Assembly (NCBI GenBank): GCA_030649025.1
Contig: JAUSGO010000004.1
Span: 6,824-70,823 of the forward strand
From: a bacterium
GTDB taxonomy: Bacteria; Patescibacteriota; Minisyncoccia; JAUYLV01
DNA length: 64,000 nt
Direction: 5' to 3'
In this document: in pieces, positions 1 to 64,000 of the stretch
Layout: each line of letters opens with the position of its first letter
Position numbering within the stretch: the stretch's first letter is position 1
Position numbers and translations under genes: made by a program
Notes under the pieces: generated by a model
What the model was told of the DNA's origin: nothing
What the model saw: the letters and a program-made list of their open reading frames with translations, nothing else
The model's database searches: none

Positions 1-168
1 TCTAAGGGCTTTAAGAGAGAACGGATACAGAATAACACGGATAAGAATGGTAAGAAGTATGATGGCAACTCCAATATCGTGGTGCGGCAGGATATTGTAA
101 ATGCCGATAAGCGCATTAAAGATCGGCCGATACAGCGCTTCATTGAAAATACTTATAAAAATATTCAT
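1..168 (-). CDS. yidC: membrane protein insertase YidC/Oxa1 (short form), N-terminal part; continues off the left edge
   Basis: Reverse-strand ATG at 166-168. Translation MNIFISIFNEALYRPIFNALIGIYNILPHHDIGVAIILLTILIRVILYPFSLKALR is YidC-like. It lies downstream of yidD-rnpA-rpmH as expected. Confidence 0.55.
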   Translation of the reverse strand, partial: MNIFISIFNEALYRPIFNALIGIYNILPHHDIGVAIILLTILIRVILYPFSLKALR

Positions 169-279
169 AATATTGGGCCTTCGCGCTAATAAAGCGCCGA
201 TGGCATAGAATGATTTTTAAAACACGGCCTTTTGGTGCCCACACACGCGCTTGCCGGACACATACTATCGGTGTCGGAA

Positions 280-519
280 TCAGACGGGGTCGTATCCTCC
301 TTGGGAGAACGGGTTACAGCGCATTATTCGCCAAGCGCTTCGCGCTATCCCTTTCAAAAAACCCTTTGTTTGTATCGCCTGCTTAGTGTACGTCGAGCAC
401 GACGGATAATATTTACACGACCCGCTCAAAAATGGCAACGAGATGATTCCGTGGTCCGGCGAGACGGTCTTTTGGTATAACTCAATAAGATTTGTTGCGG
501 TTTTTGAGAGTGTTCGCAT
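280..519 (-). CDS. yidD: membrane protein insertion efficiency factor YidD
   Basis: 79-aa ORF with a YidD-like C-terminal ...[13 protein letters not shown]. Overlaps the rnpA 3' end, as in the canonical rpmH-rnpA-yidD-yidC order. Confidence 0.8.
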
Positions 520-832
520 GATAAGTAAGCTCCTTTACTAAATCAAAAAAATCTGCGTCCTGGATGTTTTTTGAAGGAAAGATAAGCAGATCATATCCGA
601 AGAGGGCGGGCATACATTTCTTGACAACCTCCCTTGTTCTTCGTTTTATAGAGTTTCTTGTAACCGCCTTTTTTGCTTCTTTGGCGCTCACTATAACGGC
701 TATGCGAGGCGGCGCTATCCTTGTTGTTCTTGAAGCCTTCAGGCGGAAAAATCTTCCTCGGGTCTGCGTTCCTTTTTCCAACACAAAAAGAACGTCCTGT
801 CTCTTTTTCAACCTGTTAATGCCGGAGAGCAT
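482..832 (-). CDS. rnpA: RNase P protein component
   Basis: Internal Met of the 180-aa ORF: [21 protein letters not shown]...[27 protein letters not shown], the RnpA signature. 117 aa. Confidence 0.85.
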
Positions 833-849
833 AGAAGGCGGTTTCAGGA

Positions 850-987
850 CTACACAACTAACTTCTTTCTGTGTTTCCGGCGTCGTCTTTGCACCACCCG
901 TCTTCCGCCGGTACGTCGCATGCGTTTTAAAAACCCGTGTACACGACGCCTTCTGCGCTTCTTTGGTTTGTAGGTAAGGGCTAGCAT
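850..987 (-). CDS. rpmH: 50S ribosomal protein L34
   Basis: Not in the ORF track (45 aa). Reverse translation [45 protein letters not shown] matches the L34 consensus; 17 nt upstream of rnpA. Confidence 0.9.
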
Positions 988-1176
988 TCTTGTAAAGAAT
1001 ACATTCTTCGTGTATGCTCGTCAATAGTTAATTTTCATCCACAACTTCTGCACAGATGGGGATTATTTTTTAAGTTTTTTTCTGCGTGCTATACTACCTT
1101 CCGTTGTGTGAATTTATTTTCATTGTTATTGCCTGCGTTCTTCGCATGCATTATAAGATAATTTTTTCTCCTGCAT
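988..1176. promoter_or_regulatory. rpmH-dnaA divergent intergenic region; dnaA promoter with a DnaA-box-like TCATCCACA (about 1049-1057)
   Basis: Position between divergent rpmH and dnaA. One 8/9 match to TTATCCACA. Confidence 0.35.
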
Positions 1177-2571
1177 ATGACCAATGAAGATCTCTGGCAG
1201 ACCGTGTTGGGCGAAATGGAACTTACGCTTTCCAGGGCAAATTTCGTTACCTGGTTTAAAAACACTTCTATTTCTGCTCACGAAAGCGGCGCCGTGATCG
1301 TCAGCGTCCCGAACGGGTTCACACAAGAGTGGTTGGAGAATAAATATAACAAATTTATCCTTAAATCGTTGCGCAAAACATCTCCGGACGTTAAAGAGGT
1401 GAAGTATGTCATAGGCTCCTACAGTCCGCCTCCGCGCCGAGAACACCTTGATGTCTCCCCCGAGACTCAAATGGACAAGGAATCTTTTGCCTACGACGAC
1501 CAGCTTAGCGTCGGTGAACTTGAACAGCCGGTTCTGGTAAATAAAGCGAACCTCAATACCCGCTATACCTTTTCTTCGTTTATCGTTGGTTCTTCAAACG
1601 AATTGGCAAACGCAGCTTCCCTCGCCGTTGCAGGAAGCCCCGGTACGGTATACAACCCCCTACTTATCTATGGGGGAGTTGGGCTTGGAAAAACGCATCT
1701 TATGCAGGCGGTCGGAAACGAAATACTCGCAAAGCGCCCCGGAGCGCAAGTTAAGTACATAGCCGCGGAACGTTTTACGACGGAGCTTATCAATTCGCTC
1801 CAAGATAAGCGTATTGAAGAATTTAAACAGCGCTATCGGGCTTGCGATGTGCTTATTATCGACGATATCCAATTTCTTTCCGGAAAAGAAAAGACTCAGG
1901 AGGAGTTTTTTCATACCTTTAATCATCTTTTTGCCAACAATAAACAGATCATCCTTTCTTCCGACCGCCCTCCAAAAGCCATAGGAGGCATCGAGGAGCG
2001 ACTACGGAGCCGTTTTGAGGGCGGCATGGTCGCCGATGTTGGCATACCAGAGCTTGAGATGCGTGTTGCGATTCTAAAGAAAAAATCAGAAGAAAGAAAT
2101 ATTGCGCTTCCCGATGACGTGCTTATGTATATTTCTACGAAAATCCAGAAAAATATTAGAGAGCTCGAGGGAGCGCTTAATAAAATAGCCGCTTACGTAC
2201 AACACACCAAAACAGTTCCTTCTCTTAAAATAGCAGAGAAAATCCTCTCAAGCCTTATAAATCAGCCAAAACGGATGATTTTGGTACGGGATATTATGAA
2301 GGCTGTGTCGGATTTCTACGATATCGGCCTCGATGAAATTGTAAACCAGTGCCGGAGAAAAGAGGTGGTAAGACCGCGACAAATAACCATGTATCTTCTG
2401 CGCGAAGAGCTGCAAAGCTCTTATCCGGCCATTGGAGCCAAGCTCGGCAACAGAGATCATACGACCGTTATGTACGGCTGCGAAAAAATTACAAAAGAAC
2501 TGGAAAACAACCTTACGCTACAGGAAGAGGTCCGGCTCATTCGGGAGCGCCTGTATGCAAACATGGGATAG
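1177..2571 (+). CDS. dnaA: chromosomal replication initiator DnaA
   Basis: Walker A GVGLGKTHLMQAVGNE, Walker B/sensor LIIDDIQFLSGKEKTQEEFFHTFNHL, and a C-terminal DNA-binding domain. Confidence 0.97.
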   Translation: MTNEDLWQTVLGEMELTLSRANFVTWFKNTSISAHESGAVIVSVPNGFTQEWLENKYNKFILKSLRKTSPDVKEVKYVIGSYSPPPRREHLDVSPETQMDKESFAYDDQLSVGELEQPVLVNKANLNTRYTFSSFIVGSSNELANAASLAVAGSPGTVYNPLLIYGGVGLGKTHLMQAVGNEILAKRPGAQVKYIAAERFTTELINSLQDKRIEEFKQRYRACDVLIIDDIQFLSGKEKTQEEFFHTFNHLFANNKQIILSSDRPPKAIGGIEERLRSRFEGGMVADVGIPELEMRVAILKKKSEERNIALPDDVLMYISTKIQKNIRELEGALNKIAAYVQHTKTVPSLKIAEKILSSLINQPKRMILVRDIMKAVSDFYDIGLDEIVNQCRRKEVVRPRQITMYLLREELQSSYPAIGAKLGNRDHTTVMYGCEKITKELENNLTLQEEVRLIRERLYANMG

Positions 2572-2791
2572 AGTGTGTACAAAAAAAATAATTTTATTTT
2601 TCTCTTTTTTTGTTCACTGAAATATTCCGCTTATAGCCAGGCCCTCCACACCTTTATAAAATTCTTACAGTATATTTTTTGTATAAACAGCGATAAAAAA
2701 CTATTTTCCCCTTTTCCACAGCGCATAATAATAATCATTATAAATATTATATATAAAGAAATCTTATTATATATAATACCGGTGTATAACT
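2572..2791. promoter_or_regulatory. predicted oriC / DNA-unwinding element in the dnaA-dnaN spacer
   Basis: 220-nt spacer that is strongly AT-rich (ataataataatcattataaatattatatataaagaaatcttattatatataat), with a DnaA-box-like TTTTCCACA at about 2717-2725. Classical location for oriC. Confidence 0.45.
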
Positions 2792-3889
2792 ATGAAATTT
2801 TCCTGCATCAGATCATATTTTCTAAACGCGGCAAGCTCCGTTGAAAGAATAATAGAAAAAAATAGCACGCTTCCCATTCTTCAAAATATTTTTATTAAAG
2901 TTGAAAAAGGGAAGACCACACTTTCCACGACAAACCTTGAAATAGGCATACATGCTTCATTCCAATCAAAAGCGGACGAGGAAGGATCTTTTACCGTTCC
3001 TGCAAAAACCCTATTGAATTTTCTTATGTATGTGGATACAGAAAAGATAACAGTCCACACAAAAGGAACAAATCTTATTATAAATGCCGGCTCTCATAAG
3101 GCGGACATTAAAGGACTTGACGCAACTAATTTTCCTATCATTCCTGAAATAACCGAAAGCTTTTCTACTTCTCTGCCTGCAGAAGAATTTTTTTCAGCTC
3201 TTTCTTCCCTAACTTTTCTTTCTTCAATGGGAGACCTGCGGCCGGAGCTTGCGGGAGTTTTTTGCAGTTTTGAAAAAAACCAACTGCGCATGGCTGCAAC
3301 AGACAGTTTTCGTCTCGGAGAATTTATTTTAAAAATCCCTACCCCAAAGAAAGAAACGACCTGTATTATACCTACGCGAACCGTAAACGAAATAATCCGC
3401 TTATTCACCGGGGCCGAAGCCGTTACCTTAAAACTAAGTGCCAATCAAATTCTCATCAAAACACAGGAAAAAGAGCTCATCTCCCGCCTCATCGAAGAAA
3501 AATACCCCGATTATACGGCAGTTATTCCGACATCAAGCACAACCAGAACATATCTTAAAAGGGAAGAGTTTATGCAGGCCTTGCGCGCCGCAAGCGTTTT
3601 TAGCGGAAAGACGCGTGAGGTAAAAATTAATATTTTTCCGGAAGAAAAAAAATATATTATAGAAAGCCGCAATGCCGACATAGGAGAACACAAAAGCGAA
3701 ATTTCTTGCGACGGAAACGGAAAAAACGTGACGGTATCGGTTAACTATCAGTATTTCCTTGATGCCCTCGGGAAGATTTCCGACGAAATGATTTCTTTTG
3801 AGAACAACAACGAAACAGACCCCATTCTTCTTAAGGGGCTTGCGGGCGCCGGACCAAGATATATTATTATGCCGTTGCGCTCGTATTAG
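2792..3889 (+). CDS. dnaN: DNA polymerase III beta sliding clamp
   Basis: 365 aa immediately after dnaA. N-terminus MKFSCIRSYFLNAASSVERIIEKNSTLPILQNIFIKVEKG is typical of DnaN. Confidence 0.95.
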   Translation: MKFSCIRSYFLNAASSVERIIEKNSTLPILQNIFIKVEKGKTTLSTTNLEIGIHASFQSKADEEGSFTVPAKTLLNFLMYVDTEKITVHTKGTNLIINAGSHKADIKGLDATNFPIIPEITESFSTSLPAEEFFSALSSLTFLSSMGDLRPELAGVFCSFEKNQLRMAATDSFRLGEFILKIPTPKKETTCIIPTRTVNEIIRLFTGAEAVTLKLSANQILIKTQEKELISRLIEEKYPDYTAVIPTSSTTRTYLKREEFMQALRAASVFSGKTREVKINIFPEEKKYIIESRNADIGEHKSEISCDGNGKNVTVSVNYQYFLDALGKISDEMISFENNNETDPILLKGLAGAGPRYIIMPLRSY

Positions 3890-3915
3890 GCGGTTCGCGC
3901 TACAAAAAACCTCCT

Positions 3916-4215
3916 ATGAAGCGACTCGGAGAGCTGTTGAAAAGCGTATATGAAAAAAAATCCGAAACATACGACGAGATCGAACGCATAAACATTTTTC
4001 TGAAAAAGCACCACGGCACTTTATCCCCCACTCTTCAAAACCTTCTTGATAGGCGTACAGGAATTTCGTATAAGAATAATATACTTACCATCTTTGTTCC
4101 AAGAGGGCTCTTTTCCCCAGAAACACACTTCGCCGCCCACGAACTCAAAGAATTTTTTCTAAAAGAATCCGAAAAAAAACTTCGCGCGGTGCGATTTGCT
4201 CCGGAACAGCAATGA
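3916..4215 (+). CDS. small conserved protein downstream of dnaN (possible DUF721/DciA-like)
   Basis: 99 aa at the position where recF/DUF721 genes often sit. Weak pattern similarity only. Confidence 0.35.
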   Translation: MKRLGELLKSVYEKKSETYDEIERINIFLKKHHGTLSPTLQNLLDRRTGISYKNNILTIFVPRGLFSPETHFAAHELKEFFLKESEKKLRAVRFAPEQQ

Positions 4216-4260
4216 AAAGCGTGTACCGCACAAGAAAAACGCCAGCAATCTGCTGGCGTT

Positions 4261-6429
4261 TTATTTTTTGGAAAAACCCGTCTGGCCCTGTGTTATCGCG
4301 TCCCGTATCATTTGCTCGGAAAACTCGGGACACGTAGGTAGTTTTTCCGGAGGCACGTCTTGGTAAAGATCCTCCATGATGGTTTTTGCGATCTTTCCGG
4401 GTCCTTTGCCGCCCGGTTCTTTGTGCGGATCGTTTACGCCATGTGCATCGTCTCCGATAGAGGTGTTGTCTTCAAAACCAAGCCACACAAGCACCGTATA
4501 TCCTTTCTGGCCACACGTGGAGATGCTGATCCAAGCATCTTTGAAGTTATTTGTTGTTCCTGTTTTTGCAATTACGGGGAAAGGAAGAGGCGGTCCGTTT
4601 TTAAGCCAGGGGCTTCCTTTCCCGAGTATGTAGTGCGCAGTGCCGTGTTGCCACAGTATCGGGCCGCGAAGCATGGCAAGAAGCTTGGCCTCAGTGTCTT
4701 GAGGAATTACTTGCGCACAATCGTTTTTAAAGTCCTTCCCAGGAAATTCTTCCGGTATTCCTGTCGGATACATCACCCGATCAACAATACGCCCCTTGTC
4801 AATTAAGCACCCGCCGTTTGCGATTGTTGCGTATGCAAGCGCGATATTAAGCGGCGTAGCTTCCACGGCGCCAAGTGCTGCCGTTGGATAGTGATGAACG
4901 TCTCCTTTTGCGTCGACGTAAGACGAAAAATTCCCCTTCAGACCCGCTTGTTTGGCAATCCTTATCACATCGTTAATGTCGACCATATGCAGAACCGCCC
5001 ACATTGTCGCAGCGTTCCGTGATTCCGCAAGCGCAAGCCAACAAGGAATTATCCCTTTGTGCTTTCCGTCGTAATTATTTATTGTTTTTCTTTTGCCATT
5101 GCCCATTTTCACACTTACATATCCATCATTGAGCAGACAGGGTTTTTCGTCGTCTCTGCCGATTCCCCACCCATGAGCAAGCAAGGCAAGGTAGACAAAC
5201 GGCTTGAACGCGGAGCCGAGCTGGCGATTTGCCTGCCAGAGATAGCGAAATCCATACCAAGGATTTGTTCCGCCCTCAGAGACAGCGACAATGTCGCCGT
5301 TGTTTTTAAGAACCAAAGCAAGCCCCGTTATCTTTTTTTGTTTTTCCGGCTGGTCGTAATGGCGCTGGCGGTATGCCAGAAGACCATTTTCCAAAGCCGC
5401 ATCCGCGATGTTCTGAACGGACGCATCGATGGTTGTGAAGACGGCCGGCCCAAAAAGATATAAGCGGTCCCGGTCTTCCTTGGAAAGGCTTTCAAGGGCA
5501 AAGCCGACCGCTGACGGAGCAAAGCTGCGCGCGTTCCACGGATTAGTGCGCAGGTCCCTTACTCCAAGAGGTTTTTTAATGTACGTCTCAAATTGATCTC
5601 GCGTAAGATAGCCGTTCCTATGCATCCGATCGAGTACGATGAATCTTCGTCCAAGAGCCTCTTCCTCGTTCCCTTTTTTGAAGGGAGAGTATTTGACGGG
5701 ATTTTGGATGAGTGCCGCAAGAAGCGCGGCTTCGTGCGGCTCTAGATCCGCAAGCTTTTTCCCGAAATAGAAATCTGACGCCGCAACAAATCCGTATTGC
5801 GGTGCGCCTCCTTTGGGACTCGGGAACCTTCCAAGAAAGACCAATGAAGCGTACTGTTCAAAAATTACCTCTTTGGCTTTTCTCCGATTCCATCCGAAGT
5901 GGCGCCAGAGCACAAACTCCCAACGAAGCGCCATGCGCGCTTCCCGGATTTTTCTAAACCACCTTTCGTGTTTCCCAGATGGTTTTTTATGCCATTCGCG
6001 ATACATCTCTTCCTGTAAAAAACGCATCCTAACAACCTGCTGGGTCATCGTTGAAGCTCCGCCCTTAATTTTCCCCGCAAGAGAATTCTCGATTGCCATA
6101 ATAATCATTCGAAACGGATTAACTCCCGGATGCCACCAAAACTCTTTATCCTCTGCGGAAAGTACGGCGTATTCAAGGGTTTTTGGAATATTTTTGTAAG
6201 GAACGAAAGTCCGGTATTCTCTACCGAACTCTCCAAGAGGCACGCCATCCGATGTGATTATTTTCCCGGAAAGCTGTGGAGAAAATCCGAACATTTCTTC
6301 TTCGGTCGGCAGATCGTATGGAAGCACGTAAACCCACAATGCAACGAACACAGAAAAAAACGTCAGAATGGTCGCTATCCTGTGTTTTTTTACCGTTCTC
6401 CAAAGACGTTCGACGCGCAGAAAACGCAT
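4261..6429 (-). CDS. class A penicillin-binding protein (glycosyltransferase GT51 + transpeptidase), PBP1A family
   Basis: N-terminal TM, GT51 motifs EDKEFWWHPG and GGASTMTQQ. Transpeptidase motifs SAFKPF (SxxK) and KTGTT. Confidence 0.9.
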   Translation of the reverse strand: MRFLRVERLWRTVKKHRIATILTFFSVFVALWVYVLPYDLPTEEEMFGFSPQLSGKIITSDGVPLGEFGREYRTFVPYKNIPKTLEYAVLSAEDKEFWWHPGVNPFRMIIMAIENSLAGKIKGGASTMTQQVVRMRFLQEEMYREWHKKPSGKHERWFRKIREARMALRWEFVLWRHFGWNRRKAKEVIFEQYASLVFLGRFPSPKGGAPQYGFVAASDFYFGKKLADLEPHEAALLAALIQNPVKYSPFKKGNEEEALGRRFIVLDRMHRNGYLTRDQFETYIKKPLGVRDLRTNPWNARSFAPSAVGFALESLSKEDRDRLYLFGPAVFTTIDASVQNIADAALENGLLAYRQRHYDQPEKQKKITGLALVLKNNGDIVAVSEGGTNPWYGFRYLWQANRQLGSAFKPFVYLALLAHGWGIGRDDEKPCLLNDGYVSVKMGNGKRKTINNYDGKHKGIIPCWLALAESRNAATMWAVLHMVDINDVIRIAKQAGLKGNFSSYVDAKGDVHHYPTAALGAVEATPLNIALAYATIANGGCLIDKGRIVDRVMYPTGIPEEFPGKDFKNDCAQVIPQDTEAKLLAMLRGPILWQHGTAHYILGKGSPWLKNGPPLPFPVIAKTGTTNNFKDAWISISTCGQKGYTVLVWLGFEDNTSIGDDAHGVNDPHKEPGGKGPGKIAKTIMEDLYQDVPPEKLPTCPEFSEQMIRDAITQGQTGFSKK

Positions 6430-6585
6430 AACATCCTCCTGATCTTTCCCGACTCAAGGCCGGGACCCCGACTTCTTTAATTCAAAAAAACAGAAGCGTT
6501 GGGGTAGTTTTCAAGGTGCAAAATCACTATCAGCTATATCGTATATGGAGAAAAAACACAACACCCGCGTTCCTATCAAAAATCC

Positions 6586-6608
6586 CTCTCACAAGAGGGG
6601 TTTTTGAT
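6586..6608. terminator. bidirectional rho-independent terminator (ccctctcacaagagggg flanked by an A-run and a T-run)
   Basis: Perfect 6-bp stem with a 5-nt loop, aaaaat before and ttttt after; downstream of ndk on the minus strand. Confidence 0.5.
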
Positions 6609-6807
6609 AGCTTCGCGGACTTCAGGTACACCGTATTCAGCTGGTCTCCAGGTGGGTGCCCGCAATCTTCTTTATCTGAACGTCCTTGGACGGACACTCA
6701 TCAAAAGAAGATACTATGGGGTTCCCAAAGAAAGAAAGATTGTACTAAAACGTTTATACCCAAACACTCCGTGAAGCTATGTATAGTATACCACAACCCG
6801 TGCCAAA

Positions 6808-7416
6808 TTAATACATCACGTCTTCTTCAGCGCGTTTGTAGTCATGAAGCTCCTTTTCCGAAAACCAATACGCAAGCTCTTTCTCCGCCTCTTCCGGAGT
6901 TCCGGATGCGTGTGCAAGGTTTCGTACCGTACGATGGTCTCGGTTGGCGCAAGCGGCGGAATCCGTTGAAAAATCACCGCGAATTGTTCCCATCTCGGCC
7001 AGGGCCGGCATCGTATGCCCGCAAAGCTTACGGATGCCCTCCACCACATGCACCCCCTTGATGGCCACCTTCATAATGGGACCGGAAAGCATGAATTCCA
7101 CGAGCCACGACCTTACCATTCGGCCGATTTCCAGATCGTCATCCGTTCCCATTTCTGCCTTTACATCAATGCCATATTTCTCATAAGTTGCTTTCGTTTT
7201 CCCCGCCAAACTTTTCGCATACGCGTCGCTATTATCATAATGCCCTTCTATTTGTTCCCGCGTCGCCCACACCATTGCAAGGCCGATGATCTTAAAGCCT
7301 CGCATCTCAATACGGCGAATAATCTCTCCGGTTAGCCCGCGCTTTACGCCGTCGGGCTTAACAAGCAGCAGCGTGCGTTCTTCTCTGGGGTGTCGAGGAT
7401 GGACAAGCTCGCTCAT
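6808..7416 (-). CDS. ndk: nucleoside diphosphate kinase with an internal insertion
   Basis: LLLVKPDGVKRGLTGEIIRRIEMRGFKI ... HASGTPEEAEKELAYWF. 202 aa is longer than the usual ~140 aa. Confidence 0.85.
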   Translation of the reverse strand: MSELVHPRHPREERTLLLVKPDGVKRGLTGEIIRRIEMRGFKIIGLAMVWATREQIEGHYDNSDAYAKSLAGKTKATYEKYGIDVKAEMGTDDDLEIGRMVRSWLVEFMLSGPIMKVAIKGVHVVEGIRKLCGHTMPALAEMGTIRGDFSTDSAACANRDHRTVRNLAHASGTPEEAEKELAYWFSEKELHDYKRAEEDVMY

Positions 7417-7464
7417 GAAAAATTTTTTAAAAATGGATTTTTACTGATGTGCGTATTCACTGGG

Positions 7465-7800
7465 CTACTCAAGCTCTCTGTAGAAGCGCCCCGTCGGCGT
7501 CTGCTGGACATCGTGTTGACCGGACAAGACAGGAGAAAAAAAATCTTCTCTTTGTACTTCTTCGATTTCTCGGTTAATTTCTTCTATTTTTCCTTTTTGC
7601 ACCGCATCTGCCCAGGAAGCGCCTTCGGGCCTGCCGATCACGAACGCCTTCTTGTTTTCGACGTTTTTCTGGTGGGCTTGGCGCGCCGTGTTCATATAAT
7701 CCCCGAATACGGAGATAACAAATTTCGGTTGGCCCTCTTCAAGGACCAGAACCTTTCCACCGTGCTCTAGAAATTCTTTTATCTCTTGAGTTAATTCCAT
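7465..7800 (-). CDS. hypothetical protein with a Phd/YefM-antitoxin-like N-terminal pattern
   Basis: IKEFLEHGGKVLVLEEGQPKFVISVFGDY resembles the YefM core. No adjacent toxin gene. Confidence 0.35.
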   Translation of the reverse strand: MELTQEIKEFLEHGGKVLVLEEGQPKFVISVFGDYMNTARQAHQKNVENKKAFVIGRPEGASWADAVQKGKIEEINREIEEVQREDFFSPVLSGQHDVQQTPTGRFYRELE

Positions 7801-7884
7801 ACCACTACAATGCTAGCAGATAAGACGGCGCCGGACAAGCCCGCGCCACTCCTTTGAGAGTAGCTGTGAGCCAGCCTTGGCCCA

Positions 7885-9990
7885 TTATTTTTTTCTTCCA
7901 TTAATGATTTCTTCGGCAACATTGCGTGGCACCTCCTCGTAACTGGAGAACTCCATTGTGTAGGAAGCTCTGCCCTCCGTCATGCTGCGGAGCTTTGTGG
8001 CATAGCCGAACATTTCTGCAAGTGGTACCGCCGCGTCAACAATTTTCAACTGGGCCCGCTGTCCCAGGTTTTCTATGCGCGCCCGCTTGCTGGATAGATC
8101 CCCGGTAACGTCTCCAAGGAATTTTTCTGGCGTTACGGCCTCTACTTTCATTACCGGCTCCAAAATAATGGGCTTTGCGCGTCTCACGCCTTCTTGTAAC
8201 GCCATGGATGCCGCAATTTTAAAAGCTATCTCGGAAGAGTCCACGTCGTGGTATGAGCCATCATAAAGAGTAACCCGCATGTCTTGCAACGGGTATCCGG
8301 CAACAACTCCCCGCTCCATAGCTTCCTTTACGCCTTTTTGCACCGCCGAGATGTACTCCTGCGGGATAACGCCCCCCCGAAGCTTGCTTTCAAATTCGAA
8401 TCCGGCTCCGCGTTCCAGGGCCTCGAGCCTCAGCCAGACGTGGCCGTACTGCCCATGTCCTCCCGTCTGCTTGATGTATTTTCCTTCGGCTTCAGCCGTC
8501 CCTTTGATGGTCTCTTTATATGCGACCTGTGGCGTACCGACGTTCGCTTCCACCTTAAATTCCCGCTTCATGCGATCAACAATGATCTCGAGGTGCAATT
8601 CGCCCATGCCGGAGATAATCGTGTCACCGGTTTCTTCATCTCCCTTGATGCGAAACGTCGGATCTTCGTCGGACAGGCGTTTTAACGCCAACCCCATTTT
8701 CTCCTGGTCGGCCTTCGTCTTTGGTTCAATTCGCTGGGAAATTACCGGTTCCGGAAAAATAATTTTTTCAAGTATGATGGGATTGTCCAGGTCGCAGAGC
8801 GTATCCCCGGTCGTAGTGCCCTTAAGCCCTACCGCGGCGGCAATGCCACCGGCCCAAACTTCTTTGATTTCTTCCCGGTGGTTTGCATGCATCTGCAAAA
8901 TGCGCCCGATGCGCTCTTTGTCACCGGTCCCTGCGTTATACACATAGGACCCGGCCTCTACCCTTCCAGAGTAGACCCGGAAGTAAGTGAGCGAGCCGAC
9001 AAACGGATCGGTGGCCACTTTAAATGCCAAGGCCGAAAACGGAGCCTGGTCGTCGGCAGAACGAACGAGATCTTCTCCCGTTCTTGGATGAGTTCCTGTA
9101 ACCGGGGGACGATCCAGGGGCGATGGTAAGTAATCCACCACCGCGTCAAGCATGAACTGTACGCCTTTATTTTTTAAGGCGGAGCCAACCAAAACAGGAA
9201 TAAGTGCGTTGTTAATGGTGGCCCTGCGAATAATTCGTTTTACTTCTTCGATAGGCGGCTCGACTCCGGCCAAATACTGCTCCATGGCCTTATCGTCCTT
9301 TTCCACAACTTTTTCAATAAGTTCATGGCGAAGTTCTTTGGCGCGTTCCTGCAGATCCGCCGGGACGACGCTTTCCACAATGCGCTCCCCGTGTTCCCCT
9401 TCAAACCGATATGCTTTCATGAGAAGCAGATCCACCACTCCTTCAAATCTATCTTCCTCGCCAATAGGAAGATGCATGCGTATGGCGTTCGGGGTCAGCC
9501 GTTCAAGAATAGAAGCGAAGCTTCGCTCAAAGCTCGCGCCCGCCCTATCGAGCTTGTTGATAAAGCAGATGCGCGGTACGTGGTATTCGTCCGCATAGTG
9601 CCAGTTGGTTTCGCTTTGAGGTTCCACTCCCGCAACGCCATCGAACACTACCACAGCCCCGTCCAGCACCCGCAGGGAGCGTTTTACTTCAACCGTAAAG
9701 TCGATATGTCCCGGCGTATCTATAAGGTTAATGCGATACTCGTGCGTCTTTTTGTCTTTGCCGTAGGGCGTCCAAAAACATGCAGTAGCCGCCGAAGTGA
9801 TGGTGATGCCGCGCTCCCGTTCCTGCTCCATCCAATCCATCACGGTATCGCCCTCGTGCACCTCGCCAATTTTATGCGAGATGCCGGTGTAAAACAAAAC
9901 ACGCTCGGAAACGGTGGTTTTTCCGGCGTCGATATGAGCAATGATGCCAATATCTCGTATACGCTCGAGAGGATAGTCTCTCATAAACAA
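7885..9990 (-). CDS. fusA: elongation factor G
   Basis: [23 protein letters not shown], 701 aa, downstream of rpsG in the str operon. Confidence 0.97.
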
Positions 9991-10095
9991 AAACTCGTTA
10001 TGTCGTTAACGAGTTGGCGAGCTCCCGCCTGAGGCGGATCCGCCTTTGGTGGAAATATGCCGATAGAATTGACCCGTTAACGCGTTAATGAAAAT

Positions 10096-10563
10096 TTACC
10101 AGGAGAAGTGTGCAAATGCCTTGTTCGCTTCCGCCATCCGGTGAGTGTCCGCCTTTTTCTTTATCGCGTATCCCGTGTTATTGGCCGCATCGATAAGCTC
10201 TTCCGCAAGCTTTTGCGCCATAGGCTTGCCCTTCCGGGTCCTTGCCCCGTTAATAAGCCATTTGCACGCCAAAAACATTTTCCGTTCTCCCCGCACTTCA
10301 CGCGGAACCTGATAGTTCGCGCCGCCCACGCGTCTGGATTTAAGTTCAAGCTGCGGCGTAGCGTTTTTTATGGCGGCGTCAAAGGCTTCAAGGGGATCCT
10401 TTTTTGTTTTTTCGCCCATGCGGACCAGCGCCGTATACATAATTCGCTCCGCAGTGGATTTCTTGCCCCGCTCCATAAGGTAATTAATAAATTTTGCGAC
10501 GACGGCGCTCGCGTACTTTGCGTCCGGCTGAATGGTTGTTTTTAGTTTTCGTTTACGCCTCAT
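10096..10563 (-). CDS. rpsG: 30S ribosomal protein S7
   Basis: 155 aa, S7 consensus throughout. Confidence 0.95.
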   Translation of the reverse strand: MRRKRKLKTTIQPDAKYASAVVAKFINYLMERGKKSTAERIMYTALVRMGEKTKKDPLEAFDAAIKNATPQLELKSRRVGGANYQVPREVRGERKMFLACKWLINGARTRKGKPMAQKLAEELIDAANNTGYAIKKKADTHRMAEANKAFAHFSW

Positions 10564-10581
10564 ACTCTATGATTTATTATC

Positions 10582-11001
10582 TTATTTTTTATCCTGCGGC
10601 CGTTTCACGCCATATTTGCTTCGTTCTTGTTTTCTATTTTCCACTCCTCCCGCATCCAAAACTCCCCGCACAATGTGATAGCGCACGCCGGGAAGATCTT
10701 TGACGCGTCCACCACGAATAACCACCACCGAATGTTCCTGTAAGTTATGCCCGATACCGGGAATGTAGGCCGTAACTTCCATGCCGTTCGTAAGCCGCAC
10801 GCGGGCGATTTTGCGTAGGGCGGAATTCGGTTTTTTAGGGGTCATGGTTTTTACACTGATGCACACGCCGCGCTTGAAGGGCGAACTATAAAGTTTCGGC
10901 CTGTTTTTAAGCACGTTAAACCCGCGGGTCAGCACGGGGCTTTTTGATTTTACTTTTTGCGACTTTCGGGGACTCTTAATAAGCTGGTGGATTGTAGGCA
11001 T
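10582..11001 (-). CDS. rpsL: 30S ribosomal protein S12
   Basis: Start at [13 protein letters not shown] (internal Met of the track ORF), then ...[19 protein letters not shown]. Confidence 0.95.
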
Positions 11002-11188
11002 GATGTTAGAAAAGATAGCACACGACCAATCTAAAGACAAGCGAAAGCGTAACAAGGTCTCTTCGCGCTGTCAAATAAAAACTTTTGAATAAAAAACAAT
11101 CCTTGACAATCGTGGCTAATTTGTTAGTCTAATTTCTTCCGGTTCATTGAAATTTAAGAACAAGTTCACAAAGAAGGGGGCGCTTATT

Positions 11189-12388
11189 ATGCATCAAGAA
11201 GTTGCGATAATCGGCTCGGGAATGACGCAGTGTCGGTCGCGGTGGGTCGAGAGAACATTTTGGAACCTTGCACAAGAGGCGGTTGCCGACGCCGTAAAAG
11301 ACGCGGGCATCCATATCAACGAAATAAAGGCCGGTGTTGCGGGTATTTACAACGACATCTTTGAATTTCAGGCAATTCCCGAATCGGGTCTCCAGGGCAT
11401 TGTCGGACTTGCGAACAAGCCTCTGATACGCGTTTCAAACGGTGGGGCAACGGGAGCCTACTCAATGCTTGCGGGCCATAACATGGTCGCAAGCGGCCAG
11501 TATGACCTTGTCGTGGTTTTCGGCGTTGAAAAGGCGCTGGATTGCTATGACTATGAGGCGCGTAGCGCCACACCTGCCGTGGTGCAGACCATTGGTTATT
11601 CGTGGGATCCGTGGTTCGAGCGTCCGCTTGGTGCGCATGCCTCGGAAAGTTACGCGGAGGTTGTACAAGCGTACATGGACGAACATCCAGGAGACCTCGC
11701 TCCGATGGCTCGCGCGAAAGTTGTGGAATTGTTGTGCCAGCACGCGCAGAACAATCCATACGCTCAGCGTCTGGGAGAGAAAGTAACGGCAGACCAAGTG
11801 CTTCGGTCGCGCTACATCGTCTATCCGATCAGGTCGCTTGAGACCTGCGTATACACCGAAGGGGCCTGTGCGCTTATTTTTGCCTCCGAAGACGTGGCAC
11901 GCAGTATGCAACGCATCGGAAAGACCCCCGTCTGGATTTCTGGCGTCGGCGCGGCAAATGAGCCGTATTTTGTGGGACGCGATATCAGCCGCTATAAAGT
12001 CCTGCATCGCATCTATTCCGACTATCTTGCCACAAAGCAGGCTCTTGAGATGGCGCATCTTTCCATTAACGACATTCAGATCATTGAGCTGCACGATGCG
12101 TACATTCCGCAGTTCATGATAACGCTTGCCGAGATGGGTGTTACACCGCTTGGTCGGGCAAATGACCTAGTGGAAGAAGGTATTATTATGCCCGGCGGAC
12201 GCCTCTTGGTAAATCCTTCCGGAGGTCTTGTCTTCGGCGGCCACTTTGTGGGCGGCTCGAACATGATGTCAACTTGGAGCGTGATGCGTGAATTCCGCGA
12301 ACGCAATCTTCAGTTTGGCATGATTCATGGCACGGGCGCATCGCTTTCGATGTATGGCTCCGTATTCGTGCTCGAAAGGAGGTCGTAA
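11189..12388 (+). CDS. thiolase-fold protein (SCP-x/archaeal type) lacking the nucleophilic cysteine; Ltp2-aldolase-like
   Basis: Start MHQEVAIIGSG preceded by the SD agaaggggg. Thiolase N- and C-terminal domains (GQYDLVVVFGVEK; NPSGGLVFGGHFVGGS). The position of the nucleophilic Cys reads RVSNGGATGA (Cys replaced by Gly), and no Cys lies near the C-terminal acid/base position. Confidence 0.8.
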   Translation: MHQEVAIIGSGMTQCRSRWVERTFWNLAQEAVADAVKDAGIHINEIKAGVAGIYNDIFEFQAIPESGLQGIVGLANKPLIRVSNGGATGAYSMLAGHNMVASGQYDLVVVFGVEKALDCYDYEARSATPAVVQTIGYSWDPWFERPLGAHASESYAEVVQAYMDEHPGDLAPMARAKVVELLCQHAQNNPYAQRLGEKVTADQVLRSRYIVYPIRSLETCVYTEGACALIFASEDVARSMQRIGKTPVWISGVGAANEPYFVGRDISRYKVLHRIYSDYLATKQALEMAHLSINDIQIIELHDAYIPQFMITLAEMGVTPLGRANDLVEEGIIMPGGRLLVNPSGGLVFGGHFVGGSNMMSTWSVMREFRERNLQFGMIHGTGASLSMYGSVFVLERRS

Positions 12389-12389
12389 C

Positions 12390-13445
12390 ATGGCAACCGA
12401 GAAAAAATTCGTCATTCCGCCAGCCATGCTACCCGAAGAGGGTATGCACGAGGTTGTGGGAAGAGACGGGGAGACGTATCTTGTCCGAAACGATGCAATG
12501 TTCACCGGCATACAGCATGCCCAGGGGGAATTTTCCGCATTCTTCCTTGCTCTGCGCGATGAGTGCCGCATCTTCGGGCACCGATGTCCGAGTTGTAGAC
12601 ATATCATCGTGCCGCCATTCGAGAAGCTCTGTCCTCCGTGCAATTTCGAGAAAATGACAAAAGAGTACGTGCAGGACGTCGGGATAACCGTAGCGACGCC
12701 CGTCATTACTGTTTTTGCTCCGGCGCGATTCAAGGAAGAAGTTCCGTTTGCGACCGGTAGAGTATACTTAGCCACAGAAGACCACAACTTTGCCGACACA
12801 GCCCTGTTTCTGCGCATGCAGACAACCAAGGGCGCTATTCGTCCGGGGATATTTGGAAAAGAAACTCCGGTGAAAATCGTGTTCCGTGATGTGCGGCGTG
12901 GCGAGATTCGCGATATCTTTGCGGTTCCGCAATCGGAACTTACCGAGACGCAAATAGCCAAAAGCCCGCTCTTGGAAAGCGACCTTGAGTGGAACAGGGT
13001 TGAGGAGCCTCATTGGACCGCAACACCTGAACGCATGGAGGCGCGTCAAAAAGTAGCCAATGGATTTAAGCTTCTTGGCGAACGCATCGCCGCAAGCTCT
13101 CGCGCAACAAAGGACCTGGCAAACTGGAAACGTAATATCGTGGTTCATACCGGCGGCGGAACGTTCTGGTTTGCTATTCAGGACGGAACGCTTGCCGTGC
13201 ATGATGGGCCCTTCTATAGCAATCTTTATGGCGCGGCAGATCTTGTGCTGACCATTGAAGAGCCTGCACTGTTGCTTCATTGGGTAGAGGACGCACTCAA
13301 CACAAGCGGAGAGGGACTGACCAGTCCTCCTCTGACTGACTTTGTCATCGAGGGAACGCTCTTGCTCAACAAGACAGAGCTTGAGACGATCACGCGGCTC
13401 GACCGCATAACCCGTTCGCTTCGCCGGGACGCAAACAAAAAGTAA
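12390..13445 (+). CDS. DUF35 (zinc-ribbon + OB fold) protein fused to a C-terminal SCP2 sterol-carrier-like domain
   Basis: Strong SD aaggagg 8 nt upstream. 4-Cys ribbon CPSCRH...CPPC followed by an OB-like segment. C-terminal TFWFAIQDG...AADLVLTIEEPALLLHWVED...FVIEGTLLLNKTELE matches the SCP2 pattern. Confidence 0.7.
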   Translation: MATEKKFVIPPAMLPEEGMHEVVGRDGETYLVRNDAMFTGIQHAQGEFSAFFLALRDECRIFGHRCPSCRHIIVPPFEKLCPPCNFEKMTKEYVQDVGITVATPVITVFAPARFKEEVPFATGRVYLATEDHNFADTALFLRMQTTKGAIRPGIFGKETPVKIVFRDVRRGEIRDIFAVPQSELTETQIAKSPLLESDLEWNRVEEPHWTATPERMEARQKVANGFKLLGERIAASSRATKDLANWKRNIVVHTGGGTFWFAIQDGTLAVHDGPFYSNLYGAADLVLTIEEPALLLHWVEDALNTSGEGLTSPPLTDFVIEGTLLLNKTELETITRLDRITRSLRRDANKK

Positions 13446-13572
13446 CTTCTTGGCGCACTTTCCGTGCGCCTTTTTATTTCGCAAAACACATTGACGGTCC
13501 GTTGGCGCAATGCTAAACGGTATTATATATGGCTCTTTTATAATTTTTGCATCATTCCATCGGAGGGATCTC

Positions 13573-15552
13573 ATGACGAAAGACCAATTTGACTGGATGC
13601 CGACCAAAACGCATCTGCAAGATTCGCGCATCGGGAGCTTTATGCAGAAACACGGTATCGCAGACTTCAGGAAGCTTATAGAAAAATCGAATGCCGATGT
13701 ATCTTGGTTCTGGACCGCCGCACTGGAAGATCTCGGATTCGAGTGGCATACGCCGTATCATGCGCTTTTTGACGACTCGCTGGGAATGCCGTGGGTAAAG
13801 TGGTTTTTGGGCGGGAGGCTCAACATCGTCCATCACTGTCTGGACCGCCATCTTCGCGACGGAAAATCCAAAAAAGATGCTCTTGTCTGGGAGGGAGAGG
13901 ATGGTCTGATCCGCAAAATCACATATGGAGAACTCGCGCATTTGGTAGAAAAAATTTCTGCGGCTATGACGAGCGTCGGGGTGGCGAAGGGTGATGTTGT
14001 TGCAATGTGCATGGACCTCACCATTGAAGCGGTTGCTGTCATGTTCGCCTCCTTTAAAATAGGCGCAACGTGCCTTCAGACCGGAACGTGGCACGCGCCC
14101 GCGGAGCTTGCCGAAACTTTGCGTCGCGGTGCTCCAAAGATGCTATTTATTCACGAAAGTTTGCGTCGCGGAGGAGAAGAAAAAAGTCTGCAGGCGGCGA
14201 TTGAATCCATAGGATCCGACAGTACGTTGCCCGTAACCGTCGTAGTTGTGCCAAGGATTGGCGCAAGCAAGGAAGAACGAGAAAGCGTTTCAGGTCCTTC
14301 CGGCGGGCGTATAAATAAATTTGGAATTCTGCTGGCGTCCGCAGAGAATAAGCCCGCTGTTAAAACACTGGCACTTGACGCGGAGACGCCGTCGCTCATC
14401 CTTTTTTCTTCCGGCACGACCGGGCGCCCCAAGGCCATTGTCCATACTCACGGAGGAGCACTCGCACAGGTTGTAAAGGAGGTGGGATACGCTTTTGACT
14501 GCCGCGAAAACGACGTTTTCTGCTGGACGACAAATCTTGGATGGATGATGGCGCCATGGGAAATAATCGGAACGATGTTCTTTGGCGCTACGCTGGTCCT
14601 TATCGAAGGATCTTGCGCGTACCCGACGCCGCACCGAATCTTTGAAATCATCCAGCGGCAGCGCATCTCCATCTTAGGCACAACGCCCGGCCACCTTCAG
14701 AAACTGCGGGACTGCTCCGAGCAGTACGGTCGGCATGATCTTTCGAGCCTTAGGATCCTTGGCTCCACTGGAAAAGTTCTTGACGCAGAACTTTGGAGCT
14801 GGTTCTTCACGACATTTGGAGACAAGAAGCTTCCCATCGTCAATATATTCGGCGGCACCGAGGTGCTTGGATGCCTTGGGTCCGCTCTTCCCATTATGCC
14901 CCTTAAGGCAGGAACGGTCGGGATGGCGGCTCTTGGAACTGGTTCAGACGTTTGTGATGATGGAGGAAATTCTGTCCGCGGACAGGCGGGAGATGTGGTT
15001 TGCCGCTCCCCTATTCCTTCCATGACCAGGAGCTTTTTCGGAGATCCTCAGGGATATTTAGATGCCTATTTCTCTCATGGGACGCATCTTTGGTGGCATG
15101 GCGACCGGGCGATCATTGACGAGGATGGTCTCTGGTTCCATCTCGGGAGATCGGATGATCTTATTATAAGGGATGGGGTGAAACATGATCCGGTAAAAAT
15201 TGAGAGCGCGCTCAAGGCATTTCCCGGACCACCGCGTATTCGGGACGTCGCCGCGATAAGCACGACCGACAAGAACGGTCACGACCGCATCGTTTGTTTC
15301 GTCGTAATAGACGGGGCATTCGTGGAAAATGTGAAGGAATTTTTGCACGATGTGCGGGCCCACACGAAAATAACCTATGGAGCGCTCGGACAGCCCGATG
15401 AGGTTTATGTCGTCAGAGAGCTTCCGGTGAACCAGGCAAACAAGGTGCCGCACAAGGCATTACGGCTTATGCTTGAAGGAAAGGATGTGGGCGAAGTAGC
15501 GCTACAGAATCCTTGGGCACTTGAAGAAATACGCAGGGCGCTGAATTGTTAA
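13573..15552 (+). CDS. AMP-forming acyl-CoA (acetyl-CoA-like) synthetase
   Basis: Start MTKDQF after the SD ggaggg. WFLGGRLNIVHHCLDRHL, AMP-binding motif ILFSSGTTGRPKAIVHTHGG, 659 aa. Confidence 0.85.
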   Translation: MTKDQFDWMPTKTHLQDSRIGSFMQKHGIADFRKLIEKSNADVSWFWTAALEDLGFEWHTPYHALFDDSLGMPWVKWFLGGRLNIVHHCLDRHLRDGKSKKDALVWEGEDGLIRKITYGELAHLVEKISAAMTSVGVAKGDVVAMCMDLTIEAVAVMFASFKIGATCLQTGTWHAPAELAETLRRGAPKMLFIHESLRRGGEEKSLQAAIESIGSDSTLPVTVVVVPRIGASKEERESVSGPSGGRINKFGILLASAENKPAVKTLALDAETPSLILFSSGTTGRPKAIVHTHGGALAQVVKEVGYAFDCRENDVFCWTTNLGWMMAPWEIIGTMFFGATLVLIEGSCAYPTPHRIFEIIQRQRISILGTTPGHLQKLRDCSEQYGRHDLSSLRILGSTGKVLDAELWSWFFTTFGDKKLPIVNIFGGTEVLGCLGSALPIMPLKAGTVGMAALGTGSDVCDDGGNSVRGQAGDVVCRSPIPSMTRSFFGDPQGYLDAYFSHGTHLWWHGDRAIIDEDGLWFHLGRSDDLIIRDGVKHDPVKIESALKAFPGPPRIRDVAAISTTDKNGHDRIVCFVVIDGAFVENVKEFLHDVRAHTKITYGALGQPDEVYVVRELPVNQANKVPHKALRLMLEGKDVGEVALQNPWALEEIRRALNC

Positions 15553-15620
15553 TGAGCGCTTGCAGCAAGGCATGTAATCCAAAAACTCCGTTCAAAATTC
15601 GAACAAGTTTTTATTAAAGA

Positions 15621-15652
15621 CGGCGCACACCACTGCGCCGCTTTTCTTTTTC
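15621..15652 (+). terminator. rho-independent terminator (ggcgcacaccactgcgcc + gcttttcttttt)
   Basis: GC stem plus T-run directly after the synthetase gene. Confidence 0.6.
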
Positions 15653-15795
15653 ATCCACGCACCAGTCCCGCCAAGGCGGGACGGTACGGGGTTTCGCCCC
15701 GCACCAGAACACCGCGTCAAGAAACCATTAGTTCTGTTGGCGAAGCTTCATTTTTTCTGCTAAGCTCTATTTAGGATATTTAACCATCCATTCAT

Positions 15796-16401
15796 ATGTC
15801 CGGTGACGCTTCCCAAAAAGAAAAAGAGCTTTACAGCAAATTCAAAAATGCCTATGAAGCACATGAAAAACGTGTATGGGAAATTGAAAAAATCATGGCC
15901 AGGCTTAGCCAGGCAAAAAAAGAAGGGAGAAAAGATCCAGAAAGAGAACGGCAGCGCGAGGAAGCTTCTGCTCTTGTCCAAAAAGAGCTTGACGTCATCC
16001 AGCGGCTTGTTTTAGAGGCAAAAGAAGCGCTGGGTTCGCCAAAAAGCTTTCTCGGCGAGTCGGTTGATGCGAACGGGCTTACCTCGACAATTAGAAAACT
16101 CATTGAGCGGGAAGCGATTGAAAAGGCTGACCTCGCGTTTCCCTACACATTTCGAACAGCTCTTCTTAACGCCTTTCTGGAACGCGAAAAGCAAACAAGG
16201 GCATCGATTTATAAAAAACATGTTCGTAAGGGGTTCGGAAGTTCCGTTGAGAGTCTTATAGAGGAAGAACAGCAGAAAAACGAAGCCTATAGAAAACAAC
16301 TCATGGATAAGTATCCGGACCTTCTATCCCCTAGTGATGTCGAGCTATTCAGCATGGCCTTTAAGCGCCGCATGGCTCGACATGGCGAAGAGGCCGTTTA
16401 A
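15796..16401 (+). CDS. hypothetical coiled-coil protein
   Basis: 201-aa ORF, charged and helical; no family recognised. Confidence 0.45.
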   Translation: MSGDASQKEKELYSKFKNAYEAHEKRVWEIEKIMARLSQAKKEGRKDPERERQREEASALVQKELDVIQRLVLEAKEALGSPKSFLGESVDANGLTSTIRKLIEREAIEKADLAFPYTFRTALLNAFLEREKQTRASIYKKHVRKGFGSSVESLIEEEQQKNEAYRKQLMDKYPDLLSPSDVELFSMAFKRRMARHGEEAV

Positions 16402-16414
16402 GTCGTAGATTATT

Positions 16415-16487
16415 GGGCGCATAGCTCAGCGATTAGAGCATCCGCCTTACACGCGGAGGGTCCTAGGTTTAAATCCTAGTGCGCCCA
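16415..16487 (+). tRNA. tRNA-Val (anticodon TAC)
   Basis: Manual fold: acceptor GGGCGCA/TGCGCCC, D-stem GCTC/GAGC, anticodon stem TCCGC/GCGGA with loop cTTACac, T-stem CCTAG/CTAGG. T-loop TTTAAAT is non-canonical. Confidence 0.75.
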
Positions 16488-16541
16488 CAATAAATTGTTC
16501 CATGTGAAACGTTAGTGTGTTTTTCTATGAAACAGGGCCAC

Positions 16542-16559
16542 ATGTTTCATGGGAAACAT
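16542..16559. promoter_or_regulatory. palindromic operator-like site ATGTTTC-atgg-GAAACAT immediately upstream of the yraN start
   Basis: Perfect inverted repeat. The same 16-mer form TGTTTCATGRGAAACA recurs at 16986-17001. Confidence 0.5.
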
Positions 16560-16568
16560 TTTTTAATC

Positions 16569-16976
16569 ATGGATAGCCGTACGGAAATAGGCAGATCAGG
16601 AGAAGGTGCCGCATCAAGTTTTCTTATCAACAATAATTACCGCATCATCCACAGAAACTTCCACCTAGGAAGAATGGGGGAAATAGACATAATAGCAGAA
16701 AAAAGTGTTGGATTTTGGCCATTTTTAGAGAAAAGTCTAGTTTTTGTAGAAGTAAAAACGCTTGTCATAGGAAGTTTTAAGAAGGAATATGATCCAGAAA
16801 TGCGCGTAGACGGCAAAAAACAAGAAAGACTTATAAGATTGGCCAGTCTATACCTCTCTAAAAACAAGATTAAGGCGGACACGCCGTGGCAAATTGATGT
16901 AATTGCTGTTGAAATAGAAAGTTCCACGGGAAACATAAAAGAGATTCGTCATCATGAAAACGCTGTTCATTTATAG
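16569..16976 (+). CDS. yraN: YraN-family (UPF0102) endonuclease
   Basis: MDSRTEIGRSGEGAASSFLINNNYRIIHRNFHLGRMGEIDIIAEK...FVEVKT...PWQIDVIAVE. The start was chosen at the internal Met; the track ORF begins at 16515. Confidence 0.7.
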   Translation: MDSRTEIGRSGEGAASSFLINNNYRIIHRNFHLGRMGEIDIIAEKSVGFWPFLEKSLVFVEVKTLVIGSFKKEYDPEMRVDGKKQERLIRLASLYLSKNKIKADTPWQIDVIAVEIESSTGNIKEIRHHENAVHL

Positions 16977-16985
16977 AACTCTTCG

Positions 16986-17001
16986 TGTTTCATGAGAAAC
17001 A
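16986..17001. promoter_or_regulatory. second copy of the TGTTTC-N4-GAAACA palindrome, just downstream of yraN
   Basis: TGTTTCATGAGAAACA, perfect inverted repeat. Confidence 0.5.
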
Positions 17002-17009
17002 TTTTTATA

Positions 17010-17043
17010 ATTCCACGTGAAACATTAATGTTTCACGTGGAAT
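17010..17043. repeat. 34-bp perfect palindrome ATTCCACGTGAAACATT|AATGTTTCACGTGGAAT
   Basis: Exact self-complementarity. It carries the same GAAACA/TGTTTC half-sites in the opposite arrangement. Confidence 0.8.
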
Positions 17044-17103
17044 AGATGTTTGCGAACAAATTACTTATTTGATAGCATGATGCTGAAGTAAAATTTAATA
17101 CTT

Positions 17104-17174
17104 GCGGGTATCGTATACCGGTATTATGCCACCTTGCCAAGGTGGAGAAACGGGTTCAATTCCCGTTACCCGCT
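17104..17174 (+). tRNA. tRNA-Gly (anticodon GCC), no encoded CCA
   Basis: Manual fold: acceptor GCGGGTA/TACCCGC, anticodon stem CCACC/GGTGG with loop ttGCCaa, T-stem ACGGG/CCCGT with loop TTCAATT. D-stem is weak (3 pairs) but the D-loop contains GG. Confidence 0.7.
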
Positions 17175-17292
17175 CACCAAAATAAAACTGCCCCTTGTGA
17201 GTAGTTTTATTTTGGTCGAACTTGGGGAATTAAAGGGAGGTCCGGTGGACTTCCCAGGTTTTTCTGAGCCGGAGGAACGAGGAGAGGAAAAG

Positions 17293-17310
17293 AATTCCCG
17301 TTACCTGCTT
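17293..17310. repeat. displaced copy of the tRNA-Gly 3' end (AATTCCCGTTACCtgc vs AATTCCCGTTACCcgc)
   Basis: 13-14-nt exact match to the T-loop/acceptor 3' half of the tRNA-Gly at 17104, about 120 nt downstream of it. Confidence 0.6.
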
Positions 17311-17397
17311 CAAGATGCGACTCAATATGTTCTATAAAATTGGTATTCGCGACGAAGTCCCGATCCGCCAGAGGCGGAGAGGGAAAAATCCTCTCAG

Positions 17398-17868
17398 TTG
17401 CGGCTTTTTCTGTTTACGGATGATGAGAAGTTTGAACCTTTTTATGTTATAATTACCAATATGAACGAGAATCCGGTATCAGTTGTTGTTTTTTACGATA
17501 TCAGTCACAAGCTGCTAATGCACAAAAGAAAGTCTTCTCCGGAAAAATGGGCCTTTATTGGTGGCGGCATCAAAACAAAGGAAGACCCCCTAGTAGCAGC
17601 GAAAAGAGAGGTTCAAGAAGAGCTAGGATACGAAGCAAAAAATTTACGTTTTTTTAGAAAATACGAAGTTTCTCGGGCTGGAGACATTAGCGCTGTTTAC
17701 GTTTACATTGCTCCATTTCCAGGATTCGACCAATTCCACCACACAAAAGAAGGAGACATTAGAAGTGACCTGCATTTAGTTACCATAGAACAAGCGAAAA
17801 CTTTGCCAAGCTTCCCGGTGGCCTATCAAATAATGGAAGACGTTGTAAATTTCTTGAATAGGGCATAG
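17398..17868 (+). CDS. NUDIX hydrolase
   Basis: Nudix box GGGIKTKEDPLVAAKREVQEELGY. Confidence 0.8.
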   Translation: MRLFLFTDDEKFEPFYVIITNMNENPVSVVVFYDISHKLLMHKRKSSPEKWAFIGGGIKTKEDPLVAAKREVQEELGYEAKNLRFFRKYEVSRAGDISAVYVYIAPFPGFDQFHHTKEGDIRSDLHLVTIEQAKTLPSFPVAYQIMEDVVNFLNRA

Positions 17869-17894
17869 CAATTTCCAATGCTGCTATTCCAATA

Positions 17895-17919
17895 GGTTCG
17901 AACAACGCATAACCCGTTC
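17895..17919. repeat. 25-bp direct repeat GGTTCGAACAACGCATAACCCGTTC (copy 1)
   Basis: Exact second copy at 18778-18802. The pair flanks the 18052-18630 gene and its promoter. Confidence 0.85.
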
Positions 17920-17971
17920 AAGTTGATCCAGTCGAAGTGTTTATGGGTGAGGAGAAATCTGATCGCAAGGA

Positions 17972-18000
17972 TCTGGACAGGAAAGTCAAAGTATGCTAAA
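17972..18000 (+). promoter_or_regulatory. promoter for the 18052 gene: -35 TGGACA, 17-nt spacer, extended -10 TGcTAAAAT
   Basis: Sequence match; followed by the SD ggaaggagg before the ATG at 18052. Confidence 0.5.
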
Positions 18001-18051
18001 ATGTCCTGTTCGTTCAAATTCAGGAAAACTTTCCGGAAGGAGGATGCATAA

Positions 18052-18630
18052 ATGGCTGGTTGGTCAGGAATTTACACAAATGATCAGGAGGTTGCCAGAA
18101 GCCTTATTCGGCAACTTACTGAAATGGGGTTGGTGATAGAAAGCAGAGCGTCAACTGACCCGAGCATCTCACTTTGGAAGAACGGGGTCTGGTTTTGGCT
18201 GGATCTGCCGGGTTACTTCCATCCTCTTTCCAAGAAACTGTTTGAGCTTGCGCGCGACATTATGCAGCCGAGGGAAAAACAAGAAGTATACATAAGCCCG
18301 AAAGACCTGCAAAGTCAAAACGCCGACAAGTCACAGGAGGGCGCGGGAGCCGTGCTGGTCTATCAGGCTGCCAACAACACTACTGAAAGCGGGTTCTACG
18401 TTGAGTTCGCCGACGGGGCGGAAACCGAGGCCCACTTCTTTGAGAACCCAGAGGATAAATGCAGTGATGGCTCAAATGAGATTGCCGCAGAATACTTCCT
18501 GAAACGCCACAATCTGGAAATTCACACGGACTTTCCCGATAACTGGAGAGTCGTAGAAGATTATGAACTGACAGAAAAAGCTCTACAAGAAGTGGAAAGA
18601 GAACATAGTTCTATACCAGCGGCGCGATAA
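18052..18630 (+). CDS. hypothetical protein (192 aa) with canonical promoter and SD, flanked by 25-bp direct repeats
   Basis: ORF with strong translation signals; no family recognised. Confidence 0.5.
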   Translation: MAGWSGIYTNDQEVARSLIRQLTEMGLVIESRASTDPSISLWKNGVWFWLDLPGYFHPLSKKLFELARDIMQPREKQEVYISPKDLQSQNADKSQEGAGAVLVYQAANNTTESGFYVEFADGAETEAHFFENPEDKCSDGSNEIAAEYFLKRHNLEIHTDFPDNWRVVEDYELTEKALQEVEREHSSIPAAR

Positions 18631-18777
18631 TCTCGCTCCGTTTTTTCTTTTCCAGCAGAAAAACTTGGCACCCCAAACCAGAGTTGTTATGGGCGACACG
18701 GTTGGGGGCAGTCACAAATCGTAATCGCTAAGACGATTTCTGGTTCATGGGCACAAACCACCCACGCCCACCACAGC

Positions 18778-18802
18778 GGTTCGAACAACGCATAACCCGT
18801 TC
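18778..18802. repeat. 25-bp direct repeat GGTTCGAACAACGCATAACCCGTTC (copy 2)
   Basis: Exact match to 17895-17919. Confidence 0.85.
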
Positions 18803-18833
18803 CAAAAGAAAAAGTCCCTTAGCGGGACTTAAA

Positions 18834-19229
18834 TTAATGAATTCGGACGGTTACCCTGAAAGATCTTGTCGGTGATTTTTGTTTTCCGAACGGCCGCCGA
18901 TACTCCAGCTCAACCACGCAAGAGTCTTTCTTCTTGGCTTTGAGCCTGAAAATCTCCACGGTCTTCATGTTGGGGTATCCCTGCTCCGGCTCCCGGAGAT
19001 TCTTGCCGACAAACTCCAGCAATCTCTTATCGTATTCGGCAAGTTGCCACGAGTAGCCGGTTCCCGGTTGACCTGGAAGTTCAATGACCAAAAAACTTCC
19101 TTTTGCCACCTCAACGGTCTTCCCGTTGTCGGCCTCCGTAACCAGCGCCGTTCCGGGCTCCGAAGCGATTGAAAAAGAGCAAATTGACAGCAAGGCGAGA
19201 AAAAGAACGGAAACAAAAAGTCTACTCAT
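18834..19229 (-). CDS. secreted chagasin-family (I42) cysteine-peptidase inhibitor
   Basis: Signal peptide MSRLFVSVLFLALLSICSFSIA, then ...GSFLVIELPGQPGTGYSWQL, which is chagasin/ICP-like. Start taken at the internal Met because the longer ORF runs into the repeat at 19322-19355. Confidence 0.65.
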   Translation of the reverse strand: MSRLFVSVLFLALLSICSFSIASEPGTALVTEADNGKTVEVAKGSFLVIELPGQPGTGYSWQLAEYDKRLLEFVGKNLREPEQGYPNMKTVEIFRLKAKKKDSCVVELEYRRPFGKQKSPTRSFRVTVRIH

Positions 19230-19321
19230 TGGGGCCTCCCTCCTGCGCAGAAAATTGAAGAACACCAGAAGAATATCATAAATATGTGGACATAGTCGAG
19301 CGCGAGAGCAAAAACGTTCAC

Positions 19322-19355
19322 ATGCCACCTTGCCAAGGTGGAGAAACGGGTTCAA
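19322..19355. repeat. 34-bp exact copy of the tRNA-Gly anticodon-arm-to-T-loop segment (ATGCCACCTTGCCAAGGTGGAGAAACGGGTTCAAT)
   Basis: Identical to 17128-17161 inside the tRNA-Gly. It ends exactly at the T-loop, where the fragment at 17293 begins. Confidence 0.85.
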
Positions 19356-19435
19356 TAAAATGTTCGTAGGCGACGACTGCTTGACTTTGAGATAAATCTT
19401 GCTAGGATAAGGATGACTTTACGGAGGCAAGAAAG

Positions 19436-19705
19436 ATGATACAACTGTTACTGCTTGGGCTCGGATCGTTTATTGTTGTAGCGCTGCTGGTTTTGGTCGG
19501 TCTGAAAATTGGATTGAAAATCGGGGGTTCTTTTTTGAACTTCCTCATGGTTTTTCTGCTCTTCGCGCTTAGTGTTGTTGGAACAGTCGCTCTTTACCAC
19601 CCACACATTCTGTACTTTCTTTACTTCCTTGCTTTTGTTCCGTCGCTTTTTGGAGCGGTCTTGGGCATCGGATGGAAGCTATTACGGGGACAATCCGCAC
19701 AATAA
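19436..19705 (+). CDS. small hydrophobic membrane protein (hypothetical)
   Basis: 89 aa, two predicted TM helices; SD ggagg 9 nt upstream; putative -35 TTGACT upstream. Confidence 0.5.
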   Translation: MIQLLLLGLGSFIVVALLVLVGLKIGLKIGGSFLNFLMVFLLFALSVVGTVALYHPHILYFLYFLAFVPSLFGAVLGIGWKLLRGQSAQ

Positions 19706-19712
19706 GATTTCA

Positions 19713-19745
19713 CGGTGGCAATTTTTGCCACCTTTCTTTTTGCGC
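19713..19745 (+). terminator. rho-independent terminator (ggtggcaatttttgccacc + tttcttttt)
   Basis: Perfect 6-bp stem followed by a T-run. Confidence 0.55.
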
Positions 19746-19810
19746 ACCTGCCAGCGCAAAGACGATTCAGAACGGCGCCCCCGCACGCCTTATCGATTTT
19801 TTACGCGCTT

Positions 19811-22800
19811 TTAGGACGGGTCCATCAAAGCGCGCAAGCGGCAGAATTCGCAGTCTTTTTCATCGCACCGCCGGTTCCAGAATTTCAAGTGCGTGATTTC
19901 ATCGGCAACGCGCTCAATGGTCTCTATCAACTCTTTTTTTTCTGCTTCGGTAATCTCAAACAGCTCTCGCCGATACTTACCCCGCTCATCCGGCTCCAGA
20001 AAATCAATAATGCCGGCTTTCATGTGATATGTTTTTTCGGGCTTCAAATCGAGAAGTAATTTGTAGAATACAAGTTGTCGCTTATATTGGCCACTCCGCT
20101 TGTCCCGGGTTTTGCCTTCTATCCAATTGCGGCTCTGGGGTTGTTTGGTTTTGTAGTCCACTACAGCCACGCTTCTTCCGTCGGCATCCAGCTCCAACTT
20201 ATCAAGGTTTCCGGTAAGTTTGATGTCTTTACCGAGCAACACTCCCGGTACCCTGAATTCGTTTATGGTCTGGGCGCTCCATGTCTCGTGCCAGGCATCA
20301 AAGTACCCTCCGAGCGACACGCCTCCTTTTTTTATAAGCGCCTCTTTGTCGCGTCTGCCAAGAGCCTTGTGGGCCATGTCTTGTCGGAATGCATCGAGTA
20401 AAAAATTCTTGTTCGTGTCCTTTCCCTGATTTCTTGCGTCAAAAAACATCTGCAAAGCTTTGTGCGCAGCAATGCCATATATTTGGAGCGATGTCGGGGA
20501 GGAGAACCAGCGCAGCAAATTCTGATAAAAAAATCGCCACGGACACGACAGATAGTTATTGAGCGCTGTCGCATTCAGTCCTCGCTTCCTGAAAATTTCC
20601 GAGAAATATTCTCTTCCGGGTGCCGCAAGTTCGTGCGGTGGAGCCATAAACGCCTCTCTTCTCTCCGAGAATGCTTTTTCAAACTCATCTCCGGCGTGCG
20701 CCTCGCGCAGATTCTCCCGTATTTCTTCTATGAATTGGCTCGGGACAAGCTCTCTGCCATCGGAAGAGGTCTGGCTATAAGTAATACACGAGACGCGTTT
20801 TGCTCGGGTAAGCGCCATGTAAAAAAGCCTTCGCTCGTCCTCGTTTTTCTCCATTTCTGAAACGTCCGACACCGTCCGGAACGGAAGTTCAAAATATTTG
20901 CGCGACCGCTTATTGCCCCAGTGGCCGTCCGATGCCCCGACAATGAACACCGCTTCAAATTCCAGTCCCTTGGCTTTGTGCGCGGTCATCAGGCGCACCG
21001 CCTCCTCAAGACGCGCGCCGCGTTCTCTGATCGTAGCTCCATGCGAGCGTAGCACCTCCAGATATTCCATGAGATCGCGCAATGCGGCGTCCTGGTGGTT
21101 TTCGGATATCTTTTTTACTTCATCAAAAAACGCGCCGACAGCTTCCATGTTTTTGGCATAATTGCCGTGTTTGAGTGCGTGCTCGAGAAATCCGGACTCA
21201 CGCATGAGCCTGGAGATGAATTTCGCAAGTTCCTCGTTCTCGCTCTGTTGTTTCCAGCGTGCCAATTTCTCGTACAAATCTTTGATTTTTGCCGGTTCGC
21301 GAACGCCAAGCATATCCAAATTCTCTGATCCAGAAACCAGCATCCAAAGCGATACGCGCTTCTCGTCATCCGTGGCGCGGATGAGTCGGTAGATATCCAT
21401 GGGGTCGAGTGCCAAAAAATCAATGTGTAGAATTCGTGCCAGCGCCTCGTCTTCTCCAAAGCGCCAGATCGCATTGCATAAGGCCACGAGTTTCATGATA
21501 AGGCGATTGGCCAGCACGTTTCGGTCCGACTCGATGACAAAAGGTATGTTTTGCGCGGCAAAAAAATCGGCGATGGGCAGCGCATCCCTATTCTCGCGAT
21601 ATAGTATCCCCATATTCTTCCAGGGAACGCCTTGGGAAAAGAGCTCCTTTACACGTCCGGCAAGAAAAAGAAGTTCTGCCTCCGGCAACGAGAACTTCCA
21701 GACCTGTACAAGATCCTTCCCCTTTTTTTCTGCCGCCTGAAGCGAGCCTCGCCTTAGAGGGCGGGCGGCTCGCAGGGGGAGCGACAGCACCGCTTTGTTC
21801 TTTTCTATGAGCGATTGCGCCGAATCCAGGATGGTCTGCGTAGAGCGGTAATTTTCTTCCAGTGAAATGAACTTTGCATCCGCGTATTTATTCTTAAAGT
21901 AAAGAAAATTGTCGAGCGATGCTCCCTGGAACCGGAAAATCGCCTGCTTTTCATCTCCCACCACAAAGAGGTTCGGGTTCGGATAGAAACTTGCCAAAAG
22001 CTCGAGCACTTTGTTCTGGGCACCGTTGGTATCCTGATGCTCGTCAACGAGGATATACTGATAACGTTCCTGCAGTTCTAGCAGAAAATTCTTGTCCGAC
22101 TCCATGGCCTTTATGGTTTCCAGGATCATGTCGTCGAAATCATACAACTTCCGCGTCCGCAGCACTTCCTGATACCGGACGTATATTTCGGAAAGCTCTT
22201 TGTTCCGGTTCAGCTTTTCCAGCCGTCTTTGTGCCGAACCCTTCATTTCATTCTTGTATTTCCCTTTGGTGTGGTGCAGATCGTCGCGCGACTCAAACTC
22301 CTCTTTCTCCCTTTTTACCAATTCGGCAAACGCGTCGAGACCGAATCCTTCTCGCTTGATGTCTTTGATGGCCTTGAGAATTTCCGGTACATAGTAGAAT
22401 TTCTCCGCGAACGGCCGGAGGTTCGTCCAAGAACCTTCTTCGATGATAGCGCGCAGGATGGCCATGGCATCGGCGGGCATGCAGTGTCTGCCGCCCATAA
22501 TAGCCGGATATTTTTCCGGATATTGCTGGATAAGCGCGTTGCAAAACCCATGGAACGTTCCGATGCGGACGTAATAGCCGCGGCTGCCGATAAGCGCAAC
22601 AAGCCTGCGGCGCATGTTCGCGGAAGCAGCTTCGGTGAAGGTGAGCGCCAGGATCGCTTCGGCGGGCGTGTCGGTGCGGGCTAAAATATTGGCAATGCGG
22701 AGCGTCAAGATCTGTGTTTTGCCAGTACCGGGTCCGGCGACAACCATGACGGGTCCTTCAATGTTTTCCACCGCCTCGCGTTGCCGGGGATTTAGTTTTT

Positions 22801-22870
22801 GCATCTCCGTTTCAAAGGGGGTCATGTTGTCGGATGTTACACCTCTCTCCATAGTAGTATAGAGCAGCAA
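19811..22870 (-). CDS. UvrD/PcrA-type SF1 helicase fused to a C-terminal Cas4/AddB-like PD-(D/E)xK nuclease with a 4-Cys Fe-S site
   Basis: N-terminal LNPRQREAV...VVAGPGTGKTQ (Walker A) and UvrD motifs. C-terminal CPWRFF first-Cys motif, VVDYKT nuclease core, terminal C-x4-C-x2-C (RRCDEKDCEFC). 1019 aa. Confidence 0.85.
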   Translation of the reverse strand: MLLYTTMERGVTSDNMTPFETEMQKLNPRQREAVENIEGPVMVVAGPGTGKTQILTLRIANILARTDTPAEAILALTFTEAASANMRRRLVALIGSRGYYVRIGTFHGFCNALIQQYPEKYPAIMGGRHCMPADAMAILRAIIEEGSWTNLRPFAEKFYYVPEILKAIKDIKREGFGLDAFAELVKREKEEFESRDDLHHTKGKYKNEMKGSAQRRLEKLNRNKELSEIYVRYQEVLRTRKLYDFDDMILETIKAMESDKNFLLELQERYQYILVDEHQDTNGAQNKVLELLASFYPNPNLFVVGDEKQAIFRFQGASLDNFLYFKNKYADAKFISLEENYRSTQTILDSAQSLIEKNKAVLSLPLRAARPLRRGSLQAAEKKGKDLVQVWKFSLPEAELLFLAGRVKELFSQGVPWKNMGILYRENRDALPIADFFAAQNIPFVIESDRNVLANRLIMKLVALCNAIWRFGEDEALARILHIDFLALDPMDIYRLIRATDDEKRVSLWMLVSGSENLDMLGVREPAKIKDLYEKLARWKQQSENEELAKFISRLMRESGFLEHALKHGNYAKNMEAVGAFFDEVKKISENHQDAALRDLMEYLEVLRSHGATIRERGARLEEAVRLMTAHKAKGLEFEAVFIVGASDGHWGNKRSRKYFELPFRTVSDVSEMEKNEDERRLFYMALTRAKRVSCITYSQTSSDGRELVPSQFIEEIRENLREAHAGDEFEKAFSERREAFMAPPHELAAPGREYFSEIFRKRGLNATALNNYLSCPWRFFYQNLLRWFSSPTSLQIYGIAAHKALQMFFDARNQGKDTNKNFLLDAFRQDMAHKALGRRDKEALIKKGGVSLGGYFDAWHETWSAQTINEFRVPGVLLGKDIKLTGNLDKLELDADGRSVAVVDYKTKQPQSRNWIEGKTRDKRSGQYKRQLVFYKLLLDLKPEKTYHMKAGIIDFLEPDERGKYRRELFEITEAEKKELIETIERVADEITHLKFWNRRCDEKDCEFCRLRALMDPS

Positions 22871-22910
22871 AAAGAAAAATACGCTGCAATTTGTGCAACG
22901 TATGTTCGAG

Positions 22911-24191
22911 TTAAGACGGCTTCACGATAACCGTTACGAATTTTTCTGGTTTCAGCGTTTGCGCGCGAAGCGCCTCGACCTCTTCAAGAGTGATAGAAGA
23001 GATAATTTTGCGTTGTCGCGGGAAGTAGCGCTCCAAACTTTTGAGCGGCCAGTGTTTTTGTGCTGTGCCAAGAATATGTCCTGACCAGTCTTCCAGTTTC
23101 TCCGGCGTGAGCATATGCAGGTCGTCAAGCGACTCCTGTACTTCCTCGAAAGTGCTTTGATCTTGCAGGGGCGTAAAGACCGAGCTCTCAATAAGTTCCC
23201 GGACCGTATCAATGCGCGAAGAGAGGGTTTCCACATAGGCCGCGAAATAGTAGCCAAGCGGATGGGCGCCCGATATTCCGCCCCATAACGCATATGCAAA
23301 ACCTCTTTTCTCTCGCACCTCGTTCCATAACCGCGACGTCTGGCCGCTCACCAAAAGCCGCATCAAGAACGTTGACATCTGACGCGTCCGCTCGTTCTTG
23401 AAGATGGGAAACTTGCAACCAAAAAGCAGGGTTGCCTTTTCGCTTTTAGGCCGCTCAATAACAACCTCCTGCTTTTCGGGCAGCACTCCGTACTCGTCGT
23501 TCCATGCATTGTGCAGCACGTGCCCGCGTGGCAGAGCAAGGTGTTTTTCCAGTAGCGAGAGGACCTGGTCGTGGCGGACGTCCCCGATGGCAAGCGCGAT
23601 GGTGTTTTTCGGGACAAACCACTTCGCCTTCTCGCGCAGAAGATCTTCCCTGGTAACATTCTGGACTCCTGAGGGCGAGCCTACGCCATGAATGCGCAGA
23701 GGATTTTCCCGCCAGAGCTCCTTCCAGAGCGCAATGTAGGCGAGGTAGTTGTCTTCGTCGTGGTCGCGCGCTATCTCATTGAGCACGACCTCTTTTTCTC
23801 TTTCAACCTCTTCGACGGGGAATCGGGAGTTGCAGTAGATATCGCACATCAGATCACACAAGAGCGGAAATTTTCTTGCGATCGCTTCTCCCTCAAATCC
23901 TATCTCAATGTGCCCGGTATGGGCATTGCGCTCAAGTAAATTCCGTCGAATGAAGGAGTTAATATCCGCAATGCTTCTTCTGGCAGTTCCTTTGAACGCC
24001 ATATGTTCAAAATAATGGAAAAGCCCTTTTTTGCCGGGTGGGTCATAAGCAGACCCTACTCCCGCGACCAGTTCTAGATGCGTTTTTTTTGAAGGAACGC
24101 GGCAGGAGATGATGCGCAGGCCGTCATCACGAACCGTTTCTTGGATTTTCATGAACCACCCCCGTATGCTTGCCAGCCCAGTATGGACCAT
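22911..24191 (-). CDS. M16-family (pitrilysin/insulinase-like) zinc peptidase
   Basis: Inverted zinc motif HYFEHMAFKGT (HxxEH). The start may be the internal MKIQETV. Confidence 0.8.
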   Translation of the reverse strand: MVHTGLASIRGWFMKIQETVRDDGLRIISCRVPSKKTHLELVAGVGSAYDPPGKKGLFHYFEHMAFKGTARRSIADINSFIRRNLLERNAHTGHIEIGFEGEAIARKFPLLCDLMCDIYCNSRFPVEEVEREKEVVLNEIARDHDEDNYLAYIALWKELWRENPLRIHGVGSPSGVQNVTREDLLREKAKWFVPKNTIALAIGDVRHDQVLSLLEKHLALPRGHVLHNAWNDEYGVLPEKQEVVIERPKSEKATLLFGCKFPIFKNERTRQMSTFLMRLLVSGQTSRLWNEVREKRGFAYALWGGISGAHPLGYYFAAYVETLSSRIDTVRELIESSVFTPLQDQSTFEEVQESLDDLHMLTPEKLEDWSGHILGTAQKHWPLKSLERYFPRQRKIISSITLEEVEALRAQTLKPEKFVTVIVKPS

Positions 24192-24252
24192 AAAATCTCA
24201 TTGTCAATCATTCATTCTTGTTCAAAATTCTCTTACTGGGTATACTCAAACA

Positions 24253-25575
24253 GTGAAATTGGATAAAAACTTTTTAAAAGATACGCTTATATCGTCGAGG
24301 GGCATTCTTGTCGGCACAACATTCGCAAGTTATGTTCTCGGTCTTCTGCGCGACCGGCTTTTTGCGCATACCTTTGGCGCGGGACAGGAGTTGGACGCTT
24401 ACCAGGCGGCTTTTTTACTTCCGGATTTTCTTTTGAATTTTTTGATCGCCGGGGGGCTTGCTGCGGCGTTTGTGCCGCTCTTTCTTGAAGCGAAATCAAA
24501 AGATCCGAAACAGGCTATACTGTTTGCCAGAACAATAACCACGATCTCCGCGCTTTTAATGCTTGGGGTTGGCGCGCTGCTTTTCATCTTTGCGCCCTAT
24601 CTTGCGACACTCGTTGCTCCCGGGTTCGGCGCAGAAAACCATATACTTCTGGTGCGTCTCGTGCGCGTGCTTGCGTTTTCTCCCACGATATTTGCGGCGT
24701 CAAACGCCTTGGGCGGCATTCTTGTCGCCGAAAATCGATTTCTCACCTATGGACTTGCACCGGTGTTCTATAACGCGGGCATTATCGTAGGAACATTCTT
24801 TCTCGCGCCCCATTTTGGTATTTTGGGCGTTGCATACGGCACCATAGGCGGCGCCCTACTGCATCTTGCCGTTCGACTTTTGGAACTTAAAACATTGCGC
24901 TTTCCCATCCGCCCCGCGTTCCACATGAAACTTCCCCAATTCATTCCGTTTTTACGCCTGTCCCTTCCTAAAATGTTCGGTCACCCTGTGGAGATGGCAA
25001 CATTTTGGGGATTTACCGCGCTTGCCTCGACTCTGCCAAGCGGCAGTATCGCAATATTGAACTTCGCGAGAAATTTTCAAAGCGTTCCCATAAGCCTTAT
25101 CGGTATCTCGTTTGCGACGGTGTCGTTTTCGCTTCTTGCCAAGGCCCACGCCGAGAAAGACCGCGATCGATTCAATGCCGAGCTTAATCGTACGATGCGG
25201 CATATCGTGATGTTGAGCGTGCTTGCGGCACTAGGCATGTTTTTTTTCCGAAACCTCATTATCTCGCTTCTCATCGGCGGGGGATCGTTTGACGAGCATG
25301 CAGTGCGTGAAACTGCGCTGCTGCTTGGCGCGTTCACCCTCTCGATTCCCTTTGAAGCCGTAAGCCATCTGCAGGCGCGCGCGTTTTATGCGGCGAAAAA
25401 TACACTTTTACCTGTTTTGGCGGGCGCATTCAATCTCATAATCTCCGTTTTTTGCGCATGGATGCTTATTGGTACATTCGGGCTTTTGGCCCTTCCGCTT
25501 GGGTATGCGATAGGAACCCTTGCAAAAGTCATTGTCCTTGGCATTCTTTTGCCAAGACAACTTAAGAATATTTAA
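24253..25575 (+). CDS. murJ: lipid II flippase MurJ (MviN family)
   Basis: Multi-TM protein with a typical MurJ N-terminus SRGILVGTTFASYVLGLLRDRLFAHTFGAG. Start placed at the GTG, since the longer track ORF overlaps the divergent M16 gene. Confidence 0.8.
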   Translation: MKLDKNFLKDTLISSRGILVGTTFASYVLGLLRDRLFAHTFGAGQELDAYQAAFLLPDFLLNFLIAGGLAAAFVPLFLEAKSKDPKQAILFARTITTISALLMLGVGALLFIFAPYLATLVAPGFGAENHILLVRLVRVLAFSPTIFAASNALGGILVAENRFLTYGLAPVFYNAGIIVGTFFLAPHFGILGVAYGTIGGALLHLAVRLLELKTLRFPIRPAFHMKLPQFIPFLRLSLPKMFGHPVEMATFWGFTALASTLPSGSIAILNFARNFQSVPISLIGISFATVSFSLLAKAHAEKDRDRFNAELNRTMRHIVMLSVLAALGMFFFRNLIISLLIGGGSFDEHAVRETALLLGAFTLSIPFEAVSHLQARAFYAAKNTLLPVLAGAFNLIISVFCAWMLIGTFGLLALPLGYAIGTLAKVIVLGILLPRQLKNI

Positions 25576-25655
25576 ATTTTTTTCTCGGATTTTGAGCGCA
25601 GAATTTGTCAGCAATAAAACCCGGCCATTGGTGATGGTCGGGCGTTTAGTACACC

Positions 25656-26759
25656 TCAGAATTGTGTGATGATGAGCACCCAGTCGTTCACGTACTCGTC
25701 ACGCAGTGTTCCGTTGGCGTCCTTTGTGGCACGGATAGCAAACACCTTCCAGGTGTTCTTAATGTGTTCCATGAGTAGGCGGTTGAATGTTTCGTCTCCC
25801 GGACTTGAGAAGATGTGCGTGTCTTCAATGTTGCCGCCCAGTGAGACCTTCAGAGCAAAATACATCGTTTTCCCTCGAAATTTTCGAATAGCTCTGTTTA
25901 GCTCCCGGTTTTGTGTATCGGCCGGAGGATCAGGACGGCTGAAAACAAAAGCTCTTGTGTCGCTTCTGCCTCTTCCGAAACCCGCGCCGATGCCGCCGCC
26001 CTCTCCACCGCCCGTCCCGCCGCCGCTGCCGGGGCCGTAACCGCCGCCGCTGCCGGGGCCTATGCCCGTCCCAGTGCCCGCGCCGATACCACCCGCAGAT
26101 CCCTCGCCATCGGAAGTGGGATTGGGTATGGGGGCCATGGCATCTCCCACAGTATCGGGAAGTGCGGGAATGGGAATTTGTGATGCGTCAATTGAGCCCT
26201 GCAAAGAAGGAGGTTCGGGAATATCCGGATCTATATTCGGCGATGCAACGGAAGGCACGACAATCTGCGCCCGCTTAATGTCGGGAAGTTTTCCGGCAGA
26301 GGGCGGCTTGGGAGAATTTTTCCCTCCGCCTCCGCCGCCTCCGCCAATATCCGTCGAATCCATTTTTGGCATGTAAAGCAGGATGTACGGCGGACGGGTT
26401 TCGGCAACCATCGGTCTTTTTTGGGTCTTGCGGCCCATGAGCATCGCCAAGAGCACGACAATGGTTATGGTCATCGGATAGACCAAGCAAGTCGTTGCAA
26501 GCTGCGCTACCCATCTGTGACGGTTTTCTTTTTCTACCTGGACGACAAGATTTGTCGTCGGTTCGCAAATGCCCAGCGTGATAATGCAGGTGTTTCGATG
26601 TATATTCGTGTTTTCAAGTAGCCGCTCGACACTTCTCAAGGAAGCACGATCGGCTAAGTTTCGCATTATTTTGAGAAACACCGATGCGCCCTCCTTGTGA
26701 GATTGATGTGGATGTCGCATATCGTAGCACCATAACCGGCTATTGACAAGTTTTTCCAT
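25656..26759 (-). CDS. membrane-anchored Gly/Pro-rich protein with a TonB-C-like C-terminal domain (hypothetical)
   Basis: TM segment LVYPMTITIVVLLAMLMG, poly-Gly and Pro-rich low-complexity tracts, and a C-terminal ~90 aa loosely TonB-C-like. Start uncertain. Confidence 0.45.
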   Translation of the reverse strand: MEKLVNSRLWCYDMRHPHQSHKEGASVFLKIMRNLADRASLRSVERLLENTNIHRNTCIITLGICEPTTNLVVQVEKENRHRWVAQLATTCLVYPMTITIVVLLAMLMGRKTQKRPMVAETRPPYILLYMPKMDSTDIGGGGGGGGKNSPKPPSAGKLPDIKRAQIVVPSVASPNIDPDIPEPPSLQGSIDASQIPIPALPDTVGDAMAPIPNPTSDGEGSAGGIGAGTGTGIGPGSGGGYGPGSGGGTGGGEGGGIGAGFGRGRSDTRAFVFSRPDPPADTQNRELNRAIRKFRGKTMYFALKVSLGGNIEDTHIFSSPGDETFNRLLMEHIKNTWKVFAIRATKDANGTLRDEYVNDWVLIITQF

Positions 26760-26821
26760 ATAGCTATACTAGAAGGGTACAAGCCGCCTTAATAAAGGGT
26801 GGTTTTTTGATTAAGAAATTT

Positions 26822-26930
26822 AAAAATCAAAGATCAAAAATCAAAATTAAGGAGTGAAAATTTTTCTTCAAAAAACTTTCACGATACTCCAAAATTTTGC
26901 ATTTTGAGATTTGCATTTTGAATTTTACTA
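26822..26930. repeat. ~110-nt intergenic repeat element, copy A (before nusA)
   Basis: About 85% identical to 50869-50995. Contains ATCAAAA tandems, AAGGAG, a hairpin GTGAAA..TTTCAC and TTTTGCATTTTGAG x2. Confidence 0.85.
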
Positions 26931-26932
26931 CC

Positions 26933-28306
26933 GTGGATCAAAAACAATTTCTTTCGGCGCTTACGCAGATATCCGAAGAAAAGGGCATATCGCGGGAACG
27001 CGTTATTGAAACAATAGAAATGGCTGTCGCCGCGGCCTATAAGCGCGAATATGGCCGCAGAGGACAGATCGTGCGGGCAAAAATGGATCCCGAAACGGGC
27101 GTGATGTCATTCACGCAGGTGAAGTTGATTGTGGAACCCTCAATGCTAAAAACAGAGGAAGAGATTGCCCAGGAGGAAAAAGAAGCGACGGAACGCATTG
27201 CCGCGGCTGCGACGGCAACGCCGGAGGAAAAAAGACTTCAAAAGAAGCGGGAAATGGAGGCCGAAGAACTACTCGAGAAAATTCCCGAATCGGAAGAGGA
27301 GAAAAAAATAAGATTCAATCCCGAGAAGCACATTCTTCTGGAAGATGCCCGGAAAGAAAATAAGGATATTCAGGTCGGCGAAGAGTTTATTACTTCGCTC
27401 GAGACGCATTCGGATTTCGGGCGCATTGCGGCCCAGACCGCAAAACAGGTTATTATCCAGCGCATCCGCGAAGCCGAACGAGATGCGATATTTGCCGAGT
27501 ATAAGGGAAAGGAATGGGAACTGGTGAGCGGTATTGTGCAGCGCATTGAAGGACAGAGTGTTTTTGTGGACCTTGGCAAAACCATCGCAACGCTTTTCCC
27601 CGAGGATCAGCTGCCCACGGAAAACTATCGCATAGGCCAGCGCTTGAGATTCCTGCTCATCAGGGTTGAAATGACGCCCAGAGGCCCCTTGGTACTGCTT
27701 TCCCGGTCGCATCCCATGGTGCTTCGCAAGCTCTTCGCCCTGGAAGTTCCCGAAATAGCCGCAGGAACCGTGGAGATCAAGTCTATAGCGCGCGAAGGCG
27801 GCTCACGAACAAAGGTGGCGGTGGCGTCAAAAGAAGAAGGCATTGATCCCATCGGTTCCTGCGTCGGACAGCGCGGCACGAGAGTGCAGACGGTCATTAA
27901 CGAGATCGGCGGAGAAAAAATAGATATCGTCGAGTGGTCCGAGAATCCGGAAGTGTTCGTTGCCCACGCGCTTTCCCCCGCAAAAGTTCTCGATGTAACG
28001 CTCTTTCCGGACGAGCGCAAGGCGATAGTGGAGGTGCCGCCGGACCAGCTTTCGCTTGCCATCGGGCAGAAAGGACAAAACGTGCGGCTTGCCGCAAAAC
28101 TAACCGGCTGGAAAATAGATATCAAAGGCGCGGAATTACCGGCGGAGGCAAGCGTTGAAGAAGACGTCGCGACAGAAGGCGACGCCCAAGAGGCCACGCT
28201 CTCTGAGCCCGAGACAGAAACGCCCGCTTCGCAAAGCGCTTCTTCGGCAAGCGAAGAAATTCAGCCAGCCGCGGAAGAGAAGGTAACAGATGCGGCAAAG
28301 GAATAA
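26933..28306 (+). CDS. nusA: transcription termination/antitermination factor NusA with an acidic C-terminal tail
   Basis: S1, KH and acidic domains; ...ISEEKGISRERVIETIEMAVAAAYKRE. GTG start chosen because the preceding 36 nt belong to the non-coding repeat; the track ORF starts at 26897. Confidence 0.9.
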   Translation: MDQKQFLSALTQISEEKGISRERVIETIEMAVAAAYKREYGRRGQIVRAKMDPETGVMSFTQVKLIVEPSMLKTEEEIAQEEKEATERIAAAATATPEEKRLQKKREMEAEELLEKIPESEEEKKIRFNPEKHILLEDARKENKDIQVGEEFITSLETHSDFGRIAAQTAKQVIIQRIREAERDAIFAEYKGKEWELVSGIVQRIEGQSVFVDLGKTIATLFPEDQLPTENYRIGQRLRFLLIRVEMTPRGPLVLLSRSHPMVLRKLFALEVPEIAAGTVEIKSIAREGGSRTKVAVASKEEGIDPIGSCVGQRGTRVQTVINEIGGEKIDIVEWSENPEVFVAHALSPAKVLDVTLFPDERKAIVEVPPDQLSLAIGQKGQNVRLAAKLTGWKIDIKGAELPAEASVEEDVATEGDAQEATLSEPETETPASQSASSASEEIQPAAEEKVTDAAKE

Positions 28307-28321
28307 ATTAGGGGGTGGTCT

Positions 28322-28741
28322 TTGAAAATTGAAAGAAGGAAGTTTTTTGAGTGGGACAAGACAACGCAAATGCAACTGAAGCGGGCAACGCTGCCCGGGG
28401 GATACTTGAAGCATTTCATACGGTTATTTCCTGAATCGCCGACGATTGTTGTATTCGAACAGAAGCGTATTAAGGGGTGGGCCTTTGCATTCTTTCACGA
28501 GGGTACGACGGATCTGTTTCTTTTTGTTCACAGACAATACAGAAGACAGGGCGTGGCGACGTTGCTTATTACGGAGGCCATGAAAGACTTTCCGACAATC
28601 ATGCTTGCCAAATGGAATGGGGTGACGGCGCGGTTTTTTCAAAAAATGCACAGAACACATCCTTCGAAAGTGCAGGTCTATGATTGGTGGAAAAGCCTTT
28701 CGAGGTACTCGAAACTTCTTCAACTCACGCCAGCCTCATAG
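28322..28741 (+). CDS. GNAT-family acetyltransferase-like protein
   Basis: Motif A-like FVHRQYRRQGVATLLITEAMK; TTG start. Confidence 0.5.
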   Translation: MKIERRKFFEWDKTTQMQLKRATLPGGYLKHFIRLFPESPTIVVFEQKRIKGWAFAFFHEGTTDLFLFVHRQYRRQGVATLLITEAMKDFPTIMLAKWNGVTARFFQKMHRTHPSKVQVYDWWKSLSRYSKLLQLTPAS

Positions 28742-28806
28742 CCCGCCGTCTACCCGGCGGTTTTTTGTTTGTCTCCGGTGCGGATTCCTGGTATGCTAAA
28801 AAATGC

Positions 28807-29910
28807 ATGAAACAAAAAATAAAAGTCGGCATTATTTTTGGTGGCAAATCAGCAGAACACGAAGTGTCTTTGCAGTCTGCAAAAAATATCATTGCGGCTC
28901 TCGACAAGGAGAAGTATGAATCGGTGCTTGTGGGCATTGATAAAGAGGGCCGGTGGCACCTTGCCGATGATTCTGAATTTCTGCTTCATGCCGAAGATCC
29001 AAAGCTTATTGCGCTGAATAAATCAGCCGCTACCCCTCTTACCGTTTCTCCCGGAGACGGCAAGCGGGGCCTCGTTGCCTTTCCTCTCAGGAAGGATGGA
29101 GAAGGATCCATTGATGTATTGTTCCCCGTGCTTCACGGGCCGTTCGGGGAAGATGGAACCGTGCAGGGGTTGTTGAAACTTCTCGACGTGCCCTTCGTTG
29201 GCGCTGGTGTTTTGGGTTCTGCCGTGGGCATGGATAAGGATGTTGCAAAGCGGCTTTTTCGAGACGCGGGAATTCCTACGGCAAAATTTATTGCATACCG
29301 CGCATCCGGCGGGATTCCTGATTTTGACGAGGTGGAAAAACTGGTCGGTCTGCCTCTTTTTGTAAAACCGGCAAATCTCGGCTCTTCCGTGGGCATCCAT
29401 AAGGTAAAGAACAAAAACGAATTTACCCGGGCATGCCAGGACGCGTTCCAGTATGACGAAAAGATCCTTGTCGAAGAATTTATCAATGGACGGGAAATAG
29501 AATGCGCAGTTTTGGGCAATGATGACCCGATAGCGTCGCTTCCGGGAGAGGTGATACCGCGGCACGAATTTTATTCCTACGAGGCCAAATATATCGACGA
29601 GCAGGGCGCAACCCTGCAAATTCCTGTAAAACTTCCGCCCGCTGTTGTAAAAAAAATCCAGCAGTTGGCTCTGCGAGCTTTTAAGGCGCTGTGTTTAGAA
29701 GGTATGGCGCGCGTGGATTTCTTTTTGAGAAATGGCACCGAAGCGCTTATAAACGAGGTGAATACCATCCCGGGTTTTACCAATATCAGCATGTATCCGA
29801 AATTGTGGGAGGCAAGCGGCCTCTCATATGCGAAACTCATTGATAAATTAATCGAGCTTGCCATGGAGAGGCATGAGAAAGAGAAAAAACTAAAAACATC
29901 CGTTGGGTGA
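28807..29910 (+). CDS. ddl: D-alanine--D-alanine ligase
   Basis: MKQKIKVGIIFGGKSAEHEVSLQSAKNIIAALD and an ATP-grasp core; 367 aa. Confidence 0.92.
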   Translation: MKQKIKVGIIFGGKSAEHEVSLQSAKNIIAALDKEKYESVLVGIDKEGRWHLADDSEFLLHAEDPKLIALNKSAATPLTVSPGDGKRGLVAFPLRKDGEGSIDVLFPVLHGPFGEDGTVQGLLKLLDVPFVGAGVLGSAVGMDKDVAKRLFRDAGIPTAKFIAYRASGGIPDFDEVEKLVGLPLFVKPANLGSSVGIHKVKNKNEFTRACQDAFQYDEKILVEEFINGREIECAVLGNDDPIASLPGEVIPRHEFYSYEAKYIDEQGATLQIPVKLPPAVVKKIQQLALRAFKALCLEGMARVDFFLRNGTEALINEVNTIPGFTNISMYPKLWEASGLSYAKLIDKLIELAMERHEKEKKLKTSVG

Positions 29911-29923
29911 TGCGGCATACGCC

Positions 29924-29952
29924 TTCAAGGAAGCGAAAGAGCGTGCGAGCGT
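29924..29952 (+). terminator. rho-independent terminator after ddl
   Basis: 8-bp stem (with one G-U pair), loop tgcgag, then tttgtttcttttgg. Confidence 0.5.
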
Positions 29953-30040
29953 TCTTTTTTGTTTCTTTTGGCGCCGCCTTGACGGGGCATCATGGTAAGA
30001 GTATGATAAGTATGAAATATCATTCACTAAGCATTCCCCT

Positions 30041-30361
30041 ATGAAGCTCGATAAAGCGTTCTTAGAGCGCGCAAAAAAACTGCATAACCAAGACCGGCTT
30101 TACGGAACGACCACGATGGGTGCACGGGGGCAGGTGGTCATTCCCGCAAAAGCCCGGGCGGATTTCAAGTTGAAGGCCGGAGATCAACTGCTCGTTCTTG
30201 GGAAGTTCGGCAAGGTTTTGGCGTTCATGAAAGCGGATCAGATGGAAGAGTTCGTTAATATGATCATGGATCATGTTGCGGGCACTTCTGCGGAGTCTTT
30301 AGCCAAAACACACATCACAAAGTTATTCGGCTCGCTTAAAAAATCTAAGAAAAATTCATAA
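30041..30361 (+). CDS. AbrB/MazE/SpoVT-family DNA-binding protein
   Basis: TTTMGARGQVVIPAKARADFKLKAGDQLLV, the swapped-hairpin pattern. Putative promoter TTGACG-17-TATGAT at about 29979-30007. Confidence 0.6.
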   Translation: MKLDKAFLERAKKLHNQDRLYGTTTMGARGQVVIPAKARADFKLKAGDQLLVLGKFGKVLAFMKADQMEEFVNMIMDHVAGTSAESLAKTHITKLFGSLKKSKKNS

Positions 30362-30364
30362 TAT

Positions 30365-31915
30365 ATGAAGCTACGTACAAAAATCGTTCTGGGAATTATT
30401 GTTGTCACAACTATCGGCGGCATTTCATACCGTCTTATTTGGGGCGGGAACGCCGCCGGCAATATCCAGACCGACTGGGTGAAAAAACAAAACCTGCGAT
30501 CCACGGTGCTTACCACGGGACAGGTTGTCTCTTCAACGGACCTTGCTTTGGGCTTCAAGGCAAGCGGTGTTGTAAAGAAGATTTCGGTCAGAGAGGGCGA
30601 TGTGGTGAAAGAGGGAGAAACTCTGGCCATGCTTGATCAAACCGATGCCTATGCTTCTTTAACGTCCGCCCAAGGAAGCCTCGCGCAGGCCAAAGCTAAT
30701 TACGACAAGGTGCTTGCCGGTGCCTCGAGCGAGGCGATAGCGGTTGCAGAAAAAGCGGTTGAGGCGTCCCAGGTTGCACTGGATAATGCAAACACGAACC
30801 TTCAGAGCATCAAGGCTACACAGGAGACCGCCGTGGTTAATGCTTATGCCACACTGCTTAATACGTCTTTTTCGGCGGTGGCGGGTTCCGGCAATCTGGA
30901 TAACGTTGTTCCCACCATTACCGGCACCTACATTGGTTTGCAGGAAGGAATATATCAGATCAGTCTTTTAAACAGCGGCAACGGTCTTCGTTTTCAAACT
31001 CAGGGACTTGAAAGTTCTTCGGGCGATGTAAAAACAACGCCGGTTTTTATGGGCACGAAGGGTCTCTACATCACGTTCGCATCGACCCCATCCATCGCAG
31101 ACACCTGGACCGTGAACATTCCAAATACTTATGCCTCTGCTTATGTTTCCAACAACAATGCCTATCAAGCAGCGCTAAAAGCGCGCGAAAGCGCCATAGC
31201 GAGTGCTCAGGCGCAGGTGAGTTCCGCCCAGGCAGCTCTGCTTCAGGCTCAAGCGTCCGAAGCTTCTACGCGTGCCCAAGCGCGGCCGGCCGATATTGCG
31301 GTTGCAAAAGCACAAATACTTTCTGCGGAAGGTCAGGTGAAGACCGCACAAGCTCTTGTGGAGAATACGACACTGAAAGCTCCGGCGGACGGTACGATAA
31401 CCCAGGTGGATATCAAGGTGGGCGAACAGACTACGGCATTGAAGGAGATTATTGTGTTGCAAGATGTGGGAAATTTGCATGTAGAGGCGAATGTCTCTGA
31501 GGCGTCGATTGCATCGCTCAAATCCGGTCAAGACGCGGATCTTACGTTTGATGCGCTGGGTCCGGACCGGCATTTTGCAGGGAAGGTAGAAAGCATTAAT
31601 CCGGCCTCCGTGGTCATTTCGGGCGTGGTGAACTATAAGATCACGGCAAGCTTTGAACCCATTCCCGACATCAGGCCCGGCATGACGGCCAACATGACCA
31701 TTCTTGCCGCGAAGAAAGAAGGAGTCCTTGCCGTGCCGCAGCGCGCGGTCATCAGCAAGGACGGTAAAAAATTCGTTCGGGTCATTGATGACGCAAAGAG
31801 GAAGGCCTATCACGAAACAGAGGTGGGAACGGGACTTGAGGCGGATGGCGGGCTTGTTGAAATAATCTTTGGTCTTTCGGAGGGGCAGGAAGTGGTGACA
31901 TATATCAAGGCATAA
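30365..31915 (+). CDS. HlyD-family membrane fusion/periplasmic adaptor protein (MacA/YknX-like)
   Basis: N-terminal TM, biotinyl-lipoyl-like hairpin, long coiled coil, beta-barrel C-terminus; precedes the ABC ATPase and FtsX permeases. Confidence 0.8.
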   Translation: MKLRTKIVLGIIVVTTIGGISYRLIWGGNAAGNIQTDWVKKQNLRSTVLTTGQVVSSTDLALGFKASGVVKKISVREGDVVKEGETLAMLDQTDAYASLTSAQGSLAQAKANYDKVLAGASSEAIAVAEKAVEASQVALDNANTNLQSIKATQETAVVNAYATLLNTSFSAVAGSGNLDNVVPTITGTYIGLQEGIYQISLLNSGNGLRFQTQGLESSSGDVKTTPVFMGTKGLYITFASTPSIADTWTVNIPNTYASAYVSNNNAYQAALKARESAIASAQAQVSSAQAALLQAQASEASTRAQARPADIAVAKAQILSAEGQVKTAQALVENTTLKAPADGTITQVDIKVGEQTTALKEIIVLQDVGNLHVEANVSEASIASLKSGQDADLTFDALGPDRHFAGKVESINPASVVISGVVNYKITASFEPIPDIRPGMTANMTILAAKKEGVLAVPQRAVISKDGKKFVRVIDDAKRKAYHETEVGTGLEADGGLVEIIFGLSEGQEVVTYIKA

Positions 31916-31916
31916 T

Positions 31917-32633
31917 ATGCATTTGATCCGGGTAGAAAAATTGATGAAGGATTACACGAATGAAGATGTGGTAACGCAAGTGCTGCGCGGGATTGATTTT
32001 ATCGTGGAGCCCGGCGAGTTCGTTGCCATTATGGGGCCGAGCGGCTCCGGAAAGTCTACGCTCATGCATATTTTAAGTTTTCTGGACCGGCCGACCTCGG
32101 GGTTTTTTGAGTTCGAAGGCAAGGATACAAAAGATTTTTCCGATGAGTATCTGGCCGAGCTTCGGAATGAGCGCGTTGGATTTGTATTCCAGTCATTCAA
32201 TTTACTTAGCCGGACCACGGTGCTGGACAATGTGAAGCTGCCTCTTATCTATAGTAAGAAGAAAGAACAGGACCGGCTTGCCAAGGAAGCGCTTGAGGCA
32301 GTCGGCCTTTCGCATCGGCTCGATTATTTCACCAATCAGATCTCCGGCGGCGAAAAACAGCGCGTGGCCATTGCCCGGGCTTTGGTGTGCGATCCGGCGG
32401 TTATATTCGCCGATGAGCCGACGGGAAACCTGGATTCAAAATCGGGACATTCCATCATGCGCATTTTACAGGAGTTGAATGCACAGGGGCGCACCATTAT
32501 CCTTGTCACTCACGAAACCGACACGGCAAACCACGCAAAACGCGTCATTCGCATCAGGGATGGCGCGATAATTTCGGACGAACCGGTCAAAATTCGGACC
32601 ATGGCTACGGCGGAAAGCGAATTAACGAAATAA
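31917..32633 (+). CDS. ABC transporter ATP-binding protein (MacB/LolD type)
   Basis: Walker [15 protein letters not shown], signature [15 protein letters not shown], Walker [12 protein letters not shown]. Confidence 0.9.
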
Positions 32634-32634
32634 A

Positions 32635-33906
32635 ATGAGCTTTCTCTCCACCATAAAACTGGTTGTCCGCACACTGCTCGCCCGCAAGGGGCGTTCTTTT
32701 CTTACGATCCTGGGCATCATCATCGGTGTCGGCGGGGTCATAACCATCATCGCGCTGGGAGCCGGGGCGCAAAGCCTGGTGCTGGGACAGGTGACGAAAC
32801 TCGGGACCAATCTTCTCTATGTTCAGCCCTGGACCGGAAGCGAGAACGGTCCTCCTTCCACCGTGTTCGGCGTGGTCATAACCACCCTGACCAACGAAGA
32901 TGCCGATGCTCTGCGCGATAAGGGACGCGTGCCACATGCCGTGGCAGTCAACCCATCGGTACAGGGTACGGCCACAATCACCTGGGGCACCGCAAACGTA
33001 GATACCAATTTTACCGCAACGGATTTCAACTATCCTGTAGGCGTCAACTTTACTATGCGCGAAGGGAGATTTTTCAGCGAGCAGGAAGATCGGGGCGATG
33101 CCAACGTTATTGTATTGGGCAGCACCGTGGCAGAAGAGCTTTTTGGCGGCACCGGAATAGACCCGGTGGGGCAGACAGTGAAGGCAAAAACCGCTTCGCA
33201 AAAAGAACCGGGCGGCATACCCTTGCGCGTTTCGGGCGTTATCAATTCTCGGGGAAGCTCCTTTTTCCAGGATCAGGACGATATGGTGTTCATGCCCCTG
33301 GGCATCGGGCAAAAACAGATGCTTGGCATCCGGTATCTGCAGGGCATCGGTATCAAAGTAGATTCGGCCGATACGGTCTCTTCAACGGCGGCGGATATAA
33401 CACAAGTGCTGAAAGAAAGACATCGTATCAAGGAAGATGTAGATCTGGATTTTATCATTCGCAACCAGGCGGAAGCCATCAACATTTTAAGCACCATTAC
33501 CAATGCGCTAAAACTTTTCCTAGTCTCCATGGCGGGGATCGCTTTGGTTGTTGCCGGAATCGGCATTTTAAACATCATGCTTGTGACAGTTGCCGAGCGC
33601 ACGCGTGAAATTGGGCTCCGCAAGGCCGTGGGCGCTACGAACGCCGCTATCCGAAACCAGTTTTTATTTGAGGCCGGTACCTTGACGCTTCTTGGCGGAA
33701 TGTTCGGGATCGTGGGAGGGGTTGTTGTCTCGTATCTTGCGGCTATCATCATGCGCTCTTTAGACTACGACTGGGCTTTTGTCATCTCGCCGTCGTCGGT
33801 GGTGCTGGCAGTGGGCGTTTCCATTCTCACCGGTGTCGTGTTCGGCCTGTACCCGGCCCTCAAGGCATCTCGGCTCAATCCGATAGATGCGTTGAGATAT
33901 GAATAA
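32635..33906 (+). CDS. ABC transporter permease, FtsX/MacB-like with a large extracytoplasmic domain
   Basis: N-terminal TM, periplasmic domain, C-terminal FtsX 3-TM bundle. Confidence 0.85.
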   Translation: MSFLSTIKLVVRTLLARKGRSFLTILGIIIGVGGVITIIALGAGAQSLVLGQVTKLGTNLLYVQPWTGSENGPPSTVFGVVITTLTNEDADALRDKGRVPHAVAVNPSVQGTATITWGTANVDTNFTATDFNYPVGVNFTMREGRFFSEQEDRGDANVIVLGSTVAEELFGGTGIDPVGQTVKAKTASQKEPGGIPLRVSGVINSRGSSFFQDQDDMVFMPLGIGQKQMLGIRYLQGIGIKVDSADTVSSTAADITQVLKERHRIKEDVDLDFIIRNQAEAINILSTITNALKLFLVSMAGIALVVAGIGILNIMLVTVAERTREIGLRKAVGATNAAIRNQFLFEAGTLTLLGGMFGIVGGVVVSYLAAIIMRSLDYDWAFVISPSSVVLAVGVSILTGVVFGLYPALKASRLNPIDALRYE

Positions 33907-33912
33907 TGGTAT

Positions 33913-35169
33913 ATGTTGAAAGCGCTGAAACAATCTATAAAGGCCCTGAGGTCAAATTCCGTACGCACGGTACTCACAACGCTTGGCATCGTTATTGGTA
34001 TTGCTACCGTCATTTTAGTGCTCTCGGCCGGGGCTGGTTTTCGAGGATTGGTGAATAACGAGATTGCTTCGCTTGGCACCAACACCCTGGTCATCGCAAC
34101 AAAAGTTCCGCCTACTACCAAGAATCGGGCCTCGGCTTCGGGGCTTGGTCCGGGCAGCGGGAATTTTAATGAAACGGTGGCCGTCACTTCGTTCAAGTTG
34201 CGCGACCTTGACGACATAAAGCGTCTGCCAAATGTGGCAGACGCATACGGTATTGTTGTGGGGCAGGGAACGGCAAGTTACCGCAATAATAAAAAAAGCG
34301 CCATGTATATCGGCGCGGGCGCTTCCAGGTTCAACATCGATAAAGGGACTCTCGGCGAAGGCCGTTTTTATACCGATGGAGAGGACGTGGGAGCGGCGCA
34401 GGTAGCGGTGCTCGGTTCCTCCATGGCGAGAGAACTTTTTGGGCAAGATCTGCCTCTGGGGAAATATTTGCGCCTGGGTTCTCTTAATTTCCAGGTGATC
34501 GGCGTGTATAATTCGAGGGGCGGAGTTGGTCCGGGCAATGATGATGCCATATTCATTCCTCTCATAACCGCGCAAAAGAAGATGCTTGGCATTGACCATA
34601 TTGCGCGGGCGGTGGTGGCAATGCAGGATACGGACCTGTCAGACGCTACGGCGGAGGACATCCGACTGGTATTGCGCCATAACCACGATATTACGGACAC
34701 CGCAAAGGACGACTTTACGGTGGCAACGCAGGAGGACGTTCTGGCAACGCTCGGTACTGTTTTCAACGGCATCACCATCCTGCTCATTGCCATTGCGGCC
34801 ATTTCCCTTGTCGTCGGCGGGGTCGGTATTATGAATATTATGTACGTGGTGGTAACGGAGCGCACGGCGGAGATCGGCCTCAAAAAAGCCATTGGAGCAA
34901 AGAACGGCGACATCTTGAACGAATTTCTTATTGAATCGGTTCTGGTGACGGTGCTGGGCGGCATTATCGGCATATTTCTGGGTGCGTTTCTTGCGTGGCT
35001 TGTTTCCGTTATTGCATCCGCCAATAATCTTACCTGGGCTTTTACCGTGCCCCTTTATGCCATCGGTATCGGCGTTGGAGTTTCGGCAACCATCGGTATA
35101 AGCTTCGGAGTGCTGCCCGCCAGAAGTGCCGCAAAACTTGATCCGGTAGAAGCGCTGCGGTACGAGTGA
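33913..35169 (+). CDS. second FtsX/MacB-like ABC transporter permease
   Basis: Paralog of the previous gene with the same architecture. Confidence 0.85.
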   Translation: MLKALKQSIKALRSNSVRTVLTTLGIVIGIATVILVLSAGAGFRGLVNNEIASLGTNTLVIATKVPPTTKNRASASGLGPGSGNFNETVAVTSFKLRDLDDIKRLPNVADAYGIVVGQGTASYRNNKKSAMYIGAGASRFNIDKGTLGEGRFYTDGEDVGAAQVAVLGSSMARELFGQDLPLGKYLRLGSLNFQVIGVYNSRGGVGPGNDDAIFIPLITAQKKMLGIDHIARAVVAMQDTDLSDATAEDIRLVLRHNHDITDTAKDDFTVATQEDVLATLGTVFNGITILLIAIAAISLVVGGVGIMNIMYVVVTERTAEIGLKKAIGAKNGDILNEFLIESVLVTVLGGIIGIFLGAFLAWLVSVIASANNLTWAFTVPLYAIGIGVGVSATIGISFGVLPARSAAKLDPVEALRYE

Positions 35170-35205
35170 TTTTCTTTTTGCCATAAGCGTTTGAATAGCA
35201 AAAAA

Positions 35206-35236
35206 AACGGCACCGCATAAGTGCCGCTCATTTTTT
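35206..35236. terminator. bidirectional rho-independent terminator (aaaaaaaa-cggcaccgcataagtgccg-ctcatttttt)
   Basis: 6-bp GC stem flanked by an A-run and a T-run. Confidence 0.6.
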
Positions 35237-35252
35237 CCTTGTTGCCTAAAGG

Positions 35253-35513
35253 CTACGAGGACTTTTTTGTTCTTCTGAAGCCCAACAATCCCGGATATTT
35301 TTGAAGAAAAGCCTCAACCTTTTTCTTGGTGGTCTGGACAACGATGCGCCGCCCTCTTTCTCCACGCGACCGGTCGGGTTGCATACCATGTTCGACAACT
35401 CTGATGCCGTTATTCCGAAGCAATCCCTCGGCAGTTCCGGGCATCATTCTGGCGGTGTTCCAATAAGCCCCAAAGCGCAATCCAGTAGTTCTGGCCATCA
35501 TCTCTCCCTTCAA
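35253..35513 (-). CDS. hypothetical small basic protein
   Basis: 86-aa ORF; no family recognised. Confidence 0.3.
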   Translation of the reverse strand: MKGEMMARTTGLRFGAYWNTARMMPGTAEGLLRNNGIRVVEHGMQPDRSRGERGRRIVVQTTKKKVEAFLQKYPGLLGFRRTKKSS

Positions 35514-35684
35514 GTAGTTTTTCTAGAATTTTCCTGTTCTCAAACAACAAGATAGTATAGAGCACACAGAGATTTTTGCAATAGAGCGATGGATTCATTT
35601 GACACGGACACCCCGATTCATATAAAATAAATATTCTCAAACGAGAAGAGTTCTTTAAGAATAATTTAATAGAAGGAGGGCTTT

Positions 35685-36680
35685 ATGAGGGGTCGCGTCA
35701 GGGTTTTCCTGTTTTTGCTGTTATGTGTTCCGCAAGCCAGCCTTGCCTATGATAGTTGCGATGCCATCTTGTCCGAAGCAGACATCCGTTCCACCGTGGA
35801 CATTCTTGCTCATCCGGCGCTTGCTGGCCGCGGAACTGGTCAGCGGGGGTTTTATGTTGCAGGACTCTTTCTTGCCCGGGAATTGCGCAATGCCGGATTT
35901 ATGCCGTTGCCGAATAACACCGAAGGATATTTTCAAACGTTTAGAGCGTATACCGGAGCGAAGGCCGGCGGAGAAATATCACGAAATGTTATCGGCTATC
36001 TCCCGGGAAAAGTTTCTGGAGAATATGTTATTATCGGCGCCCACTACGACCACCTCGGTGAAGAAATGGGAACAACATATCTTGGTGCCGACGACAATGC
36101 ATCCGGCACCTCAGGAGTCCTTGCAATTGCAAGACAGCTGGGTGCATGTGTCGGCTCCGGGAAAAAGCTTCGCAGAAGCGTCATCGTCGGATTTTGGGGA
36201 GCCGAGGAAATGGGCCTTGTCGGTTCGGAGTATTTTGTCGCAAGCAACATCGTGCCACTCAAAGAGATTGTCACGGTCTTTAATCTCGACATGGTGGGCC
36301 GCAACAACCCGCGACAACTTACAGCCATCGGAGCAGAACGTCCGATAGATTTTCCTCGCGCAAATCCGATACTCGAAAAACTTCTTCAGGAAGAGAACGC
36401 GAAGCTTGTTTTGCCTTTTGCCATCGGGTACGAGGACGGCGGCGTCGGATACTTCAACAGAACCGACAGCTACTCGTTCTTTGACGCCAGTTCTCCGAAA
36501 AACCGCCTTCCCGTTTTGACCCTTACTTCGCTCCTCCACAAGGACTACCACAGGCCGACGGATACTCCGGAAAAAATAGATGCCGGAAAGGTCCGGAACG
36601 TTGCACAACTTTTGTACCAAATCGTCGTGCGTCTTGCGACAAGCGCTCTTCGCCCGGCATATACGACGCAAACACATTAA
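35685..36680 (+). CDS. M28-family zinc aminopeptidase, secreted
   Basis: Signal peptide; HYDHLG...DDNASG...GFWGAEEMGLVGSEYF metal-binding motifs. Confidence 0.85.
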   Translation: MRGRVRVFLFLLLCVPQASLAYDSCDAILSEADIRSTVDILAHPALAGRGTGQRGFYVAGLFLARELRNAGFMPLPNNTEGYFQTFRAYTGAKAGGEISRNVIGYLPGKVSGEYVIIGAHYDHLGEEMGTTYLGADDNASGTSGVLAIARQLGACVGSGKKLRRSVIVGFWGAEEMGLVGSEYFVASNIVPLKEIVTVFNLDMVGRNNPRQLTAIGAERPIDFPRANPILEKLLQEENAKLVLPFAIGYEDGGVGYFNRTDSYSFFDASSPKNRLPVLTLTSLLHKDYHRPTDTPEKIDAGKVRNVAQLLYQIVVRLATSALRPAYTTQTH

Positions 36681-36832
36681 TGCGGGTGGAAAGCACAACA
36701 TAGCCCTCGGTAACGCCGCGGGCTTTTTGATGTTTTGTCCACGCCAGGGCGGGGCTACGAAACGAAACCCCGCACGCAGTTTGCCAGATGTATTGGAACA
36801 TACTTCTGCAAAGACAGAGAACTGCCTTTGTG

Positions 36833-36887
36833 CGCGAAGCGCGTGCGCCGAATAGGCGCATCCCGTTGCGCCCGCAGCGCTTCGCCT
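36833..36887. repeat. GC-rich structured repeat R1 (CGCGAAGCGCG-GCGCCGAATAGGCGC-ATCCC...AGCGCTTCGCC)
   Basis: Shares a ~55-90-nt pattern with 37573-37628. Contains nested hairpins (gcgcc-gaata-ggcgc; gcgaagcgc/gcgcttcgc). Confidence 0.7.
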
Positions 36888-36987
36888 CACAATAAAATTG
36901 CAAACTGTCGTGCTGGGCTGTTGATTTTTTCCGCGCGACGTGCTTAATTAAAGCGAAGTTCTTTTCATTTCACCACGGAGGTGCGCC

Positions 36988-37431
36988 TTGCCCCATAAAT
37001 ACTGGAAGAAGGAAGACGAGAAGGCCGTAAAACTCGCAAGATCTTATCCGGAGCTCTGTACGGTTGCAAAACGCGTTCTTGGGAGAATCGGGGAAGACGT
37101 TTGTTTCGTATGCGGACCCATCACCACGGGCGGCGCCGGATCCGTAAAGAAAAATATCGTTGTATTGAAGCGGCGCATTACACTTCTTCGCAAAGAAGGC
37201 AAAAACGTTTTTGATCAGATGGCGTTTGAAAAAGCGCTTTGGCGTATAGAAAAGCTGGTGAGGGGCTCGGAAAAAGACCTTCTCAATGGATTTTATCGGC
37301 CTCTGTTTGAGCTGGGAAAGATCAAAACATTTTATTTCGTTTTCGGATGGGAGACCTCATACGGGGCGCAGTGGGAATATAACCAGGCACGGCGCCTGGG
37401 CATCCGGACGGTTTTTCTTGGGAAATTATAG
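36988..37431 (+). CDS. hypothetical protein (147 aa) flanked by direct GC-rich structured repeats
   Basis: ORF with CxxC (CFVCGP); no confident family. Confidence 0.45.
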   Translation: MPHKYWKKEDEKAVKLARSYPELCTVAKRVLGRIGEDVCFVCGPITTGGAGSVKKNIVVLKRRITLLRKEGKNVFDQMAFEKALWRIEKLVRGSEKDLLNGFYRPLFELGKIKTFYFVFGWETSYGAQWEYNQARRLGIRTVFLGKL

Positions 37432-37572
37432 ACACGCCGGAAATCACCCTTCTTTAGGAGGGGATTTTTTATTGTTTCGTCTGCCGAATGGCAGCAACGA
37501 AACAATAACCCAGTTCCAATTTTGCCTTTCATTTCTTGCTATACCGCGAATAAAGATTTGCATTTTTTAACA

Positions 37573-37628
37573 CCCGCGAAACGCGGGCGCCGAATAGGCG
37601 CATCCCATCATGCGCGAAGCGCTTCGCC
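37573..37628. repeat. GC-rich structured repeat R2 (CCCGCGAAACGCGG-GCGCCGAATAGGCGC-ATCCC...GCGAAGCGCTTCGCC)
   Basis: Direct repeat of R1 about 740 nt downstream. The conserved core is GCGCCGAATAGGCGCATCCC plus AGCGCTTCGCC. Confidence 0.7.
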
Positions 37629-37714
37629 AATGTTCTGCCACGCAAAATTGGTGCTCGGGTATTTTTTAAGGCAATTTCCAAAACAACTTCTCCCTGCTAC
37701 ACTGGGGTCGTGCT

Positions 37715-39556
37715 ATGGACAAGCGATTCATAAGAAATTTTGTCATTATTGCGCACATAGATCACGGCAAGTCGACCCTTGCCGATCGGTTTTTGGAATT
37801 GACCGGAACGGTGGAGACGCGGAAGATGCATGCGCAGTATCTGGACACCATGGATATTGAGCAGGAACGAGGCATCACTATTAAGATGCAGCCGGTACGG
37901 ATGCAATACGTCTTGGACGGGGATCCGTACACGCTCGATCTTATAGATACGCCCGGGCATGTGGATTTCACCTACGAAGTATCCCGTTCGCTTGCGGCGG
38001 TGGAGGGAGCCGTTCTACTTGTGGATGCAACGAAAGGCATTCAGGCCCAGACTCTCGCGAATCTGAGGCTTGCGCAAAAAGAAGGGCTTGTCGTTGTTCC
38101 TGCTATAAACAAAATAGACCTTCCCAATGCCGATCCTGAAAAAGTAAGCGAGGAGCTCACGGCGCTGCTTGGTATTGAAGCGTCCGCTATATCCCATATT
38201 TCCGCAAAGGACGGCATAGGCGTCAAAGAACTCCTTTCGCGCGTGATCAAGGAAGTTCCTTCGCCAAAAACCGAAACGCAAAAAGTCGCGCGTATACGCG
38301 CTCTTGTGTTCGATTCATCTTACGATACATATAAGGGCGCACTTGCGTATGTTCGTGTGGTGAATGGCCGGGTGAGAAGAGGAGATGCTATTTCCTTTTT
38401 TGCGACGGGTGCTTTGTGCGAAGTATTGGAAGTGGGATATTTCAAGCCCCATATGCTTGTGACAGAGGCGATTGAAGAGGGAGAGATAGGCTATATTGCT
38501 ACCGGCTTGAAAGATGTAAGCAAATGCCGCGTCGGAGATACCATCACAAACAATGCCCAACTTTCGATTTCCTCTTCGAATCGGGGACCGGGGGAAAATT
38601 TTCAAACACATATTGAGCCATTGCCGGGCTATGCCGAACCTCGGCCCATGGTATTCGCAAGTTTTTATCCCACGGAAGGAGACGACTTTGACATGCTTAG
38701 GGATGCGCTTTCCAAGCTTAAGCTGAACGACGCAGCCATTACTTTCGAGCCGGAAACATCGGAGGCGCTGGGCAGAGGATTCCGTTGCGGGTTTTTGGGA
38801 ATGCTGCACCTGGAAATAGCCAAGGAGCGCCTGCGGAGAGAATTTGATATTGATCTGGTGGTCACCACGCCGTCGGTGCTTTATAAAGTAACGTGCAATG
38901 ACGAAAAAGTCCTGGACATCGCCGCCGCAGGGTTTTTGCCGGACCCCGCGCTTGTCAAAGAAATCCATGAGCCGTGGGTTGAGCTCGATATTGTCACTCC
39001 CCTCTCATTCATGGGCAACATCATGGAGCTTGTAAAAGCATTCCGCGCAATCTACAAAGAAACGGAGTATTTGAGTAAAGACCATCTCGTATTGCACTAC
39101 GAGGCTCCGCTCGCCGAGATCATCACGAATTTTTACGATCGCCTTAAATCGGTTTCGAGCGGATATGCTTCCATGAATTATAACCTCTCCGGATACCGCC
39201 AGGGAGATTTGATAAAGCTCGACATTCTGGTTGCGGGAGAGAGCGTGGAGGCTTTCTCGCATATTGCGCCAAGACAATCTGCTGAAAATCGGGGAAGACG
39301 CATCGTAGAGCGCCTAAAGGAACTCATTCCCCAGCAGCTTTTTGCCGTGTCATTGCAGGCGGCGATAGGCGGAAAGGTCATTGCGCGCGAGACGATTTCG
39401 GCCATGCGTAAAGATGTGACGGGGTATCTCTACGGAGGAGACTATACGCGCAAGCGCAAGCTCTTAGAGAAACAGAAGAAGGGCAAGAAAAAAATGAAGG
39501 CCATTGGTCGTGTGAACATCCCCTCAAACGTATTTTTGGAGATGCTGAAAGAGTGA
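37715..39556 (+). CDS. lepA: elongation factor 4 (LepA)
   Basis: NFVIIAHIDHGKSTLADRFL...DTMDIEQERGITIK; LepA-specific C-terminal domain; 613 aa. Confidence 0.95.
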   Translation: MDKRFIRNFVIIAHIDHGKSTLADRFLELTGTVETRKMHAQYLDTMDIEQERGITIKMQPVRMQYVLDGDPYTLDLIDTPGHVDFTYEVSRSLAAVEGAVLLVDATKGIQAQTLANLRLAQKEGLVVVPAINKIDLPNADPEKVSEELTALLGIEASAISHISAKDGIGVKELLSRVIKEVPSPKTETQKVARIRALVFDSSYDTYKGALAYVRVVNGRVRRGDAISFFATGALCEVLEVGYFKPHMLVTEAIEEGEIGYIATGLKDVSKCRVGDTITNNAQLSISSSNRGPGENFQTHIEPLPGYAEPRPMVFASFYPTEGDDFDMLRDALSKLKLNDAAITFEPETSEALGRGFRCGFLGMLHLEIAKERLRREFDIDLVVTTPSVLYKVTCNDEKVLDIAAAGFLPDPALVKEIHEPWVELDIVTPLSFMGNIMELVKAFRAIYKETEYLSKDHLVLHYEAPLAEIITNFYDRLKSVSSGYASMNYNLSGYRQGDLIKLDILVAGESVEAFSHIAPRQSAENRGRRIVERLKELIPQQLFAVSLQAAIGGKVIARETISAMRKDVTGYLYGGDYTRKRKLLEKQKKGKKKMKAIGRVNIPSNVFLEMLKE

Positions 39557-39668
39557 AGGGTGAGGTGGACAGTTTTTTTGTTTTCATGATACACTGTACA
39601 ATTCCAGCATAGTTGCCAGTTTTTGTGGCTGTGTCTGGGAAGATTTTTGAAAAAGAAGGGGGGGTCCT

Positions 39669-40289
39669 ATGAAGAAACTTTATTGGCACTTCAGTTTTTT
39701 CGGCATAGCGGCCTTAATTTTTGGCGGCATTGCCACCGCAGAAACCTGGAAGAGCACATATCTCGCCGTTACGATGATCGGCACCGGCACGTTGCTCTTT
39801 ATCGCGGTCTGCTACAAGGACGATCCTGGCTACCACAAAATGCTTGCAGTCTACGACGAAAAGGGGATATTCCTGGGTTTTGAAAATGGCCCCGTCTGGC
39901 TCGGATTGTCCCATAGGCGACGCGTAGTTCCGATAGTCACCGGCGCATTTCTTAGCTCCGGATTTAAGTATGTGACCGAGAACCCCCGCATCACGCAGTT
40001 CCGGTACAATGTCAAGGTGGTTCCGAAAGATCTCTCTGAAAAGACAGCTCGACTTCTGGAGGCTCGCTTCGGAGTGGATTTTCCCGAAGCACTCATGGAA
40101 AGGCATATCGAACAATGCCTCTTCGAGCTCAACAGCGATTTCACGAAAGAAGAGTACCAGCGCTTCAGGAAACCCCATGTAGAAGCGGAAGAGTTGGCGT
40201 TCCAGAATTTCATGCAAGGGAGGCTCGACCCCATACTTGCGGAAGTGGGATTACGGATTGCCGATGCCAGATTTTCCATTTCTTTTTAA
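39669..40289 (+). CDS. hypothetical membrane protein
   Basis: 206 aa with two N-terminal TM helices; no family. Confidence 0.45.
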   Translation: MKKLYWHFSFFGIAALIFGGIATAETWKSTYLAVTMIGTGTLLFIAVCYKDDPGYHKMLAVYDEKGIFLGFENGPVWLGLSHRRRVVPIVTGAFLSSGFKYVTENPRITQFRYNVKVVPKDLSEKTARLLEARFGVDFPEALMERHIEQCLFELNSDFTKEEYQRFRKPHVEAEELAFQNFMQGRLDPILAEVGLRIADARFSISF

Positions 40290-40294
40290 TTAAG

Positions 40295-40321
40295 CTCATT
40301 GGGGGAGATCTCGTCTCCCCT
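40295..40321 (+). terminator. rho-independent terminator (ggggagatctcgtctcccc + tatttt)
   Basis: 7-bp GC stem followed by T-rich sequence. Confidence 0.55.
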
Positions 40322-40357
40322 ATTTTAATATACAGAATCCATAAGACCGGAGGCTTA

Positions 40358-40385
40358 TTGACACCGCTTCTTTTATGTATATAAT
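40358..40385 (+). promoter_or_regulatory. sigma70-type promoter of the tuf/S10 operon: -35 TTGACA, 16-nt spacer, -10 TATAAT
   Basis: Perfect consensus hexamers about 130 nt upstream of tuf. Confidence 0.65.
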
Positions 40386-40476
40386 TAGATAGTAATTGTG
40401 AGGTATTTATAAATATTGGCATATTTTAGGCAAAAACAGTAAACAAATAACAAAAAGCAAATAACAAGATCATCCC

Positions 40477-40504
40477 GCTATTTGCTATCTGCTATTTGCT
40501 ATTT
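40477..40504 (+). repeat. 4x heptamer tandem repeat (GCTATTT/GCTATCT/GCTATTT/GCTATTT) 12 nt upstream of the tuf ATG
   Basis: Direct reading. Related array TGCTATT/TGCCATC/TGCTGTT/TGCTATC before rplO. Confidence 0.8.
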
Positions 40505-40516
40505 ACTGAAATCGTT

Positions 40517-41710
40517 ATGGCTGAAAAATTCGATCGTTCAAAGCCCCATGTTAACGTTGGCACCATTGGCCATGTTGACCATGGGAAAACCACTCTTACC
40601 GCCGCGATTCTTCACGTTCTCAACATGAAGGGATTTGTGAAAAAAGTTGAGGGAGTGAATGACATCGACAATGCTCCCGAAGAGCGCGCCCGCGGTATTA
40701 CCATTGCACTGCATCACTCCGAATATGAATCCGAAAAACGCCACTACGCTCACATTGACGCACCGGGACACGCAGATTATATCAAAAACATGATAACCGG
40801 GGCCGCTCAAATGGACGGCGCAACGTTGGTCGTTGCGGCAACCGACGGTCCTATGCCGCAAACACGAGAACACATTCTGCTTGCGCGTCAGGTCGGCGTG
40901 CCGTCACTGGTGGTATTTCTTAATAAAGTGGACATGGTCGAGGACCCCGAGCTCATTGATCTTGTGGAGGCGGAAGTTCGTGAACTTCTTACAAAGTATC
41001 AATTTCCTGGCGACAAAACCCCGATTATTCGTGGTTCCGCGCTCAAGGCCCTTGAAGCAAAGTCCGTTGACGATCCGGCGGCAAAACCAATCTTGGATCT
41101 TATCGCGGCTCTGGACGCCTTTGTGCCGGATCCGGTGCGCGATATCGAAAAGCCGTTTTTGATGCCCGTTGAGGACATCTTCTCTATTGAGGGCCGGGGC
41201 ACCGTTGTAACTGGCAGGATTGAGCGCGGGAAGGTCAAGTTGAATGATGAAATTGAGATCATCGGGCTCCGTCCGACCTCAAAAACCGTGGTTACGGGCA
41301 TTGAAATGTTCAACAAATCCCTTGATGAAGGCATGGCCGGTGATAATGCGGGCATTTTATTGCGCGGCACGAAAAAAGAAGAAATAGAGCGCGGGCAGGT
41401 TTTGGCAAAGCCGGGTTCGGTCACGCCGCATACCGAGTTTGACGCAGAAGTATACGTGCTTTCGAAAGAAGAGGGAGGCCGTCACACCCCGTTCTTTAAG
41501 GGCTACAAACCGCAGTTTTACATTCGCACCACCGACGTTACGGGAGAGGTATTTTTGCCGGAAGGGACGGAGATGGTCATGCCGGGAGACACCGTTAACA
41601 TCAAGGTGGCGCTTATGTACCCGGTCGCACTTGAAGAAAAACAACGGTTTGCTATTCGAGAAGGCGGAAAAACGGTGGGCGCGGGTGTCGTGACGAAGAT
41701 TAACAAATAA
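40517..41710 (+). CDS. tuf: elongation factor Tu
   Basis: [31 protein letters not shown]; start at the internal ATG of the track ORF. Confidence 0.97.
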
Positions 41711-41781
41711 AAAACGATATTTTTTGAGTACACGATTAAGAAAAACAAGGCAGTTAAGTTGGTTTTGTAGTTCTTTGCAAC

Positions 41782-42147
41782 ATGGGCACCGCTCAAACAA
41801 AAATAAAGAATGACGATACGATGAAAGCCGAGGAAGAGCAAAAGTCTCGCCTACGCATACGTATTCGGGCCTATGACAACAAGATCATCGACCAATGCGC
41901 AAAGCAGATCATGGAGACCGCAGAGCGCGTGGGCGCGGAAGTTTCCGGACCGGTTCCTCTGCCTACCGAAATCCGTAAATACACGGTAAACCGGGCAACT
42001 TTCAAATACAAAGACGCAAGGGAACAGTACGAAATGCGGGCCCACAAGCGCCTGATTGACATCTTGAATCCGAATCCCAAGGTCATTGACGCGCTCACCA
42101 ATCTGAATTTGCCAGCCGGCGTTGATATCGAGATAAAAATGACTTAA
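41782..42147 (+). CDS. rpsJ: 30S ribosomal protein S10
   Basis: [38 protein letters not shown]. The start may be the internal MKAEEE at 41821. Confidence 0.9.
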
Positions 42148-42327
42148 GGGGGATTTGAATGCGCAGCAGCGACGGAGAATATACGAAAAATAACGAATAG
42201 TTTTTAGCGGGCAATGTTCGGTGGACAAACTCTAATGAGGAAGTCCGGTTCACAACCTATTTAATGTTCTAAAGACTCGTCTTGCGGGAATTGTTTACCG
42301 GGCGATGTCCGGTTTTTTTTATTGCTT

Positions 42328-42930
42328 ATGAAATGTTTACTTGCTCAGAAACTTGGCATGTCGCAGATCTATACGGACGCTGGCATCGTTATGCCCGTCA
42401 CCGTTGTTTCTGTTGCGCCGAATACGGTCATACGGGTCCGTTCAAACGATGCACGCGGCTATGATGCGGTGCAAGTTGGCGCGGGATCCAGAAAAAAACT
42501 CACAAAACCGATGGCCGGGCAATTTAAAGAACTCGGAAAATTTAAATGGGTGAAGGAATTCAGAACAAGGGCAGGAGATCTGAAGCGTGGCGACATTATA
42601 GGTATTTCGGTATTTACCGAGGGAGACGTAGTGGATGTTACCTCGACGAGCAAGGGGAAGGGGTTTGCGGGCGTGGTGAAGCGGCATCATTTTCGCGGAG
42701 GACCGGCGTCGCACGGCCATCCACACAATCACCGCGCTCCGGGATCCATCGGATGCCGTTTTCCGCAACATGTGCACAAAGGAAAGCGCATGGCGGGTCA
42801 CATGGGCTTTGAAACCGTGACGGTAAAAAATCTAAAAGTGGTGCGGATCAATGAGGAACAGGGTCTTATGGCTATAAAGGGAGCGATACCGGGAAGCAGG
42901 GGGACGCTGGTGAAGATCATGGGAAGATGA
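42328..42930 (+). CDS. rplC: 50S ribosomal protein L3
   Basis: MKCLLAQKLGMSQIY...GKGFAGVVKRHHFRGGPASHG. Confidence 0.93.
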   Translation: MKCLLAQKLGMSQIYTDAGIVMPVTVVSVAPNTVIRVRSNDARGYDAVQVGAGSRKKLTKPMAGQFKELGKFKWVKEFRTRAGDLKRGDIIGISVFTEGDVVDVTSTSKGKGFAGVVKRHHFRGGPASHGHPHNHRAPGSIGCRFPQHVHKGKRMAGHMGFETVTVKNLKVVRINEEQGLMAIKGAIPGSRGTLVKIMGR

Positions 42931-42987
42931 ATTATGCTTAATTACGGATTACGCATTACGAATTAATTCGCAATACGCAATTCGCAA

Positions 42988-43632
42988 TTGAGTGATTCAG
43001 CAATGCAGGCAAAACTCTACAACCAAGACGGAAAAGAAGCCGGGACAACCGAATTGCCCGATGCGATATTTAATGTTCCGCAAAACTCCGCACTGGTAAA
43101 GCAGGTTGTCGAGGTGGAGCGGGCTAATAGACGAAAACCCCTTGCCCACACCAAGGTACGCAGCGAGGTGCGCGGCGGAGGCAAAAAACCGTGGAAGCAG
43201 AAGGGCACGGGAAGGGCGCGTCATGGCTCAATTCGTTCGCCGCTGTGGAAGGGAGGCGGAACAACTTTCGGGCCGCGGAACGAGACAGTTTTTAAAAAGC
43301 ACATCAATAAAAAAATGAGACGAAAGGCTCTTTTTATTGTACTTTCGGCAAAAGTAAAGGACGGGGAATGCGTTTTTATTGATCGGATACAGCTCAACGA
43401 GTCCAAGACAAAGGCGTTTTCTAAAATCATAAAAAATTTTAAAGAAACATTGGGCAGGTCGCTTGCATTTGTAAGTTCGGGTGATGCCGTGCTTGAACGG
43501 GCCGCGCGCAATATTGAAAAACTTTCCGTATACCAAGCCTCTCAGCTCAATGCGCTCGATTTGTTACAAAAGAAGTTTCTCTTTATACCGAAGTCAGCAA
43601 TCGAAGTTATTGAAAAAACTTTTTTGAAATAA
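42988..43632 (+). CDS. rplD: 50S ribosomal protein L4
   Basis: ...RGGGKKPWKQKGTGRARHGSIRSPLWKGGG. Confidence 0.93.
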   Translation: MSDSAMQAKLYNQDGKEAGTTELPDAIFNVPQNSALVKQVVEVERANRRKPLAHTKVRSEVRGGGKKPWKQKGTGRARHGSIRSPLWKGGGTTFGPRNETVFKKHINKKMRRKALFIVLSAKVKDGECVFIDRIQLNESKTKAFSKIIKNFKETLGRSLAFVSSGDAVLERAARNIEKLSVYQASQLNALDLLQKKFLFIPKSAIEVIEKTFLK

Positions 43633-43636
43633 TCCC

Positions 43637-44053
43637 ATGTCCATCGTACAAACTTTAAAAAAGAAAATTGTTCGCAAGGAAACCGGGAAAGAAGAAGCTC
43701 CTTCCTCCGCTTCCGCGACCCCGGGCCATATGAACGAAGCGGATCGGATAGGAGAGTCCGTCCAAGAAAAGAAGGGGCAAGCCACGGCCGTTTTAAGAAA
43801 GCCGCGTGTCACGGAAAAAACTGCGGAGCTTGGCATCGAGCGCATCTATACGTTCGACGTAGATCCTAAGGCTTCAAAACATGAAGTGCGCCTGGCAGTG
43901 GAAAAAATGTACGGCGTCAATGCCGTAAGCGTGCGCACCATTACCGTGCATCGCAAAAAACGGACGCGTGGGAAACTTGAGGGATGGAAGAAGGGATATA
44001 AAAAGGCACTGGTGAAAATAAAAGAAGGACAAACAATAGAGATTTCAAGCTGA
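43637..44053 (+). CDS. rplW: 50S ribosomal protein L23 with an N-terminal extension
   Basis: VLRKPRVTEKTAELGIERIYTFDVDPKASKHEVRLAVEKMYGV. Confidence 0.9.
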   Translation: MSIVQTLKKKIVRKETGKEEAPSSASATPGHMNEADRIGESVQEKKGQATAVLRKPRVTEKTAELGIERIYTFDVDPKASKHEVRLAVEKMYGVNAVSVRTITVHRKKRTRGKLEGWKKGYKKALVKIKEGQTIEISS

Positions 44054-44092
44054 TTAGCTTATTAGCTTCTTAGGGAATTCAAAAAAAAGTCC

Positions 44093-44124
44093 TAAAAAGC
44101 TAAAAAGCTAAAAAGCTAAAAAGC
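44093..44124 (+). repeat. 4x octamer tandem repeat TAAAAAGC ending 1 nt before the rplB GTG start
   Basis: Direct reading: cc-taaaaagc x4 - t - GTG. Confidence 0.85.
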
Positions 44125-44125
44125 T

Positions 44126-44956
44126 GTGAAGTATTTCAAACCAATAACGCCAGGACAACGGCAAAAAACCACAGTAGACTACAGCGCTCTGACGCCGCGG
44201 ACAAAGCCCGAAAAATCTTTGCTCGCGCCCTACGCAAAAAAAAGCGGGCATGGAGCTCTTGGCCGCATTACGGTCCGCCATAGAGGCGGGGGGCACAAGC
44301 GTAGGTACCGGATTATCGATTTCAAAGGCGATAAATTTGACGTGCCGGCCACAATTTCTTCAATAGAATACGATCCGAATCGCTCGGCCTTTATCGCATT
44401 GCTTTCATATAAAGACGGAGAGAAGCGGTATATTCTTGCGCCAAAAGATGTCGGAGTGGGAAACGTCGTACTCGCCTCTAAGAATCGCTTGCCGGCAGAA
44501 CCGGGCAACCGCATGCCGTTGAAGTTTCTACCCGTAGGGACCTTTGTGCATAACGTGGAGCTGTTTCCTGGGCGTGGCGGGGCGGCAGTGCGTTCGGCCG
44601 GCTCATATGCGGAAGTGCTTGCACAAGAAGGACGATTCACGAATCTTAAGCTTCCCTCAATCGAAGTACGAAAATTTTTTTCCGAGTGCCTTGCGACCAT
44701 AGGACAGCTTTCTAACTCCGAACATAATTTGGAAAATCTTGGCAAGGCCGGGCGTGCACGATGGAAAGGAATCCGTCCCCAGGTGCGAGGGAGCGCGATG
44801 AATCCGGTTGATCATCCGCATGGCGGAGGCGAGGGCAGGCAGCCCATCGGGCTTCCCGGTCCGAAGACCCCCTGGGGGAAACCGGCGCTTGGCGTGAGAA
44901 CAAGAGACAGAAAAAAACAAAGTTCAAAGTATATTGTGTCGAGAAGAAGGAAATAA
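44126..44956 (+). CDS. rplB: 50S ribosomal protein L2
   Basis: GTG start VKYFKPITPGQRQ; GHKRRYR; HPHGGGEG. Confidence 0.95.
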   Translation: MKYFKPITPGQRQKTTVDYSALTPRTKPEKSLLAPYAKKSGHGALGRITVRHRGGGHKRRYRIIDFKGDKFDVPATISSIEYDPNRSAFIALLSYKDGEKRYILAPKDVGVGNVVLASKNRLPAEPGNRMPLKFLPVGTFVHNVELFPGRGGAAVRSAGSYAEVLAQEGRFTNLKLPSIEVRKFFSECLATIGQLSNSEHNLENLGKAGRARWKGIRPQVRGSAMNPVDHPHGGGEGRQPIGLPGPKTPWGKPALGVRTRDRKKQSSKYIVSRRRK

Positions 44957-44964
44957 ATTATTCA

Positions 44965-44987
44965 GTTAACGCATTTGCGCGTTAACG
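44965..44987. promoter_or_regulatory. 23-nt hairpin motif GTTAACGCATTTGCGCGTTAACG (8-bp inverted repeat GTTAACGC/GCGTTAAC) preceding the 4x octamer array before rpsS
   Basis: A near-identical motif GTTAACGAATTTGCGAGTTAACG occurs at 54041-54063 before map. Confidence 0.6.
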
Positions 44988-45000
44988 GGTTCCGTAAAAA

Positions 45001-45032
45001 CTCGTTAACTCGTTAACTCGTTAACTCGTTAA
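45001..45032 (+). repeat. 4x octamer tandem repeat CTCGTTAA ending 2 nt before the rpsS GTG start
   Basis: Direct reading. Confidence 0.85.
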
Positions 45033-45034
45033 CG

Positions 45035-45376
45035 GTGTCACGAAGTCTTAAAAAGGGCCCGTATATTGAACCAAAATTGCTTAAAAAACTAGGCAGGGTT
45101 CGTATTGGCGACAAGGTAGTGATAAAGACGTGGTCGCGCGCCTCCACAATCTCCCCCGAGATGGTCGGCTTTACCATCGGCGTACATAACGGCAAGATTC
45201 ATATTCCGATATTCATTACCGAGGAGATGGTAGGTCATCGACTTGGCGAATTTTCTTCAACGCGCAAGTTTGTTCGTCACGGCGGACGCATGCAAAAAGA
45301 ACAAGAACTGAAAGCCAAGGAAGCCGAGCAGGAATCCGAAAAGGCAGCAAAAACAGCGGCCACAGAGAAGAAATAA
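45035..45376 (+). CDS. rpsS: 30S ribosomal protein S19 with a Lys/Glu/Ala-rich C-terminal tail
   Basis: GTG start [18 protein letters not shown]... Confidence 0.93.
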
Positions 45377-45466
45377 AGATCAGCTTATAGGTTATAGCTG
45401 CTAACTTGTAGGGATGAAGAAAGAACGAGTTAAGCTCAAAAAGCTATAAGCTCTAAGTCATAAGGT

Positions 45467-46003
45467 ATGTCAGCGATTGTTGCAAAACTTAATCATTTTA
45501 GAATGAGTCCGCGCAAGGTTCGGCTGGTTGCGGATCTCGTGCGCGGCAAGGATGTGGACGATGCAGAGGCTCAACTGGAACATATGCGGAAGCACGCCGC
45601 CCTGGCAATAAAAAAACTGTTACGATCCGCCATTGCCAACGCTGAGCACAATTTTCAAAAAACTCGATCCGCACTTTTCATCCAGACGCTTACGGTAGAT
45701 GGCGGGCCGACGCTAAAACGTTTTCGCGCACGGGCATTCGGGAGAGCTGCGGACATCCATAAGCGGACAAGCCACATAACGCTTGTGCTTGGAGAACGTA
45801 GCGAGGCGCTAAGGAAGAAACGTTTTGTTCTGCCTGAAGCAAAAAAATCAAAAGAAGCGACAACTCTTGAAGATCTTAGTCAAGAGAAAAAGAAACCGGA
45901 AACAGGCTTCTCCCCAAAGGAACTACGGAAAGAACCGCGGGGCGGGATTCAAAAAAAAGTCGCCGACATGGGCAGAAAATTTTTTAGAAGAAAAAGTGTG
46001 TGA
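45467..46003 (+). CDS. rplV: 50S ribosomal protein L22 with a C-terminal extension
   Basis: MSAIVAKLNHFRMSPRKVRLVADLVRGKDVDDAEAQL. Confidence 0.93.
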   Translation: MSAIVAKLNHFRMSPRKVRLVADLVRGKDVDDAEAQLEHMRKHAALAIKKLLRSAIANAEHNFQKTRSALFIQTLTVDGGPTLKRFRARAFGRAADIHKRTSHITLVLGERSEALRKKRFVLPEAKKSKEATTLEDLSQEKKKPETGFSPKELRKEPRGGIQKKVADMGRKFFRRKSV

Positions 46004-46032
46004 CAAGTAAATCGGGCTGAAGCCACTCTTAT

Positions 46033-46686
46033 ATGGGACATAAAATTCATCCAATATCATTCCGTTTGGGATACATCGAACCGTGGCGATCGCGGTGGCT
46101 CAACCGAAACCGCAAAAGCTTTAGGGCGTCTTTGGAACAAGACGTGAAGATTCGTCGCTATTTGGAAAAAAAGTTTCGCGGGGCAGCGGTAGACGTAATT
46201 GAAATTGAGCGCACTCCGAACTTGGCCACGATCATCATTAAAACAGCGCGCCCCGGCATTGTCATAGGAAGGGGCGGAGGCGGAATTGAAGATTTGCAAA
46301 AACAGCTAGCCCACATCGTTGGAGTAGAAGATAAAGGAAAAATAAAAGTTCAGGTCGAAGAGGTTAGAAGTGCCGAATCGTCTGCGCGCATTATGGCAGA
46401 GACCATCGCCGAGCAGCTTGAAAAGCGCATGCAGCATCGACGGATCATGAAACAAGCCATTGAAAAGATTATGGCAAACAAAAAGGAGGTGGAGGGGGTC
46501 AAAATCAGGCTCGCCGGACGCATCGGAGGAGCCGAGATCTCGCGTGCCGAATGGCTTGCAAAGGGGCGATTACCGCTGCACACTCTGCGTGCAAGAATTG
46601 ATTTTGCAACGAGCGAGGCTCACACCACCTATGGCGTTATCGGCGTGAAAGTATGGATATACAAAGGACAGGTATTTCAGAAATAG
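46033..46686 (+). CDS. rpsC: 30S ribosomal protein S3
   Basis: MGHKIHPISFRLGYIEPWRSRW; KH domain. Confidence 0.95.
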   Translation: MGHKIHPISFRLGYIEPWRSRWLNRNRKSFRASLEQDVKIRRYLEKKFRGAAVDVIEIERTPNLATIIIKTARPGIVIGRGGGGIEDLQKQLAHIVGVEDKGKIKVQVEEVRSAESSARIMAETIAEQLEKRMQHRRIMKQAIEKIMANKKEVEGVKIRLAGRIGGAEISRAEWLAKGRLPLHTLRARIDFATSEAHTTYGVIGVKVWIYKGQVFQK

Positions 46687-46745
46687 GTTATAGCTGATAG
46701 GTTTTAGCTTGTAGAGTTTTGAGGGATGCGCATACCCTCACTCGA

Positions 46746-46773
46746 AGCTATAAGCTATAAGCTATAAGCTATA
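46746..46773 (+). repeat. 4x heptamer tandem repeat AGCTATA ending 2 nt before the rplP ATG
   Basis: Direct reading: g-aagctata x4 - ac - ATG. Confidence 0.85.
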
Positions 46774-46775
46774 AC

Positions 46776-47180
46776 ATGTTATCTCCGAAGAAAGTAAAAC
46801 ATCGAAAATGGCAAAAGGGTCGCACGCGAGGAATCTCTTCGCGGGGAACCGTCTTGGCGTTTGGGGTATTTGGGCTTAAAGCGAATGGATCGAAATGGAT
46901 CACCGCGCGTCAAATAGAAGCGGCCCGTCGGGCAATGACGCGTTTTGTCCAGCGCGGGGGCAAGATATGGATTCGGGTGTTTCCGGATAAACCGGTTACA
47001 AAAAAGGGGACGGAGGTGCCCATGGGAGGCGGCAAGGGCGGCGTGGACCACTACGTTGTTCCCGTTCTTCCCGGAAGAATTCTTTTCGAAATTGATGGTG
47101 TTAGCGAGACGCTGGCCAGGGAAGCCATGCGGCTTGCGGCACACAAACTTCCGATACGCACGCTTTTCGTAAAAAAATGA
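46776..47180 (+). CDS. rplP: 50S ribosomal protein L16
   Basis: [19 protein letters not shown]. Confidence 0.95.
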
Positions 47181-47211
47181 TTGATCTCTATTTAGGATTT
47201 AAAGTAAGCCC

Positions 47212-47523
47212 ATGAGCGACAAACACACCAAAAAACACAAAATATTCCGCGGCGTTGTGGTTTCGGATAAGATGCAAAAAACGATAGTGGTGCGAGTAGA
47301 CCGCATTAAGGAACATCCGAAATATGAACGCAGATATCGTGTATCGAAGAGATATAAAGCCCATGATGAAAAGGGGGAGTTTCGCACCGGAGATATCGTG
47401 CTTATTGAAGAGGTGCGCCCTTTGTCGCGAGACAAAAGGTGGCGTGCCGTGAAGAAAATAGGAGAAAATAGAACGGAAGTCCTCGAAGCAAATCCCAAAG
47501 ACGATCCGAGTAACTCTGAATAA
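47212..47523 (+). CDS. rpsQ: 30S ribosomal protein S17
   Basis: [33 protein letters not shown]; follows L16 directly with no L29 gene between. Confidence 0.93.
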
Positions 47524-47604
47524 CAAGACTTGTAGCCTCTTAACTTCTTAGCTTCTTGGGCGGATTCCTAAAAAGCTGAAAGTTAAAAGCTGGAAGTTGT
47601 TTGA

Positions 47605-47970
47605 ATGATCCAGGCCGGCACATGGTTAAACGTTGCAGACAACACGGGAGCGCGGCTCGTGAAGTGTTTTAAGGTTTATGGAGGAACGCGCCGAAGATAT
47701 GCGGGCCTGGGTGACATTATTATGGCCTCCATAAAGGAGGCAGAGCCCCGTAAGGCGGTAAAGAAAAAAGACGTAGTGAAGGGTGTTATTGTGCGCACGA
47801 AAGCCGCAACCAGGCGCTCCGATGGTTCTTATGTTCGATTTGATGACAATGCTATGGTGATCCTGGATGGCAAGGAGCCAAAGGGCGGAAGAATATTTGG
47901 TCCGGTTGCCCGGGAGCTTCGCGAAAAGGGGTTCATGAAAATAATTTCATTAGCACCCGAGGTGGTGTAG
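47605..47970 (+). CDS. rplN: 50S ribosomal protein L14
   Basis: [24 protein letters not shown]. Confidence 0.95.
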
Positions 47971-47980
47971 TAATGCACGT

Positions 47981-48286
47981 ATGCGAATCAAAAAAGGAGA
48001 CACTATAAAAATGATTTCGGGAAAAGACCGGGGGAGAACGGGAAAGGTTTTACGTACCGATCCTCACAAGGAACGCGTTGCGATCGAAGGACTGAATATG
48101 ATAAAAAAACATCTCCGACCGCGCAAACAGGGAGAGAAGGGACAGATAGCGACCATACCGTCCCTGGTACACGTTTCAAAAGTGATTATTATTTGCTCGA
48201 AGTGCGGGAAAGAGACCCGCATCGGATACGGCGGAACAGAGGGAAGAAAGCACCGAATCTGTAAAAAATGCGGCAGCGAGATTTGA
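47981..48286 (+). CDS. rplX: 50S ribosomal protein L24, zinc-ribbon variant
   Basis: KOW N-terminus GKDRGRTGKVL. The C-terminus reads CSKCGKETRIGYGGTEGRKHRICKKCGSEI, i.e. CxxC...CxxC replacing the usual DPKTG...RIAKKSG. Confidence 0.9.
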   Translation: MRIKKGDTIKMISGKDRGRTGKVLRTDPHKERVAIEGLNMIKKHLRPRKQGEKGQIATIPSLVHVSKVIIICSKCGKETRIGYGGTEGRKHRICKKCGSEI

Positions 48287-48359
48287 TAGGGGGCCGATGG
48301 CCTATAAGAACAAGAAAACAAGCAAAAATCTTTTTCTATAAGCTCTATACCATAAGTCC

Positions 48360-48917
48360 ATGATGTCATTATTCGAAAAATATAAAAAACAAGTTGTGCC
48401 GGCGATGCAAGAAAAGCTCGGTCTGAGAAACGCTTTGGCGCTTCCCGCCATTGAAAAAGTTACAGTGAATTCGGGAATAGGAAAATTTCTTAAAGATCCA
48501 AAAATCCTCGATGACATTGAACGAGATCTTACCCGCATTATTGGGCAAAAACCCATGCGCACAAAAACAAAAAAAGCCATAGCTTCATTCAAGACGAGAC
48601 AGGGCATGGAAATTGGTTTTAAGGCCACGCTCCGCGGACGACGCATGTGGGATTTTCTGGAGCGCCTTATCGGAATTGCGCTTCCCAGAACCCGAGATTT
48701 TCGAGGAATTCCGGATACCTCTTTTGACAAGGACGGCAATCTTTCCATCGGCATTCGGGAACATATCGTATTTCCGGAAACTTCAGGGGATGACGTGAAG
48801 ACTATTTTTGGCTTCCAGGCGGTTTTGACCACCAAGGTCCACAAAAAAGAGGATGGCGTCTTGCTGCTCAAATTGTTAGGATTTCCCATAACAAGCATTA
48901 AAAATACAAAATCCTAA
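48360..48917 (+). CDS. rplE: 50S ribosomal protein L5
   Basis: LPAIEKVTVNSGIGKF... Confidence 0.93.
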   Translation: MMSLFEKYKKQVVPAMQEKLGLRNALALPAIEKVTVNSGIGKFLKDPKILDDIERDLTRIIGQKPMRTKTKKAIASFKTRQGMEIGFKATLRGRRMWDFLERLIGIALPRTRDFRGIPDTSFDKDGNLSIGIREHIVFPETSGDDVKTIFGFQAVLTTKVHKKEDGVLLLKLLGFPITSIKNTKS

Positions 48918-48964
48918 ATATTCGGAATATAACCACCCGCATTCGTTAGTTTTAATTTGAGGGT

Positions 48965-49150
48965 ATGGCAAAAAAATCCCAAATTGCACGAGCAAAAAAG
49001 AAACCGAAGTTCTCTACGCGAATCGTGCGCAGATGTTTCCGTTGCGGACGGCGGCGGGGATATTTGAGGGATTTTAACTTGTGCAGAATCTGTTTCAGGG
49101 AGCTGGCGCGCAAAGGCGAGGTTCCGGGTATACGGAAATCTTCCTGGTAG
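48965..49150 (+). CDS. rpsN: 30S ribosomal protein S14 type Z (zinc-binding)
   Basis: 61 aa with CFRCG...CRIC. Confidence 0.93.
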
Positions 49151-49229
49151 CCGGTGAGAACAATCTAATTATTTTCTTCTTTCAATTCCGTTTTCATCAG
49201 TTCATAAGGAGACTCTAACATTTATTTTT

Positions 49230-49616
49230 ATGGACCCCATCGCAGATCTACTGACGTGCATTCGAAATGCAAATGCAGTAGGAAATCCCGTAGCAGTTAT
49301 TCCGTTTTCAAAATTATCGTTCGCCATCGCGGAAGTTTTGGCGCACAAGAAATGGATTGACGGCGTGACAAAGCCGGGGAAGAAGGCAAAAAAGACCCTC
49401 GAGATTGCGCTCAAATATTCCGGCAAGACTCCCGCCATAACCGGTGTTCGCAGAATTTCCAAGCTCGGAAAACGCGTATATAAAGGATGGAAAACGCTAC
49501 GTCCAGTACGCCAAGGATATGGGATGGCGCTTATTTCAACTCCACAGGGACTTCTTACCGACACGGAGGCAAGAAAATTAAAAGTAGGAGGAGAGGTATT
49601 ATTAGAAATCTGGTAA
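49230..49616 (+). CDS. rpsH: 30S ribosomal protein S8
   Basis: MDPIADLLTCIRNANAVGN. Confidence 0.95.
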   Translation: MDPIADLLTCIRNANAVGNPVAVIPFSKLSFAIAEVLAHKKWIDGVTKPGKKAKKTLEIALKYSGKTPAITGVRRISKLGKRVYKGWKTLRPVRQGYGMALISTPQGLLTDTEARKLKVGGEVLLEIW

Positions 49617-49860
49617 GGGCTTTGTCTGCGTTTCGGAGCGCCTTTGTCGCGAACGAAACGCAGGAACAAAACCTTACCCCCTCACTCATCCCGGCAAGAC
49701 ATTCTCGATGTATGTAGCTGGAAAGGCGAAGCCGCCTTCGGCTCTCGGCCCTATATATCGAAAAGCTCTCGTAAGGATGAGTGAGGGGGTGCTCACTGTT
49801 GTAGCTAAAAATCATTCGCTCAACATTGGGTCTCGCTCATAATTTTTAGACAACATTGGC
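49617..49860 (+). other. 244-nt structured spacer between rpsH and rplF, with a 15-bp perfect inverted repeat (49677-49691 / 49775-49789) and additional hairpins; candidate cis-regulatory RNA or ncRNA
   Basis: CCCCCTCACTCATCC ... GGATGAGTGAGGGGG enclosing 83 nt. A 10-bp hairpin CTGCGTTTCG/CGAAACGCAG lies just after the rpsH stop. CAACATTGG is repeated twice before the rplF ATG. Confidence 0.45.
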
Positions 49861-50409
49861 ATGTCAAGAATCGGAAAACAACCCATTAAGATCCCCGCCG
49901 ACATTAACGTTGAAATTCTGGGCAACGTTGTTAAAGTTATGGGCTCCAAGGGAACGCTCAAACGCCTTTTGCATGACGAAATTCACGCCGAGTTTCGGGA
50001 TCACATGTTGTATGTTACGCCCAGCTTCCAGACAAAACGCACTGCGGCGCTCTGGGGCTTGGAACGGGCACTTTTAGCCAATATTGTTCATGGTGTTGCG
50101 AATGGATATGAAAAGCGGTTAGAGCTGGAGGGGGTCGGATATCGCGTGCAATTGGTCAACGATAAAGAGCTTGCGCTTGCGCTCGGCTTTTCTCATCCCG
50201 TGACGGTTATTGCGCCGGAAGGCATTACCTTTAAGACAGAAAAAAATGTCATTATCGTCTCCGGGATAGATAAGGCGCTTGTGGGGCAAGTTGCCGCAAA
50301 CATTCGAGCAAAGAAACCCCCAGAACCCTATAAGGGCAAGGGCATACATTATATGGGAGAAGTTATTAGGAGAAAGGCCGGCAAAAAAGCCACTGCGGCA
50401 GCTAAATAA
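49861..50409 (+). CDS. rplF: 50S ribosomal protein L6
   Basis: MSRIGKQPIKIPADINVEI. Confidence 0.95.
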   Translation: MSRIGKQPIKIPADINVEILGNVVKVMGSKGTLKRLLHDEIHAEFRDHMLYVTPSFQTKRTAALWGLERALLANIVHGVANGYEKRLELEGVGYRVQLVNDKELALALGFSHPVTVIAPEGITFKTEKNVIIVSGIDKALVGQVAANIRAKKPPEPYKGKGIHYMGEVIRRKAGKKATAAAK

Positions 50410-50494
50410 AGCCTTTAGCCGATTAGCCCACTAGTTTCCTAGGAATAATAACCTAGTTGATCTAATAGGCTCATAGGCTAGTAAGCTAAACACC

Positions 50495-50872
50495 TTGAGG
50501 AAGAATCGTGCAAAACACAATATACTCATGCGTACGCGCAGGCATGGGCGCATTCGCGGCAAAATACAGGGGACCGCGGATCGGCCAAGGCTCTCCGTGT
50601 TCCGTTCCGCAAAACATCTCGCCCTTCAACTTATAGATGATGAGGCTCAAAGAACGATTGTTGGGATTACCGACGAGAAGAAAACTAAAAAAATAAACAA
50701 GGGCTCTGGGGCGGCAAAAGTTGAAAAGGCGAGGGCGGCCGGCAAAGTGCTGGCGGAAAAGGCTTTGGCAAAGGGGATTAAAAAAGTGGTATTTGATAGA
50801 GGCGGTTATGCGTATCATGGAAGGGTTCGGGCGGTTGCGGAGGGCGCAAGAGAAGGAGGACTTCAGTTTTGA
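50495..50872 (+). CDS. rplR: 50S ribosomal protein L18
   Basis: L18 consensus; 125 aa. Confidence 0.93.
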
Positions 50873-50995
50873 AAATCAAAAGTCAAAAATCAAAAGTCAA
50901 AAATCAAAATTAAGGAGCGAAAGTTTCTCTTGCAAGAAAAACTTTCACGATATTCCCAAGTTTTGCATTTTGAGTTTTGCATTTTGAATTTGTAA
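50869..50995. repeat. ~125-nt intergenic repeat element, copy B (between rplR and rpsE)
   Basis: About 85% identical to 26822-26930; starts at the rplR stop and ends at the rpsE ATG. Confidence 0.85.
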
Positions 50996-50996
50996 A

Positions 50997-51488
50997 ATGG
51001 CCAGACAACAACATCGGCAAGAAAAACAAAAAGGCGAGTTTGAACAAAAAACACTCGAAGTCAGCCGCGTGACACGCGTCGTTGAAGGCGGAAAGCGTTT
51101 TTCTTTTCGCGCTGCGCTGGTTATCGGCGATCTCAGGGGGCGCGTAGCTTTGGGTGTCGCAAAGGGCGCCGACGTCTCGCTTGCCATTGAGAAGGCGGCA
51201 TTCCGCGCGAAGAAAGATCTTTTTTCCGTTCCGCTCACGAAGGAGGGGTCTATTTCTCATGAGGTGCGTGCGAAATACGGCAGCGCCAAGGTCTTGTTAA
51301 AGCCGGCGGCAGAGGGCCGCGGTATTGTGGCTGGTGGCGCCATGCGCACGGTATGCGCGCTTTCGGGAATTCGACATGTAACCGGGAAAATACTTAATTC
51401 TACAAACAAGATAAACATTGCGCGGGCCACCATTGCGGCGCTCAGACAACTTAGACCGTCAAAAGAGCAAACAACAAAAAACAAATAA
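50997..51488 (+). CDS. rpsE: 30S ribosomal protein S5
   Basis: ...VTRVVEGGKRFSFRAALVIGDLRGRVALGVAKGADV. Confidence 0.95.
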   Translation: MARQQHRQEKQKGEFEQKTLEVSRVTRVVEGGKRFSFRAALVIGDLRGRVALGVAKGADVSLAIEKAAFRAKKDLFSVPLTKEGSISHEVRAKYGSAKVLLKPAAEGRGIVAGGAMRTVCALSGIRHVTGKILNSTNKINIARATIAALRQLRPSKEQTTKNK

Positions 51489-51503
51489 CAGGCTTCAGCC
51501 GCT

Positions 51504-51531
51504 TGCTATTTGCCATCTGCTGTTTGCTATC
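51504..51531 (+). repeat. 4x heptamer tandem array TGCTATT/TGCCATC/TGCTGTT/TGCTATC ending 5 nt (CGTTA) before the rplO ATG
   Basis: Direct reading; same family as the array before tuf. There is no L30 gene between rpsE and rplO. Confidence 0.8.
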
Positions 51532-51536
51532 CGTTA

Positions 51537-51971
51537 ATGCAGCTGCATAATCTTTCGGGAAAGAAAAACAAAAAAAAGCGAGTTGGTCGCGGCGGGAAAC
51601 GCGGTACATATTCGGGTCGTGGCGGCAAGGGGCAGACCGCGCGAGCGGGGCATCGGATACGGCCGGCAATTCGAGATTATCTCAAGCAGATTCCCAAGCG
51701 TCGCGGGCGGCACAAACATGGTTTTATAAGCGTTCAACGCAAGCCGGCAATAGTGTCCCTTAGAGATATCGAGAAGGTTTTCACGGTCGGCGAAACGGTG
51801 AGTCCAAAGACTCTTACGCAAAAGAGCCTGGTATTTCCTTTTGGTTCGATAATGCCGAAAGTCAAAATTCTTGACGGAGGAAAGCTTGGCAAAAGCCTTG
51901 TTGTGCGAGGTTGTGCGGTGTCGGCAAGCGCAAGAAAGGCCATAGAGGCAGTTGGCGGCAAAGTTCTCTAG
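51537..51971 (+). CDS. rplO: 50S ribosomal protein L15
   Basis: MQLHNLSGKKNKKKRVGRGGKRG; internal Met of the track ORF. Confidence 0.93.
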   Translation: MQLHNLSGKKNKKKRVGRGGKRGTYSGRGGKGQTARAGHRIRPAIRDYLKQIPKRRGRHKHGFISVQRKPAIVSLRDIEKVFTVGETVSPKTLTQKSLVFPFGSIMPKVKILDGGKLGKSLVVRGCAVSASARKAIEAVGGKVL

Positions 51972-52021
51972 TATTAAGAATTTGTATGTTAAAATAGGCT
52001 GGCATATCAGCGACCGCTCTC

Positions 52022-53293
52022 ATGGAAAAGATTCTTCAACTTTTTAGAGCAAAAGATCTGCGCGACAAACTGCTATACATCGCGGCGCTTCTTACGGTAT
52101 TCCGGATTGCTTCGGCGATTCCCGTTCCCGGAGTTGACATAGCCCGCCTTAAGCGTTTTTTCGAGGATAATCAGGTTTTTGGGCTTTTCAATTTATTTTC
52201 TGGGGGCGCGCTTTCAAACTTTTCATTGGTCATGCTTGGGGTCGGTCCGTATATTACCGCCTCCATCATTATGCAGCTCCTTACCATGATTTTTCCGAAA
52301 CTGAAAGAAATGTATCAGGAAGGAGGAGAAATGGGGCGTCAAAAATTTAATCAGTATTCCCGCCTGCTTACGGTTCCCCTTGCGGTCTTGCAGGCTTACG
52401 GCACCATCACACTTCTGCAGAATCAGCAGGTGGTGGTCCCACTCCAGCCGCTCACGCTTGTTACCACGATATGCACCATAGCAGCCGGAAGCCTTCTTTT
52501 GATGTGGCTTGGCGAGCTTATTTCGGAAAAGGGCATGGGGAACGGCGTCTCTCTTATTATTTTTGCGGGCATCGTGGCGGGCATTCCCTCGTCAATTCAA
52601 CAAACGCTTCTTTCGGGGAATGCGGGTTCAAACATTCCCCTCTATGTTGTTCTTGCGGTCGTTACCGTAGTGGTTATTGCGGCGGTTGCGTTTATAACCG
52701 AAGCGGAACGGCTCATACCCGTTACCTATGCAAAACGAGTGCGGGGCATGAAAATGTTCGGCGGCGCCTCTACATACTTGCCGCTACGCATAAACCAGGC
52801 CGGTGTCATACCCATTATTTTCGCGCTTTCCATTATGCTGTTCCCCGGCATGATCGCAAGCTTTTTTTCGCAATCTTCTGTTCCCTGGATCGCAAGCGTC
52901 GCACACTTTATGGCGGGGCTTTTCACCGATCAGAAGATATACGGAATAGTTTATTTTCTGCTTATTATACTCTTCACATATTTCTATACCGCAGTGACGT
53001 TCGAACCCCACCAGATAGCAGAGAATGTGCAGAAACAGGGGGGGTTCATTCCCGGCATCCGCCCGGGGAAGCCAACAGCGGATTATTTTGCGTATATCAT
53101 CAACCGCGTCACGCTTGCCGGAGCGGTGTTTTTGGGTATTATTGCGATTCTACCCTTTATACTACAGGCCGCAACCGGGCTTTCCGCGCTCACCATAGGC
53201 GGCACCGCAGTGCTTATCGTGGTCTCCGTGGTTTTGGAGAGCATGAAGGCGGTGAAAGCACAGCTTACGATGCGGCAATACGAGTCATTCTAA
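52022..53293 (+). CDS. secY: preprotein translocase subunit SecY
   Basis: 10-TM SecY; 423 aa. Confidence 0.95.
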   Translation: MEKILQLFRAKDLRDKLLYIAALLTVFRIASAIPVPGVDIARLKRFFEDNQVFGLFNLFSGGALSNFSLVMLGVGPYITASIIMQLLTMIFPKLKEMYQEGGEMGRQKFNQYSRLLTVPLAVLQAYGTITLLQNQQVVVPLQPLTLVTTICTIAAGSLLLMWLGELISEKGMGNGVSLIIFAGIVAGIPSSIQQTLLSGNAGSNIPLYVVLAVVTVVVIAAVAFITEAERLIPVTYAKRVRGMKMFGGASTYLPLRINQAGVIPIIFALSIMLFPGMIASFFSQSSVPWIASVAHFMAGLFTDQKIYGIVYFLLIILFTYFYTAVTFEPHQIAENVQKQGGFIPGIRPGKPTADYFAYIINRVTLAGAVFLGIIAILPFILQAATGLSALTIGGTAVLIVVSVVLESMKAVKAQLTMRQYESF

Positions 53294-53377
53294 AGGCTTA
53301 TAGCTTTTGGCCCATAGCTCATAGGTTTCATGCGGCTACCACGATTCTTCCTGTCGGCTATTAATCATTAGTTATCG

Positions 53378-54037
53378 GTGATCAGTTTGGATATGCCGTT
53401 AACCGTTATTTTTCTCGGGAAGGCCGGAGCGGGCAAAGGAACCCAGGGGCACCTGCTCGAGCAAAAAATTAAGATGAAAGTCGTCGGCACCGGAGACCTA
53501 CTCCGAGCGTTTACGGCTCTTGATATACCTGCGGCGCGGCGTATTGAAAAAGAGGTCTTGCTTGCGGGCAAACTTGCGCCTTCATGGTTTGTGAGCTACT
53601 TATGGATGCACGAGGTGCTTCATGCCGAACCCAAAGAAAGCATTCTTTTTGACGGCAGTCCGCGCATGCTCCCTGAGGCGCTCCTTATAGACGATGTGCT
53701 TGATTGGAATGGCCGCATACCCCCCAAAGTCTTTCTATTGGACATTAGCGACGAAGAGGCAACGCGGCGGCTGCTTTCGCGAAAAATGTGCGAAATGTGT
53801 AAAAAGATCTATCAGGGAGATTCTGCCGAGGTTGTATCTGGGGTGTGTCCGTGCGGTGGAAAACTTGTAAAACGTCGTGATGATGTTCCGAAGGCCATCC
53901 AGAGCCGCCTGGCGTATTTCAAGACGGATGTTGTGCCGGTGATTGAACATTATCAAAAAAAAGAATGGCTCATCCGTATCAATGGCGAACAGTCGCCAGA
54001 GAAGGTGCACGAAGACATTCTTAAGCATCTTGGTTAG
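53378..54037 (+). CDS. adk: adenylate kinase with a zinc-binding lid
   Basis: P-loop GKAGAGKGTQ; lid CEMCKK...CPCGG. Confidence 0.93.
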   Translation: MISLDMPLTVIFLGKAGAGKGTQGHLLEQKIKMKVVGTGDLLRAFTALDIPAARRIEKEVLLAGKLAPSWFVSYLWMHEVLHAEPKESILFDGSPRMLPEALLIDDVLDWNGRIPPKVFLLDISDEEATRRLLSRKMCEMCKKIYQGDSAEVVSGVCPCGGKLVKRRDDVPKAIQSRLAYFKTDVVPVIEHYQKKEWLIRINGEQSPEKVHEDILKHLG

Positions 54038-54040
54038 TCG

Positions 54041-54063
54041 GTTAACGAATTTGCGAGTTAACG
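54041..54063. promoter_or_regulatory. second copy of the 23-nt GTTAACG hairpin motif (GTTAACGAATTTGCGAGTTAACG), preceding the 4x octamer array before map
   Basis: 21/23 identity to 44965-44987. Confidence 0.6.
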
Positions 54064-54072
54064 CGTTATTTT

Positions 54073-54104
54073 AACCCGTCAACCCGTCAACCCGTCAACC
54101 CGTT
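54073..54104 (+). repeat. 4x octamer tandem repeat AACCCGTC (last unit AACCCGTT) ending 5 nt before the map GTG start
   Basis: Direct reading. Same octamer family AAC(T/C)CGT(T/C) as the array before rpsS. Confidence 0.85.
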
Positions 54105-54109
54105 AATGG

Positions 54110-54871
54110 GTGTTTCAGCCCAAATCTCCACAGGAAATAGCGATAATGGCACGCGGCGGAGCGATACTCGCAAAAACATTCCGAAGGCTACGGCACGCGG
54201 CATATACGGGAATCACCACAAAAGAACTTGACGAGCTTGCGCGCAAGCTCGTTTTGTCATACGGCGCAAAGCCCGCGTTTCTCGGCTACGCATCGGGCGC
54301 TTCAGGTAAGAAATTCCCAGCATCTCTCTGCGTCTCGGTTGGCGATGAAGTTGTGCATGGTATTCCCGGAACTCGCTTCTTGAAAGATGGTGATATCGCG
54401 GGACTTGATCTGGGCGTACTGTACAATGGTTTTTATACGGATTCTGCGATTACGATAGGCATTGGCGCCATTTCAAAGAAAGCCCAGCGACTCATTGAGG
54501 TAACGGAGCGGGCGTTATATCTTGGCATTGACATGGCCCGCCTTGGCAATACTACTGGAGATATTGGGCAGGCGGTGCAGTCCTATGTGGAGGCACAGGG
54601 ATTTTCCGTTGTGCGGGATCTTGTGGGGCATGGCATAGGGAGGGAGCTTCACGAAGAACCTCAAGTCCCGAATTATGGGAAAGTGGACCGCGGTATAAAA
54701 CTTGAAGAAGGCATGGTGGTCGCCATTGAACCCATGGTGACCGAGGGCAGTTGGCAGGTTGTGCTTTCTCCGGACGGCTGGACGTATAAAACCGCGGACG
54801 GCTCTCTCTCGGCGCATTTTGAACACACCGTAGCAATCACCAAAAAAGGCCCGAGAATTCTTACGAAGTAA
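54110..54871 (+). CDS. map: methionine aminopeptidase type I
   Basis: GTG start; SPQEIAIMARGGAILAK; metal ligands D..D..H..E..E. Confidence 0.93.
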   Translation: MFQPKSPQEIAIMARGGAILAKTFRRLRHAAYTGITTKELDELARKLVLSYGAKPAFLGYASGASGKKFPASLCVSVGDEVVHGIPGTRFLKDGDIAGLDLGVLYNGFYTDSAITIGIGAISKKAQRLIEVTERALYLGIDMARLGNTTGDIGQAVQSYVEAQGFSVVRDLVGHGIGRELHEEPQVPNYGKVDRGIKLEEGMVVAIEPMVTEGSWQVVLSPDGWTYKTADGSLSAHFEHTVAITKKGPRILTK

Positions 54872-54946
54872 TCCCTCGTCAAGTGCGAGGGATTTTTGTA
54901 TAATAAATAAACACCCTACGATTTAGACATTAAATATTCTCTGCCT

Positions 54947-55759
54947 ATGCCCACCATCCCCTTTCTCTCCATTGTTATTCCCGCCTACAATGAGGAAAAG
55001 CGCATTGCCAATACGCTTCTTATTGTGGATAAGTACGTAAACTCCAAGCGGTTTAAGGACATTCTGCGCTCGGAAGGATACGTTCGGGACGGTGAAGGAT
55101 ATGAGATCGTCGTGGTGTCTGATGGCGCAAAAGACAATACCGTTAGCATCGCGACAAAATTCACCACACTTATTCGCAATCTGCGACTCATAGCTAATAA
55201 GGAGAACCACGGAAAAGGATACGTGGTGCGACAGGGAATGATGGAGGCAAAAGGATTGTATCGCCTTTTTACAGATGCGGATAATGCAACGCCGATCGAA
55301 GAAGTTGAAAAACTGCTTCCGTATCTCAAAGGAGTTAAGTGGAGCGTTGGCACGAGCAAGGATTTTTCTCAATACGACGTTTCCATCGGCTCAATAGGCC
55401 TCAAGGAAAGCTCCGTAGGGAAAGCAGAGCCCCTGCTTCGCGTGGTGCTGGGAAAGATGGCAAATTTTCTCATCCAGGTTGTTGCGGTATGGGGTATTCA
55501 TGACACGCAGCGCGGATTTAAGCTGTTCACGGCGCAAGCCGCGAAAGACATTTTTCCACGTCTTCGCATTGACCGATGGGCATTCGACATTGAAGCACTC
55601 GCTCTTGCGCGAAAACTCAACTATCGCATTAAAGAAGTGCCGGTGCGATGGTTCCACGATCCGGACAGCAAGGTTACGGCAAGCGCCTACATAAAGACAC
55701 TTTTTGAACTTTTCCGGATAAAGTGGCTTCTTATCACGAACGCACATATAAAAAAATAA
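54947..55759 (+). CDS. GT2-family glycosyltransferase (polyprenyl-phosphate sugar transferase-like)
   Basis: SIVIPAYNEE and DADNATP motifs. Confidence 0.8.
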   Translation: MPTIPFLSIVIPAYNEEKRIANTLLIVDKYVNSKRFKDILRSEGYVRDGEGYEIVVVSDGAKDNTVSIATKFTTLIRNLRLIANKENHGKGYVVRQGMMEAKGLYRLFTDADNATPIEEVEKLLPYLKGVKWSVGTSKDFSQYDVSIGSIGLKESSVGKAEPLLRVVLGKMANFLIQVVAVWGIHDTQRGFKLFTAQAAKDIFPRLRIDRWAFDIEALALARKLNYRIKEVPVRWFHDPDSKVTASAYIKTLFELFRIKWLLITNAHIKK

Positions 55760-55835
55760 TTTTCAATGAATCAATTTTCAAAGCGTCCTCCAAAATTTTT
55801 ATTTGAAAATTAAAAATTGAAAATTAAGAATTGTC

Positions 55836-56879
55836 TTGAAAGGTCCAGCGGTAAAAAAAGCACCCGGGACACTGGGGAGCAGTCGGTCTTCAGAGTTAAG
55901 GCAAGACCTTGTTTCTTTGGATTGGGTGACCATCGCCACGGGACGAGCAAGGCGTCCACACGCTTTTGCCGCGACAAAGGAGTTTGTTCATGATGACATT
56001 ACGACGTGCCCTTTTGAAGACTTGGAGAGATCGGGCAACGAGAAGCCGGCATTGGTGTATCGCGACAAGCGGCGCGACTGGTCGCTTGCCGTTGTCCCGA
56101 ATAAATATCCGGCCTTCACTAATGGCAGAACCGGATGCCCGCCGGTATTTCCCGTTGGGCCGCATCAGGTTATGGAAGGCATCGGGTTTCACGAGGTTTT
56201 TGTATTGCGCGACCACCTCAAACAACCGGCGGAACTTCCCGTAACGAAAGTTCGCGAGCTGCTGCACGCTTACATGGAACGGTACCGCGCTCTTAAGGGC
56301 GAAGGATGCGTGCGGTATATCTCAATATTCCATAATCACGGGAAAGATGCCGGCGCCTCACTGACTCATCCTCATTCACAGCTTATCGCCATTCCCGTTA
56401 TTCCTCCCGATGTACACAGAAGTCTTGAGGGGTCGGAACGATACTATTTGGGAGAGCGCAAATGCATACATTGCGTGATGCTTGAATACGAACGAAAAGA
56501 AAAAAAGCGCGTCGTGTTTGAAAACGACTGCATGATGGTTATAGCCCCCTATGCTTCACATTCGGCATTCGAGATGCGCATATTTCCCAAAGCCCATCAT
56601 CCGCACTTTGAGGCAATGAGCGGACAAGAGGAGCAGTGTGCGGCAGAGGCGCTTAAAGTGACCCTTTGGAAGCTTTTCCGGGGCCTCAAAAATCCCTCCT
56701 ACAATTACTTTGTACACACGGCCCCCCCGGCGACAGAACACGGCTCCGACCACTATCACTGGCATATCGAGATCGTTCCGAAGTCCCAGATTTGGGCCGG
56801 ATTTGAGATTGGTACCGGTATTGAAATTTCTGCTATTTCCCCGGAGGATGCCGCGACATTTCTTCGCTCTGTTAAATAA
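55836..56879 (+). CDS. galT: galactose-1-phosphate uridylyltransferase (HIT family)
   Basis: CPFE...KYPAF...HPHSQLIAIP (HxHxQ). TTG start; an alternative TTG at 55914. Confidence 0.8.
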   Translation: MKGPAVKKAPGTLGSSRSSELRQDLVSLDWVTIATGRARRPHAFAATKEFVHDDITTCPFEDLERSGNEKPALVYRDKRRDWSLAVVPNKYPAFTNGRTGCPPVFPVGPHQVMEGIGFHEVFVLRDHLKQPAELPVTKVRELLHAYMERYRALKGEGCVRYISIFHNHGKDAGASLTHPHSQLIAIPVIPPDVHRSLEGSERYYLGERKCIHCVMLEYERKEKKRVVFENDCMMVIAPYASHSAFEMRIFPKAHHPHFEAMSGQEEQCAAEALKVTLWKLFRGLKNPSYNYFVHTAPPATEHGSDHYHWHIEIVPKSQIWAGFEIGTGIEISAISPEDAATFLRSVK

Positions 56880-56928
56880 TGGGTTGAGTATTTTCCGGAG
56901 ATCTTCCACAGTGTGCCCGCCCCCGTGT

Positions 56929-57717
56929 ATGAAAAAAAAACTTATTGTAGCAAACTGGAAGGCGTACCTCGCGTCACAGAAAGAAGTCAAAGAGTACGTT
57001 TCGGTGTTCTCCAGAAATTTCGGAAAGTCCGGCGCTAAAAACGCCGCAGACGTTGTTTTTTGTCCCCCGTTCTTATATCTTGCGGCATTCCGGTCGGCGC
57101 ACATAGGGGGTGTTGCCGTGGGCGCTCAAGATGTATTTTGGGAGGAGCGGGGTCCTTATACGGGAGAGGCGACAACGAGCATGCTTAAAGATGCGGGCGC
57201 CTCCTATGTTATCATTGGCCACTCGGAGCGGCGGAGATATCTTGGGGAAAACGACGAAATGGTAAGTAAAAAATTGCGTGGGGCGCTTGAAGCGAAGATC
57301 AATGTAATACTATGTATTGGAGAGTGGACAAAAGCCTCCGACGATGTAGGCGAGAAAAAAACACTAGACTTTATCAAAAACCAGCTACACTGCGCTCTTG
57401 CGGGCGTTTCCAGGACCCTCCTAAAACGGATGGTGGTGGTGTACGAACCCGTGTGGGCCATTAGCGGGAACTCTGGCATTGCCGACACGCCCGAGAATGC
57501 TTCGCGCATGATCATGTTTATCAGACGCATTATTGCGAAGCTCTACGATGGGCATACCGCAAGATCTTTAGCCGTTCTTTATGGGGGGAGTGTATCTTCG
57601 CAAAATGCGGCCGGATTTATCCGTCAGGACACTATTGACGGAGTTTTGGTTGGCAGCGCAAGCGCGAATCCAAATGAATTTTTGAAAATTATAGCGGAAG
57701 CAACTCGTAAAACATAG
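56929..57717 (+). CDS. tpiA: triosephosphate isomerase
   Basis: MKKKLIVANWKAY...IIGHSERR...ILCIGE. Confidence 0.93.
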   Translation: MKKKLIVANWKAYLASQKEVKEYVSVFSRNFGKSGAKNAADVVFCPPFLYLAAFRSAHIGGVAVGAQDVFWEERGPYTGEATTSMLKDAGASYVIIGHSERRRYLGENDEMVSKKLRGALEAKINVILCIGEWTKASDDVGEKKTLDFIKNQLHCALAGVSRTLLKRMVVVYEPVWAISGNSGIADTPENASRMIMFIRRIIAKLYDGHTARSLAVLYGGSVSSQNAAGFIRQDTIDGVLVGSASANPNEFLKIIAEATRKT

Positions 57718-57752
57718 TTTGTGCGAGTAAAAATTCCAAACAAAAGTTCTAC

Positions 57753-58925
57753 ATGATGCGCTCTCTAACCACTCAAGACGTGAAAGGCAAGCGTATTCTT
57801 GTGCGCATTGATGTAGACGTCGAGCTCGCGGGGGACCGCAAAACCATTGCGAGTGATTTTAAGTTGCGCTCGCAAATTTCCACGATCGAGTGGCTGCGCA
57901 GAAATGGCGCGAAGGCGATCCTTGTGGGCCACTTCGGTCGCCCGGACGGCAAGAAAGACGCGAATCTTTCGCTTGCCCCCATGGCAAAAATATTTTCCGA
58001 ACTTTTAAGAAAGCGGGTAAAACTGCTCGGGGACTGTGTGGGCGACGAAGTAGAAGATGAGGTCCTGCACATGAAGAACGAAGACGTCGTTCTACTTGAG
58101 AACGTGCGGTTTCACAAAGGGGAAACCGAGAACGACATGGTATTTGCGCGTAGACTTGCTCGCCTCGCGGACATCTACGTCAATAATGCATTTGCAAACT
58201 GCCACCGAAAACACGCTTCCATGGTCGCCATCGCCGGGCTTCTACCCTCCTATGCGGGCATACTTCTTGAGAAGGAGGTCTTGGCGCTCTCCCTGGTGCT
58301 TAAAAATCCAAAAAGGCCGCTTGTGCTTGTTATTGGAGGAGCAAAAATAGAAACAAAACTTCCTATTATAAAAAACTTCTTAAAAAATGCTTCAGCAATT
58401 CTCGTTGGCGGGGCGGTTGCGAACACTTTTTTTGCGGGAAAAGGATACCGGACGGAGGCGTCAAGAGTCGAACGGGATTTCATTCCTGTAGCACGGCGCC
58501 TGCTTAAAAACAGAAAGATCGTATTACCCATAGATGTGGTAACCTCTCCAAATCCTCACGGGAAAAAAGGCATTGCGTTCCGCGATGCCAAAAAAATACA
58601 ATCCGGTGAAATGATACTCGATATAGGACAGAAATCTCTTGAGCGCTTCTCCGCCCATATCCATAAAGCCGGAACGGTGGTGTGGAACGGTCCCATGGGG
58701 CTTTTTGAAATTGCGGCTTTTGCGCACGGTACGGATGCTTTGGCCAGGATCATCGCCTCAAGCAAAGCGTACAAAGTTGTCGGGGGCGGGGAGACCGGTA
58801 TCGTACTGAAGAATCTTGGCATAGAGGATAAGATAAACCACATCTCAACCGGCGGTGGTGCCATGCTTGAGTTCCTTGGCGGAAAGAGGCTTTCGGGACT
58901 GGAGGCCCTGGGGTATTACAAATAA
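57753..58925 (+). CDS. pgk: phosphoglycerate kinase
   Basis: KRILVRIDVDVE...; 390 aa. Confidence 0.95.
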   Translation: MMRSLTTQDVKGKRILVRIDVDVELAGDRKTIASDFKLRSQISTIEWLRRNGAKAILVGHFGRPDGKKDANLSLAPMAKIFSELLRKRVKLLGDCVGDEVEDEVLHMKNEDVVLLENVRFHKGETENDMVFARRLARLADIYVNNAFANCHRKHASMVAIAGLLPSYAGILLEKEVLALSLVLKNPKRPLVLVIGGAKIETKLPIIKNFLKNASAILVGGAVANTFFAGKGYRTEASRVERDFIPVARRLLKNRKIVLPIDVVTSPNPHGKKGIAFRDAKKIQSGEMILDIGQKSLERFSAHIHKAGTVVWNGPMGLFEIAAFAHGTDALARIIASSKAYKVVGGGETGIVLKNLGIEDKINHISTGGGAMLEFLGGKRLSGLEALGYYK

Positions 58926-58962
58926 CTTGCCGCCTTGCGTGAATATGATACCGTAAGACGTT

Positions 58963-59700
58963 ATGCAAAACGTCTTTTTTGATACGGCCAAAACCTTCTT
59001 GCTGGACCTTCTTTTTCCCGTCGAATGCTTTGGGTGCGGCATAGCCGGTACGTATCTTTGCGCGCCGTGCTTTGCGAAGCTTCCCCTGCAAGAATTATTT
59101 ATCTGTCCGGTGTGTGAGAAGCCCTCGTTTGAACATGCGGTCTGCGTCGAATGTACCAAAAGAACGAAGCTCGACGGCCTTATTGCCGCATCGTTTTATG
59201 ACATAGCGCTCCTGCGCCGCCTCATCTTTGCCTATAAATATAAATTCGTAAAGCCGCTCGCCCTTCCTCTTTCACAGCTTATAGTAAAGTGCCTGACCCT
59301 GCACAACCATTCGCTTTTTCACAGAAACGACCTTGTACTTGTTCCCGTGCCGCTTTCCAAAAGACGTGAGCGCTGGCGCGGCTTTAATCAGGCGCGCGAG
59401 ATTGCCGTGTTGCTTGGGAAGGCTCTGCAAATTTCTCTTTGCGATAACGCGCTTTTCCGAACGCGGAATACCGTGCCGCAAATAGAGGCAGTGTCGCGCA
59501 AAGAACGCTTTGAGAACATTCGCGGTGCATTCAAGGTCGCCGACCCCCTCCAGATTAAAAATAAAACCATCCTGCTTGTGGATGATGTGGCCACATCTCT
59601 TGCAACGCTCAATGAATGTGCCCGCGTTCTAAAGGGGGCCGGCGCAAAAGAGGTATGGGGCATTGTGGTCGCAAGAGAGTATGTTAAGAAGGAGAATTAA
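58963..59700 (+). CDS. ComF-family phosphoribosyltransferase
   Basis: N-terminal double CxxC zinc finger plus PRTase motif ILLVDDVATSLATL. Confidence 0.8.
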   Translation: MQNVFFDTAKTFLLDLLFPVECFGCGIAGTYLCAPCFAKLPLQELFICPVCEKPSFEHAVCVECTKRTKLDGLIAASFYDIALLRRLIFAYKYKFVKPLALPLSQLIVKCLTLHNHSLFHRNDLVLVPVPLSKRRERWRGFNQAREIAVLLGKALQISLCDNALFRTRNTVPQIEAVSRKERFENIRGAFKVADPLQIKNKTILLVDDVATSLATLNECARVLKGAGAKEVWGIVVAREYVKKEN

Positions 59701-60256
59701 AGAGGAGGGTTTTTAACTTCGTTCGTTCGATAACTAAGCCCGCTATCCAGGCGCTTAAAAGTCCGACAGCAATGCCGCCGAAAATATCTGTGGGATAGTG
59801 GATGCCGGCGGCTATACGGGCGATGCCAATGAGGGCGGCGGAAATAAAAAAATACACACCCAGGCGCCGGTTTCGGAAATATACAAACCACGCTATGCCG
59901 AAAAAGAACGCGGCATGTCCAGATGGGAACGAGGCGGAGGTTTCGTGCGCGATAAGCGGAATAAAGTGCAACGCCACAAAAGGCCTGGGGCGGTTATAGA
60001 AAAAGCGAACAAGCTCGGTAAGCGCAAGCCGCGAGATAAGGGCTGTCGCTATGGAGCCCCAGGCCATAAGGCGCGTTCTTTCCTCGTCCCCCGGCATCCT
60101 ACGTTTGCCAAGCCATGGCCGCAAAAGAAGCGCGCCTACAACCGCGTACTGAAGCCACGAACCAAAGAAAATTACAAGTATATTGGCGAGCGCCGATCTG
60201 TCGGCAAGGTTATGTAGGGCGAGCACGATAGATGTGTCCATGAATGAGAAATTCAC
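59684..60256 (-). CDS. PAP2-family membrane phosphatase
   Basis: PSGH and HYPTD motifs; multi-TM. Confidence 0.8.
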   Translation of the reverse strand: MNFSFMDTSIVLALHNLADRSALANILVIFFGSWLQYAVVGALLLRPWLGKRRMPGDEERTRLMAWGSIATALISRLALTELVRFFYNRPRPFVALHFIPLIAHETSASFPSGHAAFFFGIAWFVYFRNRRLGVYFFISAALIGIARIAAGIHYPTDIFGGIAVGLLSAWIAGLVIERTKLKTLLFNSPS

Positions 60257-60262
60257 GTTGAT

Positions 60263-61477
60263 CTAATACGGAAGAGGAAACTTTTTGCAGAGCTTAAGTA
60301 CGTCTTTGTGTATCGTATTTAACGGACGTTTTTTTGTGAGCGCATCATGTATAAGCTGTGCAAGAGAATGCATTTCGCGCTCTCCCATGCCTCTGGAAGT
60401 GACCGATGGCGTTCCCATGCGAACCCCTGAAGGATCGAAGGGTTTCGTGTCTCCCGGAACGGTGTTGCGGTTTGCGATGATGCCGACTTCTTCGAGTAAA
60501 TCCTGGGCAATTTTTCCCTGAATATTTTTTTGGCGTAAATCGAGCAAGAGCAAGTGCGTATCGGTGCCTCCGGTCACCAGCGTATAACCAAGCCGCAAGA
60601 GCTCGTCGGCGAGGGCGATTGCGTTTTTTATAACCCGGATCTGGTAAGTTTTATACGAGGGCTTCAGCGCCTCTTCGAGCGCTACTCCGATTCCGGCGAT
60701 CGTGTGCAGGTGCGGACCTCCCTGGAGGCCCGGGAAGACGGCCTTGTCGATCTTTTCCATCACCTCTTTTTTGCCTACGATGACGGCGCCGCGAGGTCCG
60801 CGCAGGGTTTTGTGTGTGGTGAATGTTACAATGTCCGTGAACGGGAATGGCGAGGGATGCAGGCCTGCTCCGACCAGTCCTGCAATATGCGAGATGTCCG
60901 CCATGGAATATGCTCCAACTTCTTTTGCGATGTCATGGAATTTTTTAAAATCAATGCGTCGGGGATAAGCCGTTGCGCCAGAAACGATGAGCTTTGGCAT
61001 GAAACGCTTTGCGGTATCGCGTACGGCCCCGTAGTCCAAAAGCCCCGTCTCTTGATTGACGAAGTATTTTATGGATGTAAATAGCTTGCCGGTTGCCGAG
61101 ACTTTGTGTCCATGAGTGAGATGCCCGCCGTGGGAAAGCTCCAGTCCCATAAATGGGTCTCCGGGGCTCAAAAGCGCCATATATACGGCAAGATTTGCGG
61201 GTGAGCCCGAATGCGGCTGGACATTTACGGCATAACTCTCGTCAAGCAAAAAAACTTTTCGTATAAGTTGTTGAACGTACGTTTCTAACTCATCCGCGAC
61301 AGCGTTTCCCGGATAGTAGCGTCGTCCCGGATAGCCTTCGGCGTACTTATTGATGAATGGCGAGGCAATGGCATTGAGCACTGCCGGGGAGGCGATGTTC
61401 TCCGAAGGTATCAAGTCGAGCGTCATCCGCTGTCGCCCAAGCTCTTTCTTAATTAGTGCGGTAATGTGCGATTTCAT
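60263..61477 (-). CDS. glyA: serine hydroxymethyltransferase
   Basis: LIPSENIASPAVLNAIASPFINKYAEGYPGRRYY; THKTLRGPRG. Confidence 0.95.
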   Translation of the reverse strand: MKSHITALIKKELGRQRMTLDLIPSENIASPAVLNAIASPFINKYAEGYPGRRYYPGNAVADELETYVQQLIRKVFLLDESYAVNVQPHSGSPANLAVYMALLSPGDPFMGLELSHGGHLTHGHKVSATGKLFTSIKYFVNQETGLLDYGAVRDTAKRFMPKLIVSGATAYPRRIDFKKFHDIAKEVGAYSMADISHIAGLVGAGLHPSPFPFTDIVTFTTHKTLRGPRGAVIVGKKEVMEKIDKAVFPGLQGGPHLHTIAGIGVALEEALKPSYKTYQIRVIKNAIALADELLRLGYTLVTGGTDTHLLLLDLRQKNIQGKIAQDLLEEVGIIANRNTVPGDTKPFDPSGVRMGTPSVTSRGMGEREMHSLAQLIHDALTKKRPLNTIHKDVLKLCKKFPLPY

Positions 61478-62127
61478 TTCTTTTTTAGATCGTTAAAAAG
61501 GCGTATAAGTTCTTGCGGAGACACGGGGCCGACGCGGACCATCTTTGGTTCATTTCCCGTAATGTCTATAACGGTTGAGGCAGGACTTGGACGGAGCGTG
61601 CCCGCATCCACAATAAGATCGGGAAGATGTTTTTTATTTTTAAATTGGGCGCGAAGGGCCCTGATATCGGAAACGGGAGGCTCGCCGGAAATATTTGCGG
61701 AAGTTGTTGTTAGAGGAAAGTCGATGCGTGAAAAAAGCATTTCAAGAAAATCGTTTTTAAAACAGCGAAGACCAATGGGCCCGCCGCCAGTAAGGATATC
61801 CGGCGCCACAGATCGTTTTGGCAAAATGACCGTGACGGCTCCCGGCCAGACACGTGCCAGGAATTTTTCAGCAACCGCCGAGACAACTGCGATGCGGCGC
61901 GCCATTGCGACATCTTTTACTGCAACAGAGATGGGTTTTTGCTTTACGCGTTCTTTAATGAGGAAAACTTTTTCTATTGCCCGCTCATCAAGCGCGTTGG
62001 TGCCAAGTCCGTACACGGTATCTGTGGGGTACACCATGACGCCGCCTTGCCCCAGAATCTCCGACGCCAATTGGACGGCCCGCTCGACGCTTCGCGGATT
62101 CTGAAGGTCAAGATGAATATTTTTCAT
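61474..62127 (-). CDS. tsaC: L-threonylcarbamoyladenylate synthase (TsaC/YrdC/Sua5 family)
   Basis: VMVYPTDTVYGLGTNALDERAIEKVFLIKER. Confidence 0.85.
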   Translation of the reverse strand: MKNIHLDLQNPRSVERAVQLASEILGQGGVMVYPTDTVYGLGTNALDERAIEKVFLIKERVKQKPISVAVKDVAMARRIAVVSAVAEKFLARVWPGAVTVILPKRSVAPDILTGGGPIGLRCFKNDFLEMLFSRIDFPLTTTSANISGEPPVSDIRALRAQFKNKKHLPDLIVDAGTLRPSPASTVIDITGNEPKMVRVGPVSPQELIRLFNDLKKK

Positions 62128-62723
62128 GATGATGCGCGCATGGTCCCGCCACCCATTTTTTGTTCGAAATAGGAAGCGTATTCTGAAAAAAAATTACGTC
62201 GATCCGGATGCCGAGTTGCGAGATATTTGAAGTTGAGGGCGAATTGATCTAACAGGAAACTGGTTTCCGCTTCCGGTTTTTGAAAATACGTATGAGGTTT
62301 ATCGCCGCTATTATAATGTTCAAGCGCCATTTTCCATTTTTCCGGATTTCCGCCGGAAAGCAATGCGCGCGGCATAGGATCCACATAGAGAGGCCTCCCC
62401 CTTTCATCATAAAGCTTCTCTACGATAGGCATGCGCGCGATGCTTGCAAGCTTTGCCTGCCGAATATCGGAATCTCTAGCAAATGATAGCTGGATGGCTA
62501 TTTGTTTTCCGTTTTTCAGTGTAACGACCAGGTCGATAAGCTCATGGTCCTCCGTTCTCGTTCCGCTTCTTACCTCTCGAAACAGGTCTTGTCCGGCGTA
62601 TGCTAAAAATTCTCTGAACACCGGTTCGAGCTCCTTGCCGAGCTTCTCCTGCTCGGCCCTTCTTTGTTCGAAGTCGATACGACGCACATAAAGATCTTCG
62701 ATTGCGGAGGCACGCATAGCCAT
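62124..62723 (-). CDS. hypothetical protein, first gene of a three-gene operon with tsaC and glyA
   Basis: 199-aa ORF with 4-nt overlaps to the downstream genes. Confidence 0.45.
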   Translation of the reverse strand: MAMRASAIEDLYVRRIDFEQRRAEQEKLGKELEPVFREFLAYAGQDLFREVRSGTRTEDHELIDLVVTLKNGKQIAIQLSFARDSDIRQAKLASIARMPIVEKLYDERGRPLYVDPMPRALLSGGNPEKWKMALEHYNSGDKPHTYFQKPEAETSFLLDQFALNFKYLATRHPDRRNFFSEYASYFEQKMGGGTMRASS

Positions 62724-62725
62724 AC

Positions 62726-63037
62726 TTGATTAGTTATCCACCCAAGCATACCATGTCCATTGACGTCCTTTCAATGAGGTGTACACTAGGAACATTACCA
62801 ATAGTTATTGCCATGCTTGGAGAATCTATAACAAAGAAAGAGTTGGAAGATTTGCTCGGAGAGTCCCAGCAGACCATTATTGAAGCCGTTGATTATAAGT
62901 TCCAGGACATCGAAAAACACCTCATGCGTATCGAGGATAGTCTTGACAAGACCTATGGACGCACATTAGAGCGTCACGAGTCGCTTTTAACAAAAATAGC
63001 CCGCAAGTTAGGGCTGGAGGAGGAACTTAAGGCCTAG
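62726..63037 (+). CDS. hypothetical small coiled-coil protein
   Basis: 103-aa ORF; no family. Confidence 0.35.
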   Translation: MISYPPKHTMSIDVLSMRCTLGTLPIVIAMLGESITKKELEDLLGESQQTIIEAVDYKFQDIEKHLMRIEDSLDKTYGRTLERHESLLTKIARKLGLEEELKA

Positions 63038-63162
63038 AATCAAGAAAAAGGCGTAGAGGCTTTAGCATGGACCGCCGGAAGGCGGTGTTGTTTTTATGGA
63101 CGCGCGCATAAAGAATTGGTCTTTGGCATTTTTTATTCAAGTACCGGCGACCAATCTTGGTA

Positions 63163-63190
63163 TTGACTTTTAAAATAGTTATGCTATACT
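63163..63190 (+). promoter_or_regulatory. sigma70-type promoter: -35 TTGACT, 16-nt spacer, -10 TATACT, then SD GGAGG 4 nt before the ATG at 63235
   Basis: Hexamer matches and spacing. Confidence 0.55.
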
Positions 63191-63234
63191 CTTTTGTGCC
63201 GTAGAAACTTCTTTTCAAAAAGAATAGGAGGACA

Positions 63235-64000
63235 ATGCGCAACGACTTTGCGAAGGTCATTGTGGAGCGGCCGCGAACGGGGTCGCATCTGCCGAACCTG
63301 AAAACGCGTCTGCCGCGCATTCACTCTTGGGACACGGAAGCGGATGAGTACACCGGTCCCCTTCGGATTTCCCGGCGTGCGCGCTGGCATTCCCGGGACG
63401 CCAAGGGCCAGACGGATTTTTTGAGTCCGCTCACGCGCTTCTTGCACGCGCAGGTAGGCAAACCGTGGAATCGGGTCTGGAGCGAGATCAAGCATCGGTT
63501 TGACGAACGGTCGCTAGTGCAGTGGCACTTCGTGCAGCACGTGAAGCAGATGGTGGAGCTGAATTGCTTCATTGGCAAGGGTAGTGCGGTGTACGATGGC
63601 AGTCCCCGTGACGGCGGCACATTCACTCGGGTGGACGGGTTTTACGTCCATCCGGAAACCAAAACGCTAGAGTGGGCGGATTCTTGGAGAAATTCCCTCA
63701 GCAAGCATCCCGAGCACCCCGTCATACTCATTGTCCCCGACGCAAATACCGAGTATCGGCGTATCGGGGGTATCTGGTACGTGTTGACGTACGCGTACTA
63801 TGATCCGGAAGAAACTGTTTCGGAGCGCTTCGATGGCTTATTGGGTAAATTCGTTCCCGTTTTGCGCAAGGAACAGAAGGACGCTCCCAGGCGATACCTC
63901 CTGCGCCGGAAGCAAGCCAACCGAAAAGAGCTTCTGGAGATCAGGAAATATCTTGCGGATGCGCCGCAGCTAATCAAAAAGCGCGACTGGCAGAAACTCA
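63235..64000 (+). CDS. hypothetical protein, 5' partial (open to the window end), in a segment of visibly higher GC content
   Basis: Not in the ORF track because it has no stop before the window end. Uninterrupted reading frame MRNDFAKVIVERPRTGSHLPNLKTRL...; the apparent GC rise from about 63.2 kb is judged by eye. The antisense ORFs listed in this area are probably artefacts. Confidence 0.55.
   Translation, partial: MRNDFAKVIVERPRTGSHLPNLKTRLPRIHSWDTEADEYTGPLRISRRARWHSRDAKGQTDFLSPLTRFLHAQVGKPWNRVWSEIKHRFDERSLVQWHFVQHVKQMVELNCFIGKGSAVYDGSPRDGGTFTRVDGFYVHPETKTLEWADSWRNSLSKHPEHPVILIVPDANTEYRRIGGIWYVLTYAYYDPEETVSERFDGLLGKFVPVLRKEQKDAPRRYLLRRKQANRKELLEIRKYLADAPQLIKKRDWQKL

Follow-up and report, generated by a model that had tools for sequence, protein, structure and literature searches.

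Few bacterial gene arrays are as compact and conserved as the ribosomal-protein operons, in which gaps of a few nucleotides are usual and translation is coupled. The STRR heptamer repeats of heterocystous cyanobacteria are one system with which the elements described here, which we call cassettes, can be compared. A second is the TAACTGA heptamer of marine Beggiatoaceae, some Cyanobacteria and Bacteroidetes, whose 7-nt units stand, as here, in tandem sets of 2–6, mostly intergenic, oriented toward the start codon and usually without a Shine–Dalgarno (SD) sequence. TAACTGA sets end about 1 nt upstream of the start, occur also in ribosomal-protein operons and are strain-specific (MacGregor 2015, PMC4679880); binding by S1, Csp or CsrA has been proposed (PMC4679880). 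The cassettes share with TAACTGA and STRR repeats the tandem intergenic units (7 nt, or 7–8 nt in the cassettes) that abut a start, usually without a ribosome-binding site. They do not share the fixed unit sequence without an obligatory inverted partner. A single TAACTGA unit is used genome-wide, is predicted to be unfolded and has 1 inverted set in 170 (PMC4679880), whereas the units of the cassettes vary by junction and each array has an inverted partner, giving a hairpin that runs from stop to start.

Three further systems bear on such a hairpin. First, MITEs (Correia/CREE, ERIC, RUP) and REP/BIME elements are, like the cassettes, small, non-coding, non-autonomous and built from inverted repeats that form a long stem-loop, with multiple dispersed copies, presence/absence polymorphism and co-transcription with flanking genes; REP/BIME elements can affect mRNA stability (review PMC3184786). 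The cassettes have the terminal inverted repeats, long stem-loop and size below ~400 bp of a MITE, and inspection found no flanking target-site duplications. REP/BIME elements are 20–40 bp, G+C-rich, high-copy and associated with RAYT, whereas the cassettes are ~60–170 nt and AT-rich. The cassettes also differ from both in their tiny, diverse families (2–13 members), their internally tandem-repetitive arms, their concentration in essential translation operons and the lack of a cognate transposase or RAYT in the window (the whole 64,000-nucleotide stretch of DNA analyzed here). Second, re-initiation in Escherichia coli is inhibited by stable structures just after stop codons (Chemla et al. 2020, PMC7518266); in spacers below 25 nt such structures are depleted (PMC7518266). 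The cassettes likewise place a stable structure immediately after an operonic stop codon, but these ribosome termination structures (RTS) are a statistical folding bias of ordinary sequence, and here the structure is a repeated cassette. Third, template switching creates stems, reverse-complement repeats and multibase "compensatory" changes in one event (Monttinen and Loytynoja 2022, PMC8794818). This process, described in that work for rRNA and miRNA stems, fits quasi-palindromes without a sense-strand bias; inverted tandem arrays with slippage homogenization of each arm are additional to the published hairpins (PMC8794818). The class of cassette described below appears not to have been described before.

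Three copies of a palindromic repeat family

The original prediction held that rpsS and map share a leader in two separate parts, a hairpin motif of 23 nt followed by a tract of four octamers. The sequences concerned, and a third copy related to them, are as follows.

Positions 44957–45034, + strand: GTTAACG-family cassette, copy 1, the entire rplB–rpsS spacer; rpsS GTG start at 45035
Positions 44964–44991, + strand: 5′ arm of copy 1, including the 23-mer
Positions 44999–45033, + strand: 3′ arm of copy 1, (AACTCGTT)x4.4
Positions 54038–54109, + strand: GTTAACG-family cassette, copy 2, filling the adk–map spacer; map GTG start at 54110
Positions 54041–54063, + strand: 23-mer of copy 2
Positions 54073–54103, + strand: array of copy 2, (AACCCGTC)x3.9
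Positions 9991–10095, − strand: GTTAACG-family cassette, copy 3, from the rpsG (S7) stop to the fusA (EF-G) start; 5′ arm TTAACGCGTTAACGGGTC, 3′ arm AACTCGTTAACGACATAACGAGTT, the loop carrying a GC-rich hairpin insertion

The shared motif is borne out. It reads GTTAACGCATTTGCGCGTTAACG in copy 1 (44965–44987) and GTTAACGAATTTGCGAGTTAACG in copy 2, identical at 21 of 23 positions, and the degenerate pattern is matched exactly twice in the window, whereas 100 dinucleotide-preserving shuffles give an expectation of 0.00. The two spacers can be aligned end to end with a mean column identity of 85%. TRF recovers both octamer arrays, x4.4 on the rpsS side and x3.9 on the map side, each with 100% matches, and both run directly into a GTG that is the true start of its gene (for rpsS, VSRSLKKGP here versus MSRSLKKGP in four relatives). 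The division into two parts was mistaken. The 23-mer consists of three degenerate copies of the reverse complement of the octamer, and in copy 1 the 23-mer with its flank is 79% complementary to the octamer array (44999–45026), so the element is one hairpin whose two arms had been read as separate modules. The local 8-bp inverted repeat claimed for both leaders, GTTAACGC/GCGTTAAC, is perfect in copy 1 only (hairpin of −11.1 kcal/mol); copy 2 retains just the 6-bp palindrome GTTAAC (−5.0 kcal/mol).

The third copy lies between genes identified by Pfam as S7 and EF-G, in the same orientation relative to its own genes as copies 1 and 2, and has the stop-codon flank TAAATT(A/T)TTCA in common with copy 1. 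Its arms were aligned separately from those of the other copies because the loop insertion defeats whole-element alignment by MAFFT. The palindromic repeat family to which the rpsS and map leaders belong therefore numbers at least three copies. It remains private to this genome: the relatives L093 and L092 hold other sequences at the rpsG–fusA junction, and in L091 the junction is rearranged.

Perfect arrays of this kind could, in principle, vary in copy number by slippage and so tune expression of rpsS and map in a phase-variable manner. Slippage is indeed the likely process that homogenizes the arrays, but array length is uniformly about four units over many cassettes and genomes, and rpsS and map are essential housekeeping genes. 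Moreover, no variation in octamer number was seen against the Logan assembly of SRR13727527, which is identical across 1,859 nt including both arrays, a single comparison with a sample possibly from the same study. We regard phase variation as extremely improbable.

A wider class of intercistronic cassettes and its turnover

The three-copy family belongs to a larger class with the order 7–8-nt tandem array, loop and inverted array. In this Patescibacteria genome, cassettes of this class take up the spacers between cistrons of the str, tuf–S10–spc and nusA units, as well as two 5′ leaders there.

Positions 26816–26930, + strand: nusA leader cassette, paralogue of that at 50873–50996
Positions 40358–40385, + strand: sigma-70-type promoter, TTGACA-16-TATAAT (12/12 consensus), at the head of the tuf-to-map unit
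Positions 40436–40510, + strand: tuf 5′ leader cassette, (AACAAAT)n / (GCTATTT)n, with the promoter upstream; paralogue of the rpsE–rplO cassette
Positions 42931–43002, + strand: rplC–rplD cassette, (AATTACG)n / (AATTCGC)n; the orthologous junction is 12–21 nt in L083 and L086
Positions 44054–44125, + strand: rplW–rplB cassette, (AGCTTATT)n / (CTAAAAAG)x4.2, z about −8; the downstream rplB start is GTG
Positions 45377–45466, + strand: rpsS–rplV cassette, AGCT family
Positions 46687–46775, + strand: rpsC–rplP cassette, its stem running exactly from stop codon to start codon (−40.1 kcal/mol, z = −8.0); 3′ arm (AAGCTAT)x4.3, with a nested GAGGG/CCCTC hairpin in the loop
Positions 47524–47604, + strand: rpsQ–rplN cassette, AGCT family
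Positions 50410–50494, + strand: rplF–rplR cassette, (AGCCTTT)n / (TAGGCTCA)n
Positions 50873–50996, + strand: rplR–rpsE cassette, (AAAATCAAAAGTC)n / (GTTTTGCATTTTGA)n, its centre holding a nested hairpin; paralogue of the nusA leader
Positions 51462–51536, + strand: rpsE–rplO cassette; the 3′ coding end of rpsE overlaps the 5′ arm, and the rpsE stop lies inside the array
Positions 53294–53392, + strand: secY–adk spacer, with an AGCT-family cassette in degenerate form; its L081 orthologue is well formed
Positions 54870–54894, + strand: intrinsic-terminator-like hairpin and T-run directly 3′ of map, ending the cassette-bearing unit
Positions 55760–55835, + strand: weak TTTTCAA/TTGAAAA-type cassette past the operon terminator, between a glycosyltransferase gene and a DUF4921 gene

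About 15 spacers of the str, tuf–S10–spc and nusA units have this architecture with unrelated repeat units, each laid out as stop codon, degenerate array, loop, inverted array and start codon. The window holds at least eight different repeat units, each with an inverted partner array (period 7–8, 3–5 copies by TRF), and within the window the families number 2–3 copies per 64 kb at 65–88% identity. Whole paralogues can be recognized: the nusA leader corresponds to the rplR–rpsE spacer (88%, with the loop part of the match) and the tuf leader to the rpsE–rplO spacer (80%). Cassettes occupy 7 of 20 operon spacers in translation units versus 1 of 27 elsewhere (p = 0.007). Distinct from the cassettes is a GC-rich palindromic pair at 36833 and 37575.

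Comparison with relatives indicates that cassettes come and go between lineages, with different families at different junctions according to the genome. For this we used L081/L093 (GCA_030699565.1), L091 (GCA_964551575.1), L004 (the genome of CAYVZN010000002.1) and several others. The rplB–rpsS spacer, 78 nt here, is 8 nt in L083 and L086, 10 nt in L090, 14 nt in L081 and 51 nt in L089, where its sequence is unrelated. Because these relatives, at 71–82% RplB identity, have no array hairpin there, copy 1 is a recent gain. At adk–map the GTTAACG-type cassette is replaced by a TTTTCAA-type in L081, and at rpsL–rpsG, only 18 nt here, an AGCT-type stands in L093 and a TACGAA-type in L091. A second class of cassette, 190 nt long and ~90% identical between sites, lies between rpsH and rplF in the window and, in L091, upstream of rpsL. 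For the AGCT family, 13 members from three genomes can be aligned; in a covariation analysis of these, MAFFT loses register across copy numbers, and only the apical helix is informative. The same architecture with other units is present in L081/L093, L083, L091, L004 and L038, and in L004 it is found at ~13 operon junctions. Six junctions (rplW–rplB, rpsS–rplV, rpsC–rplP, rpsQ–rplN, rplR–rpsE and rpsE–rplO) carry cassettes recurrently in the window, L081 and L004, and stems at orthologous junctions are kept through paired changes (A–T to G–C).

At the Rfam gathering threshold only two tRNAs match in the window and no cassette does, so that identity as a ribosomal-protein autoregulatory leader or other Rfam family was rejected; permissive searching gave only sub-threshold hits resembling animal pre-miRNAs, and none at the fusA copy. 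An intrinsic terminator or attenuator was likewise rejected, because the true terminator-like sites (40300, 42297 and 54870) never fall on sense-strand cassettes. Neither terminators nor promoters coincide with them or show enrichment. Scanning 40 ORFs of the window against Pfam found no transposase, RAYT or IS200/605 TnpA. By eye, no target-site duplications distinguish the rplB–rpsS spacer from the compact sites in L083, L081 and L090, and no direct repeats flank any of the three GTTAACG copies.

These results bear on the two interpretations first offered for the rpsS/map leader. The idea of a duplicated cassette gains from the third copy, the paralogous pairs and the empty sites in relatives, while its "mobile" aspect is indicated by distribution only. 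The other, that the GTTAACG hairpin and octamers form a sequence-specific site at which an RNA- or DNA-binding factor co-regulates rpsS and map, has in its favor the 21/23 match, with none expected by chance, the related copy before fusA and the proposal that S1, Csp or CsrA binds the start-adjacent TAACTGA arrays (PMC4679880). But this architecture is repeated, with unrelated units, at ~12 other junctions, the octamers of copies 1 and 2 differ at 2 of 8 positions while the presumed partner 5′ arm does not change to match, and relatives have compact spacers or other cassettes at these junctions. Nor is the 23-mer conserved elsewhere: the scan of other public metagenomes gave one hit, inside a NadE-like coding sequence. 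Such a site seems very improbable. That ~15 junctions share the architecture with unrelated units points to the shape or the origin of the cassettes rather than to their sequence.

Folding, strand asymmetry and possible roles

Fold z-scores and arm complementarity indicate one hairpin in each cassette spacer. The cassettes measured are 63–167 nt long and ~65% A+T, with free energies of −11 to −50 kcal/mol and arms 71–86% complementary across 20–33 nt. Over 34 modules from three genomes, length has a median of 81 nt and the stem ~25 bp; stems are interrupted every 6–8 bp. The stem begins a median of 2.5 nt after the stop (8 nt or less in 31 of the 34) and ends a median of 6.5 nt before the start. 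We considered whether the start-proximal arm is the functional part, since the 3′ arm is the more perfect in 10 of 14 window modules, and dropped the idea on a split of 23 versus 21 over 44 modules in four genomes.

The expectation that the leaders fold as RNA holds for only one of the two genes. Sense RNA of copy 1 folds at −25.7 kcal/mol (z = −4.39; equalled by 0 of 200 shuffles), and copy 3 at −34.2 kcal/mol (z = −3.92), but the sense strand of the map copy (−16.8 kcal/mol, z = −0.68) does no better than shuffles, although its antisense strand reaches −35.1 kcal/mol (z = −5.61). Eight concerted U-to-C changes in the map copy all disrupt sense pairing, and in the sense strand its stem has one A·C mismatch in each repeat unit. 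Most modules show this asymmetry: the antisense fold is the stronger in 27 of 39 (p = 0.024). Enrichment of G·U pairs in the sense strand, which we had considered as proof of RNA-level selection, was rejected on the opposite trend (81 sense versus 112 antisense, p = 0.03).

The asymmetry weighs on the possibility that the cassettes are selected RNA punctuation, i.e. that stem-loops in the mRNA serve as RNase III-type processing sites or exonuclease barriers, by which the long tuf-to-map transcript would be cut or insulated into cistrons of independent stability, in the manner of phage T7 early mRNA, REP/BIME stabilizers or Correia elements. Several features would fit. The ~25-bp stems with small internal loops are of substrate size, the cassettes lie strictly between cistrons inside one transcription unit and at nearly every L004 junction, and the stems at orthologous junctions are kept with paired changes. 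The 5′-leader copies of tuf and nusA would suit a 5′ stabilizer, the permissive Rfam hits are generic pre-miRNA-like shapes of the kind that RNase III cleaves, and effects of REP/BIME elements on mRNA stability are documented (PMC3184786). Yet, for all the fit in stem length and interrupted helix, sense folds are the weaker ones, without G·U enrichment, the map copy is unstructured in the sense strand, relatives with compact spacers manage without cassettes, and no RNase III gene is found among the 40 window ORFs scanned against Pfam. We consider RNA punctuation rather unlikely.

The geometry at the stem base suggests another role. A closed stem would put the stop and the SD-less start a few nucleotides apart in space; a terminating ribosome would then melt the stem base and re-initiate in a shunt-like manner, coupling the cistrons stoichiometrically over spacers of 60–170 nt. 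The tight and consistent distances of 2.5 and 6.5 nt that flank the stem base agree with this, as do the interruptions every 6–8 bp, which would make unzipping by the ribosome easy, and the absence of SD cores throughout the clade (a core is present in 1 of 25 genes). In the clade of the window, GTG or TTG replaces ATG at orthologous positions in 8–10 of 24–26 genes with a cassette versus 0 of 43 (p = 1e-4 to 1.6e-5 for the association with cassette gain), as expected if initiation were independent of de novo start selection. But as a general property of cassettes this was rejected, because it is not replicated in L004 (0 of 13), and it remains an unexplained observation of the clade. Further, strong structures after the stop reduce rather than promote re-initiation in E. 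coli (PMC7518266), no ORF precedes the tuf and nusA copies, the geometry is partly trivial for a cassette inserted into an ancestrally tiny spacer, and the literature consulted gave no experimental case of a hairpin shunt in a bacterial operon. Bridging of this kind seems quite unlikely. An extension of it, improbable in our judgment, is that hairpin cassettes in several SD-less Patescibacteria lineages are evolvable ribosome-shunt or hand-over devices that punctuate translation operons. If true, start-codon identity would matter less, which could explain the shifts from ATG to GTG in the clade, and the cassettes would represent a new mode of translational coupling, spreading as ready-made intercistronic junctions.

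Origin and meaning of the cassettes

The reading that we favor, and hold to be somewhat probable, is that these are palindromic cassettes duplicated at the DNA level and co-transcribed as stop-proximal stem-loops, with a putative role. Their origin and spread would both lie in the DNA. First, whole cassettes would be copied to new junctions, giving the paralogous pairs, the filled versus compact sites and the family swaps. Second, replication slippage would homogenize each arm, giving perfect arrays and one mismatch per stem unit. Third, template switching may create or restore the inverted symmetry. Co-transcribed within one promoter-to-terminator unit, a cassette would place an interrupted stem of ~25 bp between the upstream stop and the SD-less next start. 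By analogy with E. coli, the most likely consequence would be a ribosome termination structure adjoining the stop, turning an ancestrally tight junction coupled by re-initiation into a structured one, at which a stem base that melts as a ribosome terminates may dampen or gate downstream initiation. The main effect of selection appears to be a softening of the stems on the sense strand.

Several observations sit uneasily with this DNA-level account. The cassettes are called mobile on their distribution only, and the window has neither an enzyme nor target-site duplications. A purely selfish element would hardly be expected to concentrate in operons that are essential and highly expressed, or to recur at the same junctions in unrelated lineages; both points hint at selection for a function. 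Persistence of stems through paired changes is predicted equally by selection on the RNA. In the 5′ leaders of tuf and nusA, which have no upstream ORF, termination gating cannot be the role. Finally, the RTS analogy, drawn from E. coli, may not transfer to an SD-less CPR organism.

In an array where gaps of a few nucleotides are usual, most operon junctions here, and independently those of at least one distant Patescibacteria lineage, have been expanded to uniform hairpins of ~80 nt, whose turnover is fast and which form small families of paralogues. Annotation calls for caution, since such spacers can be taken for regulatory leaders, small RNAs or CRISPR-like arrays. If the cassettes are merely tolerated, slippage and template switching would be able to raise long stems de novo even where a reduced genome is most constrained, and SD-less translation in these organisms would start beside strong structure. 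If they are used, candidate-phyla bacteria, a group in which gene expression has hardly been studied, would have an unrecognized means to insulate, process or couple their cistrons.

The duplicated leader of rpsS and map

The original prediction gave rpsS and map a common leader in two parts, a 23-nt motif forming a hairpin and a separate tract of tandem octamers. The window holds three copies of this GTTAACG family.

44957–45034, plus strand: copy 1, the rplB–rpsS spacer
54038–54109, plus strand: copy 2, the adk–map spacer
9991–10095, minus strand: copy 3, between rpsG and fusA (−34.2 kcal/mol, z = −3.92)

The pattern GTTAACGNATTTGCGNGTTAACG of the 23-mer matches exactly at 44965–44987 and 54041–54063, with no match expected by chance (100 dinucleotide-preserving shuffles). 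Tandem Repeats Finder (TRF) recovers both octamer tracts at 100% matches, (AACTCGTT)x4.4 at 44999–45033 before rpsS and (AACCCGTC)x3.9 at 54073–54103 before map, and the two spacers align end to end at 85% mean column identity. Both arrays run directly into GTG, as had been claimed, and this is the genuine start of both genes. The N-termini match ATG-starting orthologues residue for residue (VSRSLKKGP versus MSRSLKKGP), and neither gene has an earlier in-frame start.

The division into hairpin and separate tract, however, does not hold. The 23-mer consists of three degenerate octamers (GTTAACGN ATTTGCGN GTTAACG) that are reverse-complementary to the unit following it. The arms of copy 1 (44964–44991 and 44999–45026) are 79% complementary, and the minimum-energy fold joins them (−25.7 kcal/mol, z = −4.39, 0/200 shuffles equally stable); thus, a single quasi-palindrome fills the rplB–rpsS spacer. 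Copy 1 has the proposed 8-bp inverted repeat in perfect form (a local hairpin of −11.1 kcal/mol), but in copy 2 only the 6-bp GTTAAC palindrome is left (−5.0 kcal/mol). The sense RNA of copy 2 does not exceed shuffles in stability (z = −0.68), unlike the antisense (z = −5.61), and its array carries two U-to-C changes per unit, homogenised throughout, each giving an A·C mismatch.

Copy 3 bears out the duplication, which a lack of other copies had been named to refute. Read in the sense direction, it runs TAA-attttca-TTAACGCGTTAACGGGTC ... AACTCGTTAACGACATAACGAGTT-tttgttt-ATG, sharing with copy 1 the repeat unit, the GTTAACGGGT arm and the stop-codon flank, and its loop holds a GC-rich insertion. 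The 23-mer is practically confined to this genome. Scanning the contigs of public metagenomes gave a single match, within a NadE-like coding sequence (contig L087, 5598–5640, minus strand); it extends past the pattern (GAGTTAACGGATTTGCGGGTTAACGGGTTACG versus CAGTTAACGCATTTGCGCGTTAACGGGTTCCG in the window) and may reflect coincidence or distant relationship. No variation in octamer copy number was seen in a second assembly of the organism from another run, which matches the window at every position over 1,859 nt, including both arrays.

Inverted-array cassettes at operon junctions

We printed every spacer of the window and folded it against shuffles. The results show that the rpsS/map pair is a special case of array-hairpin cassettes.

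Array, loop and inverted array: rplC–rplD, rplW–rplB, rplB–rpsS, rpsS–rplV, rpsC–rplP, rpsQ–rplN, rplF–rplR, rplR–rpsE, rpsE–rplO, adk–map
Weaker array hairpins: secY–adk and the spacer 3′ of the glycosyltransferase gene
Array-hairpin 5′ leaders: tuf and nusA

By a strict criterion (z ≤ −3 plus a TRF array), 7/20 operon spacers qualify versus 1/27 elsewhere, the tuf leader (Fisher p = 0.007). Repeat units are unrelated between junctions (AGCTTATT/CTAAAAAG, AAGCTAT, AAAATCA/TTTTGCA, AACAAAT/GCTATTT, AATTACG/AATTCGC and others). Paralogous pairs do occur: the nusA leader and rplR–rpsE spacer are related over their whole length, central hairpin included (88% mean column identity), as are the tuf leader and rpsE–rplO spacer (80%). 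With these pairs and the third copy, the duplicated cassette is supported and extended to many junctions. The original reading of a sequence-specific regulatory leader, or a site for a shared factor, is not supported and fares worst of all, because the architecture recurs and the sequence does not. At rpsE–rplO, the last codons of rpsE overlap the 5′ arm of the cassette (51462–51488), and the gene's stop codon is provided by the cassette, inside its AACAAAT-type array; the S5 C-terminus was thus probably remodelled when the cassette was gained.

Geometry of 34 intercistronic cassettes from three genomes
Cassette length: median 81 nt (IQR 74–101)
Base pairs per cassette: median 25
Gap between the stop codon and the first paired base: median 2.5 nt; ≤8 nt in 31/34
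Gap between the last paired base and the start codon: median 6.5 nt (IQR 4–9)

The stems are chained 4–10-bp helices with one 1×1 or 2×1 internal loop per repeat unit, interruptions that would be the expected product of independent homogenisation of each arm. No Rfam family matches the cassettes, and no terminator-like or promoter-like site coincides with one. The genes from tuf through map (40.5–54.9 kb) form one unit, and the cassettes must be co-transcribed with their flanking genes.

40358–40385: promoter of the tuf-to-map unit, consensus TTGACA-16-TATAAT
54870–54894: terminator of the unit

Genes directly 3′ of a cassette in the window's clade often start with GTG or TTG where orthologues have ATG. 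In the window these are GTG at 44126, 45035 and 54110 (rplB, rpsS, map). In L081, a relative's contig, they are GTG at 2486, 3216, 7233 and 7767 and TTG at 10472 (rpsC, rplP, rpsE, rplO, map). The association is 10/26 versus 0/43 (p = 1.6e-5), or 8/24 versus 0/43 by a conservative count (p = 1.1e-4); it was not replicated in the distant lineage L004 (0/13). It may reflect a changed initiation mode, collateral mutation beside unstable repeats or expression re-tuning. Four-base Shine-Dalgarno (SD) cores are nearly lacking 5′ of operon genes in the clade (1/25, 0/17, 0/10, 1/7 and 3/10 genes).

The window also has a second, GC-rich class of dispersed cassette that abuts start codons, and it moves too. 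The rpsH–rplF spacer (49617–49860, 244 nt) is strongly structured (−105 kcal/mol, z = −6 to −11), with 38-nt inverted arms at 49676–49713 and 49753–49790 and no Rfam match. Its core of ~190 nt is ~90% identical to ~1020–1203 of the relative L091, 5′ of rpsL, and both elements terminate in ACATTGGC-ATG.

Several other features surround these elements. The window belongs to a Patescibacteria (CPR) genome, and the best RpsC matches among species representatives are ~50% identical and Parcubacteria-like. rnpA (minus strand), dnaA and dnaN at 482–3889 place the window beside the replication origin; if this lies at ~1.1 kb, the str operon (7.9–11.1 kb, minus strand) would meet the replication fork head-on, the tuf-to-map unit being co-directional. 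The unit ends 3′ of map, followed by a glycosyltransferase gene where infA-rpmJ-rpsM would stand. rpmD (L30) is not present between rpsE and rplO (51489–51536). The window (47181–47211) and L081 (3620–3622) have no rpmC (L29) between rplP and rpsQ, where the relative L090 has one (5638–5832). In the 174-nt rpsJ–rplC spacer, a terminator- or attenuator-like hairpin (ACCGGGCGATGTCCGGT, then T8; 42276–42321) stands directly 5′ of rplC. It has near-identical counterparts in the same spacer of L090 and L093 and no Rfam match, and may represent a leader or attenuator of the S10-operon type that has been conserved. GC-rich palindromic repeats at 36833–36886 and 37575–37628 (85% identical, CGCGAAGCGCG...GCGCTTCGCC), either side of an ORF at 36988–37431, form a REP-like family of their own, apart from the array cassettes; strong structure is also seen in the spacer 37432–37714 (z = −5). 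Finally, 35 nt of the 3′ half of tRNA-Gly (17104–17175), at 17126–17160, recur exactly at 19322–19356, 2.2 kb downstream. The pair encloses genes for a NUDIX protein, a hypothetical protein and a chagasin-like peptidase inhibitor, and resembles an att scar left by the integration of a small element.

Turnover among relatives and the level of symmetry

Relatives' contigs were chosen by RplB (71–82% identity).

Length of the rplB–rpsS spacer
Window: 78 nt (cassette)
L083, L086: 8 nt
L090: 10 nt
L081: 14 nt
L089: 51 nt, unrelated sequence

Comparison with these 8–51-nt spacers shows that the rpsS copy was recently gained. L089 and L090 have compact spacers and no array hairpins at the junctions covered. 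L081/L093, a single MAG, has many cassettes, with units and positions partly other than the window's: (CATGAAG)x4/(GTTTCAA)x4 5′ of rplP, four AGCTTCTT/AAGCTAC cassettes and a TTTTCAA-type cassette at both adk–map and rpsG–fusA. At rpsL–rpsG it carries an AGCT-type cassette and L091 (92% S7 identity) a TACGAA-type one, versus 18 nt in the window. The rpsG/fusA junction of L091, the place of copy 3 in the window, is rearranged or carries an insertion; ~1.6 kb of unknown ORFs separate the genes, and the first ~57 nt of fusA (ATGAGAGACTATCCCCTCGAACGC...) are duplicated ~150 nt 5′ of its real start (3690–3860). In the distant lineages, the architecture occurs at ~13 operon junctions of L004 and at fewer in L038.

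At orthologous junctions, pairing is kept while units change on both sides. The window's ATAGCT/AGCTAT at rpsC–rplP corresponds to ATGGC/GCCAT in L083, and TAGC/GCTG at rpsQ–rplN becomes TGGCT/AGCCA. Across 13 aligned AGCT-family cassettes, one pair of the apical helix is AU in 6 and GC in 6, and its neighbour shows five double changes. Template switching in replication, however, is documented to build stems, and multibase "compensatory" changes, in a single event (PMC8794818), and paired changes therefore need no RNA-level selection. The antisense strand folds better in 27/39 modules, that is, individual cassettes (p = 0.024), and G·U pairs number 81 in sense versus 112 in antisense (p = 0.03; 49 versus 82 in the window's own clade, p = 0.005). 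This bias and the mismatches of copy 2 are evidence against selection for stable sense-strand RNA. We infer that the cassettes arise and stay symmetric at the DNA level. They would be duplicated into new junctions, with slippage inside each arm and template switching between arms; sense-strand stems would then tend to be softened by selection or A-rich composition.

Possible action and known systems

In Escherichia coli, a stable fold beginning directly 3′ of a stop codon acts against re-initiation and as an insulator between cistrons; such folds are under-represented in spacers of <25 nt (PMC7518266). The cassettes match the position of this ribosome termination structure. By analogy, the simplest and most likely expectation would be that gaining a cassette replaces a tight, coupled junction by a structured one, whose SD-less start would be exposed mainly once a terminating ribosome melts the stem base. 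Two other readings, not separable computationally from start gating, seem less attractive. First, the cassettes could be RNase III-type processing sites or exonuclease barriers, which we consider unlikely. Second, and more doubtful still, they could hand ribosomes across the stem base, as in a shunt.

Among published systems, the TAACTGA heptamer arrays of Beggiatoaceae, cyanobacteria and Bacteroidetes come nearest, which likewise abut start codons without an RBS in ribosomal-protein operons; unlike the cassettes, they use a single unit throughout the genome, are predicted not to fold and hardly ever have an inverted partner (PMC4679880). MITEs and REP/BIME elements resemble the cassettes in being palindromic, dispersed and co-transcribed (PMC3184786), but the cassettes show no target-site duplications on inspection and depart from REP size and composition, and no transposase was found among the 40 ORFs of the window scanned against Pfam. 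None of the literature searched describes such elements in Patescibacteria, and inverted-array cassettes are apparently undescribed so far. They are a striking phenomenon, and it is a serious possibility that they are a tolerated by-product of repeat dynamics.
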